Positions 1 to 64,000 of a stretch of DNA of 64,000 nt are shown here, piece after piece. Source of the stretch: an uncultured Candidatus Bathyarchaeia archaeon. Lineage in GTDB: Archaea > Thermoproteota > Bathyarchaeia > Bathyarchaeales > Bathycorpusculaceae. Within the stretch, counting starts at the first letter, position 1. Every line of letters starts with the position of its first letter. The DNA lies in NCBI GenBank assembly GCA_964619695.1, contig CAZUFK010000001.1:20587-84586 (forward strand). Reading direction: 5' to 3'. The translations under genes and the position numbers were made by a program. The notes below the pieces were generated by a model. It had not been told where the DNA came from and did not search any database. It saw only the letters and a list, made by a program, of their open reading frames with translations.

Positions 1-347
1 TCGTCAGCGGTCTGCCTTTGCTGGTGATTCCATTCGTGACAGCGTTTCCGATTCTGCTGGTTCTTGCGTTGGTGTATGGGCTGGGTTTTGCTATGGTGAC
101 TGCCTCTACGCCTGCGCTTGTCACCGAGCTGGTTCCGAGAGAGCTGGTTGGCACTTCGATGGGTTTTCTGGACATGCTAATGGACGTGGGCCAAACCATC
201 GGCCCCATCATCACAGGCTTCATCCTCGCCTCGTACCTTGCCTACCAAGGCTCATTCCCAGCACTCGCACTCGTGCTACTACTCTCCTCGGTAGTCTTCC
301 TCTTGTCAGGCGTGGCGAAGAAGAAACTGGCTACGCGGCACGACTAA
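1..347 (+). CDS. MFS-type transporter, C-terminal fragment (gene begins upstream of window)
   Basis: ORF open to the window edge; hydrophobic TM-rich sequence with an MFS-like loop (..GFLDMLMDVGQTIGPIITGFILA..). Confidence 0.6.
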   Translation, partial: VSGLPLLVIPFVTAFPILLVLALVYGLGFAMVTASTPALVTELVPRELVGTSMGFLDMLMDVGQTIGPIITGFILASYLAYQGSFPALALVLLLSSVVFLLSGVAKKKLATRHD

Positions 348-365
348 GGCAGACGAGGCATCTGT

Positions 366-860
366 GTGAGGAAACTGTGCCACAAGCTCGAAATCGTTTC
401 AGCCAGAAGGCGCCAGTACCTGCTGTTCAGCCTGCTTGATTTTCGCTTCTTCAAAAACAGCGAGACAGGCAACGTGTTGTTTTTCGGCGCTCCTAGAAGA
501 CTTACACCGCTGGCAGTCTTCTCTTACATCCTCGTAAACGAGGTATTACTCTTCAGGTCAGCAAGGTTTTTCGCGAAGCTTGACGATGAAGTGGCTGGAA
601 TCTTCGCTGTCCACGAGAGGCGCGACGCCCTTTACGTCAAGAGCCTTGCTGTGTCACCGTGGTGGCGGAGGCTCGGCGTTGCCACCTTCATGCTGGACTT
701 CGCCTGCAGGCTTGCCAGAAGGCTGAACAAGACGTGGGTGGAGCTTGGAGTCCTGAAAGCAAACACAGACGCTCAAAAACTGTACGCTAGATACGGGTTC
801 AGAGTCAAAGCACAAGACAAATGGTCATTAACGCTAAGGAAAAGCGTGGCGCCTCATTGA
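366..860 (+). CDS. GNAT family N-acetyltransferase
   Basis: Acetyl-CoA binding motif region (..VKSLAVSPWWRRLGVATFMLDFACRLA.. / ..QKLYARYGF..). Confidence 0.7.
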   Translation: MRKLCHKLEIVSARRRQYLLFSLLDFRFFKNSETGNVLFFGAPRRLTPLAVFSYILVNEVLLFRSARFFAKLDDEVAGIFAVHERRDALYVKSLAVSPWWRRLGVATFMLDFACRLARRLNKTWVELGVLKANTDAQKLYARYGFRVKAQDKWSLTLRKSVAPH

Positions 861-1033
861 GACCGAGCTTCCTTCATGGAAAATCTTAACCACTTTGCAC
901 ATGTCGATGTTTTGGGGTTCTTTCGGCTGAATGATCGGTTCTCAGTATGTTACGTTTACGTTGATTATGTGTATGTTGTTCATGTCTCCTCTTGATGATT
1001 GCGTGGCTATTGGCGTGTTGTTGTGAAAAGGGC

Positions 1034-1041
1034 TTATATAT
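1034..1041 (+). promoter_or_regulatory. Candidate archaeal TATA box with purine-rich BRE-like stretch, upstream of nrdR
   Basis: TTATATAT preceded by GAAAAGGG, about 78 nt upstream of the nrdR ATG; position only, no TSS data. Confidence 0.3.
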
Positions 1042-1118
1042 GAGACGCTAGATACAGCGTGCCTTTTAGCGATCAAACACTATAGAACTGCGAAGCACAT
1101 GATACTTTGGGGATAACG

Positions 1119-1565
1119 ATGAAGTGTCCGTACTGCGGGTCTGAGAACATCAGGACGCTTGAAACTAGGGATTCACCGGAAAACGTGGCTAGGCGCCGCA
1201 AGGAATGCCTTGACTGTGGAAAGCGCTTCACGACGTACGAGTATGTTGAGACTGTGGAGTTGATGGTTCGCAAGAAGGATGGCAGGCTGGAGCGGTTTGA
1301 CCTCAACAAGATTGTTCGCGGCCTGCAGAAGGCCTGCGAGAAGAGGCCAGTGACGATGGAGCAGATCCACGAGCTGGCCGAGAAGGTCAGGCAGGAGCTG
1401 GTGGCAACAGGCAAAGGAGAAGCCACGTCGCAGGAGATCGGCGACCTCGTGGTCAAGTACCTGAAGAAACTTGACCGCGTGGCCTACGTGCGGTTTGCCT
1501 CCGTCTACAAAAGATTCGAAGAACCGGAAGACTTCAAGAAAGCATTGAATGAGGTTAAAACATGA
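1119..1565 (+). CDS. nrdR: NrdR-family transcriptional repressor (zinc ribbon + ATP-cone)
   Basis: N-terminus MKCPYCGSENIRTLETRDS..RRRKECLDCGKRFTTYE is the NrdR zinc-ribbon signature, followed by an ATP-cone; immediately upstream of nrdD with 4-nt stop/start overlap. Confidence 0.85.
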   Translation: MKCPYCGSENIRTLETRDSPENVARRRKECLDCGKRFTTYEYVETVELMVRKKDGRLERFDLNKIVRGLQKACEKRPVTMEQIHELAEKVRQELVATGKGEATSQEIGDLVVKYLKKLDRVAYVRFASVYKRFEEPEDFKKALNEVKT

Positions 1566-3685
1566 AGTATGTTAGAAAACGTGACGGTAAGTTAGAATCC
1601 TTTGATCAGGAACGTATAGCGAACGCGGTGTGGAAGGCCGCGAAGTCCGTGGGCGGAAAAGACCGCGAACAGGCCAGGAAAATCAGCGACCAAGTTGTAG
1701 CCGAGCTGAAAACTCGCTTCGGCGAGGACGGCTGTCCCACGGTCGAGGAGATTCAGGATTTAGTTGAGAAGATGCTCATTGAGAACGGGCACGCGAGAAC
1801 CGCGAAGGCCTACATCATTTATAGGAAGCAGCATCAGGACCAGCGTGAGCTTGCGGCGCTGCTGAGCGACGCCGACATGGTGGACCAGTACCTCGAGATC
1901 GAGGACTGGCGTGTACGTGAGAATTCTAACATGAGCTACTCGCTACAGGGCCTGAACAATTACCTTTCGTCCACGGTCATAGCCAAGTACTGGATCACGC
2001 GGATCTATCCGCCGAACATTGCCAATGCGCATTTTTCAGGCGACGTACACATCCACGACCTAGGCGTGCTGGGCGCCTACTGCGTCGGGTGGGATTTGAG
2101 AGACCTGCTGTATTCTGGGTTCGGAGGCGTTCCGGGGAAGATTGAAAGCAAGCCTGCGAAACGGTTCAGAACGGCTTTGGGTCAGGCGGTTAACTTTTTC
2201 TACACGCTTCAAGGCGAAGCGGCGGGCGCGCAGGCTTTCAGCAACTTTGACACTTTGCTGGCTCCGTTCATACGCAGCGACGGCCTCAGCTACAAGGAAG
2301 TCGAGCAGGCGATCCAAGAGTTCTTCTTCAACATGAACGTCCCCACGCGAGTGGGCTTCCAGACGCCGTTCACGAACGTTACGTTGGATTTGACGGTGCC
2401 TGACTTCATGAAGAACGAGGCAGCCATCGTGGGCGGAAAGCTGGCGGACACTACTTACGGCGACATCCAGCCTGAGCTGGACGTGTTCAACGCGGCCTTC
2501 GCTGAGGTCATGAGCCAAGGCGACTCGAAAGGACGAGTGTTCACCTTCCCGATTCCCACGTATAATATTACGAAGGACTTCGGCTGGGACTCGCCGATCG
2601 CCGAAAAGGTTTTCGAGATGACCGCCAAGTACGGCGTGCCCTACTTCTCGAACTTCATCAACAGCGACATGAAGCCTGAGGACGTGCGGAGCATGTGCTG
2701 CAGGCTCAGAATAGACAACCGAGAGCTTCGCAAGCGCGGCGGAGGCTTTTTCGGCGCCAACCCGCTGACGGGGTCGATAGGCGTGGTCACTCTGAACATG
2801 CCCAGAATCGGGTACCTGTCAAAGGATGAGGATGAGTTCTTCGAGCGGCTTGAGGACACGATGGAGGTCGCCAAGGATAGTTTGGAGATAAAGCGGAAGG
2901 TTCTTGAGGCGTTCACTGAAAGCGGCTTGTACCCTTATTCGAGGCGGTATCTCCGCAACGTGAAGGATAAGGAGCAGAAGTATTGGAAGAACCACTTCTC
3001 AACCATAGGCCTCGTGGGCTTGAACGAGGCGATAATGAACCTGCTGGGCGGCAACATCGCCACGCTCGACGGCTTGGACTTCGCGATGAGAGTGCTCACG
3101 TTCATGCGCGAAAAGCTTTCAGACTTCCAAGAGCAAACCGGCAGCATCTACAACCTTGAAGCCACGCCAGCCGAGGGCACAAGCTACAGGCTCGCACGCA
3201 TAGACAAACGCAAATACCCAGACATCGTCGCCGCCAATGAGCAGCACCTGAAGCAGGGAGCTGAACCGTTCTACACGAACTCTTCACAGCTGCCCGTGGA
3301 CTACGAGGGCGATTTGTTCGAGGCTCTGGAGCATCAGGACAAGCTGCAGACGCTGTACACGGGCGGAACCGTGTTCCACATCTTTCTCGGCGAAAGGCTC
3401 CACTCGTGGAAGGCCGCAGTGGACCTCGTCAAGAAAGTGGCCTTGAACTCGCACCTGCCATACTTCACGCTGACCCCGACCTTCAGCATATGCTCGACAC
3501 ACGGCTACGTAAGCGGCGAGCATAAACAGTGCCCGACGTGTGGAGCGAAATGCGAGGTCTATTCACGCGTGGTCGGTTACCTGAGACCCGTGGATCAGTG
3601 GAACGACGGCAAGCAGGCCGAGTTTGCGGTGCGCCGAACCTTCGACAAGTCAGCCGTCATTCACGCCGCGCCGATACCTGCCTGA
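1562..3685 (+). CDS. nrdD: Anaerobic ribonucleoside-triphosphate reductase (class III), glycyl-radical enzyme with N-terminal ATP-cone
   Basis: ATP-cone at N-terminus (VRKRDGKLESFDQERI..). C-terminal Zn site (CSTHGY..CPTCG) and glycyl-radical motif SRVVGYL. 707 aa. Confidence 0.9.
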   Translation: MKYVRKRDGKLESFDQERIANAVWKAAKSVGGKDREQARKISDQVVAELKTRFGEDGCPTVEEIQDLVEKMLIENGHARTAKAYIIYRKQHQDQRELAALLSDADMVDQYLEIEDWRVRENSNMSYSLQGLNNYLSSTVIAKYWITRIYPPNIANAHFSGDVHIHDLGVLGAYCVGWDLRDLLYSGFGGVPGKIESKPAKRFRTALGQAVNFFYTLQGEAAGAQAFSNFDTLLAPFIRSDGLSYKEVEQAIQEFFFNMNVPTRVGFQTPFTNVTLDLTVPDFMKNEAAIVGGKLADTTYGDIQPELDVFNAAFAEVMSQGDSKGRVFTFPIPTYNITKDFGWDSPIAEKVFEMTAKYGVPYFSNFINSDMKPEDVRSMCCRLRIDNRELRKRGGGFFGANPLTGSIGVVTLNMPRIGYLSKDEDEFFERLEDTMEVAKDSLEIKRKVLEAFTESGLYPYSRRYLRNVKDKEQKYWKNHFSTIGLVGLNEAIMNLLGGNIATLDGLDFAMRVLTFMREKLSDFQEQTGSIYNLEATPAEGTSYRLARIDKRKYPDIVAANEQHLKQGAEPFYTNSSQLPVDYEGDLFEALEHQDKLQTLYTGGTVFHIFLGERLHSWKAAVDLVKKVALNSHLPYFTLTPTFSICSTHGYVSGEHKQCPTCGAKCEVYSRVVGYLRPVDQWNDGKQAEFAVRRTFDKSAVIHAAPIPA

Positions 3686-3696
3686 GAGAGAAGAGC

Positions 3697-4374
3697 ATGA
3701 AGTTCTGTGGCCTTCAAAAGACAAGTCTTGTGGACTTTCCGAACAGAACAGCCTCGGTGCTCTTCACGCCAGGCTGCAACCTGCGCTGCCCATTCTGCCA
3801 CAACTGGAGAATAGTCATCGACCCGAAACCCCCATTCCTCAACGAAGAAACAGCGTTGAGCATTCTTGAAAGCCGCAAAAGGTTCATCGACTCAGTCGTG
3901 ATAACAGGCGGCGAGCCAACCATTCACAAAGAGATTCCGAGGTTCCTGAAGAAGCTCAAGGAGAAGGGATTCGCCGTCAAGCTTGACACTAACGGCATTG
4001 AACCGCAGGCCTTGGAGGAATGTTTGCCCTACTTGGATTTCGTGGCGCTGGATGTGAAGACGTCACTTGTGGGCTATGAGCGGCTGGGCGCAAAGGACAC
4101 GAGCGGGCTGTTGAGGTCCATTGAGATGCTGAAGACGGGGAAGGTGGCATACGAGTTCAGAACAACAGCCGTGCCAAGCCTTGTGGATATTGAGGACGTT
4201 GCAGGCCTCGGCGAGCTTGTCAAAGGAGCAGAAACCCTCGTGCTACAGCAGTTTGTTCCAGACGACACGCTGGACCGAAGCTTCACTAAGCTTAAACCCC
4301 ACTCGCCAGAAGCCATTTCCAATATTGCCAAGGCACTGAAGCAATACGTCAGCACTGTGGTACTTCGCGTCTGA
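3697..4374 (+). CDS. nrdG: Anaerobic ribonucleotide reductase activating protein (radical SAM)
   Basis: CNLRCPFCHNW radical-SAM cysteine motif near N-terminus; ATG at 3697 directly after nrdD. Confidence 0.85.
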   Translation: MKFCGLQKTSLVDFPNRTASVLFTPGCNLRCPFCHNWRIVIDPKPPFLNEETALSILESRKRFIDSVVITGGEPTIHKEIPRFLKKLKEKGFAVKLDTNGIEPQALEECLPYLDFVALDVKTSLVGYERLGAKDTSGLLRSIEMLKTGKVAYEFRTTAVPSLVDIEDVAGLGELVKGAETLVLQQFVPDDTLDRSFTKLKPHSPEAISNIAKALKQYVSTVVLRV

Positions 4375-4446
4375 AAGCTTCAAGGACGCATCCGTCGGAA
4401 CCGCTCAACAACAGAAAAATGAGGGTTTGCGGTTTTTCTTGAATGC

Positions 4447-4968
4447 TTATGGATCGATGGTTATGACGAATCTTTCGACCATGTTTGTGGATGTGTGGTA
4501 TTCTCCTACGAGGTAGTCAGCTGGATTGCCCATCGTGACGGTGACTACTCCAGCAGCGAACGTGTATTGGAAGCCTTGGGACTTGCTGAGCTCTTTGAAG
4601 TCGTGGTTATACTGTGGCAAGGTGATCAGAGTGCCTGGCGGCATCGGCGGCGGTATCATCCAGCCATGAACACTGTCCGACGGCATTCCGAACGTTTTGG
4701 CGAACTTGCCTGAAATGACGACTAGGTCGAACAAGCCTATGTGGCAAAGATCGCTCGGGTCTAGGTCTGCGCCTGGGAAATATTTCGGATTGAATTTGCT
4801 GTCGCCTCTTGTGCAGTAGGCTGCTGCGGCTCTGACGATGTCGCGCGCGCATCCCACTCCAACCATGATTTTTACTTGCAGTTGGCAATAGACTGATTCT
4901 TTGATATTTGGCTTTTGGCGATAAGCTGGTTCTAGGAGGGCTTTCCAAACGAGGTCAAGAGTAACCAT
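4447..4968 (-). CDS. Hypothetical protein (conserved-looking, 173 aa)
   Basis: Clean ORF with non-repetitive composition; no recognisable motif. Confidence 0.45.
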   Translation of the reverse strand: MVTLDLVWKALLEPAYRQKPNIKESVYCQLQVKIMVGVGCARDIVRAAAAYCTRGDSKFNPKYFPGADLDPSDLCHIGLFDLVVISGKFAKTFGMPSDSVHGWMIPPPMPPGTLITLPQYNHDFKELSKSQGFQYTFAAGVVTVTMGNPADYLVGEYHTSTNMVERFVITIDP

Positions 4969-5234
4969 TCGTAATCCGCAACAGGAACTTGGTAAACGGC
5001 CTTGCTCGGATCGGTGGGAGTCTGGCGAAAGCCAAATGTCTATGGCAGGCGCCGCTTACGAGCTTGTGCGATTGGGCTTAGTTTCAGCTAGTGCGAGAAT
5101 ACCTTAGCTCCGAGCTTGACTAGTTACTCGGCCTCCTGCCAATCACATTTCAACCTAACCGAATCATAGACAATCCTATCTATACTCTTGCTTCACTGCG
5201 AAGCTCAAGCGACGATGGTACCTGTAGTTCAATG

Positions 5235-5242
5235 TATATATA
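5235..5242 (+). promoter_or_regulatory. Candidate TATA box upstream of rpoH
   Basis: TATATATA followed by a G6 run, about 77 nt upstream of the rpoH start. Confidence 0.3.
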
Positions 5243-5318
5243 GGGGGGTTGAAGAAATTTTCGAGCGTAAGGTTTAAGGGTTAATGCTTCATTTAGGTGT
5301 TGACTGTTCTATGTTTAG

Positions 5319-5885
5319 TTGGGGTTTGCTGGTTTGAGCAAGAAAGAGGTCAGTTTAGAAGAGCGCAAAGCCGAAGTCCTCATCAAGCTCCGAGGCTACA
5401 AGCTTGTCAAGAAACAGAAGCACGAAGACGCAGTCAGCTACATTATCGACATGCCGAAGGAAAAAGAGAAAGCGCTCGTGTGGTGCGTTCCAGGCGAGTC
5501 CACCGTCGGCGTAGCTTCCATCGCCCGCCTGCAGAAAGCCATGAAAGACACAGGCCTAGAACGAGGCATAATCGTAACCGACGGACGATACACGCATGCT
5601 GTCAAGCAGGGCGCGAAGAAGAAGCGCATAGAGCTTCTGCCCAAGACCTTCCCGGCCTTCGACCTGTTCCAGCACAAACTCGTTCCAAAACACGAAATCC
5701 TGAAAGAAGAAGAAAGGAAGCAACTCCTGGAACAGTACCGCATCAACCCCTACCAGCTGCCTCAGATCAGCAGCTCAGACCCAGCCGCAAAAGCCATCGG
5801 CGCCCAGCCCGGAGACGTTTTGCGGATAATCAGGAAAAGCCCAACAGCAGGCGAACACGTAGCCTTCAGATACGTCATAGAATAA
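5319..5885 (+). CDS. rpoH: DNA-directed RNA polymerase subunit H, full-length Rpb5-like form with N-terminal jaw domain
   Basis: C-terminal half (..[69 protein letters not shown]) matches the RpoH/Rpb5 core. N-terminal ~110 aa (..[34 protein letters not shown]) parallels the eukaryotic Rpb5 jaw domain. TTG start at 5319 is uncertain; an internal ATG lies at 5451. Confidence 0.8.
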
Positions 5886-5971
5886 GAAGGCAATAAACAA
5901 CAGAAAAGATGGCCCGAGAAGGGACAACAAGCATCCCTTTCGCGCATTCTTCGGGATCAGCACGTAGAATT

Positions 5972-6169
5972 CTACAGATCGTTCAAAAGATCAAGGAGCT
6001 GATCCTTTCTCGCGTAGTCTTTGTTCTTCTCAGCTTCCATAATGGCATGCTGCACCCAACTTCTGAGCTCAGAAGTGTAGTCAGCTTTCGCTGAGCGCCC
6101 TCGCTCAGACTGTGAGCAACATGAACGTGAGCTGCGATTTGCCTTCTCTAATACTTGCATGCTTTTCAC
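5972..6169 (-). CDS. Small hypothetical protein (65 aa)
   Basis: Strong Shine-Dalgarno GGAGGTGA 6 nt upstream of the ATG; helical C-terminus; no known motif. Confidence 0.4.
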   Translation of the reverse strand: MKSMQVLEKANRSSRSCCSQSERGRSAKADYTSELRSWVQHAIMEAEKNKDYARKDQLLDLLNDL

Positions 6170-6333
6170 CTCCGTTCGCAGTTTACACTAGTGATGGAAA
6201 GACGACAAAATCAGGACGAACCCCTTCCTTTGTCACTACTCCGTTACACTTTGTGATCGTGATACACGCAAATAGTGCACGCTGTTGCTTATATACGTAT
6301 GCGCAGGTTCAGAGCCGAAACGGCGGCAAAGGC

Positions 6334-6891
6334 CTATTTCGCGATCATAACCTCAGTGGCCTTAACAACAGCCTCAACCTCGTCGCCAACCCTCACATCC
6401 AAATCCTCAACAGCCTCACGAGAAATCAACGCCGTAACCACCACAGGGACGGCTATCTGAACCTTCACCTTCGCCGTAACAGCCTCCTTCTCAACAGCCA
6501 CAACCTTACCTTTCAAACGGTTTCTCGCACTGATCTTCAAACCAACGGCCTCCCAATAATCAACGTCCGCCAAAACCTCACCCAAATAACACTCCACACG
6601 CCTATACTCAACCAGCAAGCTCTCGCCCAACTCAGTCAGCCCCGCGCCACCACCGCCGCACTTGCCGCCCCTGTAAGCCTCGACTGCGGGCTCGCCCATG
6701 GCTTTTTCGATTTTCTGCAAGTAGTTCCAGGCGTACCGATAGGACATTCCTAGGTTTGCTGCTGCCTTTGAGATTGACTTATGGTCTTTGATTTGCTCCA
6801 GTATGGCGGCTCCGCCTTTGCCGAGGAGCGGTTTTCCTTTGTGCTCTATCCACACTTTGCAGGAGAGCTTGTGTTTGGTTTTGGTGGGCAT
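6334..6891 (-). CDS. ModE-like molybdate/tungstate-responsive transcriptional regulator (wHTH + TOBE/Mop domain)
   Basis: N-terminal HTH (..ISKAAANLGMSYRYAWNYLQKIE..) and C-terminal TOBE-like (..RNRLKGKVVAVEKEAVTAKVKV..); divergent from the tupABC operon. Confidence 0.75.
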   Translation of the reverse strand: MPTKTKHKLSCKVWIEHKGKPLLGKGGAAILEQIKDHKSISKAAANLGMSYRYAWNYLQKIEKAMGEPAVEAYRGGKCGGGGAGLTELGESLLVEYRRVECYLGEVLADVDYWEAVGLKISARNRLKGKVVAVEKEAVTAKVKVQIAVPVVVTALISREAVEDLDVRVGDEVEAVVKATEVMIAK

Positions 6892-6959
6892 TTCGTTTTG
6901 CTATTATTGTGGCGTAATTCTTATAAGCTTAGAACCGATATGAACAGGCAAACATAACG

Positions 6960-7964
6960 GTGAAAAACATGAAAACATGGACAAAACTGTTCATAATCGC
7001 AGCCATAACAACGCTGTTGATAGTCTCTGGAACACTGATCTACCTGCAGTATTTCACAAGAAGGAGACTATTGGTTTCGACAACTTCAAGCCTTTATGAA
7101 ACCGGCCTGCTAGGCGAGATTGAAAAAGCCTTTGAGGCAAAATACCCCGTGGACCTCCAGTTTACAGCAGCAGGCACAGGCGTGGCAATAGAACAAGCCA
7201 GAAACGGCGACGTAGACGCAGTACTGGTTCACTCACCCTCGCAAGAACTGACCTTCCTACAACAGGGCTTCGGTGTATCCCGAAAAATCATCGCCTACAA
7301 CTTCTTCACCATTGTGGGACCACAGAACGATCCCGCAGGGATCAACGGACTAAACGCGACAGAGGCGTTGGAAAAGATAGCGGAGTATGGTAGAAGCCAA
7401 ACGGGCAAGGTCTGGGTTTCGAGAGGCGACAACTCCGGCACGCATAACAAGGAGCAGAGCCTTTGGAAGTCAGCTAAGCTCAACTACACGACCGTGTCTG
7501 CGGAGTCTTGGTATGCGAACGCAGGCGGAATGATGGGCGAAACGCTGATGAAGGCCAACGAGTTCTCAGCCTACACGCTCTCAGACATAGGCACATACCT
7601 CAAATACTACGAGAAAGACCACGCCATAGCCTTGACGTCCTTCATCGGCGAAAAATACGAACTGCTCAACGTCTACAGCGTCATAGCCGTAAACCAGACA
7701 CGCCACAAACACATAAACTTCAACGACACGATAACCCTCATCAAGTTCCTCATATCCGACGAAGGCCAACAGCTCATACAGAACTTCGGCCAAACCGACT
7801 ACGGACAAAGCGGACGCCTATTCCGCGCAGCAGCCCAGCTAATAACACAGAACTCCACCGAACAAATAGCCCAATGGATCAGAAACTACGCCTTCATCGG
7901 CACCCCAAAGACGGAATGCCCAACCCAATACAGAGACTCGCGCCATCCAGAGCTTTATAACTAG
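6960..7964 (+). CDS. tupA: Tungstate/molybdate ABC transporter substrate-binding protein
   Basis: N-terminal TM/signal anchor; TupA-like anion-binding motif STTSSLYETGLL; PBP fold. Confidence 0.75.
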   Translation: MKNMKTWTKLFIIAAITTLLIVSGTLIYLQYFTRRRLLVSTTSSLYETGLLGEIEKAFEAKYPVDLQFTAAGTGVAIEQARNGDVDAVLVHSPSQELTFLQQGFGVSRKIIAYNFFTIVGPQNDPAGINGLNATEALEKIAEYGRSQTGKVWVSRGDNSGTHNKEQSLWKSAKLNYTTVSAESWYANAGGMMGETLMKANEFSAYTLSDIGTYLKYYEKDHAIALTSFIGEKYELLNVYSVIAVNQTRHKHINFNDTITLIKFLISDEGQQLIQNFGQTDYGQSGRLFRAAAQLITQNSTEQIAQWIRNYAFIGTPKTECPTQYRDSRHPELYN

Positions 7965-7997
7965 GAAAACGGAACCATAGAAGAAAAGGGAAGCGAC

Positions 7998-8690
7998 TTG
8001 AACGAGATGCTGGATGGCCTAGCCAAGGCATTCCAACTCATTTTTTCCGGCGACCCAAGACTAGTGGAGGTTACGTTGCGTTCGCTATACGTTTCAGGCG
8101 CTGCCACGTTGATCGCCACCCTTTGGGGACTGCCGATAGCAATGCTGCTGGGAACGAAGGCCTTTCGCGGCAGATTCCTAGTGAGAGGAATCTTCAACAC
8201 ATTGCTAGGCGTTCCAACTGTGGGCTTAGGTTTGATCCTGTTCTTGGCATTCTCAAGATCAGCACCTCTGGGCTTCCTTGGGCTGCTCTACACGCCTACA
8301 GGCATAATCATCGGCGAAGCCATCCTGGTAACGCCCATAGTCGTCAGCCTCGCCACGACGGCCATAGAAGCCGTTGACCCCGAAATAGCGAACCAAGCCA
8401 AAACCCTAGGCGCCTCAGATTCACAAACCTCACTGACCATGCTGAAAGAAGCCACAGGCGGAATCCTCCTCGCAGGAATAGCAAGCTTCAACCGCGCCGT
8501 AGCCGAACTCGGCGTAGCTCAAATGGTAGGCGGCAACATCGCCGGCCTCACCGAAGTACTCACCACCGCAATCTCAACCGAAACACAAAGACACAACCTC
8601 GAACTCGCAATAGCCCTCGCCATAATACTGCTCACCATAGTCTTCAGCATAACCATAACAGTAAACGCCATCCAAAGGAGAAGAAAATGA
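7998..8690 (+). CDS. tupB: ABC transporter permease (tungstate/molybdate)
   Basis: Polytopic membrane protein with an ABC permease EAA-like loop; between tupA and the ATPase gene. Confidence 0.75.
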   Translation: MNEMLDGLAKAFQLIFSGDPRLVEVTLRSLYVSGAATLIATLWGLPIAMLLGTKAFRGRFLVRGIFNTLLGVPTVGLGLILFLAFSRSAPLGFLGLLYTPTGIIIGEAILVTPIVVSLATTAIEAVDPEIANQAKTLGASDSQTSLTMLKEATGGILLAGIASFNRAVAELGVAQMVGGNIAGLTEVLTTAISTETQRHNLELAIALAIILLTIVFSITITVNAIQRRRK

Positions 8691-9748
8691 ACGCCATCGC
8701 CGAACTCAGAAACGTCACCAAAACCTACGGCACACTGACTGCCCTGGACAACGTGAGCCTGCAAGTGGACTCCGGAGAGATGCTAGGCCTGCTTGGACCC
8801 AACGGTTCCGGTAAGACCACGCTACTAAGAATACTAGCCTTCATCCAGCAACCTACGAAAGGCGAAGTCTACTCCCAAGGCACTAAAGTGACAAGCGCGA
8901 ACATTGAGCAGATGCGAATGGAAAGCACAATGGTCTTCCAGAAAACCGTGCTCTTCAACTCCACAGTCCACAGCAACGTTGCCTACGGCCTGAGAACAAG
9001 GAAAACGCAGAAGGAAAAGATCGACGCGGAAGTGCAGAAAGCACTGAGGCTCGTGGGGCTTGAAGGCTTCGAGAAAAGGCACGCGAAAAAGCTTTCGGGT
9101 GGCGAACAGCAGAGAGTGGCGCTCGCAAGAGCGCTGGCCTTGAACACGCCGTTGCTCCTGCTCGATGAGCCAACTGCCAACCTCGACCCGAAAAACGCCT
9201 CAATCGTCGAGGAAGCAATCGCTACTGCAAACCGCGAACTCAAAACCACGGTAGTAATGGCCACGCACAACATGCTTCAGGCAAGAAAACTGCCCACGCG
9301 CATAGCGCTAGTGGAAAACGGAAAGATAACAGAAACTGGGAAGGCAGCAGAGGTCTTCAACAGGCTTTCCAAGACACTAGCAAGCTTCGCGGCTGTAGAC
9401 AACATTTTCGCAGGCTCCGCAGAAACCACGGAAGGCGGAACCACGCTCGTCAACGTTGGAAACGGCGTACAGTTTGAGGCAACAGGCCAGCACAGCGGCA
9501 AAGTCTCAGCCTTCATCAGCCCAGAAGACATAATACTGTCCAAAAGCCGATTCGCCTCCAGCGCCAGAAACACCTTCAAAGGTAAAATCATCGAAATCCT
9601 TGACTCCGATTCAGTGGTCAGGCTCAAGGTTGATGTTGGAAAGCCTATTACGGTTCAGATAACCAAACGATCCTTCAGTGAGATGGAACTGAACCTGAAC
9701 GCTGACGTGTTCCTCGCGTTCAAAGCCTCGAGCGTGCAGATCATCTAG
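8687..9748 (+). CDS. tupC: ABC transporter ATP-binding protein with C-terminal TOBE domain
   Basis: Walker A GPNGSGKTT, signature LSGGEQQRV, Walker B LLLLDEP; 4-nt overlap with tupB. Confidence 0.85.
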   Translation: MNAIAELRNVTKTYGTLTALDNVSLQVDSGEMLGLLGPNGSGKTTLLRILAFIQQPTKGEVYSQGTKVTSANIEQMRMESTMVFQKTVLFNSTVHSNVAYGLRTRKTQKEKIDAEVQKALRLVGLEGFEKRHAKKLSGGEQQRVALARALALNTPLLLLDEPTANLDPKNASIVEEAIATANRELKTTVVMATHNMLQARKLPTRIALVENGKITETGKAAEVFNRLSKTLASFAAVDNIFAGSAETTEGGTTLVNVGNGVQFEATGQHSGKVSAFISPEDIILSKSRFASSARNTFKGKIIEILDSDSVVRLKVDVGKPITVQITKRSFSEMELNLNADVFLAFKASSVQII

Positions 9749-10035
9749 AACCTGTCGCAGACATCCTGAACCTTCGCCAAAAGGGCGGCTGCATTGTCTC
9801 GTATTTTGTAGCGGATCGCAAGCTGGCCACGTTCGGTGAGCGAAGGCACCTTCTCGACGATCTCTGCTTTTAGAAGCACACGCAAGTGCTTTTCGATAGT
9901 GGATCGGTGTCTGTCCAGCTTCTTCGCGATGTCGCCTGGATTGGCGACTCCCTTCTGGATGCAATCCAGAATCTGCAGACGCGACCTGTCGGCCAGCGCC
10001 TTCAAAAGCCTCTCCGTCTTCTCGTAACCGTCCAT
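9745..10035 (-). CDS. ArsR family transcriptional regulator
   Basis: ..LADRSRLQILDCIQKGVANPGDIAKKLDRHRSTIEKHLRVL.. is an ArsR/SmtB-type wHTH. Confidence 0.75.
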   Translation of the reverse strand: MDGYEKTERLLKALADRSRLQILDCIQKGVANPGDIAKKLDRHRSTIEKHLRVLLKAEIVEKVPSLTERGQLAIRYKIRDNAAALLAKVQDVCDRF

Positions 10036-10163
10036 CGCAACGCCTCTGGACTGTGAGTGTTTTACCTTTCAGCAAATAAACTTACCCCCCAGCAAAAGAA
10101 ATCACCCCACGGAAACTAATTTCACCGGAGGCTTCGGAAACCATTATCTCTCCTAGACCCCAT

Positions 10164-11210
10164 ATGCGTACGCATAGGAGATGCTTCATGTACAGGCCAG
10201 TCGTCAGAGGCACGTACCACGAGATGGGCCTCAACTATGGCACGATTCTCTACAAGCACGGATTCAGGCTGGACAAACAGACGCCCGAAAAGCTTGAATT
10301 CGGAAGAAAAGGCGAAAAAGAGGTCAAACGCGTCTTCCCAGAAATCCTAGAGGAGATCGAGGGCTTCTCTGAGGCTGTTCACGCCTCCTACGAGCAGGCT
10401 TCATCGTTCATGTTCGGCATAGGCGCCTTCAAGGTCAAACCGCAGTGCAGCGCCTTCGCCGCGCTCACAGGCTCCGACGTCATTTTCGGACGCAACTACG
10501 ACTTCTACGACAGCTTCAAGAAGTACACCGAAAGCTACTTGACCTGCCCGATGAAGGCCTACTGGAGCCTTGGCCACAGTGACGTATTCATCGGACGCGA
10601 AGACGGCGTCAACGAAAAAGGCCTAGCCATAGCCATGACAGGCGTGTCAGAGAAGACGATAAAGCCAGGCCTCAGCTTCTGCCTCCTAGTGCGCGCAGCC
10701 TTAGACAAGTGCGCCACAACCGAAGAAGCCGTAGGGCTTCTATCAGACGCCCACATTTGCTCGGCAGACAACTTCCTTGTCGCCGACAGAGAAGGCAACG
10801 TGGCAGTCGTCGAAGCATCGCCAGACAGAACAAGAGTCCGCAAGTCTGAAAAAGACGAAGGCTTCATCGTGTGCACAAACCACTTCGTGCTTCCCGAAAT
10901 GCAGGACATGGAGGACTTGACGCACAGAGAGAAATCCAACTGGGATACGATTCCTCGATACGAAACCATCACGGGCATGCTCAAAGAACGCAAAGGCAAG
11001 ATCGACGCACAATACGCGCAGAAGATCCTGTCAAACCACAGCGGCTATGTGTGCTCGCACCAGAAGAAGATCAAGCTCAGCACATTGTGGTCCATCATCG
11101 CGACTCTCAAAGAGCCTCAGATATTCAGGGCCGAAGGAACTCCGTGCAGATCGAAGTACAAACAGGATCTCAGGTTGAACAAGGCACTTCAAAGACGAAA
11201 AACACCGTAG
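10164..11210 (+). CDS. C45-family Ntn-hydrolase (acyl-CoA:6-APA acyltransferase / choloylglycine hydrolase-like)
   Basis: Ntn-hydrolase core (..QCSAFAALTGSDVIFGRNYDF.., ..ADNFLVADREGNVAVVE..); true start uncertain. Confidence 0.6.
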   Translation: MRTHRRCFMYRPVVRGTYHEMGLNYGTILYKHGFRLDKQTPEKLEFGRKGEKEVKRVFPEILEEIEGFSEAVHASYEQASSFMFGIGAFKVKPQCSAFAALTGSDVIFGRNYDFYDSFKKYTESYLTCPMKAYWSLGHSDVFIGREDGVNEKGLAIAMTGVSEKTIKPGLSFCLLVRAALDKCATTEEAVGLLSDAHICSADNFLVADREGNVAVVEASPDRTRVRKSEKDEGFIVCTNHFVLPEMQDMEDLTHREKSNWDTIPRYETITGMLKERKGKIDAQYAQKILSNHSGYVCSHQKKIKLSTLWSIIATLKEPQIFRAEGTPCRSKYKQDLRLNKALQRRKTP

Positions 11211-11213
11211 CCC

Positions 11214-11438
11214 TCAAGGCTTCGATGCTCTTTCCGACGTTAGTTCATAAAGGATTACGATAGCCTCGCCTAGAGCCATGTTGAGCCTTGCAGCCAGTTC
11301 GGAGGCGGTGATTTCGGGTTTTTCAGGCAGGATCACGTCTCTAATGTAGGCCTTGTGGCTTGGGTACAGGACGAGGGCATGCACTACGTCCACGAGTACG
11401 AGCCACAGTTTCTCCTTCCTGAATTCATCAAGGCTCAT
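11214..11438 (-). CDS. Small hypothetical protein (74 aa)
   Basis: ORF only. Confidence 0.3.
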   Translation of the reverse strand: MSLDEFRKEKLWLVLVDVVHALVLYPSHKAYIRDVILPEKPEITASELAARLNMALGEAIVILYELTSERASKP

Positions 11439-11475
11439 AGCGCATCTGCATTATGCTATGCATACGGTGACATAT

Positions 11476-12036
11476 TCAGTTTGCTTTTCTGCGACTCTCG
11501 CTGTTCCATTCCTGTTCAAGCATGGCGTAGATAAGCGAGTCCTTCCACTGGCCCTTTACGCATTTGAACTCTCGAAGATGCCCTTCGCGTTTCATGCCTG
11601 CCTTTTCCAGAACGCGAGCCGAAGCGACGTTAGCAGAGTCGCAGGTCGCAAAAACCCGATGAAGACGCAGATGCTCAAACCCAAACTTGAGCAACGCCCG
11701 CGTTGCTTCAGTGGCGTAGCCTTTGTTCCAGAAACTGCGTTTCAGACAGTAGCCGATCCAGCCCTCCTTGTTCTTCGAGTTTGAAACGCGTATGGCGACG
11801 CCACCGATCAGACGGTTTTCCTTATCGAGCACGATGGCTATCGCGAAATCAGCGCGTGGCCGTTGCCTGCGTGAGGCTATTGCCCGCCGAATGAAGGCCA
11901 AATCATCTTCTCGGCTGTTAGGCCCTCAGTCCATGAAGCGGACAACTTCTGGATCAGAGGAGAATTCGTTCACGGCATCAACGTCAGCCTCCTTCAGTTC
12001 GCGGAGAACCAGACGTCTGCAGCGAATGACAACCAT
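11476..12036 (-). pseudogene. RimJ/RimL-type GNAT acetyltransferase interrupted by in-frame TGA at a conserved Trp codon
   Basis: A single frame reads MVVIRCRRLVLRELKEADVDAVNEFSSDPEVVRFMD-TGA-GPNSREDDLAFIRRA.. The stop (11926-11928) sits where this family has the conserved W of the ..YMxW GPN.. motif. The downstream ORF 11476-11901 carries the acetyl-CoA motifs. Confidence 0.6.
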
Positions 12037-12173
12037 CAAATACGCCTCACAGAGCAAATCTCAACAAACCTGCGCGCATAAAGTTGTCGAACCGCCCAAG
12101 CGTGGTTCACCACAAAGCATATTTCACTGGTGAAGCGAGTTTAGGCTTCAAGCCAACACGAGGACGAAAGGAC

Positions 12174-12896
12174 ATGACAATCAAAGCGGTGATCTTTGAT
12201 CTTGACGGCACGATAGCGGCGTTCAACTTGGACTATCGAAACGTCAGGGTTGAGGTCAGAAGCTCCCTAATAACCGAAGGAATCCCGCCTTCAGTACTGT
12301 CCGTGAACGAAAGCATATTTGAAATGCTCAGGAAAGCCGAGATATTTCTGAAGAACAGCGGCAAATCCGAGGGCACGTTCAAAAAAGTCCGTGAGAAAGC
12401 CTTGGCAATCGCGGAAAAGCACGAATTTGAGGCAGCGAAGAGCACGAGGCTGCTTCCAGGTGTCTTGGAAATGCTGAAGGCACTGAGGAAGATGAAGCTG
12501 AAGATTGGCCTATGCACCATTAACAGCCACAAATCCACCGAACACATACTCGAACGCTTCAGAATCAAAGAATACTTCGACGCAGTCACACCAAGAGACA
12601 AGGTGAAGAACGTCAAACCTAACGCGGAACACCTTCAAGCTGCTCTGAAAGCGTTGAAAGTCAAGCCCAGAGAGGCTGTCCTTGTGGGAGACGGAATCAC
12701 TGACATGCGCTGCGCACAGGAACTGGGCGTCTTAGCCGTCGGCCTGCCCAATGGAGCCTCACTGCAACAGGAGCTGGTAGGCAGCGGAGCAAACTACATA
12801 ATAACAAATACGGCAGACCTGCCCACGCTGATACAGGACGTAAACACGGCAACAAAGAAAGAACGGAGCAGGAAGGAAAGCTCTAAACCGGCTTGA
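12174..12896 (+). CDS. HAD-superfamily hydrolase (phosphatase-like)
   Basis: Motif I VIFDLDGTI at N-terminus; motif III/IV (..VLVGDGITDM..). Confidence 0.8.
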   Translation: MTIKAVIFDLDGTIAAFNLDYRNVRVEVRSSLITEGIPPSVLSVNESIFEMLRKAEIFLKNSGKSEGTFKKVREKALAIAEKHEFEAAKSTRLLPGVLEMLKALRKMKLKIGLCTINSHKSTEHILERFRIKEYFDAVTPRDKVKNVKPNAEHLQAALKALKVKPREAVLVGDGITDMRCAQELGVLAVGLPNGASLQQELVGSGANYIITNTADLPTLIQDVNTATKKERSRKESSKPA

Positions 12897-13284
12897 AGTG
12901 GTATCGTGGCCATTGTGGCCATTGCGTGGTTGGCTGGCAGGCTTCAAACTCTAGCGTCAGCGGCATGTCGATTTTTATCCTGTCAAGTGCCGCGTCTTTT
13001 ATCATGCCGGGCAGTCTGAGGCCCTTTTCCAGTTCGACTATGCCTACGGCGTAGGGCGCCATCTGCTGAAACTGCGCGGGAGCCACGTAGATGATCGTGT
13101 ACGTTAGAAGCTTTCCTTTCGACGGGATTTCCACCCATTCGAAGTCTTTTGAGAGGCAGTTGTCGCACAGCGGCCTTGGCGGGAACTGGATTCTTCCGCA
13201 TTTCCTGCACTTACCGCCAAGCATTTTTCCTTGGCTTGCGTGTTTGCAGAACTGTTCTATCGTGAATGGTGGTTGTTCAGTCAT
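12883..13284 (-). CDS. DUF35-type Zn-ribbon/OB-fold protein (thiolase-associated)
   Basis: CRKCG..CDNC zinc ribbon followed by an OB-fold; 3-nt gap to the upstream thiolase. Confidence 0.75.
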   Translation of the reverse strand: MTEQPPFTIEQFCKHASQGKMLGGKCRKCGRIQFPPRPLCDNCLSKDFEWVEIPSKGKLLTYTIIYVAPAQFQQMAPYAVGIVELEKGLRLPGMIKDAALDRIKIDMPLTLEFEACQPTTQWPQWPRYHFKPV

Positions 13285-13286
13285 GT

Positions 13287-14459
13287 TTAGGACCTTCTGT
13301 AGATGTGCACGACCGCAGTCGCGCCAGAACCGCCCAGATTGTGCGTTAAGCCTATTTCGGCGTCTTTGACCTGCCGCTTGTCGGCTTGGCCTGTGAGCTG
13401 CAGGTACATCTCGTAGGCTTGCGCCGTGCCTGTCGCGCCGACTGGGTGGCCTTTCGACTTGAGGCCGCCGCTCGTGTTCACGGGGATTCTTCCGCCCAGC
13501 TTCGTTTCGCCTGCCTCGACGAGTTCCCTAGCTTCGCCAGGCTTGCAGAAACCCAAATCCTCGTAAGCGATCAGTTCGGCAATTGTGAAGCAGTCGTGAA
13601 CCTCGGCAAGGTCGATATCGCTGGGCTTTGCGTCTGCCATTTCGTAGGCCTGTTTTGAGGCGATTTTGGCGGCGGCCAGCGACGTGAAGCTTTTCCGCTG
13701 GTATAAGCCTATTGTGTCGCTTGCCTGTCCGCTTCCGATAATATGCACAGGGTTGTCCGTGTATTTCTTGGCCAATTCGGGTTTGGTGAGTATGAGGCAG
13801 CTTGCGCCGTCCGTGATCAGCGAGCAGTCGTACAGTTTGAGCGGCCACGCTACAACCTTTGAGCCTAGGGCGTTTTCGAGCGTTATCTCCTTCTGCATCT
13901 GCGCCTTCGGGTTCATGCTGCCGTGGTAATGGTTCTTCACGGCTATCATCGCCAAGTCCTTCTCAGTCGTGCCATAATCATGCATGTGCCTCGTGGCCAT
14001 CAGTGCGAAAAGCCCTGGAAACGTTATGCCGTTCCACTGTTCAAACGGAAAATCAGAAGCCATCGCAAGATACTCAGTCACCTCAGCCGTGCTCCGGTGC
14101 GTCATCTTCTCAACCCCGCCCACCATCACAACATCGCACAGGCCAGAAAGCACCGCCTGAACCCCCGCCCGTAAAGCCGCACCAGAAGAGGCGCACGCCG
14201 CCTCAGTTCGCGTGGCAGGCACATGCAACAAGCCAGCCCAATCAGCCAACGTGGCCCCTGTGTGACCCTGATGCTCATAGGACTCGCCCATGTGACCCAC
14301 GAACAGGGCCTTAATGTCCTTCTTCGGCTCAAGCCTTGGACAGCGATCATAAGCCTCCTTGGCAGCCTGAGCAAAGATTTCACGAGCATACAAGCCATCA
14401 AGCTTACCGAACTTCGACAATCCTGCCGAGACAATCGAAACGAGCGGCTTTCCCTTCAA
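13287..14459 (-). CDS. Thiolase (acetyl-CoA C-acyltransferase, SCP-x-like archaeal type)
   Basis: Thiolase fold with nucleophile region ..TEAACASSGAALRAG..; 390 aa. Confidence 0.85.
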   Translation of the reverse strand: MKGKPLVSIVSAGLSKFGKLDGLYAREIFAQAAKEAYDRCPRLEPKKDIKALFVGHMGESYEHQGHTGATLADWAGLLHVPATRTEAACASSGAALRAGVQAVLSGLCDVVMVGGVEKMTHRSTAEVTEYLAMASDFPFEQWNGITFPGLFALMATRHMHDYGTTEKDLAMIAVKNHYHGSMNPKAQMQKEITLENALGSKVVAWPLKLYDCSLITDGASCLILTKPELAKKYTDNPVHIIGSGQASDTIGLYQRKSFTSLAAAKIASKQAYEMADAKPSDIDLAEVHDCFTIAELIAYEDLGFCKPGEARELVEAGETKLGGRIPVNTSGGLKSKGHPVGATGTAQAYEMYLQLTGQADKRQVKDAEIGLTHNLGGSGATAVVHIYRRS

Positions 14460-14613
14460 GGTTAGTGTCCCCTTGTTTTTGACATATCGGTGCAGAAAAT
14501 TGAGATGTGTTTGAAGAAGTATTTAAGTCTCTTCGGCCAAGCTCGAACGTTCTTTTGATCTAGCAAGATATGAGGAAACGTCAAAAAAGAGGGTGTGGGT
14601 TGTGTTAAGCCGA

Positions 14614-15306
14614 TTAGGTGACTGCTTTGCCGTAGGTCTTTTTGACCCAAGCGCGTGTCCTTTCCATGTCTTCTCTGAAGCGTTTCAGCTCTTCAGGTGT
14701 TCTTCTTGGCGGCACTGGTTCTTCTGCTGGGGTTGCGCATACGTCGAGTAGGTCGCCTTTTGGCTGTTTGCTGACGTTGATGTTGACTTTGAGGCCTATG
14801 TTGACTTTTTCTGGGTCGATGTCTCTCATGGTCATGGGCAAGCATGTGTTAGTGCCGTCTATGCGTACCATTGCGCCTACAAGCGGCTGTAGGTGCGCCA
14901 TTGAAGGCCACGCGATAACCATTATCGTGTAGGAGTGAACCTCGCCCTTCTTGGGAAGCTCCACCCACTTGGTTTCAGCCAGCCTGCACTTGGGGTTAAA
15001 GCAGTGCGCACGCGGAGGACAGTATACGAGTCCGCACTTGGGGCATTTCGTGCCGTACAGTTTGCCTTCAAGCAAACCCATGAAGAACTGTGAGACCTTG
15101 CCGTAGCTGTGATGGAACACGCTACCGTGTGGCCTGTGAACGACGAGGAACTTCTCAGGCTTCAGGCTGTTCAGCGTTGGGCCGTCGTTCATCTCGATTA
15201 TCTTCCAGCCCTCAGGAGTCCAGCCGCCCTTGCGCTCCCAGTCCTTCCACCACTTCTCGTCAATCTTTTTCTCTTTGATGATTTTCTCTGGTCCAGGTTG
15301 CTTCAT
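14614..15306 (-). CDS. DUF35-type Zn-ribbon/OB-fold protein, long form with N-terminal extension
   Basis: CPKCG..CFNPKC ribbon + OB-fold. The start at ATG 15306 (MKQPGPEK..) avoids overlap with the upstream thiolase-like gene, whereas the ORF-track start at 15522 would overlap it. Confidence 0.65.
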   Translation of the reverse strand: MKQPGPEKIIKEKKIDEKWWKDWERKGGWTPEGWKIIEMNDGPTLNSLKPEKFLVVHRPHGSVFHHSYGKVSQFFMGLLEGKLYGTKCPKCGLVYCPPRAHCFNPKCRLAETKWVELPKKGEVHSYTIMVIAWPSMAHLQPLVGAMVRIDGTNTCLPMTMRDIDPEKVNIGLKVNINVSKQPKGDLLDVCATPAEEPVPPRRTPEELKRFREDMERTRAWVKKTYGKAVT

Positions 15307-15311
15307 GCTTC

Positions 15312-16607
15312 TTACACCTCCAAGACTACGGCGCCTGCTTGACATCCGGTTCCGCCGTGGCCATGTATGAACGCTTTCTTCGGCTTGCTCAGTTGTCTGC
15401 CCGGTGCGCCCCACTTCTTTCCGACCTGGTTGCTTAGCTGCCAGTAGCTGTCGACGACTTGTGCGATTGATGTTGAGCCTACTGCATGCCCTTGCGCTGT
15501 CAATGCGCCGCTCAACTGGCATGGAAGCTCTCCTTCACGCGAGATCACACCATCCCTGAGCAGGTTTTTGCCCTCGCCTCGCTTGCATAGGTCAAAGTCT
15601 TCAAGCGCAGACAAGACGACGCCTGCGTACGGGTCGAAGATCTCCACGAAGCTGATTTCCTTCCGCGGGTCCTTGATGCCAGCGTCCTTGTAGGCCATTC
15701 TTGCCGAAACACGCAATGAGCCAAAGTTGCATAGGTCTGGGTAGGGTGACATCGGTTTCGGTACGTTCTTCGGCCATATCTTCTCGTCCTCAGGGTAAAG
15801 GCCCTTCCATGCGGGGTTGTCAGGACGGTCTCCAGCCCTCATAGTGTCCGTTCCGAAGCCTACGCCAGTGATCCAGATGGGATTGTCAGCGAGTTTCTGG
15901 GTCAGTTCCTCGTTTGCCAGCAGCAGGGCAGAGGCGCCTTCGCTCGTCATGGCACATTCATACTGCCTGTAAGGCCACGAAATCAAACGGCTCTTGTACA
16001 CGTCTTCAACCGTTATCTTGCCGAACCCATGTTGCGCTGGCCATTGTGCGTAGGGATTTTCAAGCGAGTTATTGTGATTCAAGACAGAAACTTCTGCCAA
16101 GTCTTCTTCGGTGTCTCCGTAAACATGCATCCTTCGAGCTTCCATCGTAGCATAGAAAGCATTGTACGTGAAGCCTGATACGAAGTCCCAGTCCGTGTCG
16201 CCTGCGATGGCAATAGCCTCGTTGACCTTTTGGATGGGCAGCTCGTTCATCTTCTCCCATCCGACCACGAGGACGGCGGGAAACATGCCCGAGCGAACCC
16301 AAAGCGCAGCGTTTATGACCGCGTCAATCGGCGTGGCTCCGCCTGACTCAACACGGTAGGCAGGCACCGCGCTCAAGCCCAAGTAGTCGTGGATAATCCA
16401 GTGCATGCACTGTTGCTGCTCAAGTATGTCGCTGAAATACGAGTAGCAGCACGCGTAGCCTTTCTTTATGAAATCTCCAAGCTCAAGGTCAGGCACGTCG
16501 TCCAATATCATTTTGACTGCTTCGGCACACATCTCTTCCTGCAAAGTATGTCTCGGATTGTCGAACCGCGATATGCTTCCTGCGACTATTCCGACTTTCT
16601 TTCCCAA
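15312..16607 (-). CDS. Thiolase-like protein apparently lacking the canonical nucleophilic Cys
   Basis: Thiolase-superfamily fold over 431 aa. At the expected Cys position the sequence reads ..RVESGGATPIDAV.. (alignment by eye). Confidence 0.65.
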   Translation of the reverse strand: MGKKVGIVAGSISRFDNPRHTLQEEMCAEAVKMILDDVPDLELGDFIKKGYACCYSYFSDILEQQQCMHWIIHDYLGLSAVPAYRVESGGATPIDAVINAALWVRSGMFPAVLVVGWEKMNELPIQKVNEAIAIAGDTDWDFVSGFTYNAFYATMEARRMHVYGDTEEDLAEVSVLNHNNSLENPYAQWPAQHGFGKITVEDVYKSRLISWPYRQYECAMTSEGASALLLANEELTQKLADNPIWITGVGFGTDTMRAGDRPDNPAWKGLYPEDEKIWPKNVPKPMSPYPDLCNFGSLRVSARMAYKDAGIKDPRKEISFVEIFDPYAGVVLSALEDFDLCKRGEGKNLLRDGVISREGELPCQLSGALTAQGHAVGSTSIAQVVDSYWQLSNQVGKKWGAPGRQLSKPKKAFIHGHGGTGCQAGAVVLEV

Positions 16608-16815
16608 TCTTCCACCTCATTTAAAAGATGTAATCAGTGAATTGGAACAGCTATAAGGTTTTTGCGGAGATAGCCACATATTGCGCCCATAGAGAAAACG
16701 GACTCAAACGCACGGTCTGACCTGACTCTAACCTTTTCCTCGGTTTCTACTGCGCACCGCACGCCTAGACCTCGCTGAGAATCCTTTTATAACATATGCT
16801 TTCACCTAATCAGGT

Positions 16816-17922
16816 ATGCAAATCCAGCAATTGGCAACCGCTTTGCCCGAGAACGAGTTCTCAACAGAGAGGCTTATGGGAATCTTTCCATGCAGTCTCC
16901 CCGAGGGCGTGAAGCAGAACGTCCTCAACTTGGGAGTTTCGAAACGCTACCTTATAGGTCATCCGGAAGCAGAGGGTCTGCTGAGCGAGAAAAGCCTGAC
17001 CGACCTCTGCCGCGAAGCCTGCGGCACAGCTTTGAAGAAGGCTGGTCTTGCGACAGCGAAGGTCGGTTGCCTCATCTCAGCTTACGATGTCAACCCGTTC
17101 CTAAGCCCTGGACTAAGCCAGCTTCTTGTGCCAACGCTGGGCCTTAGCCCTTATACGAAGCTGGTTAACGTTCAGGGGATAGCCAGCATTGCCTTCCCGA
17201 AGGCCTTGGAGCTGACTAGAAACCATCTTGCCGCCAACCTAGACGACACTGCACTTGTCTGCATTTCAGGAGTAAGCTCCTACTGGTTCCAGAATCAGGT
17301 ACGTGGCCTGAAAGACGTGATGGAAATAGGCAAGATCAACGCGATAGCCGACAGGGCGAGGAGGGAGTATGAGCTTAGAAAGTGGGTGGCCACTATGCAG
17401 TTCTTCCTCTTCGGCGACGGCGTGGCCGCCGCCGTAGCCACGAATGGCGACAATGGCCTCACGTTCGGCGAGGTTGCTGAAGTCACGAACGTGGGCGAGA
17501 AAGACTACATGGCAGGCTACTCGAGGCTCTCAGCCCTCAACGAACCTTTCAAGTTCGGCTTCTACTCACACCTAGACAAGGAGATCCCGAACCTCGGCGC
17601 CAAATACACCGCACTCGCCCTCGAAAGACTCCTCGGCAAGAACGCCGAAAAAACCATGAAGGCGACTAAGAAGTGGGCCGTCCACACAGGTAGCGAGAAG
17701 ATACTAAACGCACTGGCTGAGCGAAACGAAATTGACCGCGAGAAGCTTAAAGAGTCGCACGAGGTGCTGAGAGATTGCGGCAATTTGGCGGGTGCAAGCT
17801 TGCCGTTCATTCTTGACAGAATAGTCTCAGGAAATAGGCTTTCAGACGGCGACGTAGTTCTGATGTTGGGTTATGGGTGGGGTTTCTCGGCTTCAGCCTC
17901 GAAGCTGCAGTACAATGCGTAG
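16816..17922 (+). CDS. FabH / type III polyketide synthase-like condensing-enzyme family protein
   Basis: C-terminal His and Asn regions (..KKWAVHTGSEKIL.., ..RDCGNLAGASLPFILD..) fit the KAS III/CHS family. The active-site Cys position is unclear (..VQGIASIAF..). Divergent from the thiolase/DUF35 operon. Confidence 0.55.
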   Translation: MQIQQLATALPENEFSTERLMGIFPCSLPEGVKQNVLNLGVSKRYLIGHPEAEGLLSEKSLTDLCREACGTALKKAGLATAKVGCLISAYDVNPFLSPGLSQLLVPTLGLSPYTKLVNVQGIASIAFPKALELTRNHLAANLDDTALVCISGVSSYWFQNQVRGLKDVMEIGKINAIADRARREYELRKWVATMQFFLFGDGVAAAVATNGDNGLTFGEVAEVTNVGEKDYMAGYSRLSALNEPFKFGFYSHLDKEIPNLGAKYTALALERLLGKNAEKTMKATKKWAVHTGSEKILNALAERNEIDREKLKESHEVLRDCGNLAGASLPFILDRIVSGNRLSDGDVVLMLGYGWGFSASASKLQYNA

Positions 17923-17927
17923 CGGCT

Positions 17928-18740
17928 TTAGCTTGTGGCCTTTCCTCTTGCCCTGTCCCAACGCTTGAAAAGTTCCTCGGCGATCTGCGGCCTCAGTGTG
18001 AAAACCTCCTCAGGATGCTTCACGTAAACGTATATCATGTACACTCTCTCAAAGCCGCCTGATCTGAGAATCATGTAGCTGGGCTTCTTGGGGAGTTTGC
18101 TGGCGTGCTCTTCGAAGATTTCGTTCAGGATTTGCTCGGTTTTCGTCGCCGATACACCGTGGTCAAGGGCCACTTCGAACGTGTAGCAGTAGAGTTCCTC
18201 GGAGCCATCGCCTTCGTAGAGAAAGTTGGTTATATCCCTTTGCAGGATGCTGAGGTTGAATATTGAGATAGAGTTGTTGCCTATAGTCAGAACCTTCGTG
18301 TAGTTTATGGTTACTTCCTGAACGATGCCTTCTATCGTGCCTATGCGCACGAGATCGCCTACCTTGAAAGGTCTTGCTGCAAGCAAATACAAACCAGCAA
18401 TAAAGTTGCCGACAGTCTGCTGTGATGCAAAACCCACTGCGGCACCACCAAGCGCGGAAAATGCAAAGAACCAGTCAGTTGACACTCCACCAATCCTTGT
18501 CAGCGAGGCCAGTGCGAAAAGAAGTATTAGAATACGCGATGCCAGCACCATGCCGTTTGTCACTTGAGGCTTCAGACGAGTCTTCTTGGCAAGCTTCCGC
18601 ACGTATCTCGTTAATATCCTCTCAAGGGCAAGGGCGGCTGCTGCTATTACAGCCATCCAAAGCCACTGGGCAACAGTCAGGCCTAGGAACGGCAAGTTCC
18701 AGAAACTTGTTTGCGGTTGTTCACTCAAGAGCCAAGCCAC
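17928..18740 (-). CDS. Small-conductance mechanosensitive channel (MscS family)
   Basis: TM region plus MscS beta-domain (..IAGLYLLAARPFKVGDLVRIGTIEGIVQEVTINYTKV..). Confidence 0.8.
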   Translation of the reverse strand: MAWLLSEQPQTSFWNLPFLGLTVAQWLWMAVIAAAALALERILTRYVRKLAKKTRLKPQVTNGMVLASRILILLFALASLTRIGGVSTDWFFAFSALGGAAVGFASQQTVGNFIAGLYLLAARPFKVGDLVRIGTIEGIVQEVTINYTKVLTIGNNSISIFNLSILQRDITNFLYEGDGSEELYCYTFEVALDHGVSATKTEQILNEIFEEHASKLPKKPSYMILRSGGFERVYMIYVYVKHPEEVFTLRPQIAEELFKRWDRARGKATS

Positions 18741-18925
18741 TTCTGTTTCTCCACATTGTTTAGCATTACTTTTTAATAAGCTCTTTCAACCACGTTGAGA
18801 ATCGCCAAAGCCTACGTAAATGGCATCAAGGAATTCGGAAAGACGAGAAAACAGCTTTTCAGACCCAATGAGAATAAATAGTCAAAACCAATCACTTGAA
18901 GTCACTGAGGAGGCAAGACGGTGCG

Positions 18926-20608
<1,683 letters not shown>

Positions 20609-20622
20609 TGAGGCGAGACAAA

Positions 20623-21030
20623 ATGCCGAGTGAAAGAAAGATCAGAGTGCTCATAGCTAAACCGGGTTTGGACAGCCACGATCGAGGAGCGAAAGTCGTG
20701 GCCCGTGCATTGCGGGATGCTGGGATGGAGGTCATCTACACAGGGCTAAGGCAGACGCCTGAGCAGATTGCCGAAACAGCGCTGCAGGAAGACGTGGACG
20801 TGATCGGCTTGAGCATCCTTTCAGGAGCCCACAAAACGCTGTTCCCACGGATCATGCGGCTGCTGAAGGAGAAGGACCTAAGCGACGTAATGGTGTTCGC
20901 CGGAGGCATCATCCCAGAAGAAGACGTTCCAGACATGAAGAAACTGGGAATCAAAGAAATCTTCGGCCCAGGCACAACCACGGAGACAATCATCCATTAT
21001 GTTTTTGACCACATCGCAAGTAGAGCGTAA
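20623..21030 (+). CDS. mcmA2: Methylmalonyl-CoA mutase, B12-binding subunit
   Basis: ..[34 protein letters not shown].. carries the DxHxxG cobalamin-binding motif. Confidence 0.9.
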
Positions 21031-21044
21031 GATGTGTTGGACTG

Positions 21045-21998
21045 TTGCCAAGTGTTGAAGAACTCGCAAAAGGCGTGCTCTCTGGTGACCGCAGAAGCAT
21101 AGCCAGAGCCATAACCCTTGCAGAAAACGACCCAACTAAGTCGCAGAAGCTAATTGCCGCCATTTACTCGAGCACGGGAAGGGCGCACATCGTGGGTCTG
21201 ACAGGACCCGGAGGAGCAGGCAAAAGCACCCTAGCAGACAAGATCGTACGCGAGTACAGGAAGAGAGGCAAGACCGTGGGCGTAGTGGCTGTGGACCCTT
21301 CCAGCCCGTTCACAGGCGGCGCCTTTCTTGGTGACCGAATCCGCATGCAGGAACTCACCACGGACGATGGCGTGTTTATCCGCAGCATGGCTTCGCGCAA
21401 CTACGCTGGCGGGATCGCCAAGGCCACAAAAGACGCTGTCAGGATTTTAGACGCCGCGGGCAAAGACGTCGTAGTCGTTGAGACGGTCGGTGCAGGCCAG
21501 TCTGAGGTGGAAATCATCAACGTGGCCCAGACCGTCGTGGTGGTTCACGCGCCTGGCTTGGGCGACGAGATTCAGGCCATCAAGGCGGGAATCATGGAGA
21601 TAGGCGACGTATTCGTCGTCAACAAGGCCGACCGCGAAGACGCGGACAGAACAGTGACCGACTTGCAGGCGATGCTGCAGCTTGGCGGCAGCGAGAAAGG
21701 CTGGAAGCCAACGATACTGAAGACTGTGGCGTTAACTGGAGAGGGCGTTCCCGAGCTCGTGGACAAGCTTGAGGAGCACAGGCGCTTTCTGAAGGATTCT
21801 GAGAATTCAATGAAACTGCTTAAGGCCAAAGCTGAGGCTGAGCTCATCGAAGCCGTCAAGGAGAAAGTGCTCAGCTCGATCATTGAAAACCTCAAGAAAA
21901 AAGGCATGCTTGAAGAGTATCTGCAGAGAATCATGAAGAGAGAAAAAGACCCGCTTTCTGCAGCAGAAGAGCTTCTAAAGGAAAAAGGTCTTGAATAA
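21045..21998 (+). CDS. meaB: MeaB/ArgK-type methylmalonyl-CoA mutase-associated GTPase
   Basis: P-loop GLTGPGGAGKST, ..VETVGAGQSE.., ..VVNKADRED..; likely TTG start. Confidence 0.85.
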   Translation: MPSVEELAKGVLSGDRRSIARAITLAENDPTKSQKLIAAIYSSTGRAHIVGLTGPGGAGKSTLADKIVREYRKRGKTVGVVAVDPSSPFTGGAFLGDRIRMQELTTDDGVFIRSMASRNYAGGIAKATKDAVRILDAAGKDVVVVETVGAGQSEVEIINVAQTVVVVHAPGLGDEIQAIKAGIMEIGDVFVVNKADREDADRTVTDLQAMLQLGGSEKGWKPTILKTVALTGEGVPELVDKLEEHRRFLKDSENSMKLLKAKAEAELIEAVKEKVLSSIIENLKKKGMLEEYLQRIMKREKDPLSAAEELLKEKGLE

Positions 21999-22528
21999 TG
22001 GCCAAGCTTGAGAAAGGGCTAGTACAGATCTACACGGGAGACGGCAAGGGCAAAACCTCCGCTGCCTTCGGTCTCGCGCTGAGAGCAGCAGGACGCGGGC
22101 TGAAAGTCTACATTATCCAGTTCATAAAGGGTGGATTTGACTACGGTGAACTGTACGTCGTGGACAAGGTTCAAGGCATAACGTTGAAGGCTTTCGGCAG
22201 AGGCAAGTTCGTGTTGGCTAAGCCACCTGAGAAAGAAGACGTTAAGCTGGCGCAGGAGGCCCTGCAGCTGGCTGAGAAGGTTCTGGAAAGCGCTGAATAC
22301 GACGTGGTCATCCTTGACGAGATCAATGTGGCACTTAGCCTCCAACTCATAGAACTTGACAGAGTCATGCAACTCATCAAATCTAAACCCGAGCACGTAG
22401 AGCTTGTGCTGACTGGAAGAGGTGCGTCAAAAGAAATCATCCAGCTTGCAGATTTGGTGACTGAGATGAAAGAGATCAAACATCCGTACGGCAGAGGCGT
22501 GCCTGCAAGAAAGGGAATTGAATACTGA
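21998..22528 (+). CDS. cobO: Cob(I)yrinic acid a,c-diamide / cob(I)alamin adenosyltransferase (CobA/CobO/BtuR family)
   Basis: ..GLVQIYTGDGKGKTSAAFGLALRAAGRG..VILDEIN.. is the CobA-type P-loop. Confidence 0.8.
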   Translation: MAKLEKGLVQIYTGDGKGKTSAAFGLALRAAGRGLKVYIIQFIKGGFDYGELYVVDKVQGITLKAFGRGKFVLAKPPEKEDVKLAQEALQLAEKVLESAEYDVVILDEINVALSLQLIELDRVMQLIKSKPEHVELVLTGRGASKEIIQLADLVTEMKEIKHPYGRGVPARKGIEY

Positions 22529-22695
22529 GAACCTGGCCAATTTTAGCGAATATGGTGGCGTTTTGTTTTCGCTATATAGGACGTCCTTCGACGACTTGTT
22601 GTCTTGCCTGACACTGTTGACTTATTTGTGATAGGCTTAAATGTGGCAGTTCAAGCTCGACAAAGGTCACGTTGAGTTTCCTTTGAATCTCATCT

Positions 22696-22980
22696 TTGAA
22701 GTCCTTTTCAATTCCCATCAGTGGGGTTTGTCTTCTGCATCGGAGGCACATCGTGGCGAAGGATAAGCCGTGGACGAAGAAAGAGAAGCAGACGTTCATT
22801 CAGCTTGTTAGTAAAGGCAAGGCTGTTGATGTGATTTCGCAGGCTTTGGACAAGAGCGAGGACGATGTCTTCATCAAGTTGCGGCGGCTTGGGTTAGAAG
22901 TAGTAGTAGGTGAAAAAATCAACCCACTACTACTTCTCGTCCTGACTTGCCTAAATTGCCGAGCGTCGAAAACGTCATGA
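22696..22980 (+). CDS. Small hypothetical protein, possibly HTH-like
   Basis: ORF in a 680-nt gap. ..KEKQTFIQLVSKGKAVDVISQALDKSEDDVFIKLRRLGL.. is helical/HTH-like. The C-terminal part overlaps a 13-bp perfect hairpin, so the true extent is doubtful. Confidence 0.25.
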   Translation: MKSFSIPISGVCLLHRRHIVAKDKPWTKKEKQTFIQLVSKGKAVDVISQALDKSEDDVFIKLRRLGLEVVVGEKINPLLLLVLTCLNCRASKTS

Positions 22981-23207
22981 AGCGGTCAAGCGCCGCCCAA
23001 TGACCCCCGAAAGCCGCTTTCAGTTTCCATCATCAGAATTTGCCTGCTGCACTCTGACTTTTCTCACTCTTCTAGCTTTTCCCACCAAAACTAGAACCGT
23101 CAAAGCTCTTAGAAAAGTCAGAATCTCTGAAAAAGCTCATAACAAATCAGTTAACAGTATTGTCTTGCCTCAAAATTTATTAGATAACGTATCGTCGTGG
23201 TTTATCC

Positions 23208-24323
23208 ATGGAATCGGCTAACGTAGTGATCATAGGAGCTGGCGTGGCAGGTCTAGCCGTTGCGGCAAAGCTTTCAGAAAAGAACGAAGGCGTGTATGTT
23301 TTTGAGAAGAATAGTAGATTTGGTCAGGAGACCAGTAGCCATAACAGCGGCGTGATCCACTCGGGCATTCACTACCCGAAGGACTCGCTCAAGGCTAAAC
23401 TGTGCGTGAAAGGAAACGCGATGACTTACGAGATATGTGAGAAGTATAGGATTCCTCACAAGCGGTTGGGAAAGCTGACGGTGGCGATTGGAGACGCGGA
23501 GATTGCTGAGCTTGAGAAGCTGATGAAGGCAGGCCAAACTAACGGCGTAGAAGGCTTGAGGTTCCTTGATGGCGACGAGGTCAAGAAGCTGGAGCCCGAA
23601 GTCGAGGTTGAAAAGGCTCTCTATTCGCCTTCAACCGGGATCGTGGAGCCTGACGAGTTGATGCACCATTTCCACGCGCAGGCACATGGACATAACGCGG
23701 TTTTTGCGACTGAAACCGAGGTCACGAGCCTGAGAAAGCTTGCAGGCGGCTACGAGATGGGCGGGGTCAGTGTGGGCGAAAGGTTCACGGTTACGGCGAA
23801 GACTGTGGTGAACTGCGCCGGCCTTTACTCGGATAGAATAGCTGCCATGGTCGGACTCGATGTGGACAGGCTTGGCTACAGGCTGCACTATTGTAAGGGC
23901 GACTATTTCAGGGTGGTTGGAAAGCCTCCTGTCAGGATGCTTGTGTATCCAGTCCCGGAGGGTCCGGGTCTTGGAACTCACTTGACGCCAGATCTTGCTG
24001 GAACCGTGAGGCTGGGACCTAACGCTTACTACGTCGACAGCATCAGCTACGAAGTTGAGTCAAGCGAGAAGCAGTTCCGTGAGGACGTGCAGAAGTACTT
24101 GCCTGGCATTCGCGGACGGGAGATAGTTGTTGATTCGGCGGGGATGAGGCCGAAGCTTCAAGGGCCTGACGATGGCTTCAGGGACTTCGTCATCAGGCAC
24201 GAGGCGGACAGGGGCCTGTTTGGGTTCATAAACTTGGTTGGCATCGAATCGCCGGGTTTGACTGCGGCTCCTGCAATCGGCGAATTCATAAGCGAAATAT
24301 ACGAAAGAGAAATCAGGAAATAG
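23208..24323 (+). CDS. FAD-dependent oxidoreductase (L-2-hydroxyglutarate oxidase/dehydrogenase-like)
   Basis: Rossmann GAGVAG at N-terminus; ..SSHNSGVIHSGIHYP.. as in LhgO-type enzymes. Confidence 0.75.
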   Translation: MESANVVIIGAGVAGLAVAAKLSEKNEGVYVFEKNSRFGQETSSHNSGVIHSGIHYPKDSLKAKLCVKGNAMTYEICEKYRIPHKRLGKLTVAIGDAEIAELEKLMKAGQTNGVEGLRFLDGDEVKKLEPEVEVEKALYSPSTGIVEPDELMHHFHAQAHGHNAVFATETEVTSLRKLAGGYEMGGVSVGERFTVTAKTVVNCAGLYSDRIAAMVGLDVDRLGYRLHYCKGDYFRVVGKPPVRMLVYPVPEGPGLGTHLTPDLAGTVRLGPNAYYVDSISYEVESSEKQFREDVQKYLPGIRGREIVVDSAGMRPKLQGPDDGFRDFVIRHEADRGLFGFINLVGIESPGLTAAPAIGEFISEIYEREIRK

Positions 24324-24352
24324 CCACAGAATAGCAGGACAGTGAGTGAAAA

Positions 24353-25453
24353 ATGTCAGACAGCAATGAACGCGTTGCAGCAGGCACATTGAAGTCTTTC
24401 TGCTCTGAAGTGCTGGAAAGGCTGGATGTGCCCAGTGAGGATGCGCAGATAACCGCAAAAGTGCTTGTGGAGGCTGACCTGCGCGGCATCGACTCTCACG
24501 GCGTGGCACGACTGAGCCGCTACGTTTCCGGCATCCAGCAAGGAATGATGAAGCCGAGGCCGACTCCGAAAGTTGTGCATGAAACGCCTGTCACGGCGAC
24601 GATTGACGGGGACGCTGGGCTCGGGCAGCCTGTTTCGTACAGGGCTATGAGGCTGGCTATTGCGAAGGCGCGCGAGAACTCGTTGGGGTTCGTGGCGGTT
24701 AGAAACTCGAACCATTACGGTATTGCAGGCTACTATGCGATGATGGCTTTGGCTGAAGACATGATAGGCATATGCACCACGAACACCGAGGTGCTGGTTG
24801 TGCCTACGTTTGCGCGGAACGCGTTGCTGGGCACGAACCCCATAGCCATCGCGGTGCCTGCAGGCCTTGAACGACCTTACGTGCTGGACATGTCCACGGC
24901 GACGGTTACGCGGGGCAAGCTTGAGGTTTACGCGCGTTTGGAGAAGGCGATGCCGCTGAACTGGGCAACGGACGAGAAGGGTGTGGCTACGAACAATCCT
25001 GCGCAAGTGCTTCAGAACATCGTAAAGCGGAGCGGTGGAGGCTTGCTTCCTCTTGGCGGCTCGTTGGAAGAGTCAGGCGGGCATAAGGGCTACGGTTTGG
25101 CGTTGGCGGTGGAGATTTTCAGCGCTGTGCTTCCAGGCGCTTTGTACGCGAATCAGGTCTACCCGAAGGATGCGAGCGGGAAGCCCCTGCCTTCTGGGAT
25201 AGGCCATTTCTTCGGTGCTATGCGGATTGATGCCTTCCGCCCGAGAGAGGAGTTTAAGCGGGATATGGATGATTTGATTCGTCGTTTGAAGGATGCTCCG
25301 AAGGCTGAGGGAGCTGAACGCATCTACATTCATGGGGAGAAGGAGTTCGAAGAGGCTGAACGATTGGCGAAAGAGGGCATTCCTCTTAACCCAAAGGTGG
25401 CGGAAGAACTGCGTACTATCGCGAAGCAGCTTGGAATCAGCAAACCTTTCTAG
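24353..25453 (+). CDS. Ldh2-family oxidoreductase (malate / L-lactate / L-sulfolactate dehydrogenase family 2)
   Basis: ..EADLRGIDSHGVARL.., ..VRNSNHYGIAGYY.. Confidence 0.8.
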   Translation: MSDSNERVAAGTLKSFCSEVLERLDVPSEDAQITAKVLVEADLRGIDSHGVARLSRYVSGIQQGMMKPRPTPKVVHETPVTATIDGDAGLGQPVSYRAMRLAIAKARENSLGFVAVRNSNHYGIAGYYAMMALAEDMIGICTTNTEVLVVPTFARNALLGTNPIAIAVPAGLERPYVLDMSTATVTRGKLEVYARLEKAMPLNWATDEKGVATNNPAQVLQNIVKRSGGGLLPLGGSLEESGGHKGYGLALAVEIFSAVLPGALYANQVYPKDASGKPLPSGIGHFFGAMRIDAFRPREEFKRDMDDLIRRLKDAPKAEGAERIYIHGEKEFEEAERLAKEGIPLNPKVAEELRTIAKQLGISKPF

Positions 25454-26177
25454 AGCGCGTATTGACGCCGACGAATATGCCTCTGTCTCTGAGCAGGCCG
25501 TTCCTCAGGAATCGTGCGTTGAGTCCTGCTTCTTTCATGAACTGCAACGTTTGGTCGGTTTCGAAGAGGCCCATTTCGTGTCTGTCCACGAAATGCTTGA
25601 CAGCTTTTCCTCTTTCGGCGATGAGGTAGTGCATGTCAATGACGGATATGTCTCCTTTCACCTGCGAGACAGCAAGTCTGGCGACCTTCAGATCCTTTCC
25701 GTCGTACGTGGTCACGTGTGGCGAGCCTGCATGATAAGTGGCCTTGGTGAACCACGGCTCGATGAGCACTATTCCGCCAGTTTTGAGGTGTTTTGCGAAG
25801 TTACGGATGGTCTTTCTGAGTTTCGGGAGGGTTTTCACGTAGCCGATTGAGCTGAAGAGGCAGGTGATCACGTCGAACGTTTTGCCTAGGTTGAGTGTGG
25901 TCATGTCCGCGTTTACGAAGGCCACGTCTTTCACATTCTGTTTGGCTATGTCCAGTATGCCTTGGTTTGCATCTAAGCCCGTGCATTGGAATTGGCCTTT
26001 CAAATGCTTGATGTGATGCCCTGTTCCGCAGGCAACATCGAGAAGCGAATTGCCCTTTGACTGTTTGTATTTGGCGATGAATTTTTCGAGTTTGGCCGCC
26101 TCTCGCACGTAGTCTTTCTGCGCGTAAAGCAGATCGTAGTACTGTGCAAACTCGCGGTAAAGCATTTGCTGCTTCAT
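25437..26177 (-). CDS. Class I SAM-dependent methyltransferase
   Basis: Motif I LLDVACGTGHH; start chosen at MKQQM (26177). Confidence 0.75.
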   Translation of the reverse strand: MKQQMLYREFAQYYDLLYAQKDYVREAAKLEKFIAKYKQSKGNSLLDVACGTGHHIKHLKGQFQCTGLDANQGILDIAKQNVKDVAFVNADMTTLNLGKTFDVITCLFSSIGYVKTLPKLRKTIRNFAKHLKTGGIVLIEPWFTKATYHAGSPHVTTYDGKDLKVARLAVSQVKGDISVIDMHYLIAERGKAVKHFVDRHEMGLFETDQTLQFMKEAGLNARFLRNGLLRDRGIFVGVNTRSRKVC

Positions 26178-26356
26178 AGGATTTGAGTAGGCTTGTCTGG
26201 GACTTAAAGACTTGCTGCCTTTCGCACAGTGAACAGTAGTGGCGTGATAACCAAAAACCTTGCTGTGAAAATACAGATATTTTTGCCTTAACACAGGTTA
26301 ATTAGTTAGCGCGTACGCTAGTTTTGATAAGGACAGGAAATTCAGGGAGATAGAAA

Positions 26357-26776
26357 ATGACGTTAAGCGCCTTTTGCGACAAGTCTAGACTGCCACAGGA
26401 TGATGAGCTGGCGGCAACGCTTGGGAGTACGTTCGTTTTTTGGAACGAGTTGAAGAGACTCGTAGCATCGAGGTTTGCTCCTTTGTCAATAGAATGGGGG
26501 TTTGCCAGCAAGAAAACGGGGTGGGGACTACGGCTCAAGCATGAGAAGCGAACCATTTTCTACATGACTCCATGCGAAGGTTACTTCATGGCCTCCTTTG
26601 CCTTGGGCGAGAAGGCCGTGAATGCTGCACATGAGAGCGATTTGCCTGCTTCCGTTCTCGGGGTCATCGACAGCGCAAAGAAGTATGCTGAGGGCAGAGG
26701 CGTGAGACTAGAAGTCAGAAGTGCCGAGGATGTTCGTAACGTGGAAAAGCTTGCCGCCATCAAGATGGCGAACTAG
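26357..26776 (+). CDS. Hypothetical protein (139 aa)
   Basis: Clean ORF; no motif recognised. Confidence 0.4.
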   Translation: MTLSAFCDKSRLPQDDELAATLGSTFVFWNELKRLVASRFAPLSIEWGFASKKTGWGLRLKHEKRTIFYMTPCEGYFMASFALGEKAVNAAHESDLPASVLGVIDSAKKYAEGRGVRLEVRSAEDVRNVEKLAAIKMAN

Positions 26777-26888
26777 CCCTCACTTCAACAGACAGCTATT
26801 TGGTCAGCAACGCGCGCTCCAGCGTGAGATTTCTGACAGAGGAGGTTCACCCAATATGCGAATCTGTAGGTCATGTGCCAATTACGAG

Positions 26889-27782
26889 TCAGACGAGCCT
26901 TCCGCTGGCGACCATTACTACTTTTCCGCCTACGTTTACCTGTATTTTGCCTTCTCCTTTTCTTGCTTTGAGATGAAGTAGCGAAGGCCGCCCTATTTCG
27001 TATCCTTGCTCGACTCTAGCATCAACTAGGTCACCTCCGAAGTAGTGGTATTTGGATAGGTAGCCTGCCAGACAGCCATTGGCCGAGCCAGTCGCTGGAT
27101 CCTCGGGAATCCCAAACATGTCCACGAAAACTCGCACGTTTAGGTTGTTTTCCTCTTTGTAGGTTTGAGGACAGAAAACGAGGATTTCTGCTTGTGTTTC
27201 CTTCGCGAATTCTAAGTGTTTGTCTTTGTCTAGTCTTATCCTTCTTGTCGCGTCGAGGGTTCTTAGGGGAACTACTACAAAAGGAACACCCGTGGATACT
27301 TCTTGGATAGGATATCTGCTGTCGATTTCTTTGACATCAAGGTTTAGCATCTGCGCTGTCTTTGCTGCATCGAATGTTCTGCCGAAAGTTGGCGGTATCT
27401 GTTTCATCCATAAGATTTCGCTTTCTCCGTCTTTTTCGAAAGTGACTGGTATCTGCCCCACTTTCAGATTAAGCACCACATTGTTGACGGCTTCGTCGAC
27501 TATGCTGTGTCTTATTACGTAGGCAGTGCCTAAGGTTGGGTGTCCCGCAAAAGGCATTTCCCTTGCAGGTGTAAAAATACGAACATCATATGCCCCATTT
27601 CGTTCTTCGTCTGAAAGGATAAAGGTTGTTTCGGAAAAATGCATCTCATTGGCGATCCTCTGCATTTGGGTGTCAGATAACACACCTGCATTCCTGATCA
27701 CGGCGAGTTGATTCCCGGCATATTTTTCCTCAGCAAACACATCAACCAAATAAAAAAGCAAGTCTCTCATCTTGATCCTCAA
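26889..27782 (-). CDS. PhzF-family isomerase (phenazine biosynthesis-like protein)
   Basis: ..QLAVIRNAGVLSDTQMQRIANEMHFSETTFI.. is the typical PhzF N-terminus. Confidence 0.75.
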   Translation of the reverse strand: MRIKMRDLLFYLVDVFAEEKYAGNQLAVIRNAGVLSDTQMQRIANEMHFSETTFILSDEERNGAYDVRIFTPAREMPFAGHPTLGTAYVIRHSIVDEAVNNVVLNLKVGQIPVTFEKDGESEILWMKQIPPTFGRTFDAAKTAQMLNLDVKEIDSRYPIQEVSTGVPFVVVPLRTLDATRRIRLDKDKHLEFAKETQAEILVFCPQTYKEENNLNVRVFVDMFGIPEDPATGSANGCLAGYLSKYHYFGGDLVDARVEQGYEIGRPSLLHLKARKGEGKIQVNVGGKVVMVASGRLV

Positions 27783-28443
27783 CCTTCTAAAGATCGTGGC
27801 TCTTCATATATTTTGGGTGAACGTTGAAGACAGTTGGAACATGGAAGCGTGTCAATCTTAAGGAAAGAACGAAAGAATAGCCTCGCCTCTTGTGAAATCA
27901 TGCCTGTCGTAATAGTTGAAACGTGGGAAGGAAAAAAGCGAAGAGCAGAAAGCCAAAGTAGACCTGTAGCCGCGAATTGATACTAGATAGTGTTGTGACG
28001 CCGCCAGAAGTGTCGTACGACGCAATGCACGCCTTGTACGCTGCAGCACAAGCCACGCCAATGGCTGTACTCATGACCCTTCTTGAACTGCATGGCAGGC
28101 TACGCCAGCAAAACAACATCCGAACACTTCAAAATCGGAAACTTCATCTACACGGCAATAATCAGCTTGGCCATCGGATTCGTGACCGTGTTCTCAGGCC
28201 TGAGCACACAATCAAGCCAAATGTGGAGAGCAACATGGGCCGCAAACGGATACATCACCTGGCGCATCTGGAAACTGTCAAAAATCCTCGCCAGCAAGAT
28301 CACAAAAAAGCAGATAACCACAACAGCAAAAGGACCACGGACGACAGCCTAGACTGGTACTTCCCAAAATCAGACATTCTATATTTTCTTTGAACAAGAT
28401 CTTAGCAAGAAACCTAACGAGAGTTTAACCTTAAATATAAGAA

Positions 28444-29175
28444 ATGATGCAGAGACTATGGCGACCTATTGAGGTAAGCACGAGGTCTGAGACTGTGGAA
28501 AGAAGTTATTTTTCGTATCGCTATGCCGTTCCTGGTACTCTTTTCAGTCTGCTGACCTCCTTGATCAACGCAGATATAGTAATTGGCATTTTTCTTCAAC
28601 ATCCATATGACTTGGGAATCGATGTGGGTGCGTTAGTCGCTACTCTCACTTTTCTTTCTAGTCCGTCACTTGGATTTGTTTTCGCGCAATGCTGGCATTT
28701 TCTCTTTAATGTTTTCGATATCCGCCACTGTTTCTACGGCAAAACCAGAAAGAAACTTGACGAGAAACGAGTAACCTCCGATGACTCATGGAGGAATGGA
28801 ATGTGGATGGCAAAGATTGATTATTTTGTATCCACGAAAGCGGAGGACCCTGAATTGGTAGCTTACTTGTCCAGAAGATGGGATCTCTTTCATACTTTCG
28901 GGTCCATGATTTTGTCCTTGACTATGGCTCTGATCCTGAGTCTCATGCTGAGAATATCTTACATTGGCTCTTCCAGTGTGATTGGAATTACAGGATACGA
29001 ACACTATCTTCTTTGCACAATATCAGTCATCTCGTTAATAATCTCGCTTGTTTTGATTGCCATATTGATTGATGCGATGAAAAGAGTCATGAATGAAGAC
29101 CAAAACATGCTAGTCGAAATTCTCGACCATTATGATCCAAACGCAAAAACGAAAACAAAAACACCATCATGCTAA
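28444..29175 (+). CDS. Hypothetical integral membrane protein
   Basis: Four or more hydrophobic helices. Confidence 0.45.
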   Translation: MMQRLWRPIEVSTRSETVERSYFSYRYAVPGTLFSLLTSLINADIVIGIFLQHPYDLGIDVGALVATLTFLSSPSLGFVFAQCWHFLFNVFDIRHCFYGKTRKKLDEKRVTSDDSWRNGMWMAKIDYFVSTKAEDPELVAYLSRRWDLFHTFGSMILSLTMALILSLMLRISYIGSSSVIGITGYEHYLLCTISVISLIISLVLIAILIDAMKRVMNEDQNMLVEILDHYDPNAKTKTKTPSC

Positions 29176-29549
29176 CTGCTGTCCGTAGCCGAGTCACTGT
29201 AAGCTGATGGCTCACCCCAAACATCAACAGCAAAGCTGGACAAGGCCCAACGAAGGCCTCTCTTCTCCGCAACTGTCTTGCTGATCTCACGTTCCAGCCG
29301 CCGGTTCATAGCCTTCACTCGCCGCGTCACATATTGCCGATAAGTGTGCAACTGCGTGGCCAGATCCCGCGCAAGCAGCCCAACAGGCCCAGCCTCACGC
29401 AGCAGATCCAGCAGCTCCATGTCAACCGGCAGCTCGCAGCAAACCCGCTGAAGAAAAGGCCTGTCAAACCTCAGCATAGGCTCAAGGCCCTTCAGCAAAG
29501 TGCGCACATTCAACTCCAGGGTGTCAGGCCGGCTTTCGATACGCGCCAA
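29172..29549 (-). CDS. Small winged-helix transcriptional regulator
   Basis: ..ELLDLLREAGPVGLLARDLATQLHTYRQYVTRRVKAM.. is wHTH-like. Confidence 0.45.
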   Translation of the reverse strand: MARIESRPDTLELNVRTLLKGLEPMLRFDRPFLQRVCCELPVDMELLDLLREAGPVGLLARDLATQLHTYRQYVTRRVKAMNRRLEREISKTVAEKRGLRWALSSFAVDVWGEPSAYSDSATDSS

Positions 29550-30180
29550 CTGCTGGCCCTAATACTTTATCCGCCCTATTTTGTCGCTTCTGGAACGCTT
29601 TTTCGGGGCCTCTGGAACATTCTGTGCAGTAGATTCCATTCCTATCTTAACAGCATCGTCCACGGTCAACATCACCAACTCCCAGAGCTACGCGCAAATG
29701 CCCTAGGGCCACCTAACCCGAAATGGCAAGACGGCTGAAAACGCCTAAAACACGCCTTGAAAACCCAACAAAGCCCGAAACATGGCCCTGCAGCCCTATG
29801 GAAAAACAGCCTCTGGAACAACACACAACTACCAAAAACACGCTCAACGCACGTAGTCAATCGACCTCCCAACCTCCTGCGCAGGCGACGCAGCCCCACA
29901 AGCTGACCGACAGCATCCGAAAGCTTACCCAGTGAATCGACGAGCTTGGAAACGTTCTCGGCAAGAAAGCCAACCTTCTGTTCTACGTTCGCAGGGATGA
30001 CAGGAACCCGACCGCGTCGACGCCCGCTGCTTCTGATCATGCTCTCTGTGGACCCGGCGATCAGACGGACTATTATCTGTTGAACTTCTACCGTCGATTT
30101 TGAATGTGCCATGCTTGAAGAAAAAGCTATAGCGAACGCCACAGTACTTGCAGTTGTTGATAACATTTATGAAAAAGGGT

Positions 30181-31074
30181 ATGATTTTTGACATAAAGAA
30201 GTATGCTATTCACGATGGGCCGGGAATCCGTACGACGGTGTTTTTCAAAGGATGCCCTTTGCACTGCTGGTGGTGTCACAACCCGGAGGGCCAAGACTCG
30301 GAGCCTGAGCTAGTTTACAGAAGGAGCAGATGTACAGGTTGTGGCGAATGCACAAAGAACTGCCCACGACAAGCAATATCTCTACGGGCCAGGCACATAT
30401 CCATAAACAGAAAGAACTGTGTCACGTGTGGCAATTGCTCGCAGGCATGTCCATCTGATGTTCTTTCAATCGCCGGAAGACGGACGAGCGTGAAGGAGAT
30501 TCTGGAGGAAATAGAGAAGGACAGGGTTTTCTACGACGAATCAGAGGGAGGAGTCACGTTTTCAGGAGGAGAACCGTTTTCGCAACCTGACTTCCTGAAC
30601 GCTCTTCTAACCGAATGCAAAGAGAGAGGCATCCACACAACCATGGACACCTGCGGATCTGCACCGTATGAGGTCATCGACAGAATGCGCGACAAGGTGG
30701 ACCTCTTCTTGTATGACATCAAAACGATGGACAACAGAAAGCATAAGATGTACACTGGCGCCTCGAATGAAGAAATTCTCAAGAATCTCAGGAGACTTGC
30801 AAAGGACAGCAGCATTGTGATCAGCTTTCCGATCATACCTGAAGTAAACGATGATGACAAGAACGTTGCGGAGACAGCCAAGTTCATAAGCTCTCTGCCC
30901 AACATAAGGCAGGTAAACCTTCTTCCTTATCATCGAGCTGGAATTGAAAAATACAGGAGCCTGGGCAAGCCTTACAAGCTGAGCAGAATCCAGCCTCCTT
31001 CAGATCAGAAGATAGAGGCAATAAAGAAGAAAATAGAGGCATTCGGAATAAAGGTAGGAATAGGAGGAGGATGA
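30181..31074 (+). CDS. Glycyl-radical enzyme activating protein (radical SAM with extra ferredoxin-like Cys clusters)
   Basis: CPLHCWWCHNPEG radical-SAM site; additional CTGCGEC..C and CVTCGNC..C clusters. Confidence 0.85.
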   Translation: MIFDIKKYAIHDGPGIRTTVFFKGCPLHCWWCHNPEGQDSEPELVYRRSRCTGCGECTKNCPRQAISLRARHISINRKNCVTCGNCSQACPSDVLSIAGRRTSVKEILEEIEKDRVFYDESEGGVTFSGGEPFSQPDFLNALLTECKERGIHTTMDTCGSAPYEVIDRMRDKVDLFLYDIKTMDNRKHKMYTGASNEEILKNLRRLAKDSSIVISFPIIPEVNDDDKNVAETAKFISSLPNIRQVNLLPYHRAGIEKYRSLGKPYKLSRIQPPSDQKIEAIKKKIEAFGIKVGIGGG

Positions 31075-31075
31075 T

Positions 31076-33436
31076 GTGCGAGAAAGAATCAGAAAGCTGA
31101 GAAAGCAAAGCCTGACCGCCAAACCGTATGTTTCTCCTGAAAGGGCGATTCTCATAACGGAATTCTACGAAAGCGAGATTGCTAACAGAGCGTCTACTCC
31201 CGTGAAAAGGGCACTTGCATTCAAACACCTGCTCCAGAACAAGAAAATTTGCATCAACGACGGAGAAATGATCGTTGGCGAAAGAGGTTCAGCGCCGAAG
31301 GAGACACCAACATACCCTGAAATATGTTGCCACACCCTCGCAGACCTCGACATCCTCAACTCCAGAAAGAAAATTCCCTACGCCATAAGTGAGACAACGA
31401 AGAAAACATACAAGAAGAAGATCATCCCCTTCTGGAAAGGCAAGTCAATAAGAGACATCATATTCCGCCAAATGCCTGACGAATGGAAAGCAGCCTACGA
31501 ATCAGGCGTGTTCACCGAATTCCTAGAACAAAGAGCCCCGGGACACACTGTTCTAGACGACAAGATCTACAGGAAAGGCCTAGTTGACTTCAAAGAAGAC
31601 ATAATCAGAAGCATGCAGAACCTCGACCTCAAGAAAGGTGCGGACGCGCATAAGAGGGAAGAACTCAAGGCGATGGAAATCGCCGCCGACGCCCTGACCC
31701 TCTACGCTAAACGACATGCCGACCTAGCCAGAAAACTGGCAAAGAAGGAAAGAAACGCCAAGCGCCAAAAAGAGCTGAAAAAGATAGCGAGCGCGTGCAC
31801 GCACGTTCCGGCCCATGCACCTAGAGACTTCTGGGAAGCTCTACAATGCTATTGGTTCATCCACCTTGGAGTCATAACAGAACTTAATCCGTGGGATGCA
31901 TTCAACCCGGGCAGGCTTGACCAGCACCTCTACCCCTTCTATGAAAAAGACCTCAAAGACGGAGTCCTGACGAAAGAGAAGGCAAGAGAGCTTCTTCAAG
32001 CGTTCTGGATAAAGTTCAACAATCAGCCTGCGCCGCCCAAAGTGGGAGTCACTGCAGAAGAGAGCTGCACATACACAGACTTTGCCCTAATAAACACGGG
32101 CGGAGTCAAAGCCGACGGATCAGACGCGGTAAATGAACTCTCATACTTGATACTTGACGTTGTAGAGGAAATGAGGCTTACACAGCCTAGCTCTATGGTT
32201 CAAATCAGCAAGAAAACACCAGACATATTCCTGAAAAGAGCAGTGGAAATCATAAAAACAGGCTTCGGACAGCCATCAGTCTTCAACACAGACGAAATAA
32301 TCCAAGAATTGCTGAGGCAGGGAAAACGCATCGAAGACGCCAGAAACGGAGGATCAAGTGGGTGCGTGGAGACAGGCGCCTTCGGCAAAGAATGCTACAT
32401 TCTCACAGGATACTTCAACATACCCAAAATCCTAGAAATAGCCCTGAACAATGGCCTAGACCCAAGAACGGGAAAGAGAATCGGACTGGCCACAGGAGAC
32501 CCGGCTGAGTTCGGCTCTTTCGACGAATTGTTTGAGGCCTTCAAGAAGCAGCTCAGTCACTTTGTCGATATCAAGATCAATGGAAACACCATCATAGAAG
32601 AACTCTACGCTGAGCATCTGCCAACACCGTTTCTGTCCCTTCTCATTGACGACTGCATCGCCAAAGGGAAAGACTACAACGAAGGAGGAGCACGGTACAA
32701 CACCAGCTACATTCAAGGTGTCGGGCTTGGAACAGTGACCGACTCCTTAACAGCCATAAAATACAACGTCTTCGACAAGAAACACGCCACTCTGAAGGAA
32801 CTGCTTCGCGCATTGAAAACAGACTATAAGAACCACGAGAACCTTCGCCAGAGACTTCTGAACAAGACTCCAAAATACGGAAACGACGACGAATACGCTG
32901 ATCAGATTATGAAAGCTATTTTTGACGCTTACTTCAGCTCGATCGACGGAAGACCTAACGCGAAGGGAGGACACTATAGGATCAACCTGTTGCCGACAAC
33001 TGTCCACATCTACTTCGGAAAGGCAGTCGGAGCCACGCCTGACGGGAGAAACGCAGGTGAGCCCCTATCCGAAGGAGTGTCACCCGTACAGGGGGCAGAT
33101 CGCAAAGGGCCCACCGCCGTGATAAAATCCGTCGGAAAAATCGACCACGTCAAAACCGGCGGAACCCTCCTCAACCAGAAATTCACACCCCAACTTCTTG
33201 CTGACGAAACAGGACAAAACAAACTGGCCCAGCTAATACGAACCTATTTCAAGCTGGACGGCCACCACATCCAATTCAACGTGATAAACTCAGGCATGCT
33301 ACGCGACGCCCAAAAACATCCTGAAAAATACAGAGACCTCATAGTAAGAGTAGCAGGATACAGCGACTATTTCGTCGACCTAGGTGCGGAGTTGCAAAAC
33401 GAGATAATAAAGAGGACAGAACAGAAAAACTTCTAA
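31076..33436 (+). CDS. Glycyl-radical enzyme of the PFL2 / dehydratase (Cys-x-Glu) class
   Basis: Glycine-radical motif RVAGYSDYF near the C-terminus; active-site ..SGCVETGAFG.. with a single Cys plus Glu; 786 aa. Confidence 0.85.
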   Translation: MRERIRKLRKQSLTAKPYVSPERAILITEFYESEIANRASTPVKRALAFKHLLQNKKICINDGEMIVGERGSAPKETPTYPEICCHTLADLDILNSRKKIPYAISETTKKTYKKKIIPFWKGKSIRDIIFRQMPDEWKAAYESGVFTEFLEQRAPGHTVLDDKIYRKGLVDFKEDIIRSMQNLDLKKGADAHKREELKAMEIAADALTLYAKRHADLARKLAKKERNAKRQKELKKIASACTHVPAHAPRDFWEALQCYWFIHLGVITELNPWDAFNPGRLDQHLYPFYEKDLKDGVLTKEKARELLQAFWIKFNNQPAPPKVGVTAEESCTYTDFALINTGGVKADGSDAVNELSYLILDVVEEMRLTQPSSMVQISKKTPDIFLKRAVEIIKTGFGQPSVFNTDEIIQELLRQGKRIEDARNGGSSGCVETGAFGKECYILTGYFNIPKILEIALNNGLDPRTGKRIGLATGDPAEFGSFDELFEAFKKQLSHFVDIKINGNTIIEELYAEHLPTPFLSLLIDDCIAKGKDYNEGGARYNTSYIQGVGLGTVTDSLTAIKYNVFDKKHATLKELLRALKTDYKNHENLRQRLLNKTPKYGNDDEYADQIMKAIFDAYFSSIDGRPNAKGGHYRINLLPTTVHIYFGKAVGATPDGRNAGEPLSEGVSPVQGADRKGPTAVIKSVGKIDHVKTGGTLLNQKFTPQLLADETGQNKLAQLIRTYFKLDGHHIQFNVINSGMLRDAQKHPEKYRDLIVRVAGYSDYFVDLGAELQNEIIKRTEQKNF

Positions 33437-33465
33437 ACCAAATGCCACGCCAGAAAGGTCCCTGA

Positions 33466-33508
33466 GAAGATGATGATCAACAAGATTGCTGTTCTTATCA
33501 TCTTTTCG
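33466..33508 (+). terminator. Hairpin plus T-tract downstream of the glycyl-radical enzyme gene
   Basis: AAGATGAT..(22-nt loop)..ATCATCTT followed by TTCG; weak. Confidence 0.2.
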
Positions 33509-33548
33509 TCTGCCCAAAAAGCGTCTTGTCATACTGAAAGAAAACTCT

Positions 33549-33583
33549 GGTGGGGCCGTTAGGATTTGAACCCGAGGTCAATA
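33549..33583 (-). other. tRNA-like 3' fragment (T-arm + acceptor 3' strand + CCA) without a matching 5' half
   Basis: Minus strand reads ..CUCGGGUUCAAAUCCUAACGGCCCCACCA. It has a canonical UUCAAAU T-loop and encoded CCA, but no acceptor 5' strand is found upstream. Confidence 0.35.
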
Positions 33584-33635
33584 GAGATGCCTCGCGCAAG
33601 CCCTCTCTTTTGTGTTGTCAAGATTGTGTGCTGGT

Positions 33636-34338
33636 CTAGCCTAGTATGACGTCGATTAGCAGGGCGAATATTATTCCCAGCAGTAGGCCGACGGAGACGG
33701 TGTGCTTGAACCCGTACTCGTGGGCCACGGGTATCAGTTCGTCTGCCGTTATGTAAGTCATTACCCCCGCCGCGAAAACAAGTGAATACCCTATCACGGT
33801 CCTCGTGCCAAAGGCGGAAAGGACGACGGCGCCAATCAAGGCTGCGATGGGTTCAGCTAGGCCCGAGAGAAGTGTGATGACGGCTATCTTTGAGGGTTTT
33901 GTACCGGCTTCTGTGAAGGGGATAGCGGTGGCAATGCCTTCCGGTATGTTGTGAAGCATTATCGCGATAGCGATCACCAGGCCTAGGCTCGGATTGTAGG
34001 TGTAGCCTGCGGCAACCACAAATCCCTCAGGCAAGTTATGTCTTGCCGTTTTCCTTTCTCCTCGTCAGTTCAATATGAGGTATAGTTAGGTCCAGGACGA
34101 TCATTACGACGGCGCCTAGGGAGAACACGGCTATTAGCTCAATGTGTGTGAGGAATTTCTCGGCCTCGAGGAAGAGGCTGTTGAACGCTACCATGAGCAT
34201 AACGCCTGAGGCGAATCCCATGGAGAAACTCACGACTCTGTCGCTAACCTTTCTCAGCATGAGGACGATTATCCCGCCAAGCCCTGTGGCCATTCCCGCA
34301 AGCAGGCTTAAAAGAAACGGATCAAACACTGAACTCAT
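33636..34338 (-). pseudogene. ZIP-family metal transporter disrupted into two ORFs
   Basis: 34036-34338 encodes the N-terminal TM helices and ends ..HIELTRRKENGKT-stop. 33636-34034 begins in another frame with HNLPEG..LHNIPEG (both ZIP signature motifs). At the junction the frame shifts and the helix preceding the first HNxPEG is missing. Confidence 0.6.
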
Positions 34339-34412
34339 GTCACACGCACCCTAGTTCTCATTGCCAGACCTCGGATACGTCTGCAAAAAAGGGTGGATAT
34401 GGAAAAGAGGGA

Positions 34413-34694
34413 TTACTTCGTTTCTTTCTTCAGTTGTGTTGGTTCGCCGAATCTTTTGAACTTCTCCAGAACGGCTCTGCATGTGTCCATAACTCGTACC
34501 GCGTCTTGTGGATATATTTTTGGGTCGCGGGACGTGTCGATTAGCTTCATTAGCTCGAACACGCTGAAGGTCACTTCTTCTATGACTCTTTCAAGGTTTC
34601 TTGCGCCGGAGGTTCTTGCAAACTCTCTAAGCAAGTCTACGGCTATTGGGCTCATTTCGCTCAGATCTACGGTCTTTTCATCAGTAGCGCTCAT
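34413..34694 (-). CDS. Small hypothetical protein (93 aa) co-transcribed downstream of the flotillin gene
   Basis: 6-nt gap to the flotillin gene; helical, acidic. Confidence 0.45.
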   Translation of the reverse strand: MSATDEKTVDLSEMSPIAVDLLREFARTSGARNLERVIEEVTFSVFELMKLIDTSRDPKIYPQDAVRVMDTCRAVLEKFKRFGEPTQLKKETK

Positions 34695-34700
34695 TTGTCA

Positions 34701-36089
34701 TCACTTACCCTTCTGAGGCTGGGACTTCTCTTTTTGCTTTTCGCCTTCTTTCACGACTTCGACTCCCATTTTTGCGGCGATGGCCAGCTTTGCGGTTTCT
34801 GACAGCGGAAGCTTGCTGAGAAGATTAGATATGTCTACGCCTTGGTTTTGCAGAGCTACAAGCATTGCTCCCAAGTCTGCTCCCATTTCCGCGCTGATCG
34901 GGATGCCGAGAATACTGCTCTCACCGCTGGTTACCAGGTTTATCTTGGCTACTTTTAGTCCTTCTGCTAACGCGGAGAATTGGGCCTTCTTGATTTCTAT
35001 CTGTGCCTTAATCATTTCAAGAGACAGACCGGCGTCTGTGTATTGTTTCAGTGCAACGGCCTTCTTCTCTGTTCCTTCTGCTTCGGCGAAGGCTTTCTGT
35101 TTCGTGACGTCTGCTTCTGCGAATCCAGTCATCTTAGTGACTTCTGCGGTGGCTCCACCTTTCCTCTTTGTGGCTTCCGCCTCTCCTTCTGCGTCAACTA
35201 TTTTGGCTTCTTTTGCAACTTGAGCGGTTCCCACGGTTAAGGCTCTGGTTGCTTCAACCTTGTCTTTGTTGGCCTCCAATTCCGCTTTTGCCACCATTTG
35301 ATCAGACAACTTCTGCCTTTCACCGATTTTCTGATCTTTCTCTATCTGGCGTGACCTATACTCTTCTTCGCTCTGTGCCTTCTGCAACTCCTTATCCTTG
35401 TTCGTAACTGCTTCCACAACTGAGGCGTCTTTTTCGTATTCGGCCACTTGCTTTCTGGTCTCAGCTTCTATGACTTTCGCCTGTCTCTTCTCCAGATCCT
35501 TGATTATCGTATAGCTTTCTATGTCTTTGAAGTGGATTACCTCAAGGTCGATTAGCTTCAGACCCCATCCGTCCAGTTCCTCGTTCACCTTGTTTTCTAC
35601 TGTTTGTGAAAACTGGTCTCTCTGCATCATTATGGCGAACACGTCCATGGCCATGGATGCGTTTCTGGTTATTGCCTCGATGAGGTCTTTGACGTCTTTC
35701 TCAATTGCCGGAAAGCCGATTCCTGTTTCTCCGTGCTCTACTTCTCCCAGCCTCTCGGCAGCCAGGACTGGGTCAGAAATGTTTAGATAGCATCGAACGT
35801 CGCCTGAGAACTTAGCCATGTCCTTGTCTCGCAGGGGAATGTCGTTGATCTGGATTTGAATGTTTTCCAATGGCAGTATGGCTCGTCGCTGGATGACTGG
35901 AACGTGCCAGTACGCGCTCCTGACCACGCCTTCTCTGGAGCAGAAGAGCTTCTTGCCTTTGCCTCTGAACACGACAACGTGAGCCTCGTGCGGCGGAACC
36001 ACCGTGTAGCTCTTGGCAACGATGATTATTACCAACACTACAACGAGCGTGATTATTGTAGCCAGAAATAGTGGATCAGTCAAGATCAT
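34701..36089 (-). CDS. SPFH/Band-7 flotillin-like protein
   Basis: N-terminal TM anchor, SPFH domain, long Ala/Glu/Lys-rich coiled coil (flotillin/YqiK-like). Confidence 0.85.
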   Translation of the reverse strand: MILTDPLFLATIITLVVVLVIIIVAKSYTVVPPHEAHVVVFRGKGKKLFCSREGVVRSAYWHVPVIQRRAILPLENIQIQINDIPLRDKDMAKFSGDVRCYLNISDPVLAAERLGEVEHGETGIGFPAIEKDVKDLIEAITRNASMAMDVFAIMMQRDQFSQTVENKVNEELDGWGLKLIDLEVIHFKDIESYTIIKDLEKRQAKVIEAETRKQVAEYEKDASVVEAVTNKDKELQKAQSEEEYRSRQIEKDQKIGERQKLSDQMVAKAELEANKDKVEATRALTVGTAQVAKEAKIVDAEGEAEATKRKGGATAEVTKMTGFAEADVTKQKAFAEAEGTEKKAVALKQYTDAGLSLEMIKAQIEIKKAQFSALAEGLKVAKINLVTSGESSILGIPISAEMGADLGAMLVALQNQGVDISNLLSKLPLSETAKLAIAAKMGVEVVKEGEKQKEKSQPQKGK

Positions 36090-36294
36090 TGTTTTTTCCG
36101 TTCTCCTTTCTGTTTCTTCTTTCTATGGTCTGATTTGCCCCATGAGTATTTAAACATGCCTATTGTAAAAAAGTTGAGACACTCTGTCAGTCTTTCAAGA
36201 TGCACCACGAGCAAGTTTCTCATGCATCGTCCACGCTAGTTCTTAGAGGATGTGATGCATGCACTAGTGTGCCCATTCATCTCTGGGATTGCCG

Positions 36295-36849
36295 CTAGGG
36301 TTTGGAGGCATTGATCAGATCGCTTGTTATCTCGTATTTTTCGTCGCAGGCGTCCAGAAGCTCATCGTGAACGTACATCGGCGGCGTGCTTGAGTAGTAT
36401 AGGATGGTGACTATTCCTTCTTCTTTTGCGATCTTGACGGCTGGGACGAAATCGCTGTCGCCTGTGACCAGTATGGCTTTGTCGATGATTCCTTTACAGG
36501 AGAGCTTGACAAAATCAACGGACAGGTACACATCCACGTGCTTCTGTTTGAATTCGCCGCCTATCCTTTGAAGTCTTCCCAGCCTGATTTCGAATCTCGG
36601 TGATTTCTTCAGGTAGACTATGAACTTGTCGAATTTGGCGGTTCTTTGGCTTTCAATCGTCGTAGGAGGGTTGCTCTGGTAGGGAGGACAGTTGTAGTAG
36701 TAGGTCCTGACTCTCTGGCAATCGGCTTTCTGGCATAATACGTCTGTGAATTTCTCGTAGCTGAAGGGTGGTCGGTGGAATACGTTCTCAAGCACCTTGT
36801 TGACATAGGCGCCATCAAGGAAAACAACCGCTTTATTCATGTATTGCAC
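36295..36849 (-). CDS. NYN-domain protein (LabA/DUF88-like putative RNase)
   Basis: ..AVVFLDGAYVN.. and ..AILVTGDSDFVPAVKIAKEEG.. are NYN/PIN-like acidic motifs. Confidence 0.7.
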   Translation of the reverse strand: MQYMNKAVVFLDGAYVNKVLENVFHRPPFSYEKFTDVLCQKADCQRVRTYYYNCPPYQSNPPTTIESQRTAKFDKFIVYLKKSPRFEIRLGRLQRIGGEFKQKHVDVYLSVDFVKLSCKGIIDKAILVTGDSDFVPAVKIAKEEGIVTILYYSSTPPMYVHDELLDACDEKYEITSDLINASKP

Positions 36850-37172
36850 TTTGAGAAGAATACGAATAAAAGCCTATCGTCCTCAACGAACGACAGTGAG
36901 TATAAACAATAATAGTAGAACAAGACAAGCCAGATTTAAAGCTTGTTACCAGCAAATCCATGCGCGCGCTTCAAGGTTGGAAGCCGCACTCAGGGAACTC
37001 GAACCCGTGACTACAGCATGTGAGCAGAAATCACCAACTGTGCGCCTGTTCTTTCCTGCAGGAATCATGACTAGAGCGCGAATCATTCGTACAGTCCTAA
37101 AACCTGTCCAGTAGACTTTGCTCTCTATTGCTGTGCTTGAGAGGTTTTCGTCATCTTGATATTTTCATCTTT

Positions 37173-37862
37173 CTATGCAGTCAGTGGGTAGACTTGTTTT
37201 GCTGTGTATTCTAGGTATTTCTCTTTCTCTGTTTCTGGCAAGTTGAATACAGTGACTGAGGCGTCTCGCGTTATGCCTACGACGTAGCCGTACTCCTTGC
37301 TCCGGGCTACGACGTACCAGAGGTCGCCGTGCTTGCCGTAATCCTCAAACAGCGATGTGTTCGCTAGGTCAGGCCCGTAAAGCGACAGCTTGTTCACGTT
37401 CGGAATGTCTACGTTGTCGAAGAAGGTTATCTTCGTGTCCTCGGCGTTCTTCAGGTGAAACATCCTAAGCGACTCAGGCGAGATCCGCGCCTCCAGAATA
37501 TTGCCAGCCTTCTCGAACAGAATCTCGCTCAGCTTGTTAGCCACAAAATTCGCAAGCCGCTTCTTCTCAACAACCGTCAGGAACACGGCTCCTTCGTGCG
37601 GCGTGAAGCTGAACAGCGCCTCAATCGTCCGCGGTTGAGGAAACACCTTACCTCTATGAAAGACCTGCGTGACGAGGTCGTGCGAATACACGCCCCGCAC
37701 CGTGTTGGCCTTCGCTACGAGTCCCGCAACCTCCGTGACAAGCTCGAACTTGTAATCGCCCTCCTCGTAGGGCTCCTCGACGTGATAGCCCTTCAAAGCC
37801 GAAGCAATCTCGCTCAGCTCCATCGCCTCAGCAAGCCTAAACACCTTACCAGCGACCACCAT
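37173..37862 (-). CDS. Hypothetical protein (229 aa)
   Basis: Clean ORF; no motif recognised. Confidence 0.45.
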   Translation of the reverse strand: MVVAGKVFRLAEAMELSEIASALKGYHVEEPYEEGDYKFELVTEVAGLVAKANTVRGVYSHDLVTQVFHRGKVFPQPRTIEALFSFTPHEGAVFLTVVEKKRLANFVANKLSEILFEKAGNILEARISPESLRMFHLKNAEDTKITFFDNVDIPNVNKLSLYGPDLANTSLFEDYGKHGDLWYVVARSKEYGYVVGITRDASVTVFNLPETEKEKYLEYTAKQVYPLTA

Positions 37863-38142
37863 GACACATCACACACCCTCAGAAGCTGACAACCTAGCTT
37901 AAGAAATTTTGCCCAAAACAGCCTTCAAATCGTTCTATTTGGAGTCTACGGATACCAGTCGACCCACAACTGGTACGGTTGGGATGTTGACCTAGCCACA
38001 AACTACTGCGCACCACAAATCATACCCCTCCTCGCTGACATATACAGGATGGTATGGGCATCAGACATCCTCTGGATTTCCGCAGGCATACTATTCTTGA
38101 CTTCGCCAATACTCAAGATCGTGCTTCACACTAAACGGAATA

Positions 38143-38562
38143 TCAAAGCCCCTGCGTGAGGTCACGTTCTCTCTTCCTCTCGGCGGTCTCTTTGTCCTTT
38201 TTGGCAATGTCCTTGATCATCCTGTTCCACTGCGGGTCGTTCTGCCACAGCGATGCCCCATCTCTCACGGCCTGCTCGTGAGCTTCATCCCTGCCCAGTC
38301 CGTCAGCCCTGTAGGATGTCTCCCTCAGCTCATGGAACAGGATGAACTTCTCGTAAGGCCTCCAAAGCTCAGAAATCCATATCTCGCCAAGCGGCACCCC
38401 AAGCACTTTCGCCGCATTAGTCGTCACGTGCTTGCCTCGGCACGTCACGTTATACGTCGCATTGTAATCCTCTATGACGCTGTGAGGCACGTAGACTATC
38501 CTATAGCCTTCTCCCGCCAGCGTGTCCATCGTCTCCTCATACATGCCTTTTGAGCGTTTCAT
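38143..38562 (-). CDS. Hypothetical protein (139 aa)
   Basis: Clean ORF; ..ILFHELRETSY..H.. could be a metal-binding motif (speculative). Confidence 0.4.
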   Translation of the reverse strand: MKRSKGMYEETMDTLAGEGYRIVYVPHSVIEDYNATYNVTCRGKHVTTNAAKVLGVPLGEIWISELWRPYEKFILFHELRETSYRADGLGRDEAHEQAVRDGASLWQNDPQWNRMIKDIAKKDKETAERKRERDLTQGL

Positions 38563-38686
38563 GTAATCACCACCATCGATTCCGATGGCTGAAACTGCAC
38601 TTTTTAGGCATAAACCTTGCCTAAGCGCTTTAATAAGAGTCTTTCAACCTCATATTACTACCTGAAACAATGAGGATACGCGCCAA

Positions 38687-40615
38687 ATGCTGATACAGGA
38701 GGTCATCCTAGAAAACTTCATGAGCTACGAGTATGCTAGGGTGCCCTTTAAATCAGGCGTGAACGTCATCTGCGGGCCCAACGGCTCAGGCAAATCCTCA
38801 CTCTTATTGGCTGCTTCCGTGGCACTTGGCCAGACCTACACGGAGCGCTCCAAAAAGCTCAGCGACCTCATCCGCTGGGGCAAAGAACAAGCCCGCGTAA
38901 CGCTGATCCTAAACAACGCCAAAAGAGGCAACAACCGCCCCGTCCCAAAATACAACAAAGACCAAATCTTCCTAACACGCGCCATGCGAAAAGACGGTCA
39001 GTACTGGTTCGAGCTGGAAAACCGCGCCGTAACAAAGCAGGACGTGGAAAGGCTTCTGGGCAAGCTTGGCGTTGATCCCGATAACATTCTCATTATCATG
39101 CATCAGAACATGGTGGAGCGGTTCACGGTGCTTTCGGTGCAGGAGAAGCTGCGCATCGTAGAAGCCGCAGTAGGCCTCGAACCTTACCGCGAAAACGTGC
39201 TCCAGGCACAGAGGAAGCTGACGCGCCTACTCAGCCAAGAAGACTCGATAGGCAAGTTGCTTGAACAGGCGGAGCAGACGCTCAACTACTGGCGAGAACA
39301 GTATGACAAGTATCAGGAAAAGAAACAGCTCCAAGTCAAACGGAGGTTTCTGGAGCGCGAGCTCGCGTGGGCTGAAGTCGTGCGCAGGGAAGGCATAGTC
39401 ATGGAAATAGAGGCCAATCTCAAGAAGCAGCACGACATCCTAGCCCAAATCGAGGAGGAAAACAACGACGCAAAAGGCGAACTCGAGGCCTACCAGAACG
39501 GGCTTGCCAAGCTCAGGGACGAAACGAAAACGCTTTTCGAACAGCGCCTCAGCCTCGAACGAGAAAAAACCCGAAACGAATCAACCGTCCCCATCTACCA
39601 GCAACTCCTCAAAGAAACAAACTACATAGAACTCGAAACCGAGAAAGGCAGCCCGCAAACTCACTTCAAGCTACTGAGAACTGAAAACCTCAAGGAACTC
39701 ATACAGGACGCCAACCAGCAAATCTCCAAAATAGACCCCGAAATAGACGCCAACCAGAAGCAACTCGGGCACTTGGAAGAGTCAAGCGAAAAAGTAAGCG
39801 ACCAAGTCCTCCAAAGCCGCATCAAACTCGCACTACTACAGTACAGGAGAGAAAACGCCACAACCGACATGGAAAGGCTCGAAAAAGAACTGAAAACCGT
39901 ACGTACACACGCCAACGAGGCCACGGCCAAGGCCGAGGAAAGCGGAACCCGCATCGCCGTAGTAAAGAGCATAGGCGAAATCTTCGACGAAATGCGCACC
40001 ACCGAAGGCCATTTGGCGGCGCTGGCGGACGTATCAGAAGACATAGAACGCATGTACGAATCCTACTCAAAACTGTACCTAGAGCTGAAGGAAAAAGCCA
40101 AACTCGTGGCCGAAAACCGAGAGAAGACATTGGAAGAGGTTAAGACGCGGATGCAGGCGTGGCGCGAAGTCATCACGAGCCTGCTCACACGCGTGAGCTT
40201 AGAGTATCAGGCCATCCTCGCCGAAGCGCAGGCGCTCGGCGAAGTCAGACTCGCCAACGAGCACGATATAGAAGACGCGGGCCTCGAAATCCTCGTAGGT
40301 TTCAAAGGCGGCAAACCCGTCCCGCTTGACGCGTACACACAGAGCGGAGGCGAACGCACCACGGCAACTATGAGCTTCCTACTGGCCCTGCAAAAACACG
40401 TGCGCTCACCATTCCGCGCAGTAGACGAATACGACATACACATGGATCCGAAAAACCGCGAAGTCATAGCCAAAATGCTCATCTCCACCGTCAAAGACTC
40501 AAACGCACAGTACATCGTGATCACGCCCAGCCAGATAACGTTCGCCAAAGACGAAGTCAACATAATAACCGTCCAGAACATCGACGGCAAATCCATCATC
40601 AGGGAGGTCGCCTAA
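38687..40615 (+). CDS. SMC-superfamily ATPase, short-arm form (about 640 aa, no hinge)
   Basis: Head N-lobe: ..LENFMSYEYARVPFKSGVNVICGPNGSGKSSLL.. (Walker A) and ..LSVQEKLRIVEAAVGLEPYRE.. Head C-lobe: ..QSGGERTTATMSFLLALQ.. (signature) and ..FRAVDEYDIHMD.. (Walker B/D-loop). The central ~350 aa are coiled-coil-like with no hinge motif. Confidence 0.8.
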   Translation: MLIQEVILENFMSYEYARVPFKSGVNVICGPNGSGKSSLLLAASVALGQTYTERSKKLSDLIRWGKEQARVTLILNNAKRGNNRPVPKYNKDQIFLTRAMRKDGQYWFELENRAVTKQDVERLLGKLGVDPDNILIIMHQNMVERFTVLSVQEKLRIVEAAVGLEPYRENVLQAQRKLTRLLSQEDSIGKLLEQAEQTLNYWREQYDKYQEKKQLQVKRRFLERELAWAEVVRREGIVMEIEANLKKQHDILAQIEEENNDAKGELEAYQNGLAKLRDETKTLFEQRLSLEREKTRNESTVPIYQQLLKETNYIELETEKGSPQTHFKLLRTENLKELIQDANQQISKIDPEIDANQKQLGHLEESSEKVSDQVLQSRIKLALLQYRRENATTDMERLEKELKTVRTHANEATAKAEESGTRIAVVKSIGEIFDEMRTTEGHLAALADVSEDIERMYESYSKLYLELKEKAKLVAENREKTLEEVKTRMQAWREVITSLLTRVSLEYQAILAEAQALGEVRLANEHDIEDAGLEILVGFKGGKPVPLDAYTQSGGERTTATMSFLLALQKHVRSPFRAVDEYDIHMDPKNREVIAKMLISTVKDSNAQYIVITPSQITFAKDEVNIITVQNIDGKSIIREVA

Positions 40616-40716
40616 CGCAGTCCAAACGCGAACGCGAAAAACAGGGCAGAGAAAAGCTCGCTCGCATAATTGACACGTGTAGGACGGTTGAGGAGCGTTC
40701 GCTCGACCCGTTCCTG

Positions 40717-41442
40717 GTGGATGTGGACGAAAGCATCAATACGGCCAAGGAGTACTTGCCAGAATGGAAGATCCCTGAAGACCTGTGTCTGGATGCGGAA
40801 ACCATACACCACATCGCCTCCGTCGTCAAGCTGCAGAGCGAATGGGTCAAACACAGGTCAACATCGCTCTACACCGACCCGTTTCTGCTGCAGGAAAAGA
40901 TCATGCGCCTCGACAAGCACCGCCTCGTGGCAACCTTCGTGCAAGCCTGGCGCCCCATCGTCGAATTCGAGCAAATCTCAATCCACAGCATCATGCAATC
41001 ACTACAGTACTGGATCAACCTGCCACCGCTCAGCGAACGCTGGAAGCAGGAACCACCCCTCGAAGTGCAGGTAGGCCAAGCCAGCCGCGAAGAACTCGTC
41101 CAACAACGCATACTCCGCGAACAAATGTTCAGCGAAGAACTCGCAGGCTACTGGGAGCAGCTCAAGACCAGAGTGGCTGAGAAGGGCACTAAGGGCAAGA
41201 TCAGCTACTGGGGCTTCGTGGGCGCCGACACTTATGATGAGACGGTGGACCGCGCCTTCATGACCGCCTTCCTAGTCACCTACGGCTACGCCACGCTGGA
41301 AATCCACCCGCTTGAAGAAGAAATGTTCATCAAGCCAAACGAGAAGCCTGAAACCAAGATCAGCAACAAGCAGCTCGTCAGCGTGCCCATACCCATACCC
41401 GTTGAAGACTGGCAGAAATGGAAAAGAGGAGAGTTAAAGTGA
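40717..41442 (+). CDS. ScpA-like kleisin (SMC partner), putative
   Basis: C-terminal ..RAFMTAFLVTYGYATLEIHPLEEEMFIKP.. resembles the ScpA winged-helix pattern. GTG start at 40717 is uncertain, since the frame stays open upstream to the SMC-like stop. Confidence 0.5.
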   Translation: MDVDESINTAKEYLPEWKIPEDLCLDAETIHHIASVVKLQSEWVKHRSTSLYTDPFLLQEKIMRLDKHRLVATFVQAWRPIVEFEQISIHSIMQSLQYWINLPPLSERWKQEPPLEVQVGQASREELVQQRILREQMFSEELAGYWEQLKTRVAEKGTKGKISYWGFVGADTYDETVDRAFMTAFLVTYGYATLEIHPLEEEMFIKPNEKPETKISNKQLVSVPIPIPVEDWQKWKRGELK

Positions 41443-41999
41443 GCAAACGCAAGGCCACATACGCCTCCAAAGTCAAGAGAGCCACACACATGCTCTTCTA
41501 CAAACGCCACACGAAACCAGGCGTAAAAGGCTGGGAACTCCGCAAGGCGCTAGGCTCGGATTACCCTAAAGTGCTGAAAGTGCTGGACGATTACCTGAAG
41601 GAACTGGACCTGAAGGTGCAGACTGTCTTCGAGAATGAGAAGCCTGTTGAGAAGCCTAGTCTCGAACAGCTGGACAAGGCACGGTTCCTCATAACCCTCA
41701 GAGGCGAACTCACGCCCAAAGAAGCAAAAATGGTCGGCTGGCGCATAGACGACCTTGCAGGCCTCGCCATAGCCATCTCACATATAATATCCAACAAAGG
41801 CAAGGCACCACGAAAGGAAGTCGAAGACTTACTCCGCGAAAAGCTCCCAAACTGGAAAGTAGGCCTCAACATCGACCGCTACATACGCTACGGATACCTA
41901 ACACAAGACGAAAGCGAACAACTATACCTAGACTGGCGAACACGCGCCGAAGTAGACCAAAAAGCCCTAATAGACCTGTTGCTAAGAACCGAAGCATAG
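41439..41999 (+). CDS. ScpB-like tandem winged-helix (kite) protein, putative
   Basis: Two wHTH-like units (..KGWELRKALGSDYPKVLKVLDDYLKELDLKV.. and ..KEVEDLLREKLPNWKVGLNIDRYIRYGYL..). GTG start overlaps the upstream TGA stop (GTGA) and is preceded by GGAGAG. Confidence 0.5.
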   Translation: MSKRKATYASKVKRATHMLFYKRHTKPGVKGWELRKALGSDYPKVLKVLDDYLKELDLKVQTVFENEKPVEKPSLEQLDKARFLITLRGELTPKEAKMVGWRIDDLAGLAIAISHIISNKGKAPRKEVEDLLREKLPNWKVGLNIDRYIRYGYLTQDESEQLYLDWRTRAEVDQKALIDLLLRTEA

Positions 42000-42011
42000 A
42001 TCTCAGAGAGC

Positions 42012-42206
42012 CTACTTTCTCACTTTGTGATAAGCAAAGGCAATCATGTCGATGATCAAGATTACGACAAGAATGAGCAGAGGGCTTCCGACGAACTGCT
42101 CTGCAGCTGATCCGTCTGCGGCATGAACCGTGCCAACAACTGTTGAAAGGAGAAACGTCAGACACAGGGTCAGAGCCGTTCGTTTTCCCATAAACAAACG
42201 CACCAT
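42012..42206 (-). CDS. Small hypothetical membrane protein (64 aa)
   Basis: Two hydrophobic helices; 7 nt downstream of nusA. Confidence 0.3.
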   Translation of the reverse strand: MVRLFMGKRTALTLCLTFLLSTVVGTVHAADGSAAEQFVGSPLLILVVILIIDMIAFAYHKVRK

Positions 42207-42212
42207 CTGAGG

Positions 42213-42650
42213 TCACGTTATGCTGACGTTCTGTATATCAAAGTATCTTTTTGCTAAGAAGCGCAGACGTTCCGCGTTTCTGCCGTTCTTGCCAATGGCA
42301 ACGCCCTTGTCCTTCGGGTTGACGGCCACGACTGCGATTGATTTGCCGTCTGGCTTTTCGGTTATGCGAACCTCTTTCACAAGTGCTGGTTTCAGGGCGT
42401 TCTTGATGAATTGGGCTGGGTCTTCTGAATATTCGATGATTTCCTGTTTTTTGCCTGTCATTCTTTCGAGTTGGTGGATGTTTCTTCCGCCTCGGCCTAT
42501 GGCCACGCCTACCTGTCCCTCACTCACAACGAACAATACCCGTCCTTGTTCTTCGTCGATTATGCAGTCTTTCACGTTTGCGCTTGTTATGCTTTCAAAC
42601 AAGGCGATAAAACGCATTTCGTTGCTGGTGATCTTTATTCCAGTTGTCAT
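42213..42650 (-). CDS. nusA: Archaeal NusA-like transcription termination factor (two KH domains)
   Basis: Two KH GxxG motifs (..IGRGGRNI.., ..IGKNGRNA..); 4-nt overlap with rpl30e. Confidence 0.85.
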   Translation of the reverse strand: MTTGIKITSNEMRFIALFESITSANVKDCIIDEEQGRVLFVVSEGQVGVAIGRGGRNIHQLERMTGKKQEIIEYSEDPAQFIKNALKPALVKEVRITEKPDGKSIAVVAVNPKDKGVAIGKNGRNAERLRFLAKRYFDIQNVSIT

Positions 42651-42982
42651 TCGTTTCCTTCCGTGGGCTCTTCTGGCTCTGCAGGTTCCGTCAATTTGAG
42701 AATCTCAGAGTCTCCTGCCTCTCTTATACTTAACGCTGAGACCGCAAAAGGTTTGCCACAGACTCCCCCGAGATCTATCGACGAGTCCCTGTACACTATC
42801 AATGGAACGTTCGACAGTTTGCAGTAGTATTCGATGTCTGCACTTACGTTTTTCGGACAGTTCGAGGCTACAACTATCAGCTTGGCCTTACCTGACTGGG
42901 CATTCTGTATTGCAGAGTTAGCCCCGAACGAGACTTTTCCCGTTTTGACCGCGGCGGCGATTGCCTTGTCTATGTCTATCAC
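42647..42982 (-). CDS. rpl30e: 50S ribosomal protein L30e
   Basis: ..KLIVVASNCPKNVSADIEYYCKLSNVPLIVY.. is the L30e/L7Ae fold; classic position between rpoA and nusA. Confidence 0.85.
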   Translation of the reverse strand: MIDIDKAIAAAVKTGKVSFGANSAIQNAQSGKAKLIVVASNCPKNVSADIEYYCKLSNVPLIVYRDSSIDLGGVCGKPFAVSALSIREAGDSEILKLTEPAEPEEPTEGNE

Positions 42983-45900
42983 TTGCTTTCACCCTTCTTC
43001 AGTTCGAACGTGCTCATGTATAACTCCACGAGTCCTGTGCCTATTGGAATAGATTGCCCTACTATTACGTTTTCGGTCACGCCCCCCAGCGGGTCGCTTT
43101 CGCCCTTGACTGCAGCCTCAACAATGTTCGGCACTGTGATCTCAAAGGCAGCTCTCGCAAGGACACTTGACTTCTGGCCACTGATGCCGTGCCTGCCTAT
43201 CTGCTGGACCTCGCCCGTGGACGTCATCATGTCAGCCACAAGCATTACATGGCGAACATCAACATCCAAGCCCTGCTCTTCTAGAACGCTTTTCGCCTCA
43301 TGTGTCAACGCGTTCCTTGCAGCTTCGATGCCGATGGTTTTGGCAATTTCGTGAACGTTGTTGGTGGTGGTTCTAGTGGTGTCGACGCCTATTATCTCAA
43401 GGACCTTGGGAAGGTTTGAACCGTCGGTTCTTATCACCCATTCGCCGTGCTCCTCGGTGACCAGCACTCGTTTCAGACCTGGGACTCCTTTAACGTGGAC
43501 GGCTGAGACCTTGTCCAGCAGCTTCTTCAGCGCCTCAACCTTTTTCGGCCTTATGTGAATGTTGTTGGTCTTCACCTTAATCGTGGCATTCTGTATCTCC
43601 AACGCGGTCTTCAGCTCCGCCATGGTTACTTCGCGGTCTTCCATCATTGTCTTGTCAAGCTCAATCACTATTTCCTCATGCATTGGATCCTTGTATATTG
43701 CCTTGGCCACATCCTCTATCGACGTGAAAACTATCCGACGGGCAATCTTCACGGCGGCTTCCCTGCTCTTCCTATGCTCATCAGCCAAGTAGATGGTCAT
43801 AATGGGAGTAGATGGAATGCGCCTTGCGTCAACGATTTCGATCAGCCGCGGCAGGCCTAGGGTGACGTTTTGTTCTCTGACACCTGCGTAGTGGAAGGTT
43901 CTGAGCGTCATCTGCGTGCCTGGTTCGCCTATCGACTGAGCCGCTACGATGCCAACAGCCTCTCCGGGCTCCATCAATGCATGCTTGTAATGTTCAACTG
44001 TCAGCTTGATGGCCTTGTCCACGCCGTCTGTGCTCAGTTTTGACTTGGCTGAATTCTGCTTCAGCTCGCCCACGAGGATGGGGGTAAGCTGGTTCTCGAC
44101 TTCTTCCAGCTGTTTCTTGACGTACTCGACCGTGGCTGGCTTGCCTTTTTCAGTGGCTATTCTTATTTGGTCGACAAGTCTGCTCACGTTCACAGCCTTT
44201 CCGTGGTCACTCTTGGCAGGGTCAACGCCGTCTTCGCCGTACTTGAATTGGATGATGTCGCCTGCCGAGTTTCTGACCGTGCTATCATATTCTAGGCGCA
44301 AGTGTTCAAGGGCGTTAATCAGCCGTCTCTGCATGTAGCCGCTCTGTTGGGTTCGGACGGCTGTGTCCACGAGGCCTTCTCTGCCTCCCATAGCGTGGAA
44401 GAAGAACTCGATAACGTCAAGCCCCGTCTGGTAGGATGAGTACACGAAGCCTCTTGCCTTCGGGCTTGGGTCGCCAGCCTTGAAATGTGGCAACGCACGC
44501 CCAACGTAGCCTCGCAGGATCCGTTTTCCGCGCACAGCCTGCTGGCCTACGCAGGCGCTGATTTGGCCGATGTTTAGGCTTGAGCCTCTGGCGCCTGTCC
44601 GAGTCATAACGATGCCCGAATTGTCCAGAGTAAAGTCTTGATCAGCTATCTTGCCAGACCGGTCTCGGGCGTTGGCAAGCTCGTTCATGACGTATATTTC
44701 AAACGAGTCTTCAAGCGTCTGTCCCGGAAGCCTTGGCAGTGTTCCCTTACGATAGCTTTCGATCAGGCCTTCTATCTTGTTTTCGATCTCTTCCATGGTC
44801 TTCTTGATCTTGTCTTCAGCCTTCGGCGAGAGAACCAGCTCGTCATACGAGTATGTGAAGCCACGCACTGATATGAACAGCTTTAGCATTCTGGTTATTC
44901 GGTTGAGGAATTCGCGCCCTGCCTGGGTTCCGTAGTCCTTGATTATTCTGTGCAGAAGACTCTCGGACTGTTCGGCTCCTATCGAGCGTCTGTCTATGAC
45001 ACCGCTCACGAGCTGTCCGTTCTTCACAACCACATAGGCGTCGAACGGACACTTCTCTTCCAGACACTTGGAACAGCCTTGGCAAATGCTCGCCTTCAAA
45101 ACATAATTCAGATCTTTCGGCAGGAAAAGACTGAAAATCTGCTTGCCGCTCCAAAGCGGTTGCGGCGACTTGATCTTAGGCTCCGGCAGAGGCCCTTCAT
45201 ACTTCGATCCCAGTAACAGCCTGTTGACTTCATTTCGCGTCAGATAGCTTGATTGTCTCGTAAACAGGTACGCGGAGGTTATGAAATCCCGGATCGCACC
45301 TATTATAGGCCCACCGAATCTGGGCGAAAGTATCTGATCCTGAACCTGCATCAGCAGCAGCGCTTCAGTTCGCGCCTCCTCGCTTTGAGGCACGTGAAGG
45401 TTCATTTCGTCGCCGTCAAAGTCTGCGTTGTATGGCGGGCAAACGCACAGGTGCAGGCGGAACGTTTTGTATGGCAAGACGCGAACGTAGTGGGCCATTA
45501 TTGACATGCGGTGAAGCGAAGGCTGGCGGTTGAAGATGGCTATGTCGCCGTTCCTCAGGTGCCTTTCCACAATGAAGCCGGGCTCCACAGCCTCAGCGAT
45601 CTTTTCCCGGTCGATGACGAATTCGAGCCTTATGCGCTTGCCATCTGGCCTGATAATGTAAAGCGTGCCAGGATACTTCTCTGGCCCGTTCACGACGAGT
45701 CTTCGCATCTCTTCGATGTTCCACTCTGTCACTTTTTCAGGCACGGACAACCGCATGGCTATCTCTGCCGGAACGCCGACCTCGTTTATGTCGAGGTTCG
45801 GGTCTGGAGACACGACGGTACGGGCTGAGAAGTCAACGCGTTTTCCTGAGAGGTTGCTTCTGAATCGGCCTTCCTTTCCTTTCAATCGTTGAGACAGCGT

Positions 45901-46803
45901 CTTCAGTGCTCTTCCTGAGCGATGCCTGGCCGGAGGTATTCCTGATGCTTCATTGTTGAAGTAAGTCGTCACGTGGTACTGCAGAAGCTCGGAGAGGTCC
46001 TGAATGATGAGTGTAGGCGCGCCTGCATCCATGTTCTCTTTCAGTCTCTGGTTGATGCGGATTATGTCCACAAGTTTGTGGGTCAGATCGTCTTCTGAAC
46101 GAATGCCTGATTCCAGCGTGATTGAGGGTCGAACGTAAACTGGCGGGACAGGCAGCACTTGGAGAACCATCCACTCCGGACGTGCCGTCTTTGGGTTGAA
46201 CCCCAGAATCTGGAGGTCCTCATCGGATATGCGTTCCATCCTTTCTCTGATCATGCTAGGCGTCAGTGGTTCTGAGCCACTTTCAGGGATCTGTTCGCTG
46301 AATTTCGTTGGCTTCTCGAAAGTTGTCTTGTACTGCACGGCGCCGCAGTGAGGACACTGCTTTGTCTTCGTCTCTTGAACGATCTCCTTGTATATCTCGT
46401 CTGGAACCATGCCTAAGAGTTCGCGAGTCCTGTCGATCCTCGTCTGAACGCGTTTGATGGCCTCGTCCGCGAGCAATATTCGACCGCAATTTCGGCAGTT
46501 GGTTCGCAGAAGGTCATGGATTATCTTTGTGAATTCAATATGCACGATAGGGACGGCGAGTTCAATGTGGCCGAAATGGCCGGGACATCGTATAGCGGTG
46601 TTGCCGCAGGTCTTGCATCTTTGCCTAGGCTCGAGGGTTCCAAGCCTGCCGTCCATGAGTCCAGCAGTGATTGGGGCACCATCCTCGTCGTAGGTGTCTG
46701 GCGTCTGTATCTCAACCACTGATAGCCTGCGTATGTCTTGAGGCGAGAAAAGACCGAAGTAGACGCCGTCAACAATTTTATGTATTGTCTCTTCAACTGT
46801 CAT
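42979..46803 (-). CDS. rpoA: DNA-directed RNA polymerase subunit A as a single fused A'+A'' polypeptide (1274 aa)
   Basis: N-terminus has the A' zinc motif (..CKTCGNTAIRCPGHFGHIEL..) and catalytic ..NADFDGDEMNLH.. The same ORF continues without a stop into A''-type sequence (..GEAVGIVAAQSIGEPGTQMTLRTFHYAG.. to ..ENVIVGQSIPIGTG..). Confidence 0.9.
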   Translation of the reverse strand: MTVEETIHKIVDGVYFGLFSPQDIRRLSVVEIQTPDTYDEDGAPITAGLMDGRLGTLEPRQRCKTCGNTAIRCPGHFGHIELAVPIVHIEFTKIIHDLLRTNCRNCGRILLADEAIKRVQTRIDRTRELLGMVPDEIYKEIVQETKTKQCPHCGAVQYKTTFEKPTKFSEQIPESGSEPLTPSMIRERMERISDEDLQILGFNPKTARPEWMVLQVLPVPPVYVRPSITLESGIRSEDDLTHKLVDIIRINQRLKENMDAGAPTLIIQDLSELLQYHVTTYFNNEASGIPPARHRSGRALKTLSQRLKGKEGRFRSNLSGKRVDFSARTVVSPDPNLDINEVGVPAEIAMRLSVPEKVTEWNIEEMRRLVVNGPEKYPGTLYIIRPDGKRIRLEFVIDREKIAEAVEPGFIVERHLRNGDIAIFNRQPSLHRMSIMAHYVRVLPYKTFRLHLCVCPPYNADFDGDEMNLHVPQSEEARTEALLLMQVQDQILSPRFGGPIIGAIRDFITSAYLFTRQSSYLTRNEVNRLLLGSKYEGPLPEPKIKSPQPLWSGKQIFSLFLPKDLNYVLKASICQGCSKCLEEKCPFDAYVVVKNGQLVSGVIDRRSIGAEQSESLLHRIIKDYGTQAGREFLNRITRMLKLFISVRGFTYSYDELVLSPKAEDKIKKTMEEIENKIEGLIESYRKGTLPRLPGQTLEDSFEIYVMNELANARDRSGKIADQDFTLDNSGIVMTRTGARGSSLNIGQISACVGQQAVRGKRILRGYVGRALPHFKAGDPSPKARGFVYSSYQTGLDVIEFFFHAMGGREGLVDTAVRTQQSGYMQRRLINALEHLRLEYDSTVRNSAGDIIQFKYGEDGVDPAKSDHGKAVNVSRLVDQIRIATEKGKPATVEYVKKQLEEVENQLTPILVGELKQNSAKSKLSTDGVDKAIKLTVEHYKHALMEPGEAVGIVAAQSIGEPGTQMTLRTFHYAGVREQNVTLGLPRLIEIVDARRIPSTPIMTIYLADEHRKSREAAVKIARRIVFTSIEDVAKAIYKDPMHEEIVIELDKTMMEDREVTMAELKTALEIQNATIKVKTNNIHIRPKKVEALKKLLDKVSAVHVKGVPGLKRVLVTEEHGEWVIRTDGSNLPKVLEIIGVDTTRTTTNNVHEIAKTIGIEAARNALTHEAKSVLEEQGLDVDVRHVMLVADMMTSTGEVQQIGRHGISGQKSSVLARAAFEITVPNIVEAAVKGESDPLGGVTENVIVGQSIPIGTGLVELYMSTFELKKGESK

Positions 46804-46804
46804 G

Positions 46805-49800
46805 TTAAGCCTTCTCCTTGAGTTTTAGCTTGGGCGCTACGCATAGACTGGCCAGCTCTTGAAGCAGAAGCTTGAAAGCGTAGGAAACTATGACAGGGGA
46901 GATTTTGGCCTTGTCTTCGCAGAGTCTGCACACGTACTTTCGTTGTTTCATGTCGTAGTAGGATATGTGGCCACAGTTTTCGCAGATGTAGAGCGTGTAC
47001 TTGTCTGATTCTTCGAGCAATCGGTCTCGTAGGAGCATGGCTGCGCCGTGGCCGATGAGGCAGTCGCGTTCCATTTCGCCGAACCTCAGGCCACCGCCTC
47101 TGGCTCGTCCTTCGGTAGGTTGCCTGGTCAGCATCTGCACCTGTCCGCGCGCTCTAGCGTGAATCTTGTCAGCTACCATGTGATGCAGCTTCTGGTAGTA
47201 GACGAGTCCGACGTATATGTCTGCCACGAATTTTTCTCCTGTTATGCCGTTGTAGAAGACCTCGCTGCCGGTGTTGCTGAATCCCATCTTGACAAGTGCT
47301 TTTCTGAGATCGTCAGGTCCTTCATTCGAGAACGGTGTTCCGTCCACAGGTTTTCCTCTTATGGCCGCGACTTTTCCTGCAAGTGATTCGACAAACTGTC
47401 CCACAGTCATCCTTGAGGGGATAGCGTGAGGGTTGACTACTATGTCTGGGACTATGCCGTCTTCTGTGAACGGCAAGTTTTCCTCTGGCACAATCAAGCC
47501 GATGACGCCCTTCTGCCCGTGACGGGAGGCGAACTTGTCTCCCAGCTCGGGAATGCGCTGGTCGCGGACTCTCACTTTGACGAGTTTGCTTCCTTCGCCA
47601 GATTCGGTGATGAATATGGCGTCAACGATTCCGGTTTCTGAGGGGCGCATGTCGGTGGAGGTGTCTCGCATTGAAGGCCCTTTTACTTCGAATTCTTTGT
47701 ATTCTTCAAGGAATCTGGGTGGGCTGACTCGGCCGACGAGGACGTCTCCGCCTGCGACGTTTGCTTCTAGTCCTATTATTCCGTCAGGTTCGAGAAGCCT
47801 GTAGTACTGTTCTCCTCTGAATCCTCGTGTTCCAGGCTCAGGCAGGATGAATTTGTCTTTCAGTCCTCCGAGGTATTGGCGGCATTCTGCCTCATATATC
47901 CTGTAGAAGGTTGATCGGAACAGGCCTCTTTCTATTGAGGCTTTGTTGAAGATGAGCGCGTCTTCCATGTTGTAGCCTTCGAAGGACAAGACTGCAACCA
48001 CGCAGTTCTGTCCTGACGGCCGCAGTTTGTACCCCATAGTCTCCATCAGCGCAGTTTCGACCAGAGGCGCCTGCGGATAATGCAACGTGTGTGACCTCGA
48101 GTCTACGCGTTGCTGGAAGTTTGTGGCGTAGATGCCCAAAGCTTGCTTGGCCATCGCAGCCTGATACGAGTTTCGCGGCGACTGGTTGTGCTCCGCGTAC
48201 GGGATTGTTGATGCGCATATTCCGAGAATAGTGTAGGTTGCGATTTCCAGATGTGTGTGATCCTTGGTTACGTCGTCAAGGTGCAGGGCAACGTACGCGT
48301 TTTCTTCCTCTTCAGCGTCCAAGTATTCGATTATGCCTGCCTTGACCAAGTCTTCCCAAGAGTTTTCTCCCGAAGCAATCTTGGCAACGTACTCTGGCTG
48401 GAGCTTTGATATGCCGTTGTCCTCTATTATGAGAGGTCTTCTGACTCTTCCTTCGTCGCAGTTGACGCATACTTCTTCTCTTTCGCCGATGACTTTGGAG
48501 AAGTGGGCTATGTTGGCCTCGGTCGAGATTTCTCCGTTTCTCCGTTTTTGCCTGAATTCCTGAACCAGCTCTGCTGGTGAGGTGTGGTAGCCGATGATGT
48601 TTCCGTCAACGAATACTTTTGCGCCTGTGAGTTTTATGGTTTCGTTTGATTCGTAGACTGGCGCTGTGCCCATGCTGAATAGTGTTTGTTTGATTTTCTC
48701 TGGGTTCACGCCTACAGATATGCAGGCTGACAAGGCGAGATTCTTGACCAGTCCGCAGTTGGAGCCTTCAGGCGTCTCGTTCGGGCACAAGCGACCCCAA
48801 TGAGTTGGATGCAGGTCTCTTGCCTCGAAGTTAGGTTGGCTTCTGCTCAGAGGCGACTGTAGCCTGCGGAGGTGGCTGAGTGTGGAAATGTGGTTTGTTC
48901 TGTCCAGAAGCTGGGTCACGCCGACTCTTCCTCTTCCCCAGTTTCCAGTGGCAAGCGAATGCTGGAATCTTTCGCTCACTATTCCCGGTCTTACGGCTAC
49001 CGAGACCGTTATTATTGGTCCTTTGACGCCTATGCGTTCAAGCTGGTATTTTATGTCTCGGACGAGGTTTCGGAAGGCCACTCTGAAGAGGTCAGCGAGC
49101 AACGGGCCTGCAAGCCTAAGCCGCTTGTTCTTGAAGTGGTCCTTGTCGTCTGGTGTTCTTCTTCCGAGTTTCAGTTCTATAGCTCTGCATGCCATCTCGC
49201 CGAGGAACAGGGCTTTTTCCTTTCTATTCTGGGCCGTTCTGCCTATGTGCGGCAGGAAGTTCTTGTCTATGGCAGTTTCTGCCTTCTGTGTGCGGTATTC
49301 CTCAACTTGCCCGTGGGCAACACGGTTTCCTATGAACAGGATGGCGTCTTTCGCGTTGTCCACGCCTATGGCTTTTTCGAAGGAGTCTTCCAGCTCTCTC
49401 TGTATTTCCTTCTCAAGAGATATGGCTTCGGCTATTTCCTTGTCCGATTCCAGGCCTAGGGCACGCATCAGCACGATGAATGGGATTTCGGAGGGCACAC
49501 CTGGGACTGAGACGTATATGGCTCCGTCGGGTTTGAGTTTCAGCTCTATTCTTGCTCTGAAGCCGACGGTGGTTGAGAATATTTTGGACTGGTAGAGGGG
49601 TGTGGCTCCTTTCTCGTCGATGTCTACGAGTATGCGATTCGGCGCCAAGTCCTCCATGGCCACGATTACGCGTTCTGAACCGTTTACGACGAAGTATCCG
49701 CCTGGATCATCTGGGTCTTCGCCGCAGGCGATAAGCTCCTCTCGCGATAGCTGTGAGAGGAAGCACAGTTTGGATTTGAGCATGACAGGTATGTTTCCGA

Positions 49801-50170
49801 CGTAGACGAGTTCGGTGTCTTGTTCGCGTCCGTCTATTACGGGTGTCATTTCTAGGGCGATGGGTGCTGCGTAGGTTAGGTTTCTGAGTCGGGCTTCCAT
49901 GGGGTAGATTTCATGTTTTGTGCCGTCTACTTCGATGGCGTATGGGCCCGTTATTCTTGTTTGTGGGTCTATTATCCAGATTTGGCCGAGCTTGACTTTG
50001 TAGGGGCTTTCAGGAACTTCTATTGGGATTTCGCCAACTTCGTCTATGACTTCTTGTACGCCGTGGTCAATGAACTCGTTGTACGAGTCCAAATGCTGGC
50101 GGACTAGGCCCTTTTCTTTGAAGAAGGCTTTCAACAGAAGGTGCGTATCTTCTTTCGATATTTCAGTCAT
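46805..50170 (-). CDS. rpoB: DNA-directed RNA polymerase subunit B (unsplit, 1121 aa)
   Basis: Rpb2-like motifs throughout (..GDKFASRHGQKGV.., C-terminal Zn ribbon CENCG..CRLC); 1-nt gap to rpoA. Confidence 0.95.
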   Translation of the reverse strand: MTEISKEDTHLLLKAFFKEKGLVRQHLDSYNEFIDHGVQEVIDEVGEIPIEVPESPYKVKLGQIWIIDPQTRITGPYAIEVDGTKHEIYPMEARLRNLTYAAPIALEMTPVIDGREQDTELVYVGNIPVMLKSKLCFLSQLSREELIACGEDPDDPGGYFVVNGSERVIVAMEDLAPNRILVDIDEKGATPLYQSKIFSTTVGFRARIELKLKPDGAIYVSVPGVPSEIPFIVLMRALGLESDKEIAEAISLEKEIQRELEDSFEKAIGVDNAKDAILFIGNRVAHGQVEEYRTQKAETAIDKNFLPHIGRTAQNRKEKALFLGEMACRAIELKLGRRTPDDKDHFKNKRLRLAGPLLADLFRVAFRNLVRDIKYQLERIGVKGPIITVSVAVRPGIVSERFQHSLATGNWGRGRVGVTQLLDRTNHISTLSHLRRLQSPLSRSQPNFEARDLHPTHWGRLCPNETPEGSNCGLVKNLALSACISVGVNPEKIKQTLFSMGTAPVYESNETIKLTGAKVFVDGNIIGYHTSPAELVQEFRQKRRNGEISTEANIAHFSKVIGEREEVCVNCDEGRVRRPLIIEDNGISKLQPEYVAKIASGENSWEDLVKAGIIEYLDAEEEENAYVALHLDDVTKDHTHLEIATYTILGICASTIPYAEHNQSPRNSYQAAMAKQALGIYATNFQQRVDSRSHTLHYPQAPLVETALMETMGYKLRPSGQNCVVAVLSFEGYNMEDALIFNKASIERGLFRSTFYRIYEAECRQYLGGLKDKFILPEPGTRGFRGEQYYRLLEPDGIIGLEANVAGGDVLVGRVSPPRFLEEYKEFEVKGPSMRDTSTDMRPSETGIVDAIFITESGEGSKLVKVRVRDQRIPELGDKFASRHGQKGVIGLIVPEENLPFTEDGIVPDIVVNPHAIPSRMTVGQFVESLAGKVAAIRGKPVDGTPFSNEGPDDLRKALVKMGFSNTGSEVFYNGITGEKFVADIYVGLVYYQKLHHMVADKIHARARGQVQMLTRQPTEGRARGGGLRFGEMERDCLIGHGAAMLLRDRLLEESDKYTLYICENCGHISYYDMKQRKYVCRLCEDKAKISPVIVSYAFKLLLQELASLCVAPKLKLKEKA

Positions 50171-50539
50171 TTTGATTCTTACCCCGCGATTTCGCTCTTG
50201 AAATGGTTTGATGGCTGTTGTTTGGTGCGGGTTTCGTCAATCTTTCAATCTCCTCTGATTGTTGGATGATCCAACGTGAAAAATGATCTCCAATATTTCA
50301 AAGAGCTAGAAACGTAAACTACGTAGCTCACTAATAAACTTTACCACGTTAGAAAAGGCTTTTGGCACTCTTTGTTTGCATTGTTTCGGTCGTGGCGTTG
50401 GTCTCTTACGAGGCTTTTAGACTTGTCTGCGGCAATGCTTGGTTTGGTAGCTTTTTCTGCTGCTGGATTCGGATTAGGGATTAGGACTCATGGTTCATAA
50501 CCATTATGCGCATGCAGGTGCAAATGTGATAGGCGTTCA

Positions 50540-52180
50540 GTGGTGACTTTGAGGGCTGTTCTGCCTACGAAGGAGCTCGCGATTTCGGCGGCTTTGCTAC
50601 TTGCTTTCCTAGCATTCGCGAGGCAGGGCATCGGGGCAGATGGTCAAAGCTTCCCCGAATACCGAAAGTATGTGCATACGTACGTGAACTCGTCTGGTTT
50701 GGGTAATTGGACTTTTGTGGAGAAGCCTGTATTTCCTGCCTTGATTAATGAGTCTCAGGTGTTGGTGGGTCAGAACTGGAGCATAGTGTGTCCTCTAAGG
50801 GCGAACCACAGTTACCATGTTTACTGTTATGGTGATTGGGTGAACAACGGGTCTGAGCCTGAGACTGATTATGACGTGTATGTTTATGATCCGCTGGGCG
50901 GGTTGGAGGGCTATCACACCGAGTCTGCAGGTCTTCCGGAGCACTTGGGAACGACGGTGAATGAGCCTTTCTTCAGGCCGAAGTTGTCGGGGAACTACAC
51001 GTTTGTGGTGAGGAATGATCCTAGGGAAAGCAGCGGTGCTCAGGAAGCCACGTTCATGATAATCGAGGATGTTCAGTGCAACGCGTGGCATCAGCACTAC
51101 GTGGAGGGAAAGGACAGTGGCAGCATGCAGGTTTTCAACACGAGCTGGGCGTACGAGTTCTACACGGAGAGCCAGCGTGTGGAAGTGTGGATCAGGGTTC
51201 CTGAGACGCTGGACATGTACGAGGCCAGATTGTACTTGATGACGAACACTGAGCAAAAGAAGGGAACTTTGCTGAACAATGTTCCTCTGGCTTGGGAGCA
51301 AGGGCTTTACGGCAACAGAAGCGAGAAGGTAGGCGGCTACAATCTTGAAAGCGAAGAATACAGAGGGTTGGCTTATGCGGGCTGCGAGTCTTACGGTCAG
51401 GACATGCTCGTGAACTTTACTTCGCCGTACAAGGGAGTCAGCCTTTACCATTTGGTTCTGATAGGTGAGGCTGGACAGGGGAATATTGATTTTCTGGTGA
51501 AGACCGAATTCGGCAAAGCCAGTCTACGTCCTTCAATCGTGCCGTTCAGAGGATACCCGCAAAACGAGACGGTGGTCGCGTACTCCTCCAACTCGACTGA
51601 TCTGGTCAATGCGACGTTGCGGTATTCGGCTGACAGCTGGAAGAACGTGACTGCGGTGGAGATGGAGATTGTGGGGAATCGGACTTGCAGGGCGACTATT
51701 CCGGGTCAGGATGCTGGCTCGTTGGTGAGCTACAGGGTTGAGGCTAGAGACGTTCTTGAAAGCACTCTTAAGGCGAATGGAAGCTACTGGGTGAAGTATC
51801 CTTTGACGCTGAACATATCGCTGCCTCGAAAGGCAGTCACCATCGGCGAAAACGTGACCGTGAAAGGCTACGTTACTCCAGCGGCAGGAGATCTCGCGAT
51901 CATGGTTGTTTTCAGCTCCAAGAACGAGAGCAGAGTGGTGGTCTCCACGTTTGAGAACGGCACTTTCATAGCCAGCTACAGGCTGGACATGCTTGGCTCT
52001 TGGGATGTGCAGGCAACCTTCAGCGAAGACGACCTCAGATACGGATGCGTAAGCAGCGTGTTGACGGTGAAGGTTGAGGAGCCTTCGATACTTGCGAAGT
52101 ACTCGCTTTACATCGGTGGAGGATTAGGCGGAGCAGCCATAATAGGCGCAGTAGTCTACGTGAAGAAGTTCAGAGAATAA
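50540..52180 (+). CDS. Secreted/surface glycoprotein candidate with N-terminal signal/TM and C-terminal TM anchor
   Basis: N-terminal hydrophobic segment, about 20 N-x-S/T sequons, C-terminal ..GGGLGGAAIIGAVVYVKKFRE anchor. Confidence 0.6.
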   Translation: MVTLRAVLPTKELAISAALLLAFLAFARQGIGADGQSFPEYRKYVHTYVNSSGLGNWTFVEKPVFPALINESQVLVGQNWSIVCPLRANHSYHVYCYGDWVNNGSEPETDYDVYVYDPLGGLEGYHTESAGLPEHLGTTVNEPFFRPKLSGNYTFVVRNDPRESSGAQEATFMIIEDVQCNAWHQHYVEGKDSGSMQVFNTSWAYEFYTESQRVEVWIRVPETLDMYEARLYLMTNTEQKKGTLLNNVPLAWEQGLYGNRSEKVGGYNLESEEYRGLAYAGCESYGQDMLVNFTSPYKGVSLYHLVLIGEAGQGNIDFLVKTEFGKASLRPSIVPFRGYPQNETVVAYSSNSTDLVNATLRYSADSWKNVTAVEMEIVGNRTCRATIPGQDAGSLVSYRVEARDVLESTLKANGSYWVKYPLTLNISLPRKAVTIGENVTVKGYVTPAAGDLAIMVVFSSKNESRVVVSTFENGTFIASYRLDMLGSWDVQATFSEDDLRYGCVSSVLTVKVEEPSILAKYSLYIGGGLGGAAIIGAVVYVKKFRE

Positions 52181-52300
52181 ACCGATACCTCACGCGCGCG
52201 GAAGCCTGAAGCTACGTTTCGGGTTGCGGGAAAAATCCGCAGTTCTGGAGAAGCAGGCTCCCAGAGACACAGGCGGCTAGGCAGTCTCGGGAAGCCTTCG

Positions 52301-52744
52301 GTGCGTAGGCGGCTTGTTGGTCTTGGCGTGTTGCGTTATGCGTTTGGCAAGGGCAAAGGCTTTGATACTGGTGCGTGGCTGTTGTTGTTCCGGAAGGCGA
52401 GCGTGTTGGAGTCGCGGTTCAAGGCTGTCGTGGTTGGGCTCATCGCAGACGGCCAAGCTGAGAAGGCGCTGGAGATGCTTGCAGAGCACTATCGCGTCAG
52501 CGTGCCACGCCTCAAAGTGGGCCTGCCGAAAGGCAAGACGCACAACAGCCTCGGCTGCTACTCGCCAAAAAACAAGACCATAACCGTGCTGAACAGCGAC
52601 ACGCTCAAACAGCCCTTCGTGATCCTGCACGAGTTTTACCACCATCTGCGCACGAACGTGTTTCGGCAGCACAAGGGCACGGAGAAAGGAGCAGACGCCT
52701 TCGCAAAAGACTACATACAAGCCTACCGAACGCTTGGCGCCTAG
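52301..52744 (+). CDS. Hypothetical protein with HExxH motif (possible zinc metallopeptidase)
   Basis: ..FVILHEFYHHL.. contains HEFYH; 147 aa. Confidence 0.4.
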   Translation: MRRRLVGLGVLRYAFGKGKGFDTGAWLLLFRKASVLESRFKAVVVGLIADGQAEKALEMLAEHYRVSVPRLKVGLPKGKTHNSLGCYSPKNKTITVLNSDTLKQPFVILHEFYHHLRTNVFRQHKGTEKGADAFAKDYIQAYRTLGA

Positions 52745-53177
52745 TCGGGAAAGGATTATCAAAATGGTCCAGCGCGCGCGCTAAGAATGACAACATCGTC
52801 TGGATGCTTCCTGCACAACTCGTCAAACAGGGCCTTTCTGATCTTGCCTTCATCCAGATTATGGAACATAACGACCGAGGTCACCCTGTGCAAATAAGCT
52901 TGTTGACCCTAATAAAAGCTCTTTCATGATTGCACTTCAATAGACAAGGAAGACCCTAGCGTCCAGCTTTTGTTCTGAACTGGATTCCGGTTTACTTGTC
53001 GCTACTGCATACGCTTCTGAACTGGCAAAGAGAAGTAGGCGGGTCTACAGGCGGTACGTACGGCCTCTACAGACAAGCTAGTAAGTACACAACTCAAACA
53101 GATCCGGCAAAGCCACACGTAGGCTTGTTTAGACTGGAAAGCATTAAATGAAGGGAAAACCAGTTTGTGGACAGGGT

Positions 53178-53292
53178 GCAGGGGTAGCAGAGCATGGCCA
53201 AACCCGCACAAAGCATAGTAGGGGCTTTATGCGCGGGACTCAAGATCCCGTCTCTCAGGAGTACGTGAGTTCAAATCTCACCCCCTGCACCA
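53178..53292 (+). tRNA. tRNA-Leu (anticodon CAA) with a ~27-nt non-canonical intron in the D-loop
   Basis: Acceptor GCAGGGG/CCCCTGC, discriminator A, encoded CCA. Anticodon arm CGGGA-CUCAAGA-UCCCG. Leu-type long variable arm. T-arm GUGAG-UUCAAAU-CUCAC. D-stem GCA..UGC is separated by ~40 nt instead of ~11. Confidence 0.75.
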
Positions 53293-53532
53293 AGGACATG
53301 AATGCTGGAGAAGAGGATTTGAGGAGAGAGAGCCTGACTCGCAACCTTCAGTTGCTGATAGAGAGAATAAGGACGCTGTGCCTCCCAGTCTCAATCCTTA
53401 AGGTTTTCATCCGTGGAAGCTACTTTAGAGGAGAGAATTTGCCGGGCGACTTGGATGTTGTTATTCGCGCGCGTACGTAATCGAGTATTATGTTTGTATC
53501 TAGAAAAAGGTTAGGACTAGGCATTTCCTAGT

Positions 53533-54299
53533 TCACTTGAATAACTCGTCAGCTATTTGCCGAACACGATCAAGAGCTTCTGGGTCTTTTTCCGATTTCA
53601 GGAGTTTCAATCCCGTCTTGGCATCATTTACATATTCCCACTTCGTGGGCAAAGCAAACGTGAAGGTTTTTACGATCTCTCGAGTTTGCTTACTTAATTC
53701 TACATAGGGGCTGTTGAAGAAACTCAAGGTCTTGATTTTTTGAGTAACACTAGCAACTATGCCATTGGTAGATTGAGATAATCCTGTCTTGAACATCTTA
53801 TGCCAACTACTTCTTCTCTTCCTCTTTCGGCCTATTAACCATTTCTTCAAAAGTAGTGGCGATCTTCTCTAGTTTCTCATCGACTTCGATTTTCTCTTTT
53901 GCCGACAGCATCATGAGATTGTCAAGCTTTGGAGCGATTTCTACTAGATCCATAAATGCTTTGACAAAAGTGCCAAATTCGGCAGGTTGAGATTTGCTCG
54001 CCAGCATCTTCAGAAGCTGTGGTGCTGTCGAACCAACATAAGCTATGGCGCGCGCGCTATTCTGACTTCATCCTCGTACTTTGCTGTATCAGACTTTTCC
54101 ACTTCTTTTCTCCTAACATCATAAGATTCGCCTTCTGTGCGGGAGTCCGCCCATTCAACCCCATGTGTGGTCTTATGAAGTTGTAGTAGATTCTTATCCC
54201 ATCCATCATCGTCTGCGCAGTTGATTCCTCATCTAGCCCTCGCACCGCGCTCGCCTTGAGTGGCAAGTGTAGCTTGCGTCTACAGTTTCTTGTTTGCAT
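53533..54299 (-). mobile_element. Degraded IS/integrase remnant next to tRNA-Leu
   Basis: 54057-54299 encodes the C-terminal end of an rve-type integrase core (..IYYNFIRPHMGLNGRTPAQKA..). Adjacent short ORFs sit in other frames. No intact transposase or terminal repeats were identified. Confidence 0.5.
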
Positions 54300-54699
54300 G
54301 TAGTCTAGTTGTACTGGTGTCCAGAAACGTTTATATTGAGTCGTAAGACGTCATATGGCTTGTTTGATGGCAAATGAAAGAAATGAGAAAGAAACCAGAC
54401 ACTAACTCAAATCAGGAATACGTGAAACTCGAAATCATAGAAAACTTCTTGATCCTCGAAACAGCAATACAGAGGAAACTCGTTTAGAGACTCCGGTTCA
54501 GCTGTTTCTTGGCGGTGCCCCGCGAAGCTTTCCCATATAGGAAGGCCTATCGAGGCTGTAAGAAGTGTCTCAGGCTTTTAAGGCACGCCAAGCTATGAGT
54601 AGGCTACTACACGAAAAGGTAGATGCAGATTTGGCTAGCAGTGACCTCGCGGGCAGACGCAGTCTGTTGCGAGCCGGCATTTCCAAGGGTAGCTGAAGG

Positions 54700-55626
54700 A
54701 TGCTCTGCGTTGAGGAAACTGGTAACGCCTGCGCTTGTGCTTTTCCTGCTTTTTCCGGCCATTGGCGAGCTTCTCTCAGGCTCTTCGCCTTCGCATTGAT
54801 GGCAGGCCTATACGGCAGCGGAGCCGTGATTATCCGCGAACTCAAAGTGCGCTGGCACAAGGATTTCAGGTCCGTGCTCCTGCTGGGCGCGGCCTACGGC
54901 ATCCTCGAAGAAGGCCTAATGGTCAAAAGCTTCTTCGACCCAAACTGGGTGGACCTCGGAGCGCTCGGCTCCTTCGGCAGATACGCTGAAACCAGCTTTG
55001 TGTGGGCGGAAATGCTCATCATATACCACGCCGTGTTCAGCATCACCATCCCAATCGCCCTCGCCGAGCTTGCTTACCCACACAAGAAAGACGAACCATG
55101 GATAGGCAAGCGCCTATTCGTAGCGCTGTTGGCCGTTCTCGTCACAGTAACGGTCATAGGCTTCCTGTATCTGACGCCCTACCGTCCGCCTGCAGCGCAA
55201 TACATGCTGGCTGCACTTGCAATGGTCCTGTTCGGCTACGCGGCCTACAGACTCCCAGCCAGAAGCCAAACGGAAAACACTGGCAGAACGGGAAGGCCGA
55301 GAACGCTGTTCGCCGTCGGTGCCTTAGGCTCAACTGCCTTCTTCATGCTTTTCTGGGAAGGCCCATACACGACCGACAGCCCGCCCGTGATAATGGCAAT
55401 GGGCATCGCGCTTGCCTACCTCATGAAAAGGTTCTATTTCAGATACGACTGGCGCAACCCTTCAATGACGATGACGCGTTTGGCGGCGGTCGCAGGTGCC
55501 CTTTCGTTCATGATCTTCCTAGCCTTCATACTGGAGTTGCAGATGCCTGGAATGTCCATCGTGGCGCTGGCCACGATTGCAGAACTGCTACTCCTGAGAC
55601 GTAAAATCAGAATGGAAGCTAGGTAA
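54700..55626 (+). CDS. Hypothetical polytopic membrane protein
   Basis: Eight or more hydrophobic helices. Confidence 0.5.
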   Translation: MLCVEETGNACACAFPAFSGHWRASLRLFAFALMAGLYGSGAVIIRELKVRWHKDFRSVLLLGAAYGILEEGLMVKSFFDPNWVDLGALGSFGRYAETSFVWAEMLIIYHAVFSITIPIALAELAYPHKKDEPWIGKRLFVALLAVLVTVTVIGFLYLTPYRPPAAQYMLAALAMVLFGYAAYRLPARSQTENTGRTGRPRTLFAVGALGSTAFFMLFWEGPYTTDSPPVIMAMGIALAYLMKRFYFRYDWRNPSMTMTRLAAVAGALSFMIFLAFILELQMPGMSIVALATIAELLLLRRKIRMEAR

Positions 55627-55681
55627 AGATTATATCGCCCCACATGCTAGGAGACTTTCCGAACACTGCTCTAAAAGGCGA

Positions 55682-56596
55682 ATGTCAGTGAATCTGGCTG
55701 ACGAAATTACTAAGCTGAAAAAGCAGAAGAACGCAATTATCCTTGCCCACAACTATCAGAGGCCAGAGATACAAGACCTAGCCGACTACGTGGGCGACAG
55801 CATAGAACTGAGCCGCAAGGCCATGAACGAGAAAGACGCCGAGATCATAGTCTTCTCCGCCGTCGACTTCATGGCCGAGTCGGCCGCAATCCTGAATCCG
55901 GACAAGAAGGTGCTGCTGCCCTGCCTCGGCGCACGCTGTCCCATGGCGCAGATGCTCACGGTTGACGAAATCAAACGCGTCAAGCGCCTTTATCCACGCG
56001 CTCCGCTGGTGCTTTACGTCAACACGCTAGCAGTCACGAAGGCCTACTGCGACACATGCTGCACGTCAGCCAACGTCCTCAAAGTCATACAGTCACTTGA
56101 TGCAGACACCATTCTTTTCGGACCTGACCGCAACCTGGCCGAATACGCGGCGAGGAACACGGGCAAAACGATCATACCGATTCCCGAGTGGGGGTTCTGT
56201 CCCACGCACCTGCTTTTCCAGTCAGAGGACGTGCGCGTTTTGAAGATGGAGCACCCGAACGCCGTGGTCATGATCCATCCTGAATGCAATTATGAAGTGC
56301 AGAAGACCGCAGACTTCGTAGGCAGCACCTCGCAGATGTGCATGTACGCGAAGGAAAGCAACGCGAAAACCTTCATCGTAGGCACAGAAGAAGGCTTACT
56401 GCATCGCCTCAGAAAAGACAACCCAGACAAACAGTTCATACTAGCCTACAAGGAAGCCGTGTGCCCAAACATGAAACTCAACACGCTGGACAGGCTGTAC
56501 GCCTCGCTGAAAGAGGAAAAACACTTGGTCACCGTGCCTCCAGACATAGCCAAGAAAGCCCGCAAGGCCTTGGAAAGAATGCTTGAAGTCAAATAG
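55682..56596 (+). CDS. nadA: Quinolinate synthase A
   Basis: ..IILAHNYQRPEIQDLADYVGDS.. and three Cys-containing segments typical of NadA; 304 aa. Confidence 0.9.
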   Translation: MSVNLADEITKLKKQKNAIILAHNYQRPEIQDLADYVGDSIELSRKAMNEKDAEIIVFSAVDFMAESAAILNPDKKVLLPCLGARCPMAQMLTVDEIKRVKRLYPRAPLVLYVNTLAVTKAYCDTCCTSANVLKVIQSLDADTILFGPDRNLAEYAARNTGKTIIPIPEWGFCPTHLLFQSEDVRVLKMEHPNAVVMIHPECNYEVQKTADFVGSTSQMCMYAKESNAKTFIVGTEEGLLHRLRKDNPDKQFILAYKEAVCPNMKLNTLDRLYASLKEEKHLVTVPPDIAKKARKALERMLEVK

Positions 56597-56612
56597 CCGA
56601 GAAGAAACCTGC

Positions 56613-57041
56613 ATGAGCAGCGACCACGAACTGTTTATATCAGACGAAGAACTGAACCGTATCAGACAGAAGAAGCTGAGGGAACTCAGAGCGCTTAAGG
56701 AGAGAAAGAATGAAATGAGTTCTGAACCAGTCCACGTTACTGACGCCACCTTCAACGACGTGGTCAGAAAGAACCCGTTGGCGTTGATTGACTTCTGGGC
56801 CTCATGGTGCGGTCCATGCCAGGCTTTAGCGCCGACGATCGAAGAACTGGCAAAGGAACTCGCAGGCAGAGTCTTCGTTGGAAAACTGGACGTTGACGAG
56901 AACCCCGAGACAGCAGAACGTTTCCAAGTGTTCAGCATACCAACCGTGCTGATAATGAAAGGCGGCAACGAAGCTGACAGGATCGTTGGTTGCGTCCCAA
57001 AGAAATATATCGAGGCAGCATTGAAAAAGCATCTGGGATAG
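56613..57041 (+). CDS. trxA: Thioredoxin
   Basis: WCGPC active site (..FWASWCGPCQALAP..). Confidence 0.9.
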   Translation: MSSDHELFISDEELNRIRQKKLRELRALKERKNEMSSEPVHVTDATFNDVVRKNPLALIDFWASWCGPCQALAPTIEELAKELAGRVFVGKLDVDENPETAERFQVFSIPTVLIMKGGNEADRIVGCVPKKYIEAALKKHLG

Positions 57042-57221
57042 GAGAAACATGGACATCCAAGAACGCAGAATGATAGGCGCACTGCTACTTCTTCTAGGCG
57101 TATCGGCACTGGCAGTAGGCGCATACACAGGCCAGCTCAACGCAATCGTCGAGATGCTGAGAACACCTTTCAGAGCGCTCTTGGCCTAGAGCTTCCCAGA
57201 AACGATCTCATACTGACCCCT

Positions 57222-57824
57222 TTGTTAATGGCAACCGAACAGATATGGAGAAGGATGAAAGTGACCCCGCCTGTGATCGAAAGCAAAGACGCAGAAAAAG
57301 AGGCAATTCTAGAAGCGGCCAAGTTGATGCTGGTGGCCGCAAGAACCGCGCCGAAATCAGCAGGCATAGACGACATACTCACACTGATCGTTTGCGGCAG
57401 GGAAAAAAACGCCCTCGCAGACGAGATGGAAGAAATCGCAGAACAACGCAAGTCCGACGGGTTCAGGCGAGACGCAAAGAACGTCAGAGACTCCGAGGCC
57501 ATAGTGCTCATCGGCGCGAGAGGATGCAAGAGCTTCGGCCTGAACTGCGGAGCATGCGGACACGACACTTGTAAGGATTTTGAGAAGGCCAGGAAGGCAG
57601 GCGGAGACTTCGTTGGGCCAACTTGCCTGTTCAAGGCCCTAGACATGGGAATCGCGTTAGGCTCAGCCGCGAAAATCGCAAGCGAATTGAACGTGGACAA
57701 TCGTATAATGTATCGCATTGGCACAGCCGCCGTAAGGCTGAAAATGCTGCCCGAGGCCAATGTCGCAATGGGAATCCCACTCTCGGCAAAAGGCAAAAGC
57801 ATCTACTTTGACAGAAACAAATAG
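57222..57824 (+). CDS. Conserved hypothetical Cys-rich protein (possible Fe-S / DUF2148-like)
   Basis: ..GARGCKSFGLNCGACGHDTCKDF..GPTC.. Confidence 0.45.
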   Translation: MLMATEQIWRRMKVTPPVIESKDAEKEAILEAAKLMLVAARTAPKSAGIDDILTLIVCGREKNALADEMEEIAEQRKSDGFRRDAKNVRDSEAIVLIGARGCKSFGLNCGACGHDTCKDFEKARKAGGDFVGPTCLFKALDMGIALGSAAKIASELNVDNRIMYRIGTAAVRLKMLPEANVAMGIPLSAKGKSIYFDRNK

Positions 57825-57837
57825 GCCGAACGCCAAG

Positions 57838-59143
57838 CTAGGATATTGCCTTCCTCTTCTTCGCAAACCGCTCGTATTCTCTCCTCTCGACTATTTCCTT
57901 CAGGTTCTGAACGACTTCCCAGACCTCATAATAGGTGTTGTAAAGAGGTATCAGAGCGATTCTTACCACTTTCGGCGGGCGGAAATCAGGAACCACGCCG
58001 CGCGCTCTCAAGGCCTCACTTATCCTCAGTGCCTCCTCGTGCTCGATTGCGACGTGGCCGCCTCTGCGCCCATCCTCTCTAGGAGACCCAACTGAGAAAC
58101 TGTAAGGCTCCTTCGAGAGAATCTCGTCAACCAAGTAGATCAGATAGGAAGTCATCTTTAGAGACTTCTCTCTAATTCTCTCTATCCCAGCCTCAATGGT
58201 TATGTTGAGCGATCCCTCGATAGGGGCTGTGCTCAGAATCGCTGGAGAGGATATCTGCCAGCCTCCGGCGCTCTTGGAATGCTCAAAACCCAACGCCATG
58301 TCGAACTGTCTGTTCTTAATGTATCCGAACCAGCCTGCAAGCGCCGGGTCGCGGCTGAAGTGCTTCTTGTTCACGTAGAGGAAAGCCGTTCCTCCGGGGC
58401 CTCCGTTCAGGTACTTGTAGCTGCACCACAATGCAAAATCCACGTTCCACTTGTCGAAGCGATGAGGCACTACGCCGACGGAGTGGCAGCAGTCGAAACC
58501 TATTGGTATTTCCCTCTTGTGAGCCTCGCTGGTGAGGCGGCTGATATCTAGAAGCTGTCCACTTCGATACAGCACGGAAGGCAGAAAAACAAGCGCCACA
58601 TCCTCATCCATCAGCTCGATAATCTTGTCCTCATCCAGAAAACGGCCGTCTTCGCTTGGAGCCAGCACCAGATCCTCGTTTGGATCTAGGCCTCGCAGCT
58701 TCAGCAGGCTCTTCAACGCGTAGATGTCTGATGGAAAGTCAAGCTCATCCGCCAGAACCTTCTTCCGCGTTCCTTGTGGCTGATAGAAGGTGTTCACAAG
58801 CTGGTGTATGTTTATCGTGGTCGTGCCTGACCACGACTTCCTCAGGTTCCGCACCCACTATCTTTGCACATTTGGAGCCGAGTTCCTCGGCGAAATAGAA
58901 CCACGGACGTTTGGCCTCCAGCCAGCCTTTCACGCCAAGCGCTTTCCACGCGTTCAGCACCCTGAGAACCGAGCCTTCAGAGTCTTTGGAAAGAAGGCCC
59001 AGCGAGTTCCCATCCATGTATATGGTTCCTTTCGGAATGAAGAATCGGCTTCGAAAATCCGCAAGAGGATCCTCTGAATCAAGCCTTCGCGCAAAACTCT
59101 CGGTCACTTGAAATCTGCGGCCTGCGGACTTGTCCTTCTTCAA
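57838..59143 (-). pseudogene. kynU: Kynureninase, interrupted by a 1-nt frameshift (two overlapping ORFs)
   Basis: 58745-59143 encodes the kynureninase N-terminus (..IYMDGNSLGL..EEVVV). 57838-58854 continues in another frame (..TTTINIHQLVNTFYQP.. through the PLP-domain to the C-terminus). Removing one G near 58815 restores EEVVV-STTTINIHQLV. Confidence 0.7.
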
Positions 59144-59174
59144 TCGTACCTCTGTCCTCTGAGGATTACTAGAC

Positions 59175-59786
59175 TTACGTTTTCATCTTCTCGTTCATCT
59201 TTTCCAAGGTCCAACGTATGCTAGACTTGAGCTCTCTCAAGCGCTCTGCATCCACGTTTCTTATGGCTATTTCACGTATTATGTCGCCGTCTCGGGTTAT
59301 GCTGTAAGAGAAAATCTCCTCAGGCGCCAGTTGCCCTGTTCTGGCGAGTTCGTTGTCTCTGTCCTGCATCTTTGCCAGAACTCTTTCCACGAGAAACTGC
59401 GTGAAAGGAGGCATGTTAACATCAAAGCTCTTCCCTTCGGCTGGAACAATGCGCAACAGCCTTCCCTCAACCAGTATGTTTGCCAGAATCTCGCCTTCAA
59501 CCGTCGCAAGCGGGATAGCACTTTCAGGCCCAGACGAAGTTGGAGGCAACGAAGGCTCGGATCCAAGTTCAGCAGAGGCCTCCTCTTTCGGAGGCGCTTT
59601 GGCCTGTGCGGGTTCTTTCGGCATCTCGACGCGTTTGAACCCTTTTTCCAGCAGAATCAAATTCACCGTGTCAAGCATCGCCTCAGACTCCTTCAACTGC
59701 GCCGTCAGCTCTTCAACCTTCTTCTCAAGACTCGCCTTGAAAGCAACAAGTCTCTTGACTCTCTCGGCATCCTGTTCCATCGCCAC
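59175..59786 (-). CDS. Hypothetical coiled-coil protein with Pro-rich linker
   Basis: ORF only. Confidence 0.4.
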   Translation of the reverse strand: MAMEQDAERVKRLVAFKASLEKKVEELTAQLKESEAMLDTVNLILLEKGFKRVEMPKEPAQAKAPPKEEASAELGSEPSLPPTSSGPESAIPLATVEGEILANILVEGRLLRIVPAEGKSFDVNMPPFTQFLVERVLAKMQDRDNELARTGQLAPEEIFSYSITRDGDIIREIAIRNVDAERLRELKSSIRWTLEKMNEKMKT

Positions 59787-59845
59787 TCACGACGAACAAT
59801 TAAGGACTCTAGGCTTATCAAGCCTTTGAAAAGAAAAGCAGGAAA

Positions 59846-60358
59846 TTATGCTAGTTGCACGATCTTGTATTCGCTAGAATCGATTGCCGGGTTAGAAAGA
59901 GGGGAGAGTGGCTTGAGCTTGACTTTCATCTCGTTTTGAAGGAAGCTTTCGAATTCCTGAAAGACTGGGCTTTCGGTGTAGTTGAGTTTGACGCAAGTGT
60001 TTTTCCCTTCGAGTACTGAACTCAGGTCGTAGAGGGCTACTTTTTTGCTGAATTCCGGGTTTTCAAGCACTGCCCTCACCAGAGCCTCGGAGGGGGCTTC
60101 CGAAAACAGCCACGCCGTGCAGGACGAGTCAACCACGCGATAGGACAAACCTTCACAGACCACGCACTTCGCACTCGCAGCAATCTTCCTGAAGGACGAA
60201 GGATGAATGTCTCTTGTCCACAGAAAATTGTGATATTCCTCATTGATCCCGATCCAGTCTTCGGCTTCTGAGGTTTTCCAGCCTCTGCCTCTGCAAGAGT
60301 CCTTGAATTGCTGTACGATCTCCCATATCTTGGGCATTTTCATCATGGCATCACGCAC
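59846..60358 (-). CDS. Hypothetical protein (170 aa)
   Basis: ORF only. Confidence 0.4.
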   Translation of the reverse strand: MRDAMMKMPKIWEIVQQFKDSCRGRGWKTSEAEDWIGINEEYHNFLWTRDIHPSSFRKIAASAKCVVCEGLSYRVVDSSCTAWLFSEAPSEALVRAVLENPEFSKKVALYDLSSVLEGKNTCVKLNYTESPVFQEFESFLQNEMKVKLKPLSPLSNPAIDSSEYKIVQLA

Positions 60359-60597
60359 GCGTTAGTGAGAATCTTCTAGAACACTATTCTAGTATTCAAC
60401 CACTGATTTAAACTTATTTGTCGCTTTTTTCGCAATAATGTAGGCCAATCGACCGCTGGATTGACATTTTGTAGGCTGCGAGCGCCATCTTCCGACAAAT
60501 TGACGGCTATCTTCGAGTGGATTTTTGACGGAAAAGCAATGGAGATTTCGACGTTTTTCCGACGGCAAACGATAAATCCAGAGGCACGAGTTTTATA

Positions 60598-61164
60598 TTG
60601 GAGGAAGGCAGGTCGACTTTGAAGCTTCGAAACGATGCCTTGGCCCTAGACAGGGTAGACTTGAGGATCCTAGAAGCCCTGCAAGAGGATGCACGACACA
60701 CCTACACAGACATAGGCAAACGTCTGGGAATGGCTCACTCCACCGTCTATGACCGAATAAAGCGGCTAGAACGTTACGGCGTAATCAGAAAGTACACGAC
60801 CATAATCGACGCAGAAAGGGCTGGAACGAGGAAAATCCTAGCCTTGGTGACAGTCTACACCGATCCCAAGGAAAGCGAAGTCGTGGCAGAAAGGCTGTGC
60901 AGGGCACCCGAGGTTCTTGAAGTATACACCTCTCTCTCGGAGGAGCTTCTGATCATGGCCAAGGTCGTAGCCGAAGACCAAGAAAGCCTCCACATGTTCA
61001 TCGCAAACTCAGTCGCGCCTCTTCCCGGCGTGCTCAGAATCCGCACATCAATCGTGACAAAGAAGTTCAAAGAAGCACTGTTTTCAATCTTGGATAACCC
61101 GAGAAAGTCAACGCTTATAAAAAGAACGCGTAATATAAGGAGGAGAGAAAAGAATGAATGTTGA
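60598..61164 (+). CDS. Lrp/AsnC family transcriptional regulator
   Basis: ..LDRVDLRILEALQEDARHTYTDIGKRLGMAHSTVYDRIKRLE.. HTH plus RAM domain. Confidence 0.85.
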   Translation: MEEGRSTLKLRNDALALDRVDLRILEALQEDARHTYTDIGKRLGMAHSTVYDRIKRLERYGVIRKYTTIIDAERAGTRKILALVTVYTDPKESEVVAERLCRAPEVLEVYTSLSEELLIMAKVVAEDQESLHMFIANSVAPLPGVLRIRTSIVTKKFKEALFSILDNPRKSTLIKRTRNIRRREKNEC

Positions 61165-61555
61165 GGCGACTTCAAGGATTCTAGCTCCGCTTCCACGGGA
61201 AAAAGCATTCTACTTCTTCACCTCCATCGGCAACTACACCGGCATAAGCGCCTCATCTCTGAAGGAGTTCATGGAAAGGATAAACGACGTAAACGCCAAG
61301 TCCTTAGAGTTTCACTTAAGCCGTGGAGACTTCGAAAAATGGGTGGGCGAGGTCCTTCAGGACGGCGAGCTGGCCAGCGAGTTCAAGAAGCTGCAGAGGT
61401 CAAGCATGTCAGGCGACGACCTCCGCAACCAGCTATACGTAACCGTCCTCAGACGATTCAAATGCCTGACAAATCAGCCTGACTCCATGCAGGGCAGGAA
61501 CCTTTGGCCCGTGAGCGGCAACATCTCGTTCAGAGATGGCGAGAAAAGGCCTTGA
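61154..61555 (+). CDS. Hypothetical protein, overlapping the end of lrp
   Basis: 11-nt overlap suggests an operon; no motif. Confidence 0.4.
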   Translation: MNVEATSRILAPLPREKAFYFFTSIGNYTGISASSLKEFMERINDVNAKSLEFHLSRGDFEKWVGEVLQDGELASEFKKLQRSSMSGDDLRNQLYVTVLRRFKCLTNQPDSMQGRNLWPVSGNISFRDGEKRP

Positions 61556-62407
61556 ATCAGGGAGCGGACCCAGAAACATCGCGAATGTGGTTTTCTCGGC
61601 TGTCAAGTCGGACAGCTTCAGGTCCTCAGCCGTCGGCGGGTAGCATTTCATATAGCTTCCGAACGTGGGATCACGTTGCAGCAGGTTGAGAGCCTCGCGT
61701 AGCGTCTTGCCCTCTTTGACGAATGCTTGAAGCAGCTTGATGGTTTCATCGTCGGTGTGAGTTGGGCCAACCAGACCCGTCCATCCGACATAGGCCGTGG
61801 CTCCCTTGCTGATGAAAGCCTCAGCCATTCCTGTCACGGTCTTATTCAATGTGTTGCAGCCCATGGCAACGACGACGCTTTTCGGAAAGCTGCCTTCCAA
61901 ACTCCCTATGAATGACGGCGTAATCGTGAAGTAAAACTTGTCCGGCTTCCAAGAGTAGTAACCTTTGGCAAGCAGGCCATCATTAAGATAGGTAGAGTAG
62001 CGGTTCTCGTTGAACTCCTCAGAGGTGAAGAAATCAACAAGCGTTCTGTCTACCCTCAGCGCGGCGTGGCTCCGCAGCACGATCAAGCCGTAGTTGCTTT
62101 TGGCAAGTTCTCTATAGAATGCGACAGTTACCAGTGAACTCCCATAGTAGGATACGTTGAAGCCTGCATCTCTCAGCATGGTGGCAACAGGGCCCGTGCT
62201 GTTGAAGTCCGGGTTCGGATATTCTTCGCCCAGCTGATCAACTACTGCGGCCTTGAACGAGAACTTGGGCTCTGGAACTTGCACTGGGAATCTCGAAAGC
62301 AGGACGCCAGAAACTACCAGAAGCACCAACAGCACGGCAATAAGGGCAAGCTTTCTTTCTGAGAGCCACCGCTTCTTCTCTATACCACGCTCACCCTTTT
62401 TCTGCAT
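61433..62407 (-). CDS. Membrane-anchored extracellular protein, hypothetical
   Basis: N-terminal TM anchor (..LALIAVLLVLLVVSGVLL..), N-x-S/T sequons. Confidence 0.5.
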   Translation of the reverse strand: MQKKGERGIEKKRWLSERKLALIAVLLVLLVVSGVLLSRFPVQVPEPKFSFKAAVVDQLGEEYPNPDFNSTGPVATMLRDAGFNVSYYGSSLVTVAFYRELAKSNYGLIVLRSHAALRVDRTLVDFFTSEEFNENRYSTYLNDGLLAKGYYSWKPDKFYFTITPSFIGSLEGSFPKSVVVAMGCNTLNKTVTGMAEAFISKGATAYVGWTGLVGPTHTDDETIKLLQAFVKEGKTLREALNLLQRDPTFGSYMKCYPPTAEDLKLSDLTAEKTTFAMFLGPLPDSRPFLAISERDVAAHGPKVPALHGVRLICQAFESSEDGYV

Positions 62408-62462
62408 CAGCTACGCTTCCGACTGTATTAAAGACTCAAAGAGGAGAAGAAGGGGGATGCTT

Positions 62463-64000
62463 CTATTTTCTCTTTCGCCGGGTTAGGCTGACCACTGCAC
62501 AGAAAGCAGCCAGGAACATGGCATAGCAGAACAGGGCTAAGGTTGCCAAGGGTTTAGTCAACGACACTGAGTAACCTCCCACGCCACCGGAAAGGACGCC
62601 GATCCTAGCAGTCGACGACTTTGTCACGTTGCCGTGGGCATCTGTGACCTTGAGGTATACGTAGAACACGCCAGCGGACGCAGGGTCGAACACCCAAGTA
62701 GGTGAGGTTGCGCCAGAGACGGGGTTGTTATCCAAGTACCATTGGTACGTGTACGGTGCAGCTCCGCCGGTGACGCTAGAGGTGAAGGCCACTGAGCCGT
62801 TGAGCATGATGGTCTTGTCAAGGGGATCTATTTCGACTAGCATCTGAGGTGGCGTGTAGTGTGCAATAGCTGTGCGTGCCGCAGTCATGGTGAACGTTAC
62901 TGGGCTGACTCCGTTACCTTGGGAGGTTCCATCGACAGTCCAGTGGTGGAATATGTAGCCTGTGACTGAATTTGCTGTAAGGGTGACGCTGGTTGAACTG
63001 TCATACCACCAGCCGTCCGCAGGGCCTGCTTCGCCCGCCGGGTTCCTAGTTGGCTGAGGACTCAGTCCAGCAGGATCAGTCTTCACCGTCAGAAGGTACT
63101 GGATCTTGTAGTTGCCAGTTACGCCGCCTGAGCCGGAAACGGTTATTGATCCACTCTGCAGCGTCGAAAGCCCTGTGGTGCTCGACCAGACATACCGCTT
63201 AGCATTAGGCGCCACGACTAGAGGCGACTGGAAGGCGAAAGTGTGTGAGGTCGAGCTGTCCCACCAGAACGAAGCTGGTAGCGCGCCTGCCGCGTATCCG
63301 GTTCCATCGATGGTTACGATTTGGCCTGTGAAATCTCCACCCACGCCAGACTGGTCGAAGGTAACCTTGTACTGTGTGACATAGTTCGCCGTGACAGTCT
63401 TGGCCTTGTCAACCAACACCGTGGTGGGTGATCTTGTTGGGTCAGTTATCTCTGGCATGTCGTCGGTTGTCCAGCCGTTGAACCTGTAGCGTGAGGAGCC
63501 TGGAACGATGTCGACAAATGCGTCTGCCGAGACCGTGGCAGAAGCCCCTGCGTCAAACCATCCTCCGCCAGTTGGGGAATCGACGCCTGGAGGATTGGTG
63601 GCGAGAGTCAAGCGATATTGGGTCTTGTAATTGCCAGTTGCGTTGCCTGGGCCGGAAACGGTTATCGATCCGCCTTGCAGCGTTGAAAAGCCACTGGTGC
63701 TTGTCCAAACGTATTGCTTGCCTGCGTCTACGCTCAGCGGTGAGGCAAATGAGAACGTGTGTGACGAGCCATCGTCCCACCAGAACACAGCAGCCAGATC
63801 CATGACCTTGTAGGCTGTTCCGTCTATGGTTACAACGGTGCCTAAGAAGTCTGAACCCACGCCGGACTGCTTGAAGACTACTAGGCATTTTCCGTGGACG
63901 TTATAGTGGCCAGTTGCGCTGCCTGAGCCTGTGATTGTGAGGGCCTCACTCTGAAGGGTTGACAATCCAGTCGTGGAAGTCCAGTCGTACTGCTTGCTTG
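62463..64000 (-). CDS. Surface protein with tandem bacterial-repeat (InlB-B-like) domains and C-terminal TM anchor; N-terminus lies beyond the window
   Basis: At least two ~130-aa units (..YKVTFDQSGVGGDFTGQIVTIDGTGY..FWWDSSTSHTF..YVWSSTTG..ITVSGSGGVTGNYKIQY..), ..YRFNGWTTD.. / ..YIFHHWTVDG.. elements, C-terminal ..LALFCYAMFLAAFCAVVSLTRRKRK. Confidence 0.65.
   Translation of the reverse strand, partial: SKQYDWTSTTGLSTLQSEALTITGSGSATGHYNVHGKCLVVFKQSGVGSDFLGTVVTIDGTAYKVMDLAAVFWWDDGSSHTFSFASPLSVDAGKQYVWTSTSGFSTLQGGSITVSGPGNATGNYKTQYRLTLATNPPGVDSPTGGGWFDAGASATVSADAFVDIVPGSSRYRFNGWTTDDMPEITDPTRSPTTVLVDKAKTVTANYVTQYKVTFDQSGVGGDFTGQIVTIDGTGYAAGALPASFWWDSSTSHTFAFQSPLVVAPNAKRYVWSSTTGLSTLQSGSITVSGSGGVTGNYKIQYLLTVKTDPAGLSPQPTRNPAGEAGPADGWWYDSSTSVTLTANSVTGYIFHHWTVDGTSQGNGVSPVTFTMTAARTAIAHYTPPQMLVEIDPLDKTIMLNGSVAFTSSVTGGAAPYTYQWYLDNNPVSGATSPTWVFDPASAGVFYVYLKVTDAHGNVTKSSTARIGVLSGGVGGYSVSLTKPLATLALFCYAMFLAAFCAVVSLTRRKRK
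63101..64000. repeat. Intragenic ~100-nt DNA repeats (about 80% identity) underlying the protein domain repeats
   Basis: Segments starting near 63101, 63621 and 63897 align by eye (..ttgccagtt[ag]cg..gcctg[ag]gccggaaacggttat[tc]gatcc..). Confidence 0.5.

What the first reader, a model, noticed from the sequence alone, without database searches (positions are those of the whole stretch)
38687..41999. Compact SMC-family ATPase operon with ScpA-like kleisin and ScpB-like kite genes
The 642-aa protein carries both halves of a true SMC head, closer to SMC proper than to Rad50 or RecF. It has only about 350 aa of coiled coil and no hinge motif, so it is roughly half the size of canonical archaeal Smc. 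It is followed by a protein whose C-terminus fits the ScpA winged-helix pattern, then a tandem-wHTH ScpB-like protein. The ScpB-like GTG start overlaps the upstream stop as GTGA with its own SD, implying translational coupling. A hinge-less mini-SMC with its own kleisin/kite set is not a textbook archaeal condensin. It could be a distinct DNA-organising or plasmid/chromosome-segregation module.
Basis: partly seen in the sequence, partly recalled or inferred. Interest (0 to 1): 0.75.

Follow-up and report, generated by a model that had tools for sequence, protein, structure and literature searches.

The report
Hinge-less archaeal SMC5/6-like operon
This is a real three-gene operon for a chromosome-handling SMC machine in a Bathyarchaeia archaeon; it belongs to the known archaeal relatives of eukaryotic SMC5/6, but its ATPase has half-length arms and no hinge, which the papers I could search do not mention.

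Summary
Three translationally coupled + strand genes encode a 642-aa SMC-family ATPase (38687-40615), a kleisin and a small winged-helix protein (41439-41999).

The ATPase is confidently modelled (pLDDT 88). A roughly 150-residue antiparallel coiled coil turns back through a 12-residue loop. That loop is the most variable part of the protein, and there is no hinge and no CxxC hook.

The naming needs correcting. The family profile scores best against eukaryotic SMC6 and SMC5, not prokaryotic Smc or Rad50. The kleisin's C-terminal domain matches Nse4, not ScpA. The third protein has no ScpB signal, and only weak fold hits to Nse1/Nse3.

The kleisin gene is 275 codons, starting at 40615, not at the GTG at 40717. 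Its start codon is ACG where relatives have ATG, and two independent metagenomes show the same ACG.

The operon fits the "SMC5/6-related" archaeal SMC-kleisin-kite complexes already described from comparative genomics. Short forms (548-685 aa) occur in several Thermoproteota lineages, and hinge-bearing relatives carry homologous kleisin and kite genes.

I found no paper that notes the hinge loss. Function is untested. The most likely role is a housekeeping, ATP-gated DNA clamp.

The parts
38629..38636 (+). Possible archaeal TATA-like element (TTTAATAA) about 55 nt upstream of the SMC ATG. A GAGGA Shine-Dalgarno-like motif lies at 38672-38676. Inferred only.
   Evidence: Read directly from the sequence. 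No archaeal promoter tool was available, so this is not tested.
38687..40615 (+). SMC-family ATPase, 642 aa: the short, hinge-less form of the SMC5/6-related archaeal SMC.
   Evidence: ORF. Pfam SMC_N 8e-36. AF2 pLDDT 88.4. Foldseek hits to SMC heads. Family profile vs PDB: SMC6 273 bits, Smc5 263, Pyrococcus Smc 225, Rad50 67.
38774..38797 (+). Walker A / P-loop GPNGSGKS (aa 30-37).
   Evidence: Motif scan. Invariant columns in A4.
39179..39643 (+). Ascending coiled-coil helix (aa 165-319).
   Evidence: AF2 secondary structure.
39644..39679 (+). Apex loop (aa 320-331), where a hinge or hook would sit. It has low pLDDT and is variable, with indels.
   Evidence: AF2. Highest entropy and gaps at aa 311-330 among 120 close homologs. 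The extra residues of hinge-bearing P0420 and of the CxxC form P0371 insert mostly at window positions 313-340.
39680..40225 (+). Descending coiled-coil helices (aa 332-419, 429-445, 453-513), with two breaks near the head that resemble an SMC joint.
   Evidence: AF2. The best Foldseek hit is the P. yayanosii Smc head with coiled coil and joint.
40343..40354 (+). ABC signature motif SGGE (aa 553-556).
   Evidence: Invariant in A4.
40421..40435 (+). Walker B / D-loop region VDEYD (aa 579-583).
   Evidence: Invariant D580 and E581.
40615..41442 (+). Kleisin, 275 codons, starting at ACG 40615 and overlapping the SMC stop (TAACG). It has an N-terminal ScpA-like helical domain and a C-terminal Nse4-like winged helix.
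   Evidence: Homologs are 274-276 aa and cover the upstream 33 codons. TAATG in relatives vs TAACG here. The same ACG is found in L088 and L089. Nse4_C in 30/30 homologs. Yeast Nse4 E 1.2e-4 and ScpA N-domain E 0.029.
41227..41418 (+). C-terminal winged-helix domain of the kleisin (Pfam Nse4_C match, aa ~205-268).
   Evidence: Residue-level alignment to yeast Nse4 and human EID3.
41439..41999 (+). Candidate kite subunit, 186 aa from GTG 41439, overlapping the kleisin stop (GTGA). The secondary-structure pattern fits two winged-helix domains.

Best explanation
The three genes encode the Bathyarchaeial version of the archaeal SMC5/6-related SMC-kleisin-kite complex, in a form whose SMC subunit has lost the hinge and the distal half of the arm.

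**Shown**
- The 642-aa protein has a complete SMC-type ABC ATPase head.
- Its roughly 150-residue antiparallel coiled coil (about 20-25 nm, my estimate from helix length) turns back through a short, non-conserved loop.
- The next gene encodes a kleisin with a ScpA-like N-terminal domain and an Nse4-like C-terminal winged helix.
- The third gene encodes a small, very conserved protein that always accompanies the kleisin.
- All three are translationally coupled.

**Inferred**
- Two SMC subunits engage their heads on ATP.
- One kleisin bridges the neck of one head and the cap of the other.
- A dimer of the third protein binds the middle of the kleisin.
- Together they clamp DNA on the engaged heads, as in Smc-ScpAB, MukBEF and Smc5/6.
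- With no hinge or hook, the arms are not permanently joined at their tips. The complex would therefore work as a head-proximal, kleisin-closed clamp, or through zipped arms, rather than as a hinge-closed ring.

Core-genome position and strong conservation point to a housekeeping role in chromosome maintenance or repair. That role is not tested.
For: **SMC identity and architecture**
- Motifs and Pfam SMC_N.
- AF2 pLDDT 88.4, with helices 165-319 and 332-513 joined by a 12-aa loop.
- The apex is the most variable segment.
- Alignment to hinge-bearing P0420 places the missing residues at the apex.
- Foldseek matches SMC heads.

**SMC5/6 affinity**
- Family profile vs PDB: SMC6 273 bits and Smc5 263, against Pyrococcus Smc 225, SMC2 210 and Rad50 67.
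- After the archaeal relatives, the next hits in 1.84 billion representatives include eukaryotic SMC5/6-sized proteins. P0475 is confirmed as insect SMC6.
- In a rough neighbour-joining head tree, the short forms plus P0420 fall in a clade with these proteins (bootstrap 94), and canonical SMCs fall outside.

**Kleisin**
- Pfam Nse4_C in 30/30 homologs.
- Yeast Nse4 E 1.2e-4, EID3 4.5e-4, ScpA N-domain 0.029.

**Third protein**
- Homologous across short and hinge-bearing operons.

**Operon conservation**
- L001, L002, L088 and L089 are close relatives beside the RNA polymerase operon. L003, L004 and L085 carry short forms in other lineages. L083 and L087 carry hinge forms.

**Literature**
- SMC5/6-related archaeal SMCs in TACK archaea, including Bathyarchaeota (10.1101/2021.05.15.444277).
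- Archaeal operons of an SMC5/6-related SMC, an Nse4-related kleisin and an Nse1/3-related kite. Most Bathyarchaeia rows show adjacent Nse4-related and Nse1/3-related genes (10.1101/2024.01.07.573240).
Against: - No experiment exists on any member of the family. Complex formation, stoichiometry and DNA clamping are all inferred by analogy.
- The AF2 model is a monomer and cannot show whether the arm tips dimerise.
- The neighbour-joining tree is crude: 377 columns, corrected p-distances, and some weak nodes.
- I could not confirm that the exact proteins here are the ones counted in the published tables.
- The kleisin's ACG start might mean reduced or altered expression in this lineage.
Confidence: 0.75

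Rival explanations
1. It is a shortened version of the canonical prokaryotic condensin Smc-ScpA-ScpB.
For: SMC_prok_A is the best NCBIfam hit (176 bits). The kleisin N-terminal domain weakly matches ScpA (E 0.029). The best single Foldseek hit is a Pyrococcus Smc head.
Against: The SMC_prok_A score is far below the cutoff of 729. The profile ranks SMC6 and SMC5 above Smc. The kleisin C-terminus matches Nse4_C, and no ScpA Pfam hit appears. No ScpB hit appears. Published tables show that Bathyarchaeia usually carry a separate ScpB-like kite in addition.
Confidence: 0.08
2. It is an SMC-based anti-plasmid or anti-phage defence module of the Lamassu, Wadjet or MADS type.
For: The ATPase hits PADLOC mad3 (98 bits) and LmuB (63 bits), and its length is close to LmuB. 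JetB appears among the weak fold hits of the third protein.
Against: Only the ATPase hits PADLOC; genes 2 and 3 do not. No nuclease or effector gene is adjacent. In close relatives the operon has a fixed place beside the rpoB-rpoA-L7Ae-NusA genes. The listed homologs are very conserved (third protein 82-100% identity), with 3,593 significant hits in all. That is unlike variable defence islands.
Confidence: 0.05
3. The ATPase is a Rad50-, ASRP/ClsN- or arcadin-like protein that acts alone, and the two downstream genes are unrelated neighbours.
For: Its short length and lack of a hinge resemble ASRP and Rad50-like proteins. ASRP, Rad50 and arcadin-4 models give weak hits. Some relatives (P0371 in L084, P0444 in L086) have no kleisin or kite gene beside them.
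Against: ASRP scores 45 bits against a cutoff of 300, arcadin-4 scores 39 against 860, and Rad50 scores at most 83 against 700 or more. There is no CxxC hook and no Mre11 neighbour. The start and stop codons overlap, and the three-gene order is conserved down to 33-36% SMC identity (identities). The kleisin similarity is specific.
Confidence: 0.05
4. The short length is an artefact: a truncated, misassembled or decaying gene.
For: The window comes from a metagenome-assembled contig, and the middle gene has a non-canonical start codon.
Against: About 60 full-length representatives of 548-685 aa at 35-64% identity carry both head halves. All 120 listed close homologs are 640-680 aa. The AF2 model is confident and compact. 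The same sequence, including the ACG, is found in independent metagenomes.
Confidence: 0.01

Closest known systems
SMC5/6-related archaeal SMC complexes (Yoshinaga & Inagaki 2021, 10.1101/2021.05.15.444277; van Hooff et al. 2025, 10.1101/2024.01.07.573240)
   Same: It occurs in TACK/Thermoproteota archaea, including Bathyarchaeia. The operon is an SMC, an Nse4-related kleisin and a small kite. The SMC heads group with eukaryotic SMC5/6. Hinge-bearing relatives (L083, L087, and the Asgard protein P0454) share homologous kleisin and kite genes.
   Different: The SMC here is 642 aa with no hinge and half-length arms. Neither paper's text mentions short or hinge-less forms. I could not check their sequence lists against these proteins.
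Eukaryotic SMC5/6 holocomplex (Smc5-Smc6-Nse1-Nse3-Nse4 plus Nse2, Nse5/6)
   Same: These are the best-scoring solved relatives of the ATPase and of the kleisin C-terminal domain. The weak fold hits of the third protein are led by Nse1 and Nse3.
   Different: This operon has one SMC gene, so presumably a homodimer, and one kite gene. There is no hinge. No Nse2, Nse5 or Nse6 gene is adjacent, and the kite has no RING domain. Arm length is about half.
Prokaryotic Smc-ScpAB condensin
   Same: The three-subunit SMC-kleisin-kite logic is the same. The kleisin N-terminal domain resembles ScpA. The head fold and a joint-like break in the coiled coil are shared.
   Different: It fails the Smc equivalog cutoffs, has no hinge, gives no ScpA or ScpB family hits, and its kleisin C-terminus is Nse4-like.
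Rad50/SbcC and archaea-specific SMC-related proteins (ASRP: ClsN, Sph1/2; PMC9389158)
   Same: These are also SMC-superfamily ATPases without a globular hinge. ASRPs are of similar size. Some long relatives of the window protein (P0371, P0376, P0388) carry a central CxxC like a zinc hook.
   Different: The window protein has no CxxC. Its scores to the ASRP and Rad50 models are far below cutoff. It has kleisin and kite partners instead of Mre11.
"Hinge-less" SMC variants reported from marine Actinobacteria (PMC12153180)
   Same: [quoted passage not shown]
   Different: Those variants are bacterial and branch within Actinobacteria. That paper does not mention kleisins. I did not compare the sequences.

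Membership tests
SMC superfamily ABC ATPase | Split head with an N-terminal Walker A and a C-terminal signature motif and Walker B, joined by an antiparallel coiled coil. | tested here: met
   Motifs at aa 30-37, 553-556 and 579-583. Pfam SMC_N spans aa 3-627. AF2 fold. Foldseek E 1e-21 to SMC heads.
Canonical prokaryotic Smc (NCBIfam TIGR02169/TIGR02168) | Whole-protein score at or above the curated cutoff. | tested here: not met
   176.6 bits against 729.4, and 140.3 against 567.35.
Canonical prokaryotic Smc (NCBIfam TIGR02169/TIGR02168) | Central globular hinge dimerisation domain flanked by arms of about 300 aa. | tested here: not met
   AF2 shows a 12-residue loop at aa 320-331. The apex is variable. 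The residues missing relative to P0420 map to the apex.
Smc-ScpAB partners | Kleisin of the ScpA family and kite of the ScpB family. | tested here: not met
   No ScpA or ScpB Pfam or NCBIfam hits. Only a weak match to the ScpA N-domain in PDB (E 0.029).
SMC5/6-related archaeal SMC complex | SMC head sequences group with eukaryotic SMC5/6 rather than with canonical SMC. | tested here: met
   Profile ranking in PDB. Eukaryotic SMC6 among the next-best representatives. Neighbour-joining tree, bootstrap 94, with canonical SMCs outside. The tree is rough and no maximum-likelihood test was run.
SMC5/6-related archaeal SMC complex | Adjacent Nse4-related kleisin. | tested here: met
   Nse4_C in 30/30 homologs, best E 3e-6, although individual scores are below the Pfam gathering cutoff. 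Yeast Nse4 E 1.2e-4 and EID3 4.5e-4 with a diverse profile. The gene overlaps the SMC stop.
SMC5/6-related archaeal SMC complex | Adjacent Nse1/3-related kite (tandem winged helix). | tested here: inconclusive
Eukaryotic SMC5/6 holocomplex | Smc5-Smc6 heterodimer, Nse1 RING plus Nse3 MAGE heterodimer, Nse2 on the arm, and Nse5/6. | tested here: not met
   The operon has a single SMC gene and a single kite gene. The neighbouring genes give no Nse2, Nse5 or Nse6 hits.
ASRP (ClsN/Sph) and arcadin-4 | NCBIfam cutoff and, for most ASRPs, a zinc-hook CxxC at the apex. | tested here: not met
   ASRP 45.3 bits against 300, and Rkd4 38.7 against 860. There is one Cys only, at position 29.
Rad50/SbcC | Zinc hook, Mre11/SbcD partner, and family score. 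| tested here: not met
   Rad50 models score at most 82.6 bits against cutoffs of 700 or more. There is no CxxC and no Mre11-like neighbour.
Lamassu / Wadjet / MksBEFG defence systems | SMC-like ATPase together with system-specific partners or effectors (LmuA/LmuC, JetA/B/D, MksG). | tested here: not met
   PADLOC hits the ATPase only (mad3 98 bits, LmuB 63, JetC 30). Genes 2 and 3 get no hits. No nuclease is nearby.

The most novel reading that the evidence does not exclude
A natural SMC that keeps its kleisin and kite partners but has no hinge, no hook and only half-length arms. It is widespread in Thermoproteota and is among the closest prokaryotic relatives of eukaryotic SMC5/6.

If the complex is functional as encoded, hinge-mediated ring closure is dispensable for at least one class of SMC-kleisin machines. 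In a rough tree, a Bathyarchaeial sub-lineage also seems to have re-lengthened the arm and acquired a central CxxC, which would echo the experimentally shown interchangeability of hinge and zinc hook.
Probability: 0.45. Interest if true: 0.72.

Novelty: new variant of a known kind. Interest (0 to 1): 0.55.

Why it matters
Current SMC models treat the hinge as the permanent dimerisation point. It closes the SMC-kleisin ring and takes part in DNA loading. A conserved, apparently housekeeping SMC-kleisin-kite set without a hinge gives a compact natural system of about 1,100 residues for the three subunits. It could be used to ask what the head, kleisin and kite module can do alone.

Its closeness to SMC5/6 also bears on how that eukaryotic complex arose. 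The published evolutionary accounts treat these archaeal proteins as ordinary SMCs and do not mention their architecture.

Related short forms occur in Conexivisphaerales and Korarchaeia. To my knowledge the former includes a cultured species, so experiments may be feasible.

The finding does not establish a function. The family itself is not new.

Tried and rejected
- **Genome scan.** It returned only two true relatives (L003, L004) among 80 loci. I therefore could not chart species distribution or test co-occurrence with canonical SMC that way.
- **Source contig.** An exact look-up of the window's own SMC protein (P0001) found nothing on record.
- **Third protein, sequence searches.** Shallow and diverse profiles of the third protein against PDB sequences gave only chance hits. 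Pfam at E up to 10 gave nothing relevant.
- **Third protein, structure.** Its AF2 model, built from an alignment of sequences at least 82% identical, was poor (pLDDT 53). The two fold searches on it are only suggestive.
- **Kleisin.** The shallow kleisin profile against PDB gave only E 0.85 to EID3. Adding divergent operon partners was needed to reach Nse4.
- **Tree building.** The first tree script timed out. It was rerun with head segments only.
- **Considered and rejected.**
  - A frameshift fusion of SMC and kleisin. The kleisin frame is open upstream into the SMC gene, but relatives have a plain ATG overlapping the SMC stop.
  - Sequencing error as the cause of the ACG. It recurs in two independent assemblies.
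- **Literature.** Searches for hinge-less archaeal SMC5/6-like proteins found nothing specific.


Full report
**Observation**

The region 38687-41999 holds three + strand ORFs.

The first ORF (38687-40615, 642 aa) has Walker A GPNGSGKS at aa 30-37, the ABC signature SGGE at 553-556 and Walker B VDEYD at 579-583. It has a single cysteine, so no CxxC hook. It matches Pfam SMC_N over aa 3-627 (8e-36). In NCBIfam the best model is SMC_prok_A at 176.6 bits. Rad50 models reach at most 82.6 bits, RecF 49, ASRP 45 and arcadin-4 39. None reaches its curated cutoff.

**The middle gene is longer than it looks**

The ORF listing starts the second ORF at GTG 40717 (241 aa). Its frame, however, stays open upstream into the SMC gene.

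All 120 listed homologs of an N-terminally extended query are 274-276 aa, nearly all 275. All cover at least 99% of the extended query, including the 33 upstream codons. Those codons are strongly conserved, with the motif GREKLxRIIETCKSVEERSLDPF.

In related loci the kleisin ATG overlaps the SMC stop as TAATG. The window has TAACG, so the start position reads ACG at 40615-40617, with GGAGGT 7-8 nt upstream.

The same ACG is present in two independent JGI metagenome contigs that differ from the window at other positions (L088, L089). It is therefore a real feature of this lineage and not a sequencing error.

The upstream 33 residues align to the N-terminal domain of ScpA in PDB entry 6ivh. They are part of the functional protein, so I place the gene at 40615-41442.

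**The third gene**

Conservation among homologs begins at (V/M)SKRKA. Several homologs start with M there. The start is therefore GTG 41439, which overlaps the kleisin stop as GTGA. The protein is 186 aa.

**Architecture of the ATPase**

I built the AlphaFold2 model on a 53-sequence alignment spanning 23-93% identity. Mean pLDDT is 88.4. The model shows:
- an N-terminal head half (aa 1-164);
- one long helix (165-319);
- a 12-residue loop (320-331, pLDDT about 42);
- returning helices 332-419, 429-445 and 453-513;
- the C-terminal head half.

There is no globular hinge. Among 120 close homologs, aa 311-330 have the highest entropy and the only indels. The segments next to the head (165-230 and 440-515) are highly conserved.

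Pairwise alignment to a hinge-bearing relative (P0420, 982 aa) puts most of its extra residues at window positions 313-339.

Foldseek against the PDB returns SMC heads. The list is led by the P. yayanosii Smc head with coiled coil and joint, followed by Smc5/6, cohesin, condensin and Rad50.

**Which SMC is it?**

I searched a profile of the short family against PDB sequences. The bit scores are:

| PDB protein | Bits |
|---|---|
| Human SMC6 | 273.6 |
| Yeast Smc6 | 271.5 |
| Yeast Smc5 | 263 |
| Human SMC5 | 237 |
| Pyrococcus Smc construct | 225 |
| SMC2 | 210 |
| SMC3 | 192 |
| Rad50 | 67 |

The Pyrococcus entry is a 540-aa construct, so its score is not strictly comparable. The full-length SMC1-4 proteins, however, all score lower than SMC5/6.

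In the exhaustive search of 1.84 billion representatives, 129 proteins score below 1e-30. They fall into these groups:
- about 60 full-length representatives of 548-685 aa at 35-64% identity;
- a few proteins of 1016-1047 aa with a central CxxC;
- three with a globular middle (P0420 982 aa, P0446 928 aa, P0454 835 aa);
- proteins of 1050-1140 aa at 23-29% identity.

One protein from the last group, P0475, is an insect SMC6. P0454 is from an Asgard archaeon.

I built a rough neighbour-joining tree of head segments (377 columns, 100 bootstraps). It gives these groupings:
- The main short clade (bootstrap 75) is sister to P0420 (bootstrap 71).
- That group sits inside a clade with the eukaryote-sized SMC5/6-like proteins (bootstrap 94).
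- Bacterial and archaeal canonical SMCs taken from the fetched loci fall outside.

**Kleisin**

All 30 homologs tested hit Pfam Nse4_C. The best E-value is 3e-6, though individual scores sit below the gathering cutoff of 26 bits.

A profile that adds the divergent operon partners hits yeast Nse4 (E 1.2e-4), human EID3/NSE4B (4.5e-4) and, at the N-terminus, ScpA (0.029). No other PDB protein scores better than E 0.1. This is a kleisin with an Nse4-type C-terminal winged helix.

**Third protein**

It is the most conserved of the three, at 82-100% identity among the top 120 hits. It has no Pfam, NCBIfam, PADLOC or PDB sequence match.

Clearly homologous proteins occupy the third position in every operon examined, both short and hinge-bearing.

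The AF2 model is poor (pLDDT 53), because the alignment was shallow. Its secondary-structure order fits two winged-helix domains.
- **Foldseek.** The list is led by MAGE-G1/Nse3, Nse3, Nse1 and JetB, with MukE lower down. None is significant (best E 6.7e-3, TM about 0.3).

I treat the kite assignment as likely, not shown.

**Conservation and distribution**

The three-gene order, with overlapping stops and starts, recurs in four settings:
- close Bathyarchaeia relatives beside the rpoB-rpoA-L7Ae-NusA genes (L001, L002, L088, L089);
- a "Thaumarchaeota UBA160" MAG (SMC 582 aa) and a Thermofilales MAG;
- a soil contig (SMC 654 aa);
- hinge-bearing forms (L083, L087).

Source names for short-form clusters include Bathyarchaeota, Korarchaeota/Methanodesulfokora, Conexivisphaerales and one MAG labelled Halobacteria.

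Some relatives lack adjacent partner genes. These are the CxxC form in L084 and P0444 in L086.

**Comparison with the literature**

Yoshinaga & Inagaki defined "SMC5/6-related" archaeal SMC homologs, mostly in TACK archaea and including Bathyarchaeota. They kept sequences of 500-1500 aa and analysed 293 unambiguously aligned positions.

Van Hooff et al. describe archaeal operons of an SMC5/6-related SMC, an Nse4-related kleisin and an Nse1/3-related kite. Their Table S3 lists adjacent Nse4-related and Nse1/3-related genes for most Bathyarchaeia. It usually lists a separate ScpB-like kite as well.

The operon here fits that description, so the family is known. Neither text mentions short or hinge-less forms. 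Three further literature searches found no such report for archaea. A bacterial "hinge-less SMC" clade has been reported from marine metagenomes.

**Mechanism**

Shown:
- the domain content of the three proteins;
- the coupling of the three genes;
- the conservation of the operon.

Inferred by analogy with solved SMC-kleisin-kite complexes:
- an SMC homodimer engages its heads on ATP;
- one kleisin bridges the neck of one head and the cap of the other;
- a kite dimer sits on the kleisin;
- DNA is clamped on the heads.

Without a hinge or hook, a ring closed at the arm tips is not expected unless the arm tips pair. The monomer model cannot address that.

The fixed core-genome position and the strong conservation favour a housekeeping role over defence. 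PADLOC hits are limited to the ATPase, and no effector gene is adjacent.

**Not tested**

I could not test whether this genome also has a canonical smc-scpAB, because only 64 kb is available. The window holds no other large SMC-like ORF.

**Verdict**

It is a member of a bioinformatically known but experimentally untouched archaeal SMC5/6-like family. Its hinge-less, half-length architecture appears not to have been pointed out.

Noticed in passing
window 40613-40617: The kleisin start codon is ACG (TAACG) where relatives have ATG (TAATG), or GTG in one case. The same ACG is present in two independent metagenome contigs (L088, L089). The 33 codons before the next in-frame start codon (GTG 40717) are intact and conserved. 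This suggests non-AUG initiation, or termination-reinitiation at the SMC stop.
   Followed up: partly
P0371, P0376, P0388 (locus L084 2105-5248): Bathyarchaeota relatives of 1016-1047 aa have a long coiled coil with a central C-[DE]-[KR]-C-G-S motif, like a Rad50/ASRP zinc hook. In the rough head tree they nest inside the short hinge-less clade (bootstrap 100 with P0366). In L084 no kleisin or kite gene follows.
   Followed up: partly
L087 7784-8938: In a hinge-bearing operon the kleisin is 384 aa. It carries an N-terminal MarR-type winged-helix domain fused to the kleisin body, with Nse4_C at E 7.7e-5.
   Followed up: no
L004 3951-6788 (-) and L083 10599-12962 (+): A large Lhr-type DEAD-box helicase gene lies next to the SMC-kleisin-kite operon in two distant loci. 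This may hint at a DNA-repair association, but it rests on two cases only.
   Followed up: no
window 37173-37862 (-): A 229-aa protein with no Pfam hit is transcribed divergently from the SMC gene. It is 74% identical to the gene in the same position in L001. It is not linked to the operon in more distant loci.
   Followed up: partly
window 38143-38562 (-): A 139-aa ORF with no Pfam hit lies between the 229-aa gene and the SMC gene. L001 and L002 have no gene called at this position.
   Followed up: no
window 42012-50170 (-): A run of genes converges on the operon: a 64-aa ORF (also called in L088 and L089), a NusA-like KH protein (42213-42650), an L7Ae/L30e-family protein (42647-42982), an unsplit 1274-aa RpoA (42979-46803) and RpoB (46805-50170).
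   Followed up: no
L086 432-2333; P0444, P0459: A second group of short forms (628-633 aa, 26-29% identity to the window protein) groups weakly with the Asgard hinge-bearing P0454 rather than with the main short clade. In L086 it has no kleisin or kite gene downstream. This may be an independent shortening or a different family.
   Followed up: no
window 34701-36849 (-): A Band 7/SPFH protein (462 aa) and an NYN-domain protein (184 aa) lie upstream. A Band 7 gene is also nearby in L001 and L002.
   Followed up: no
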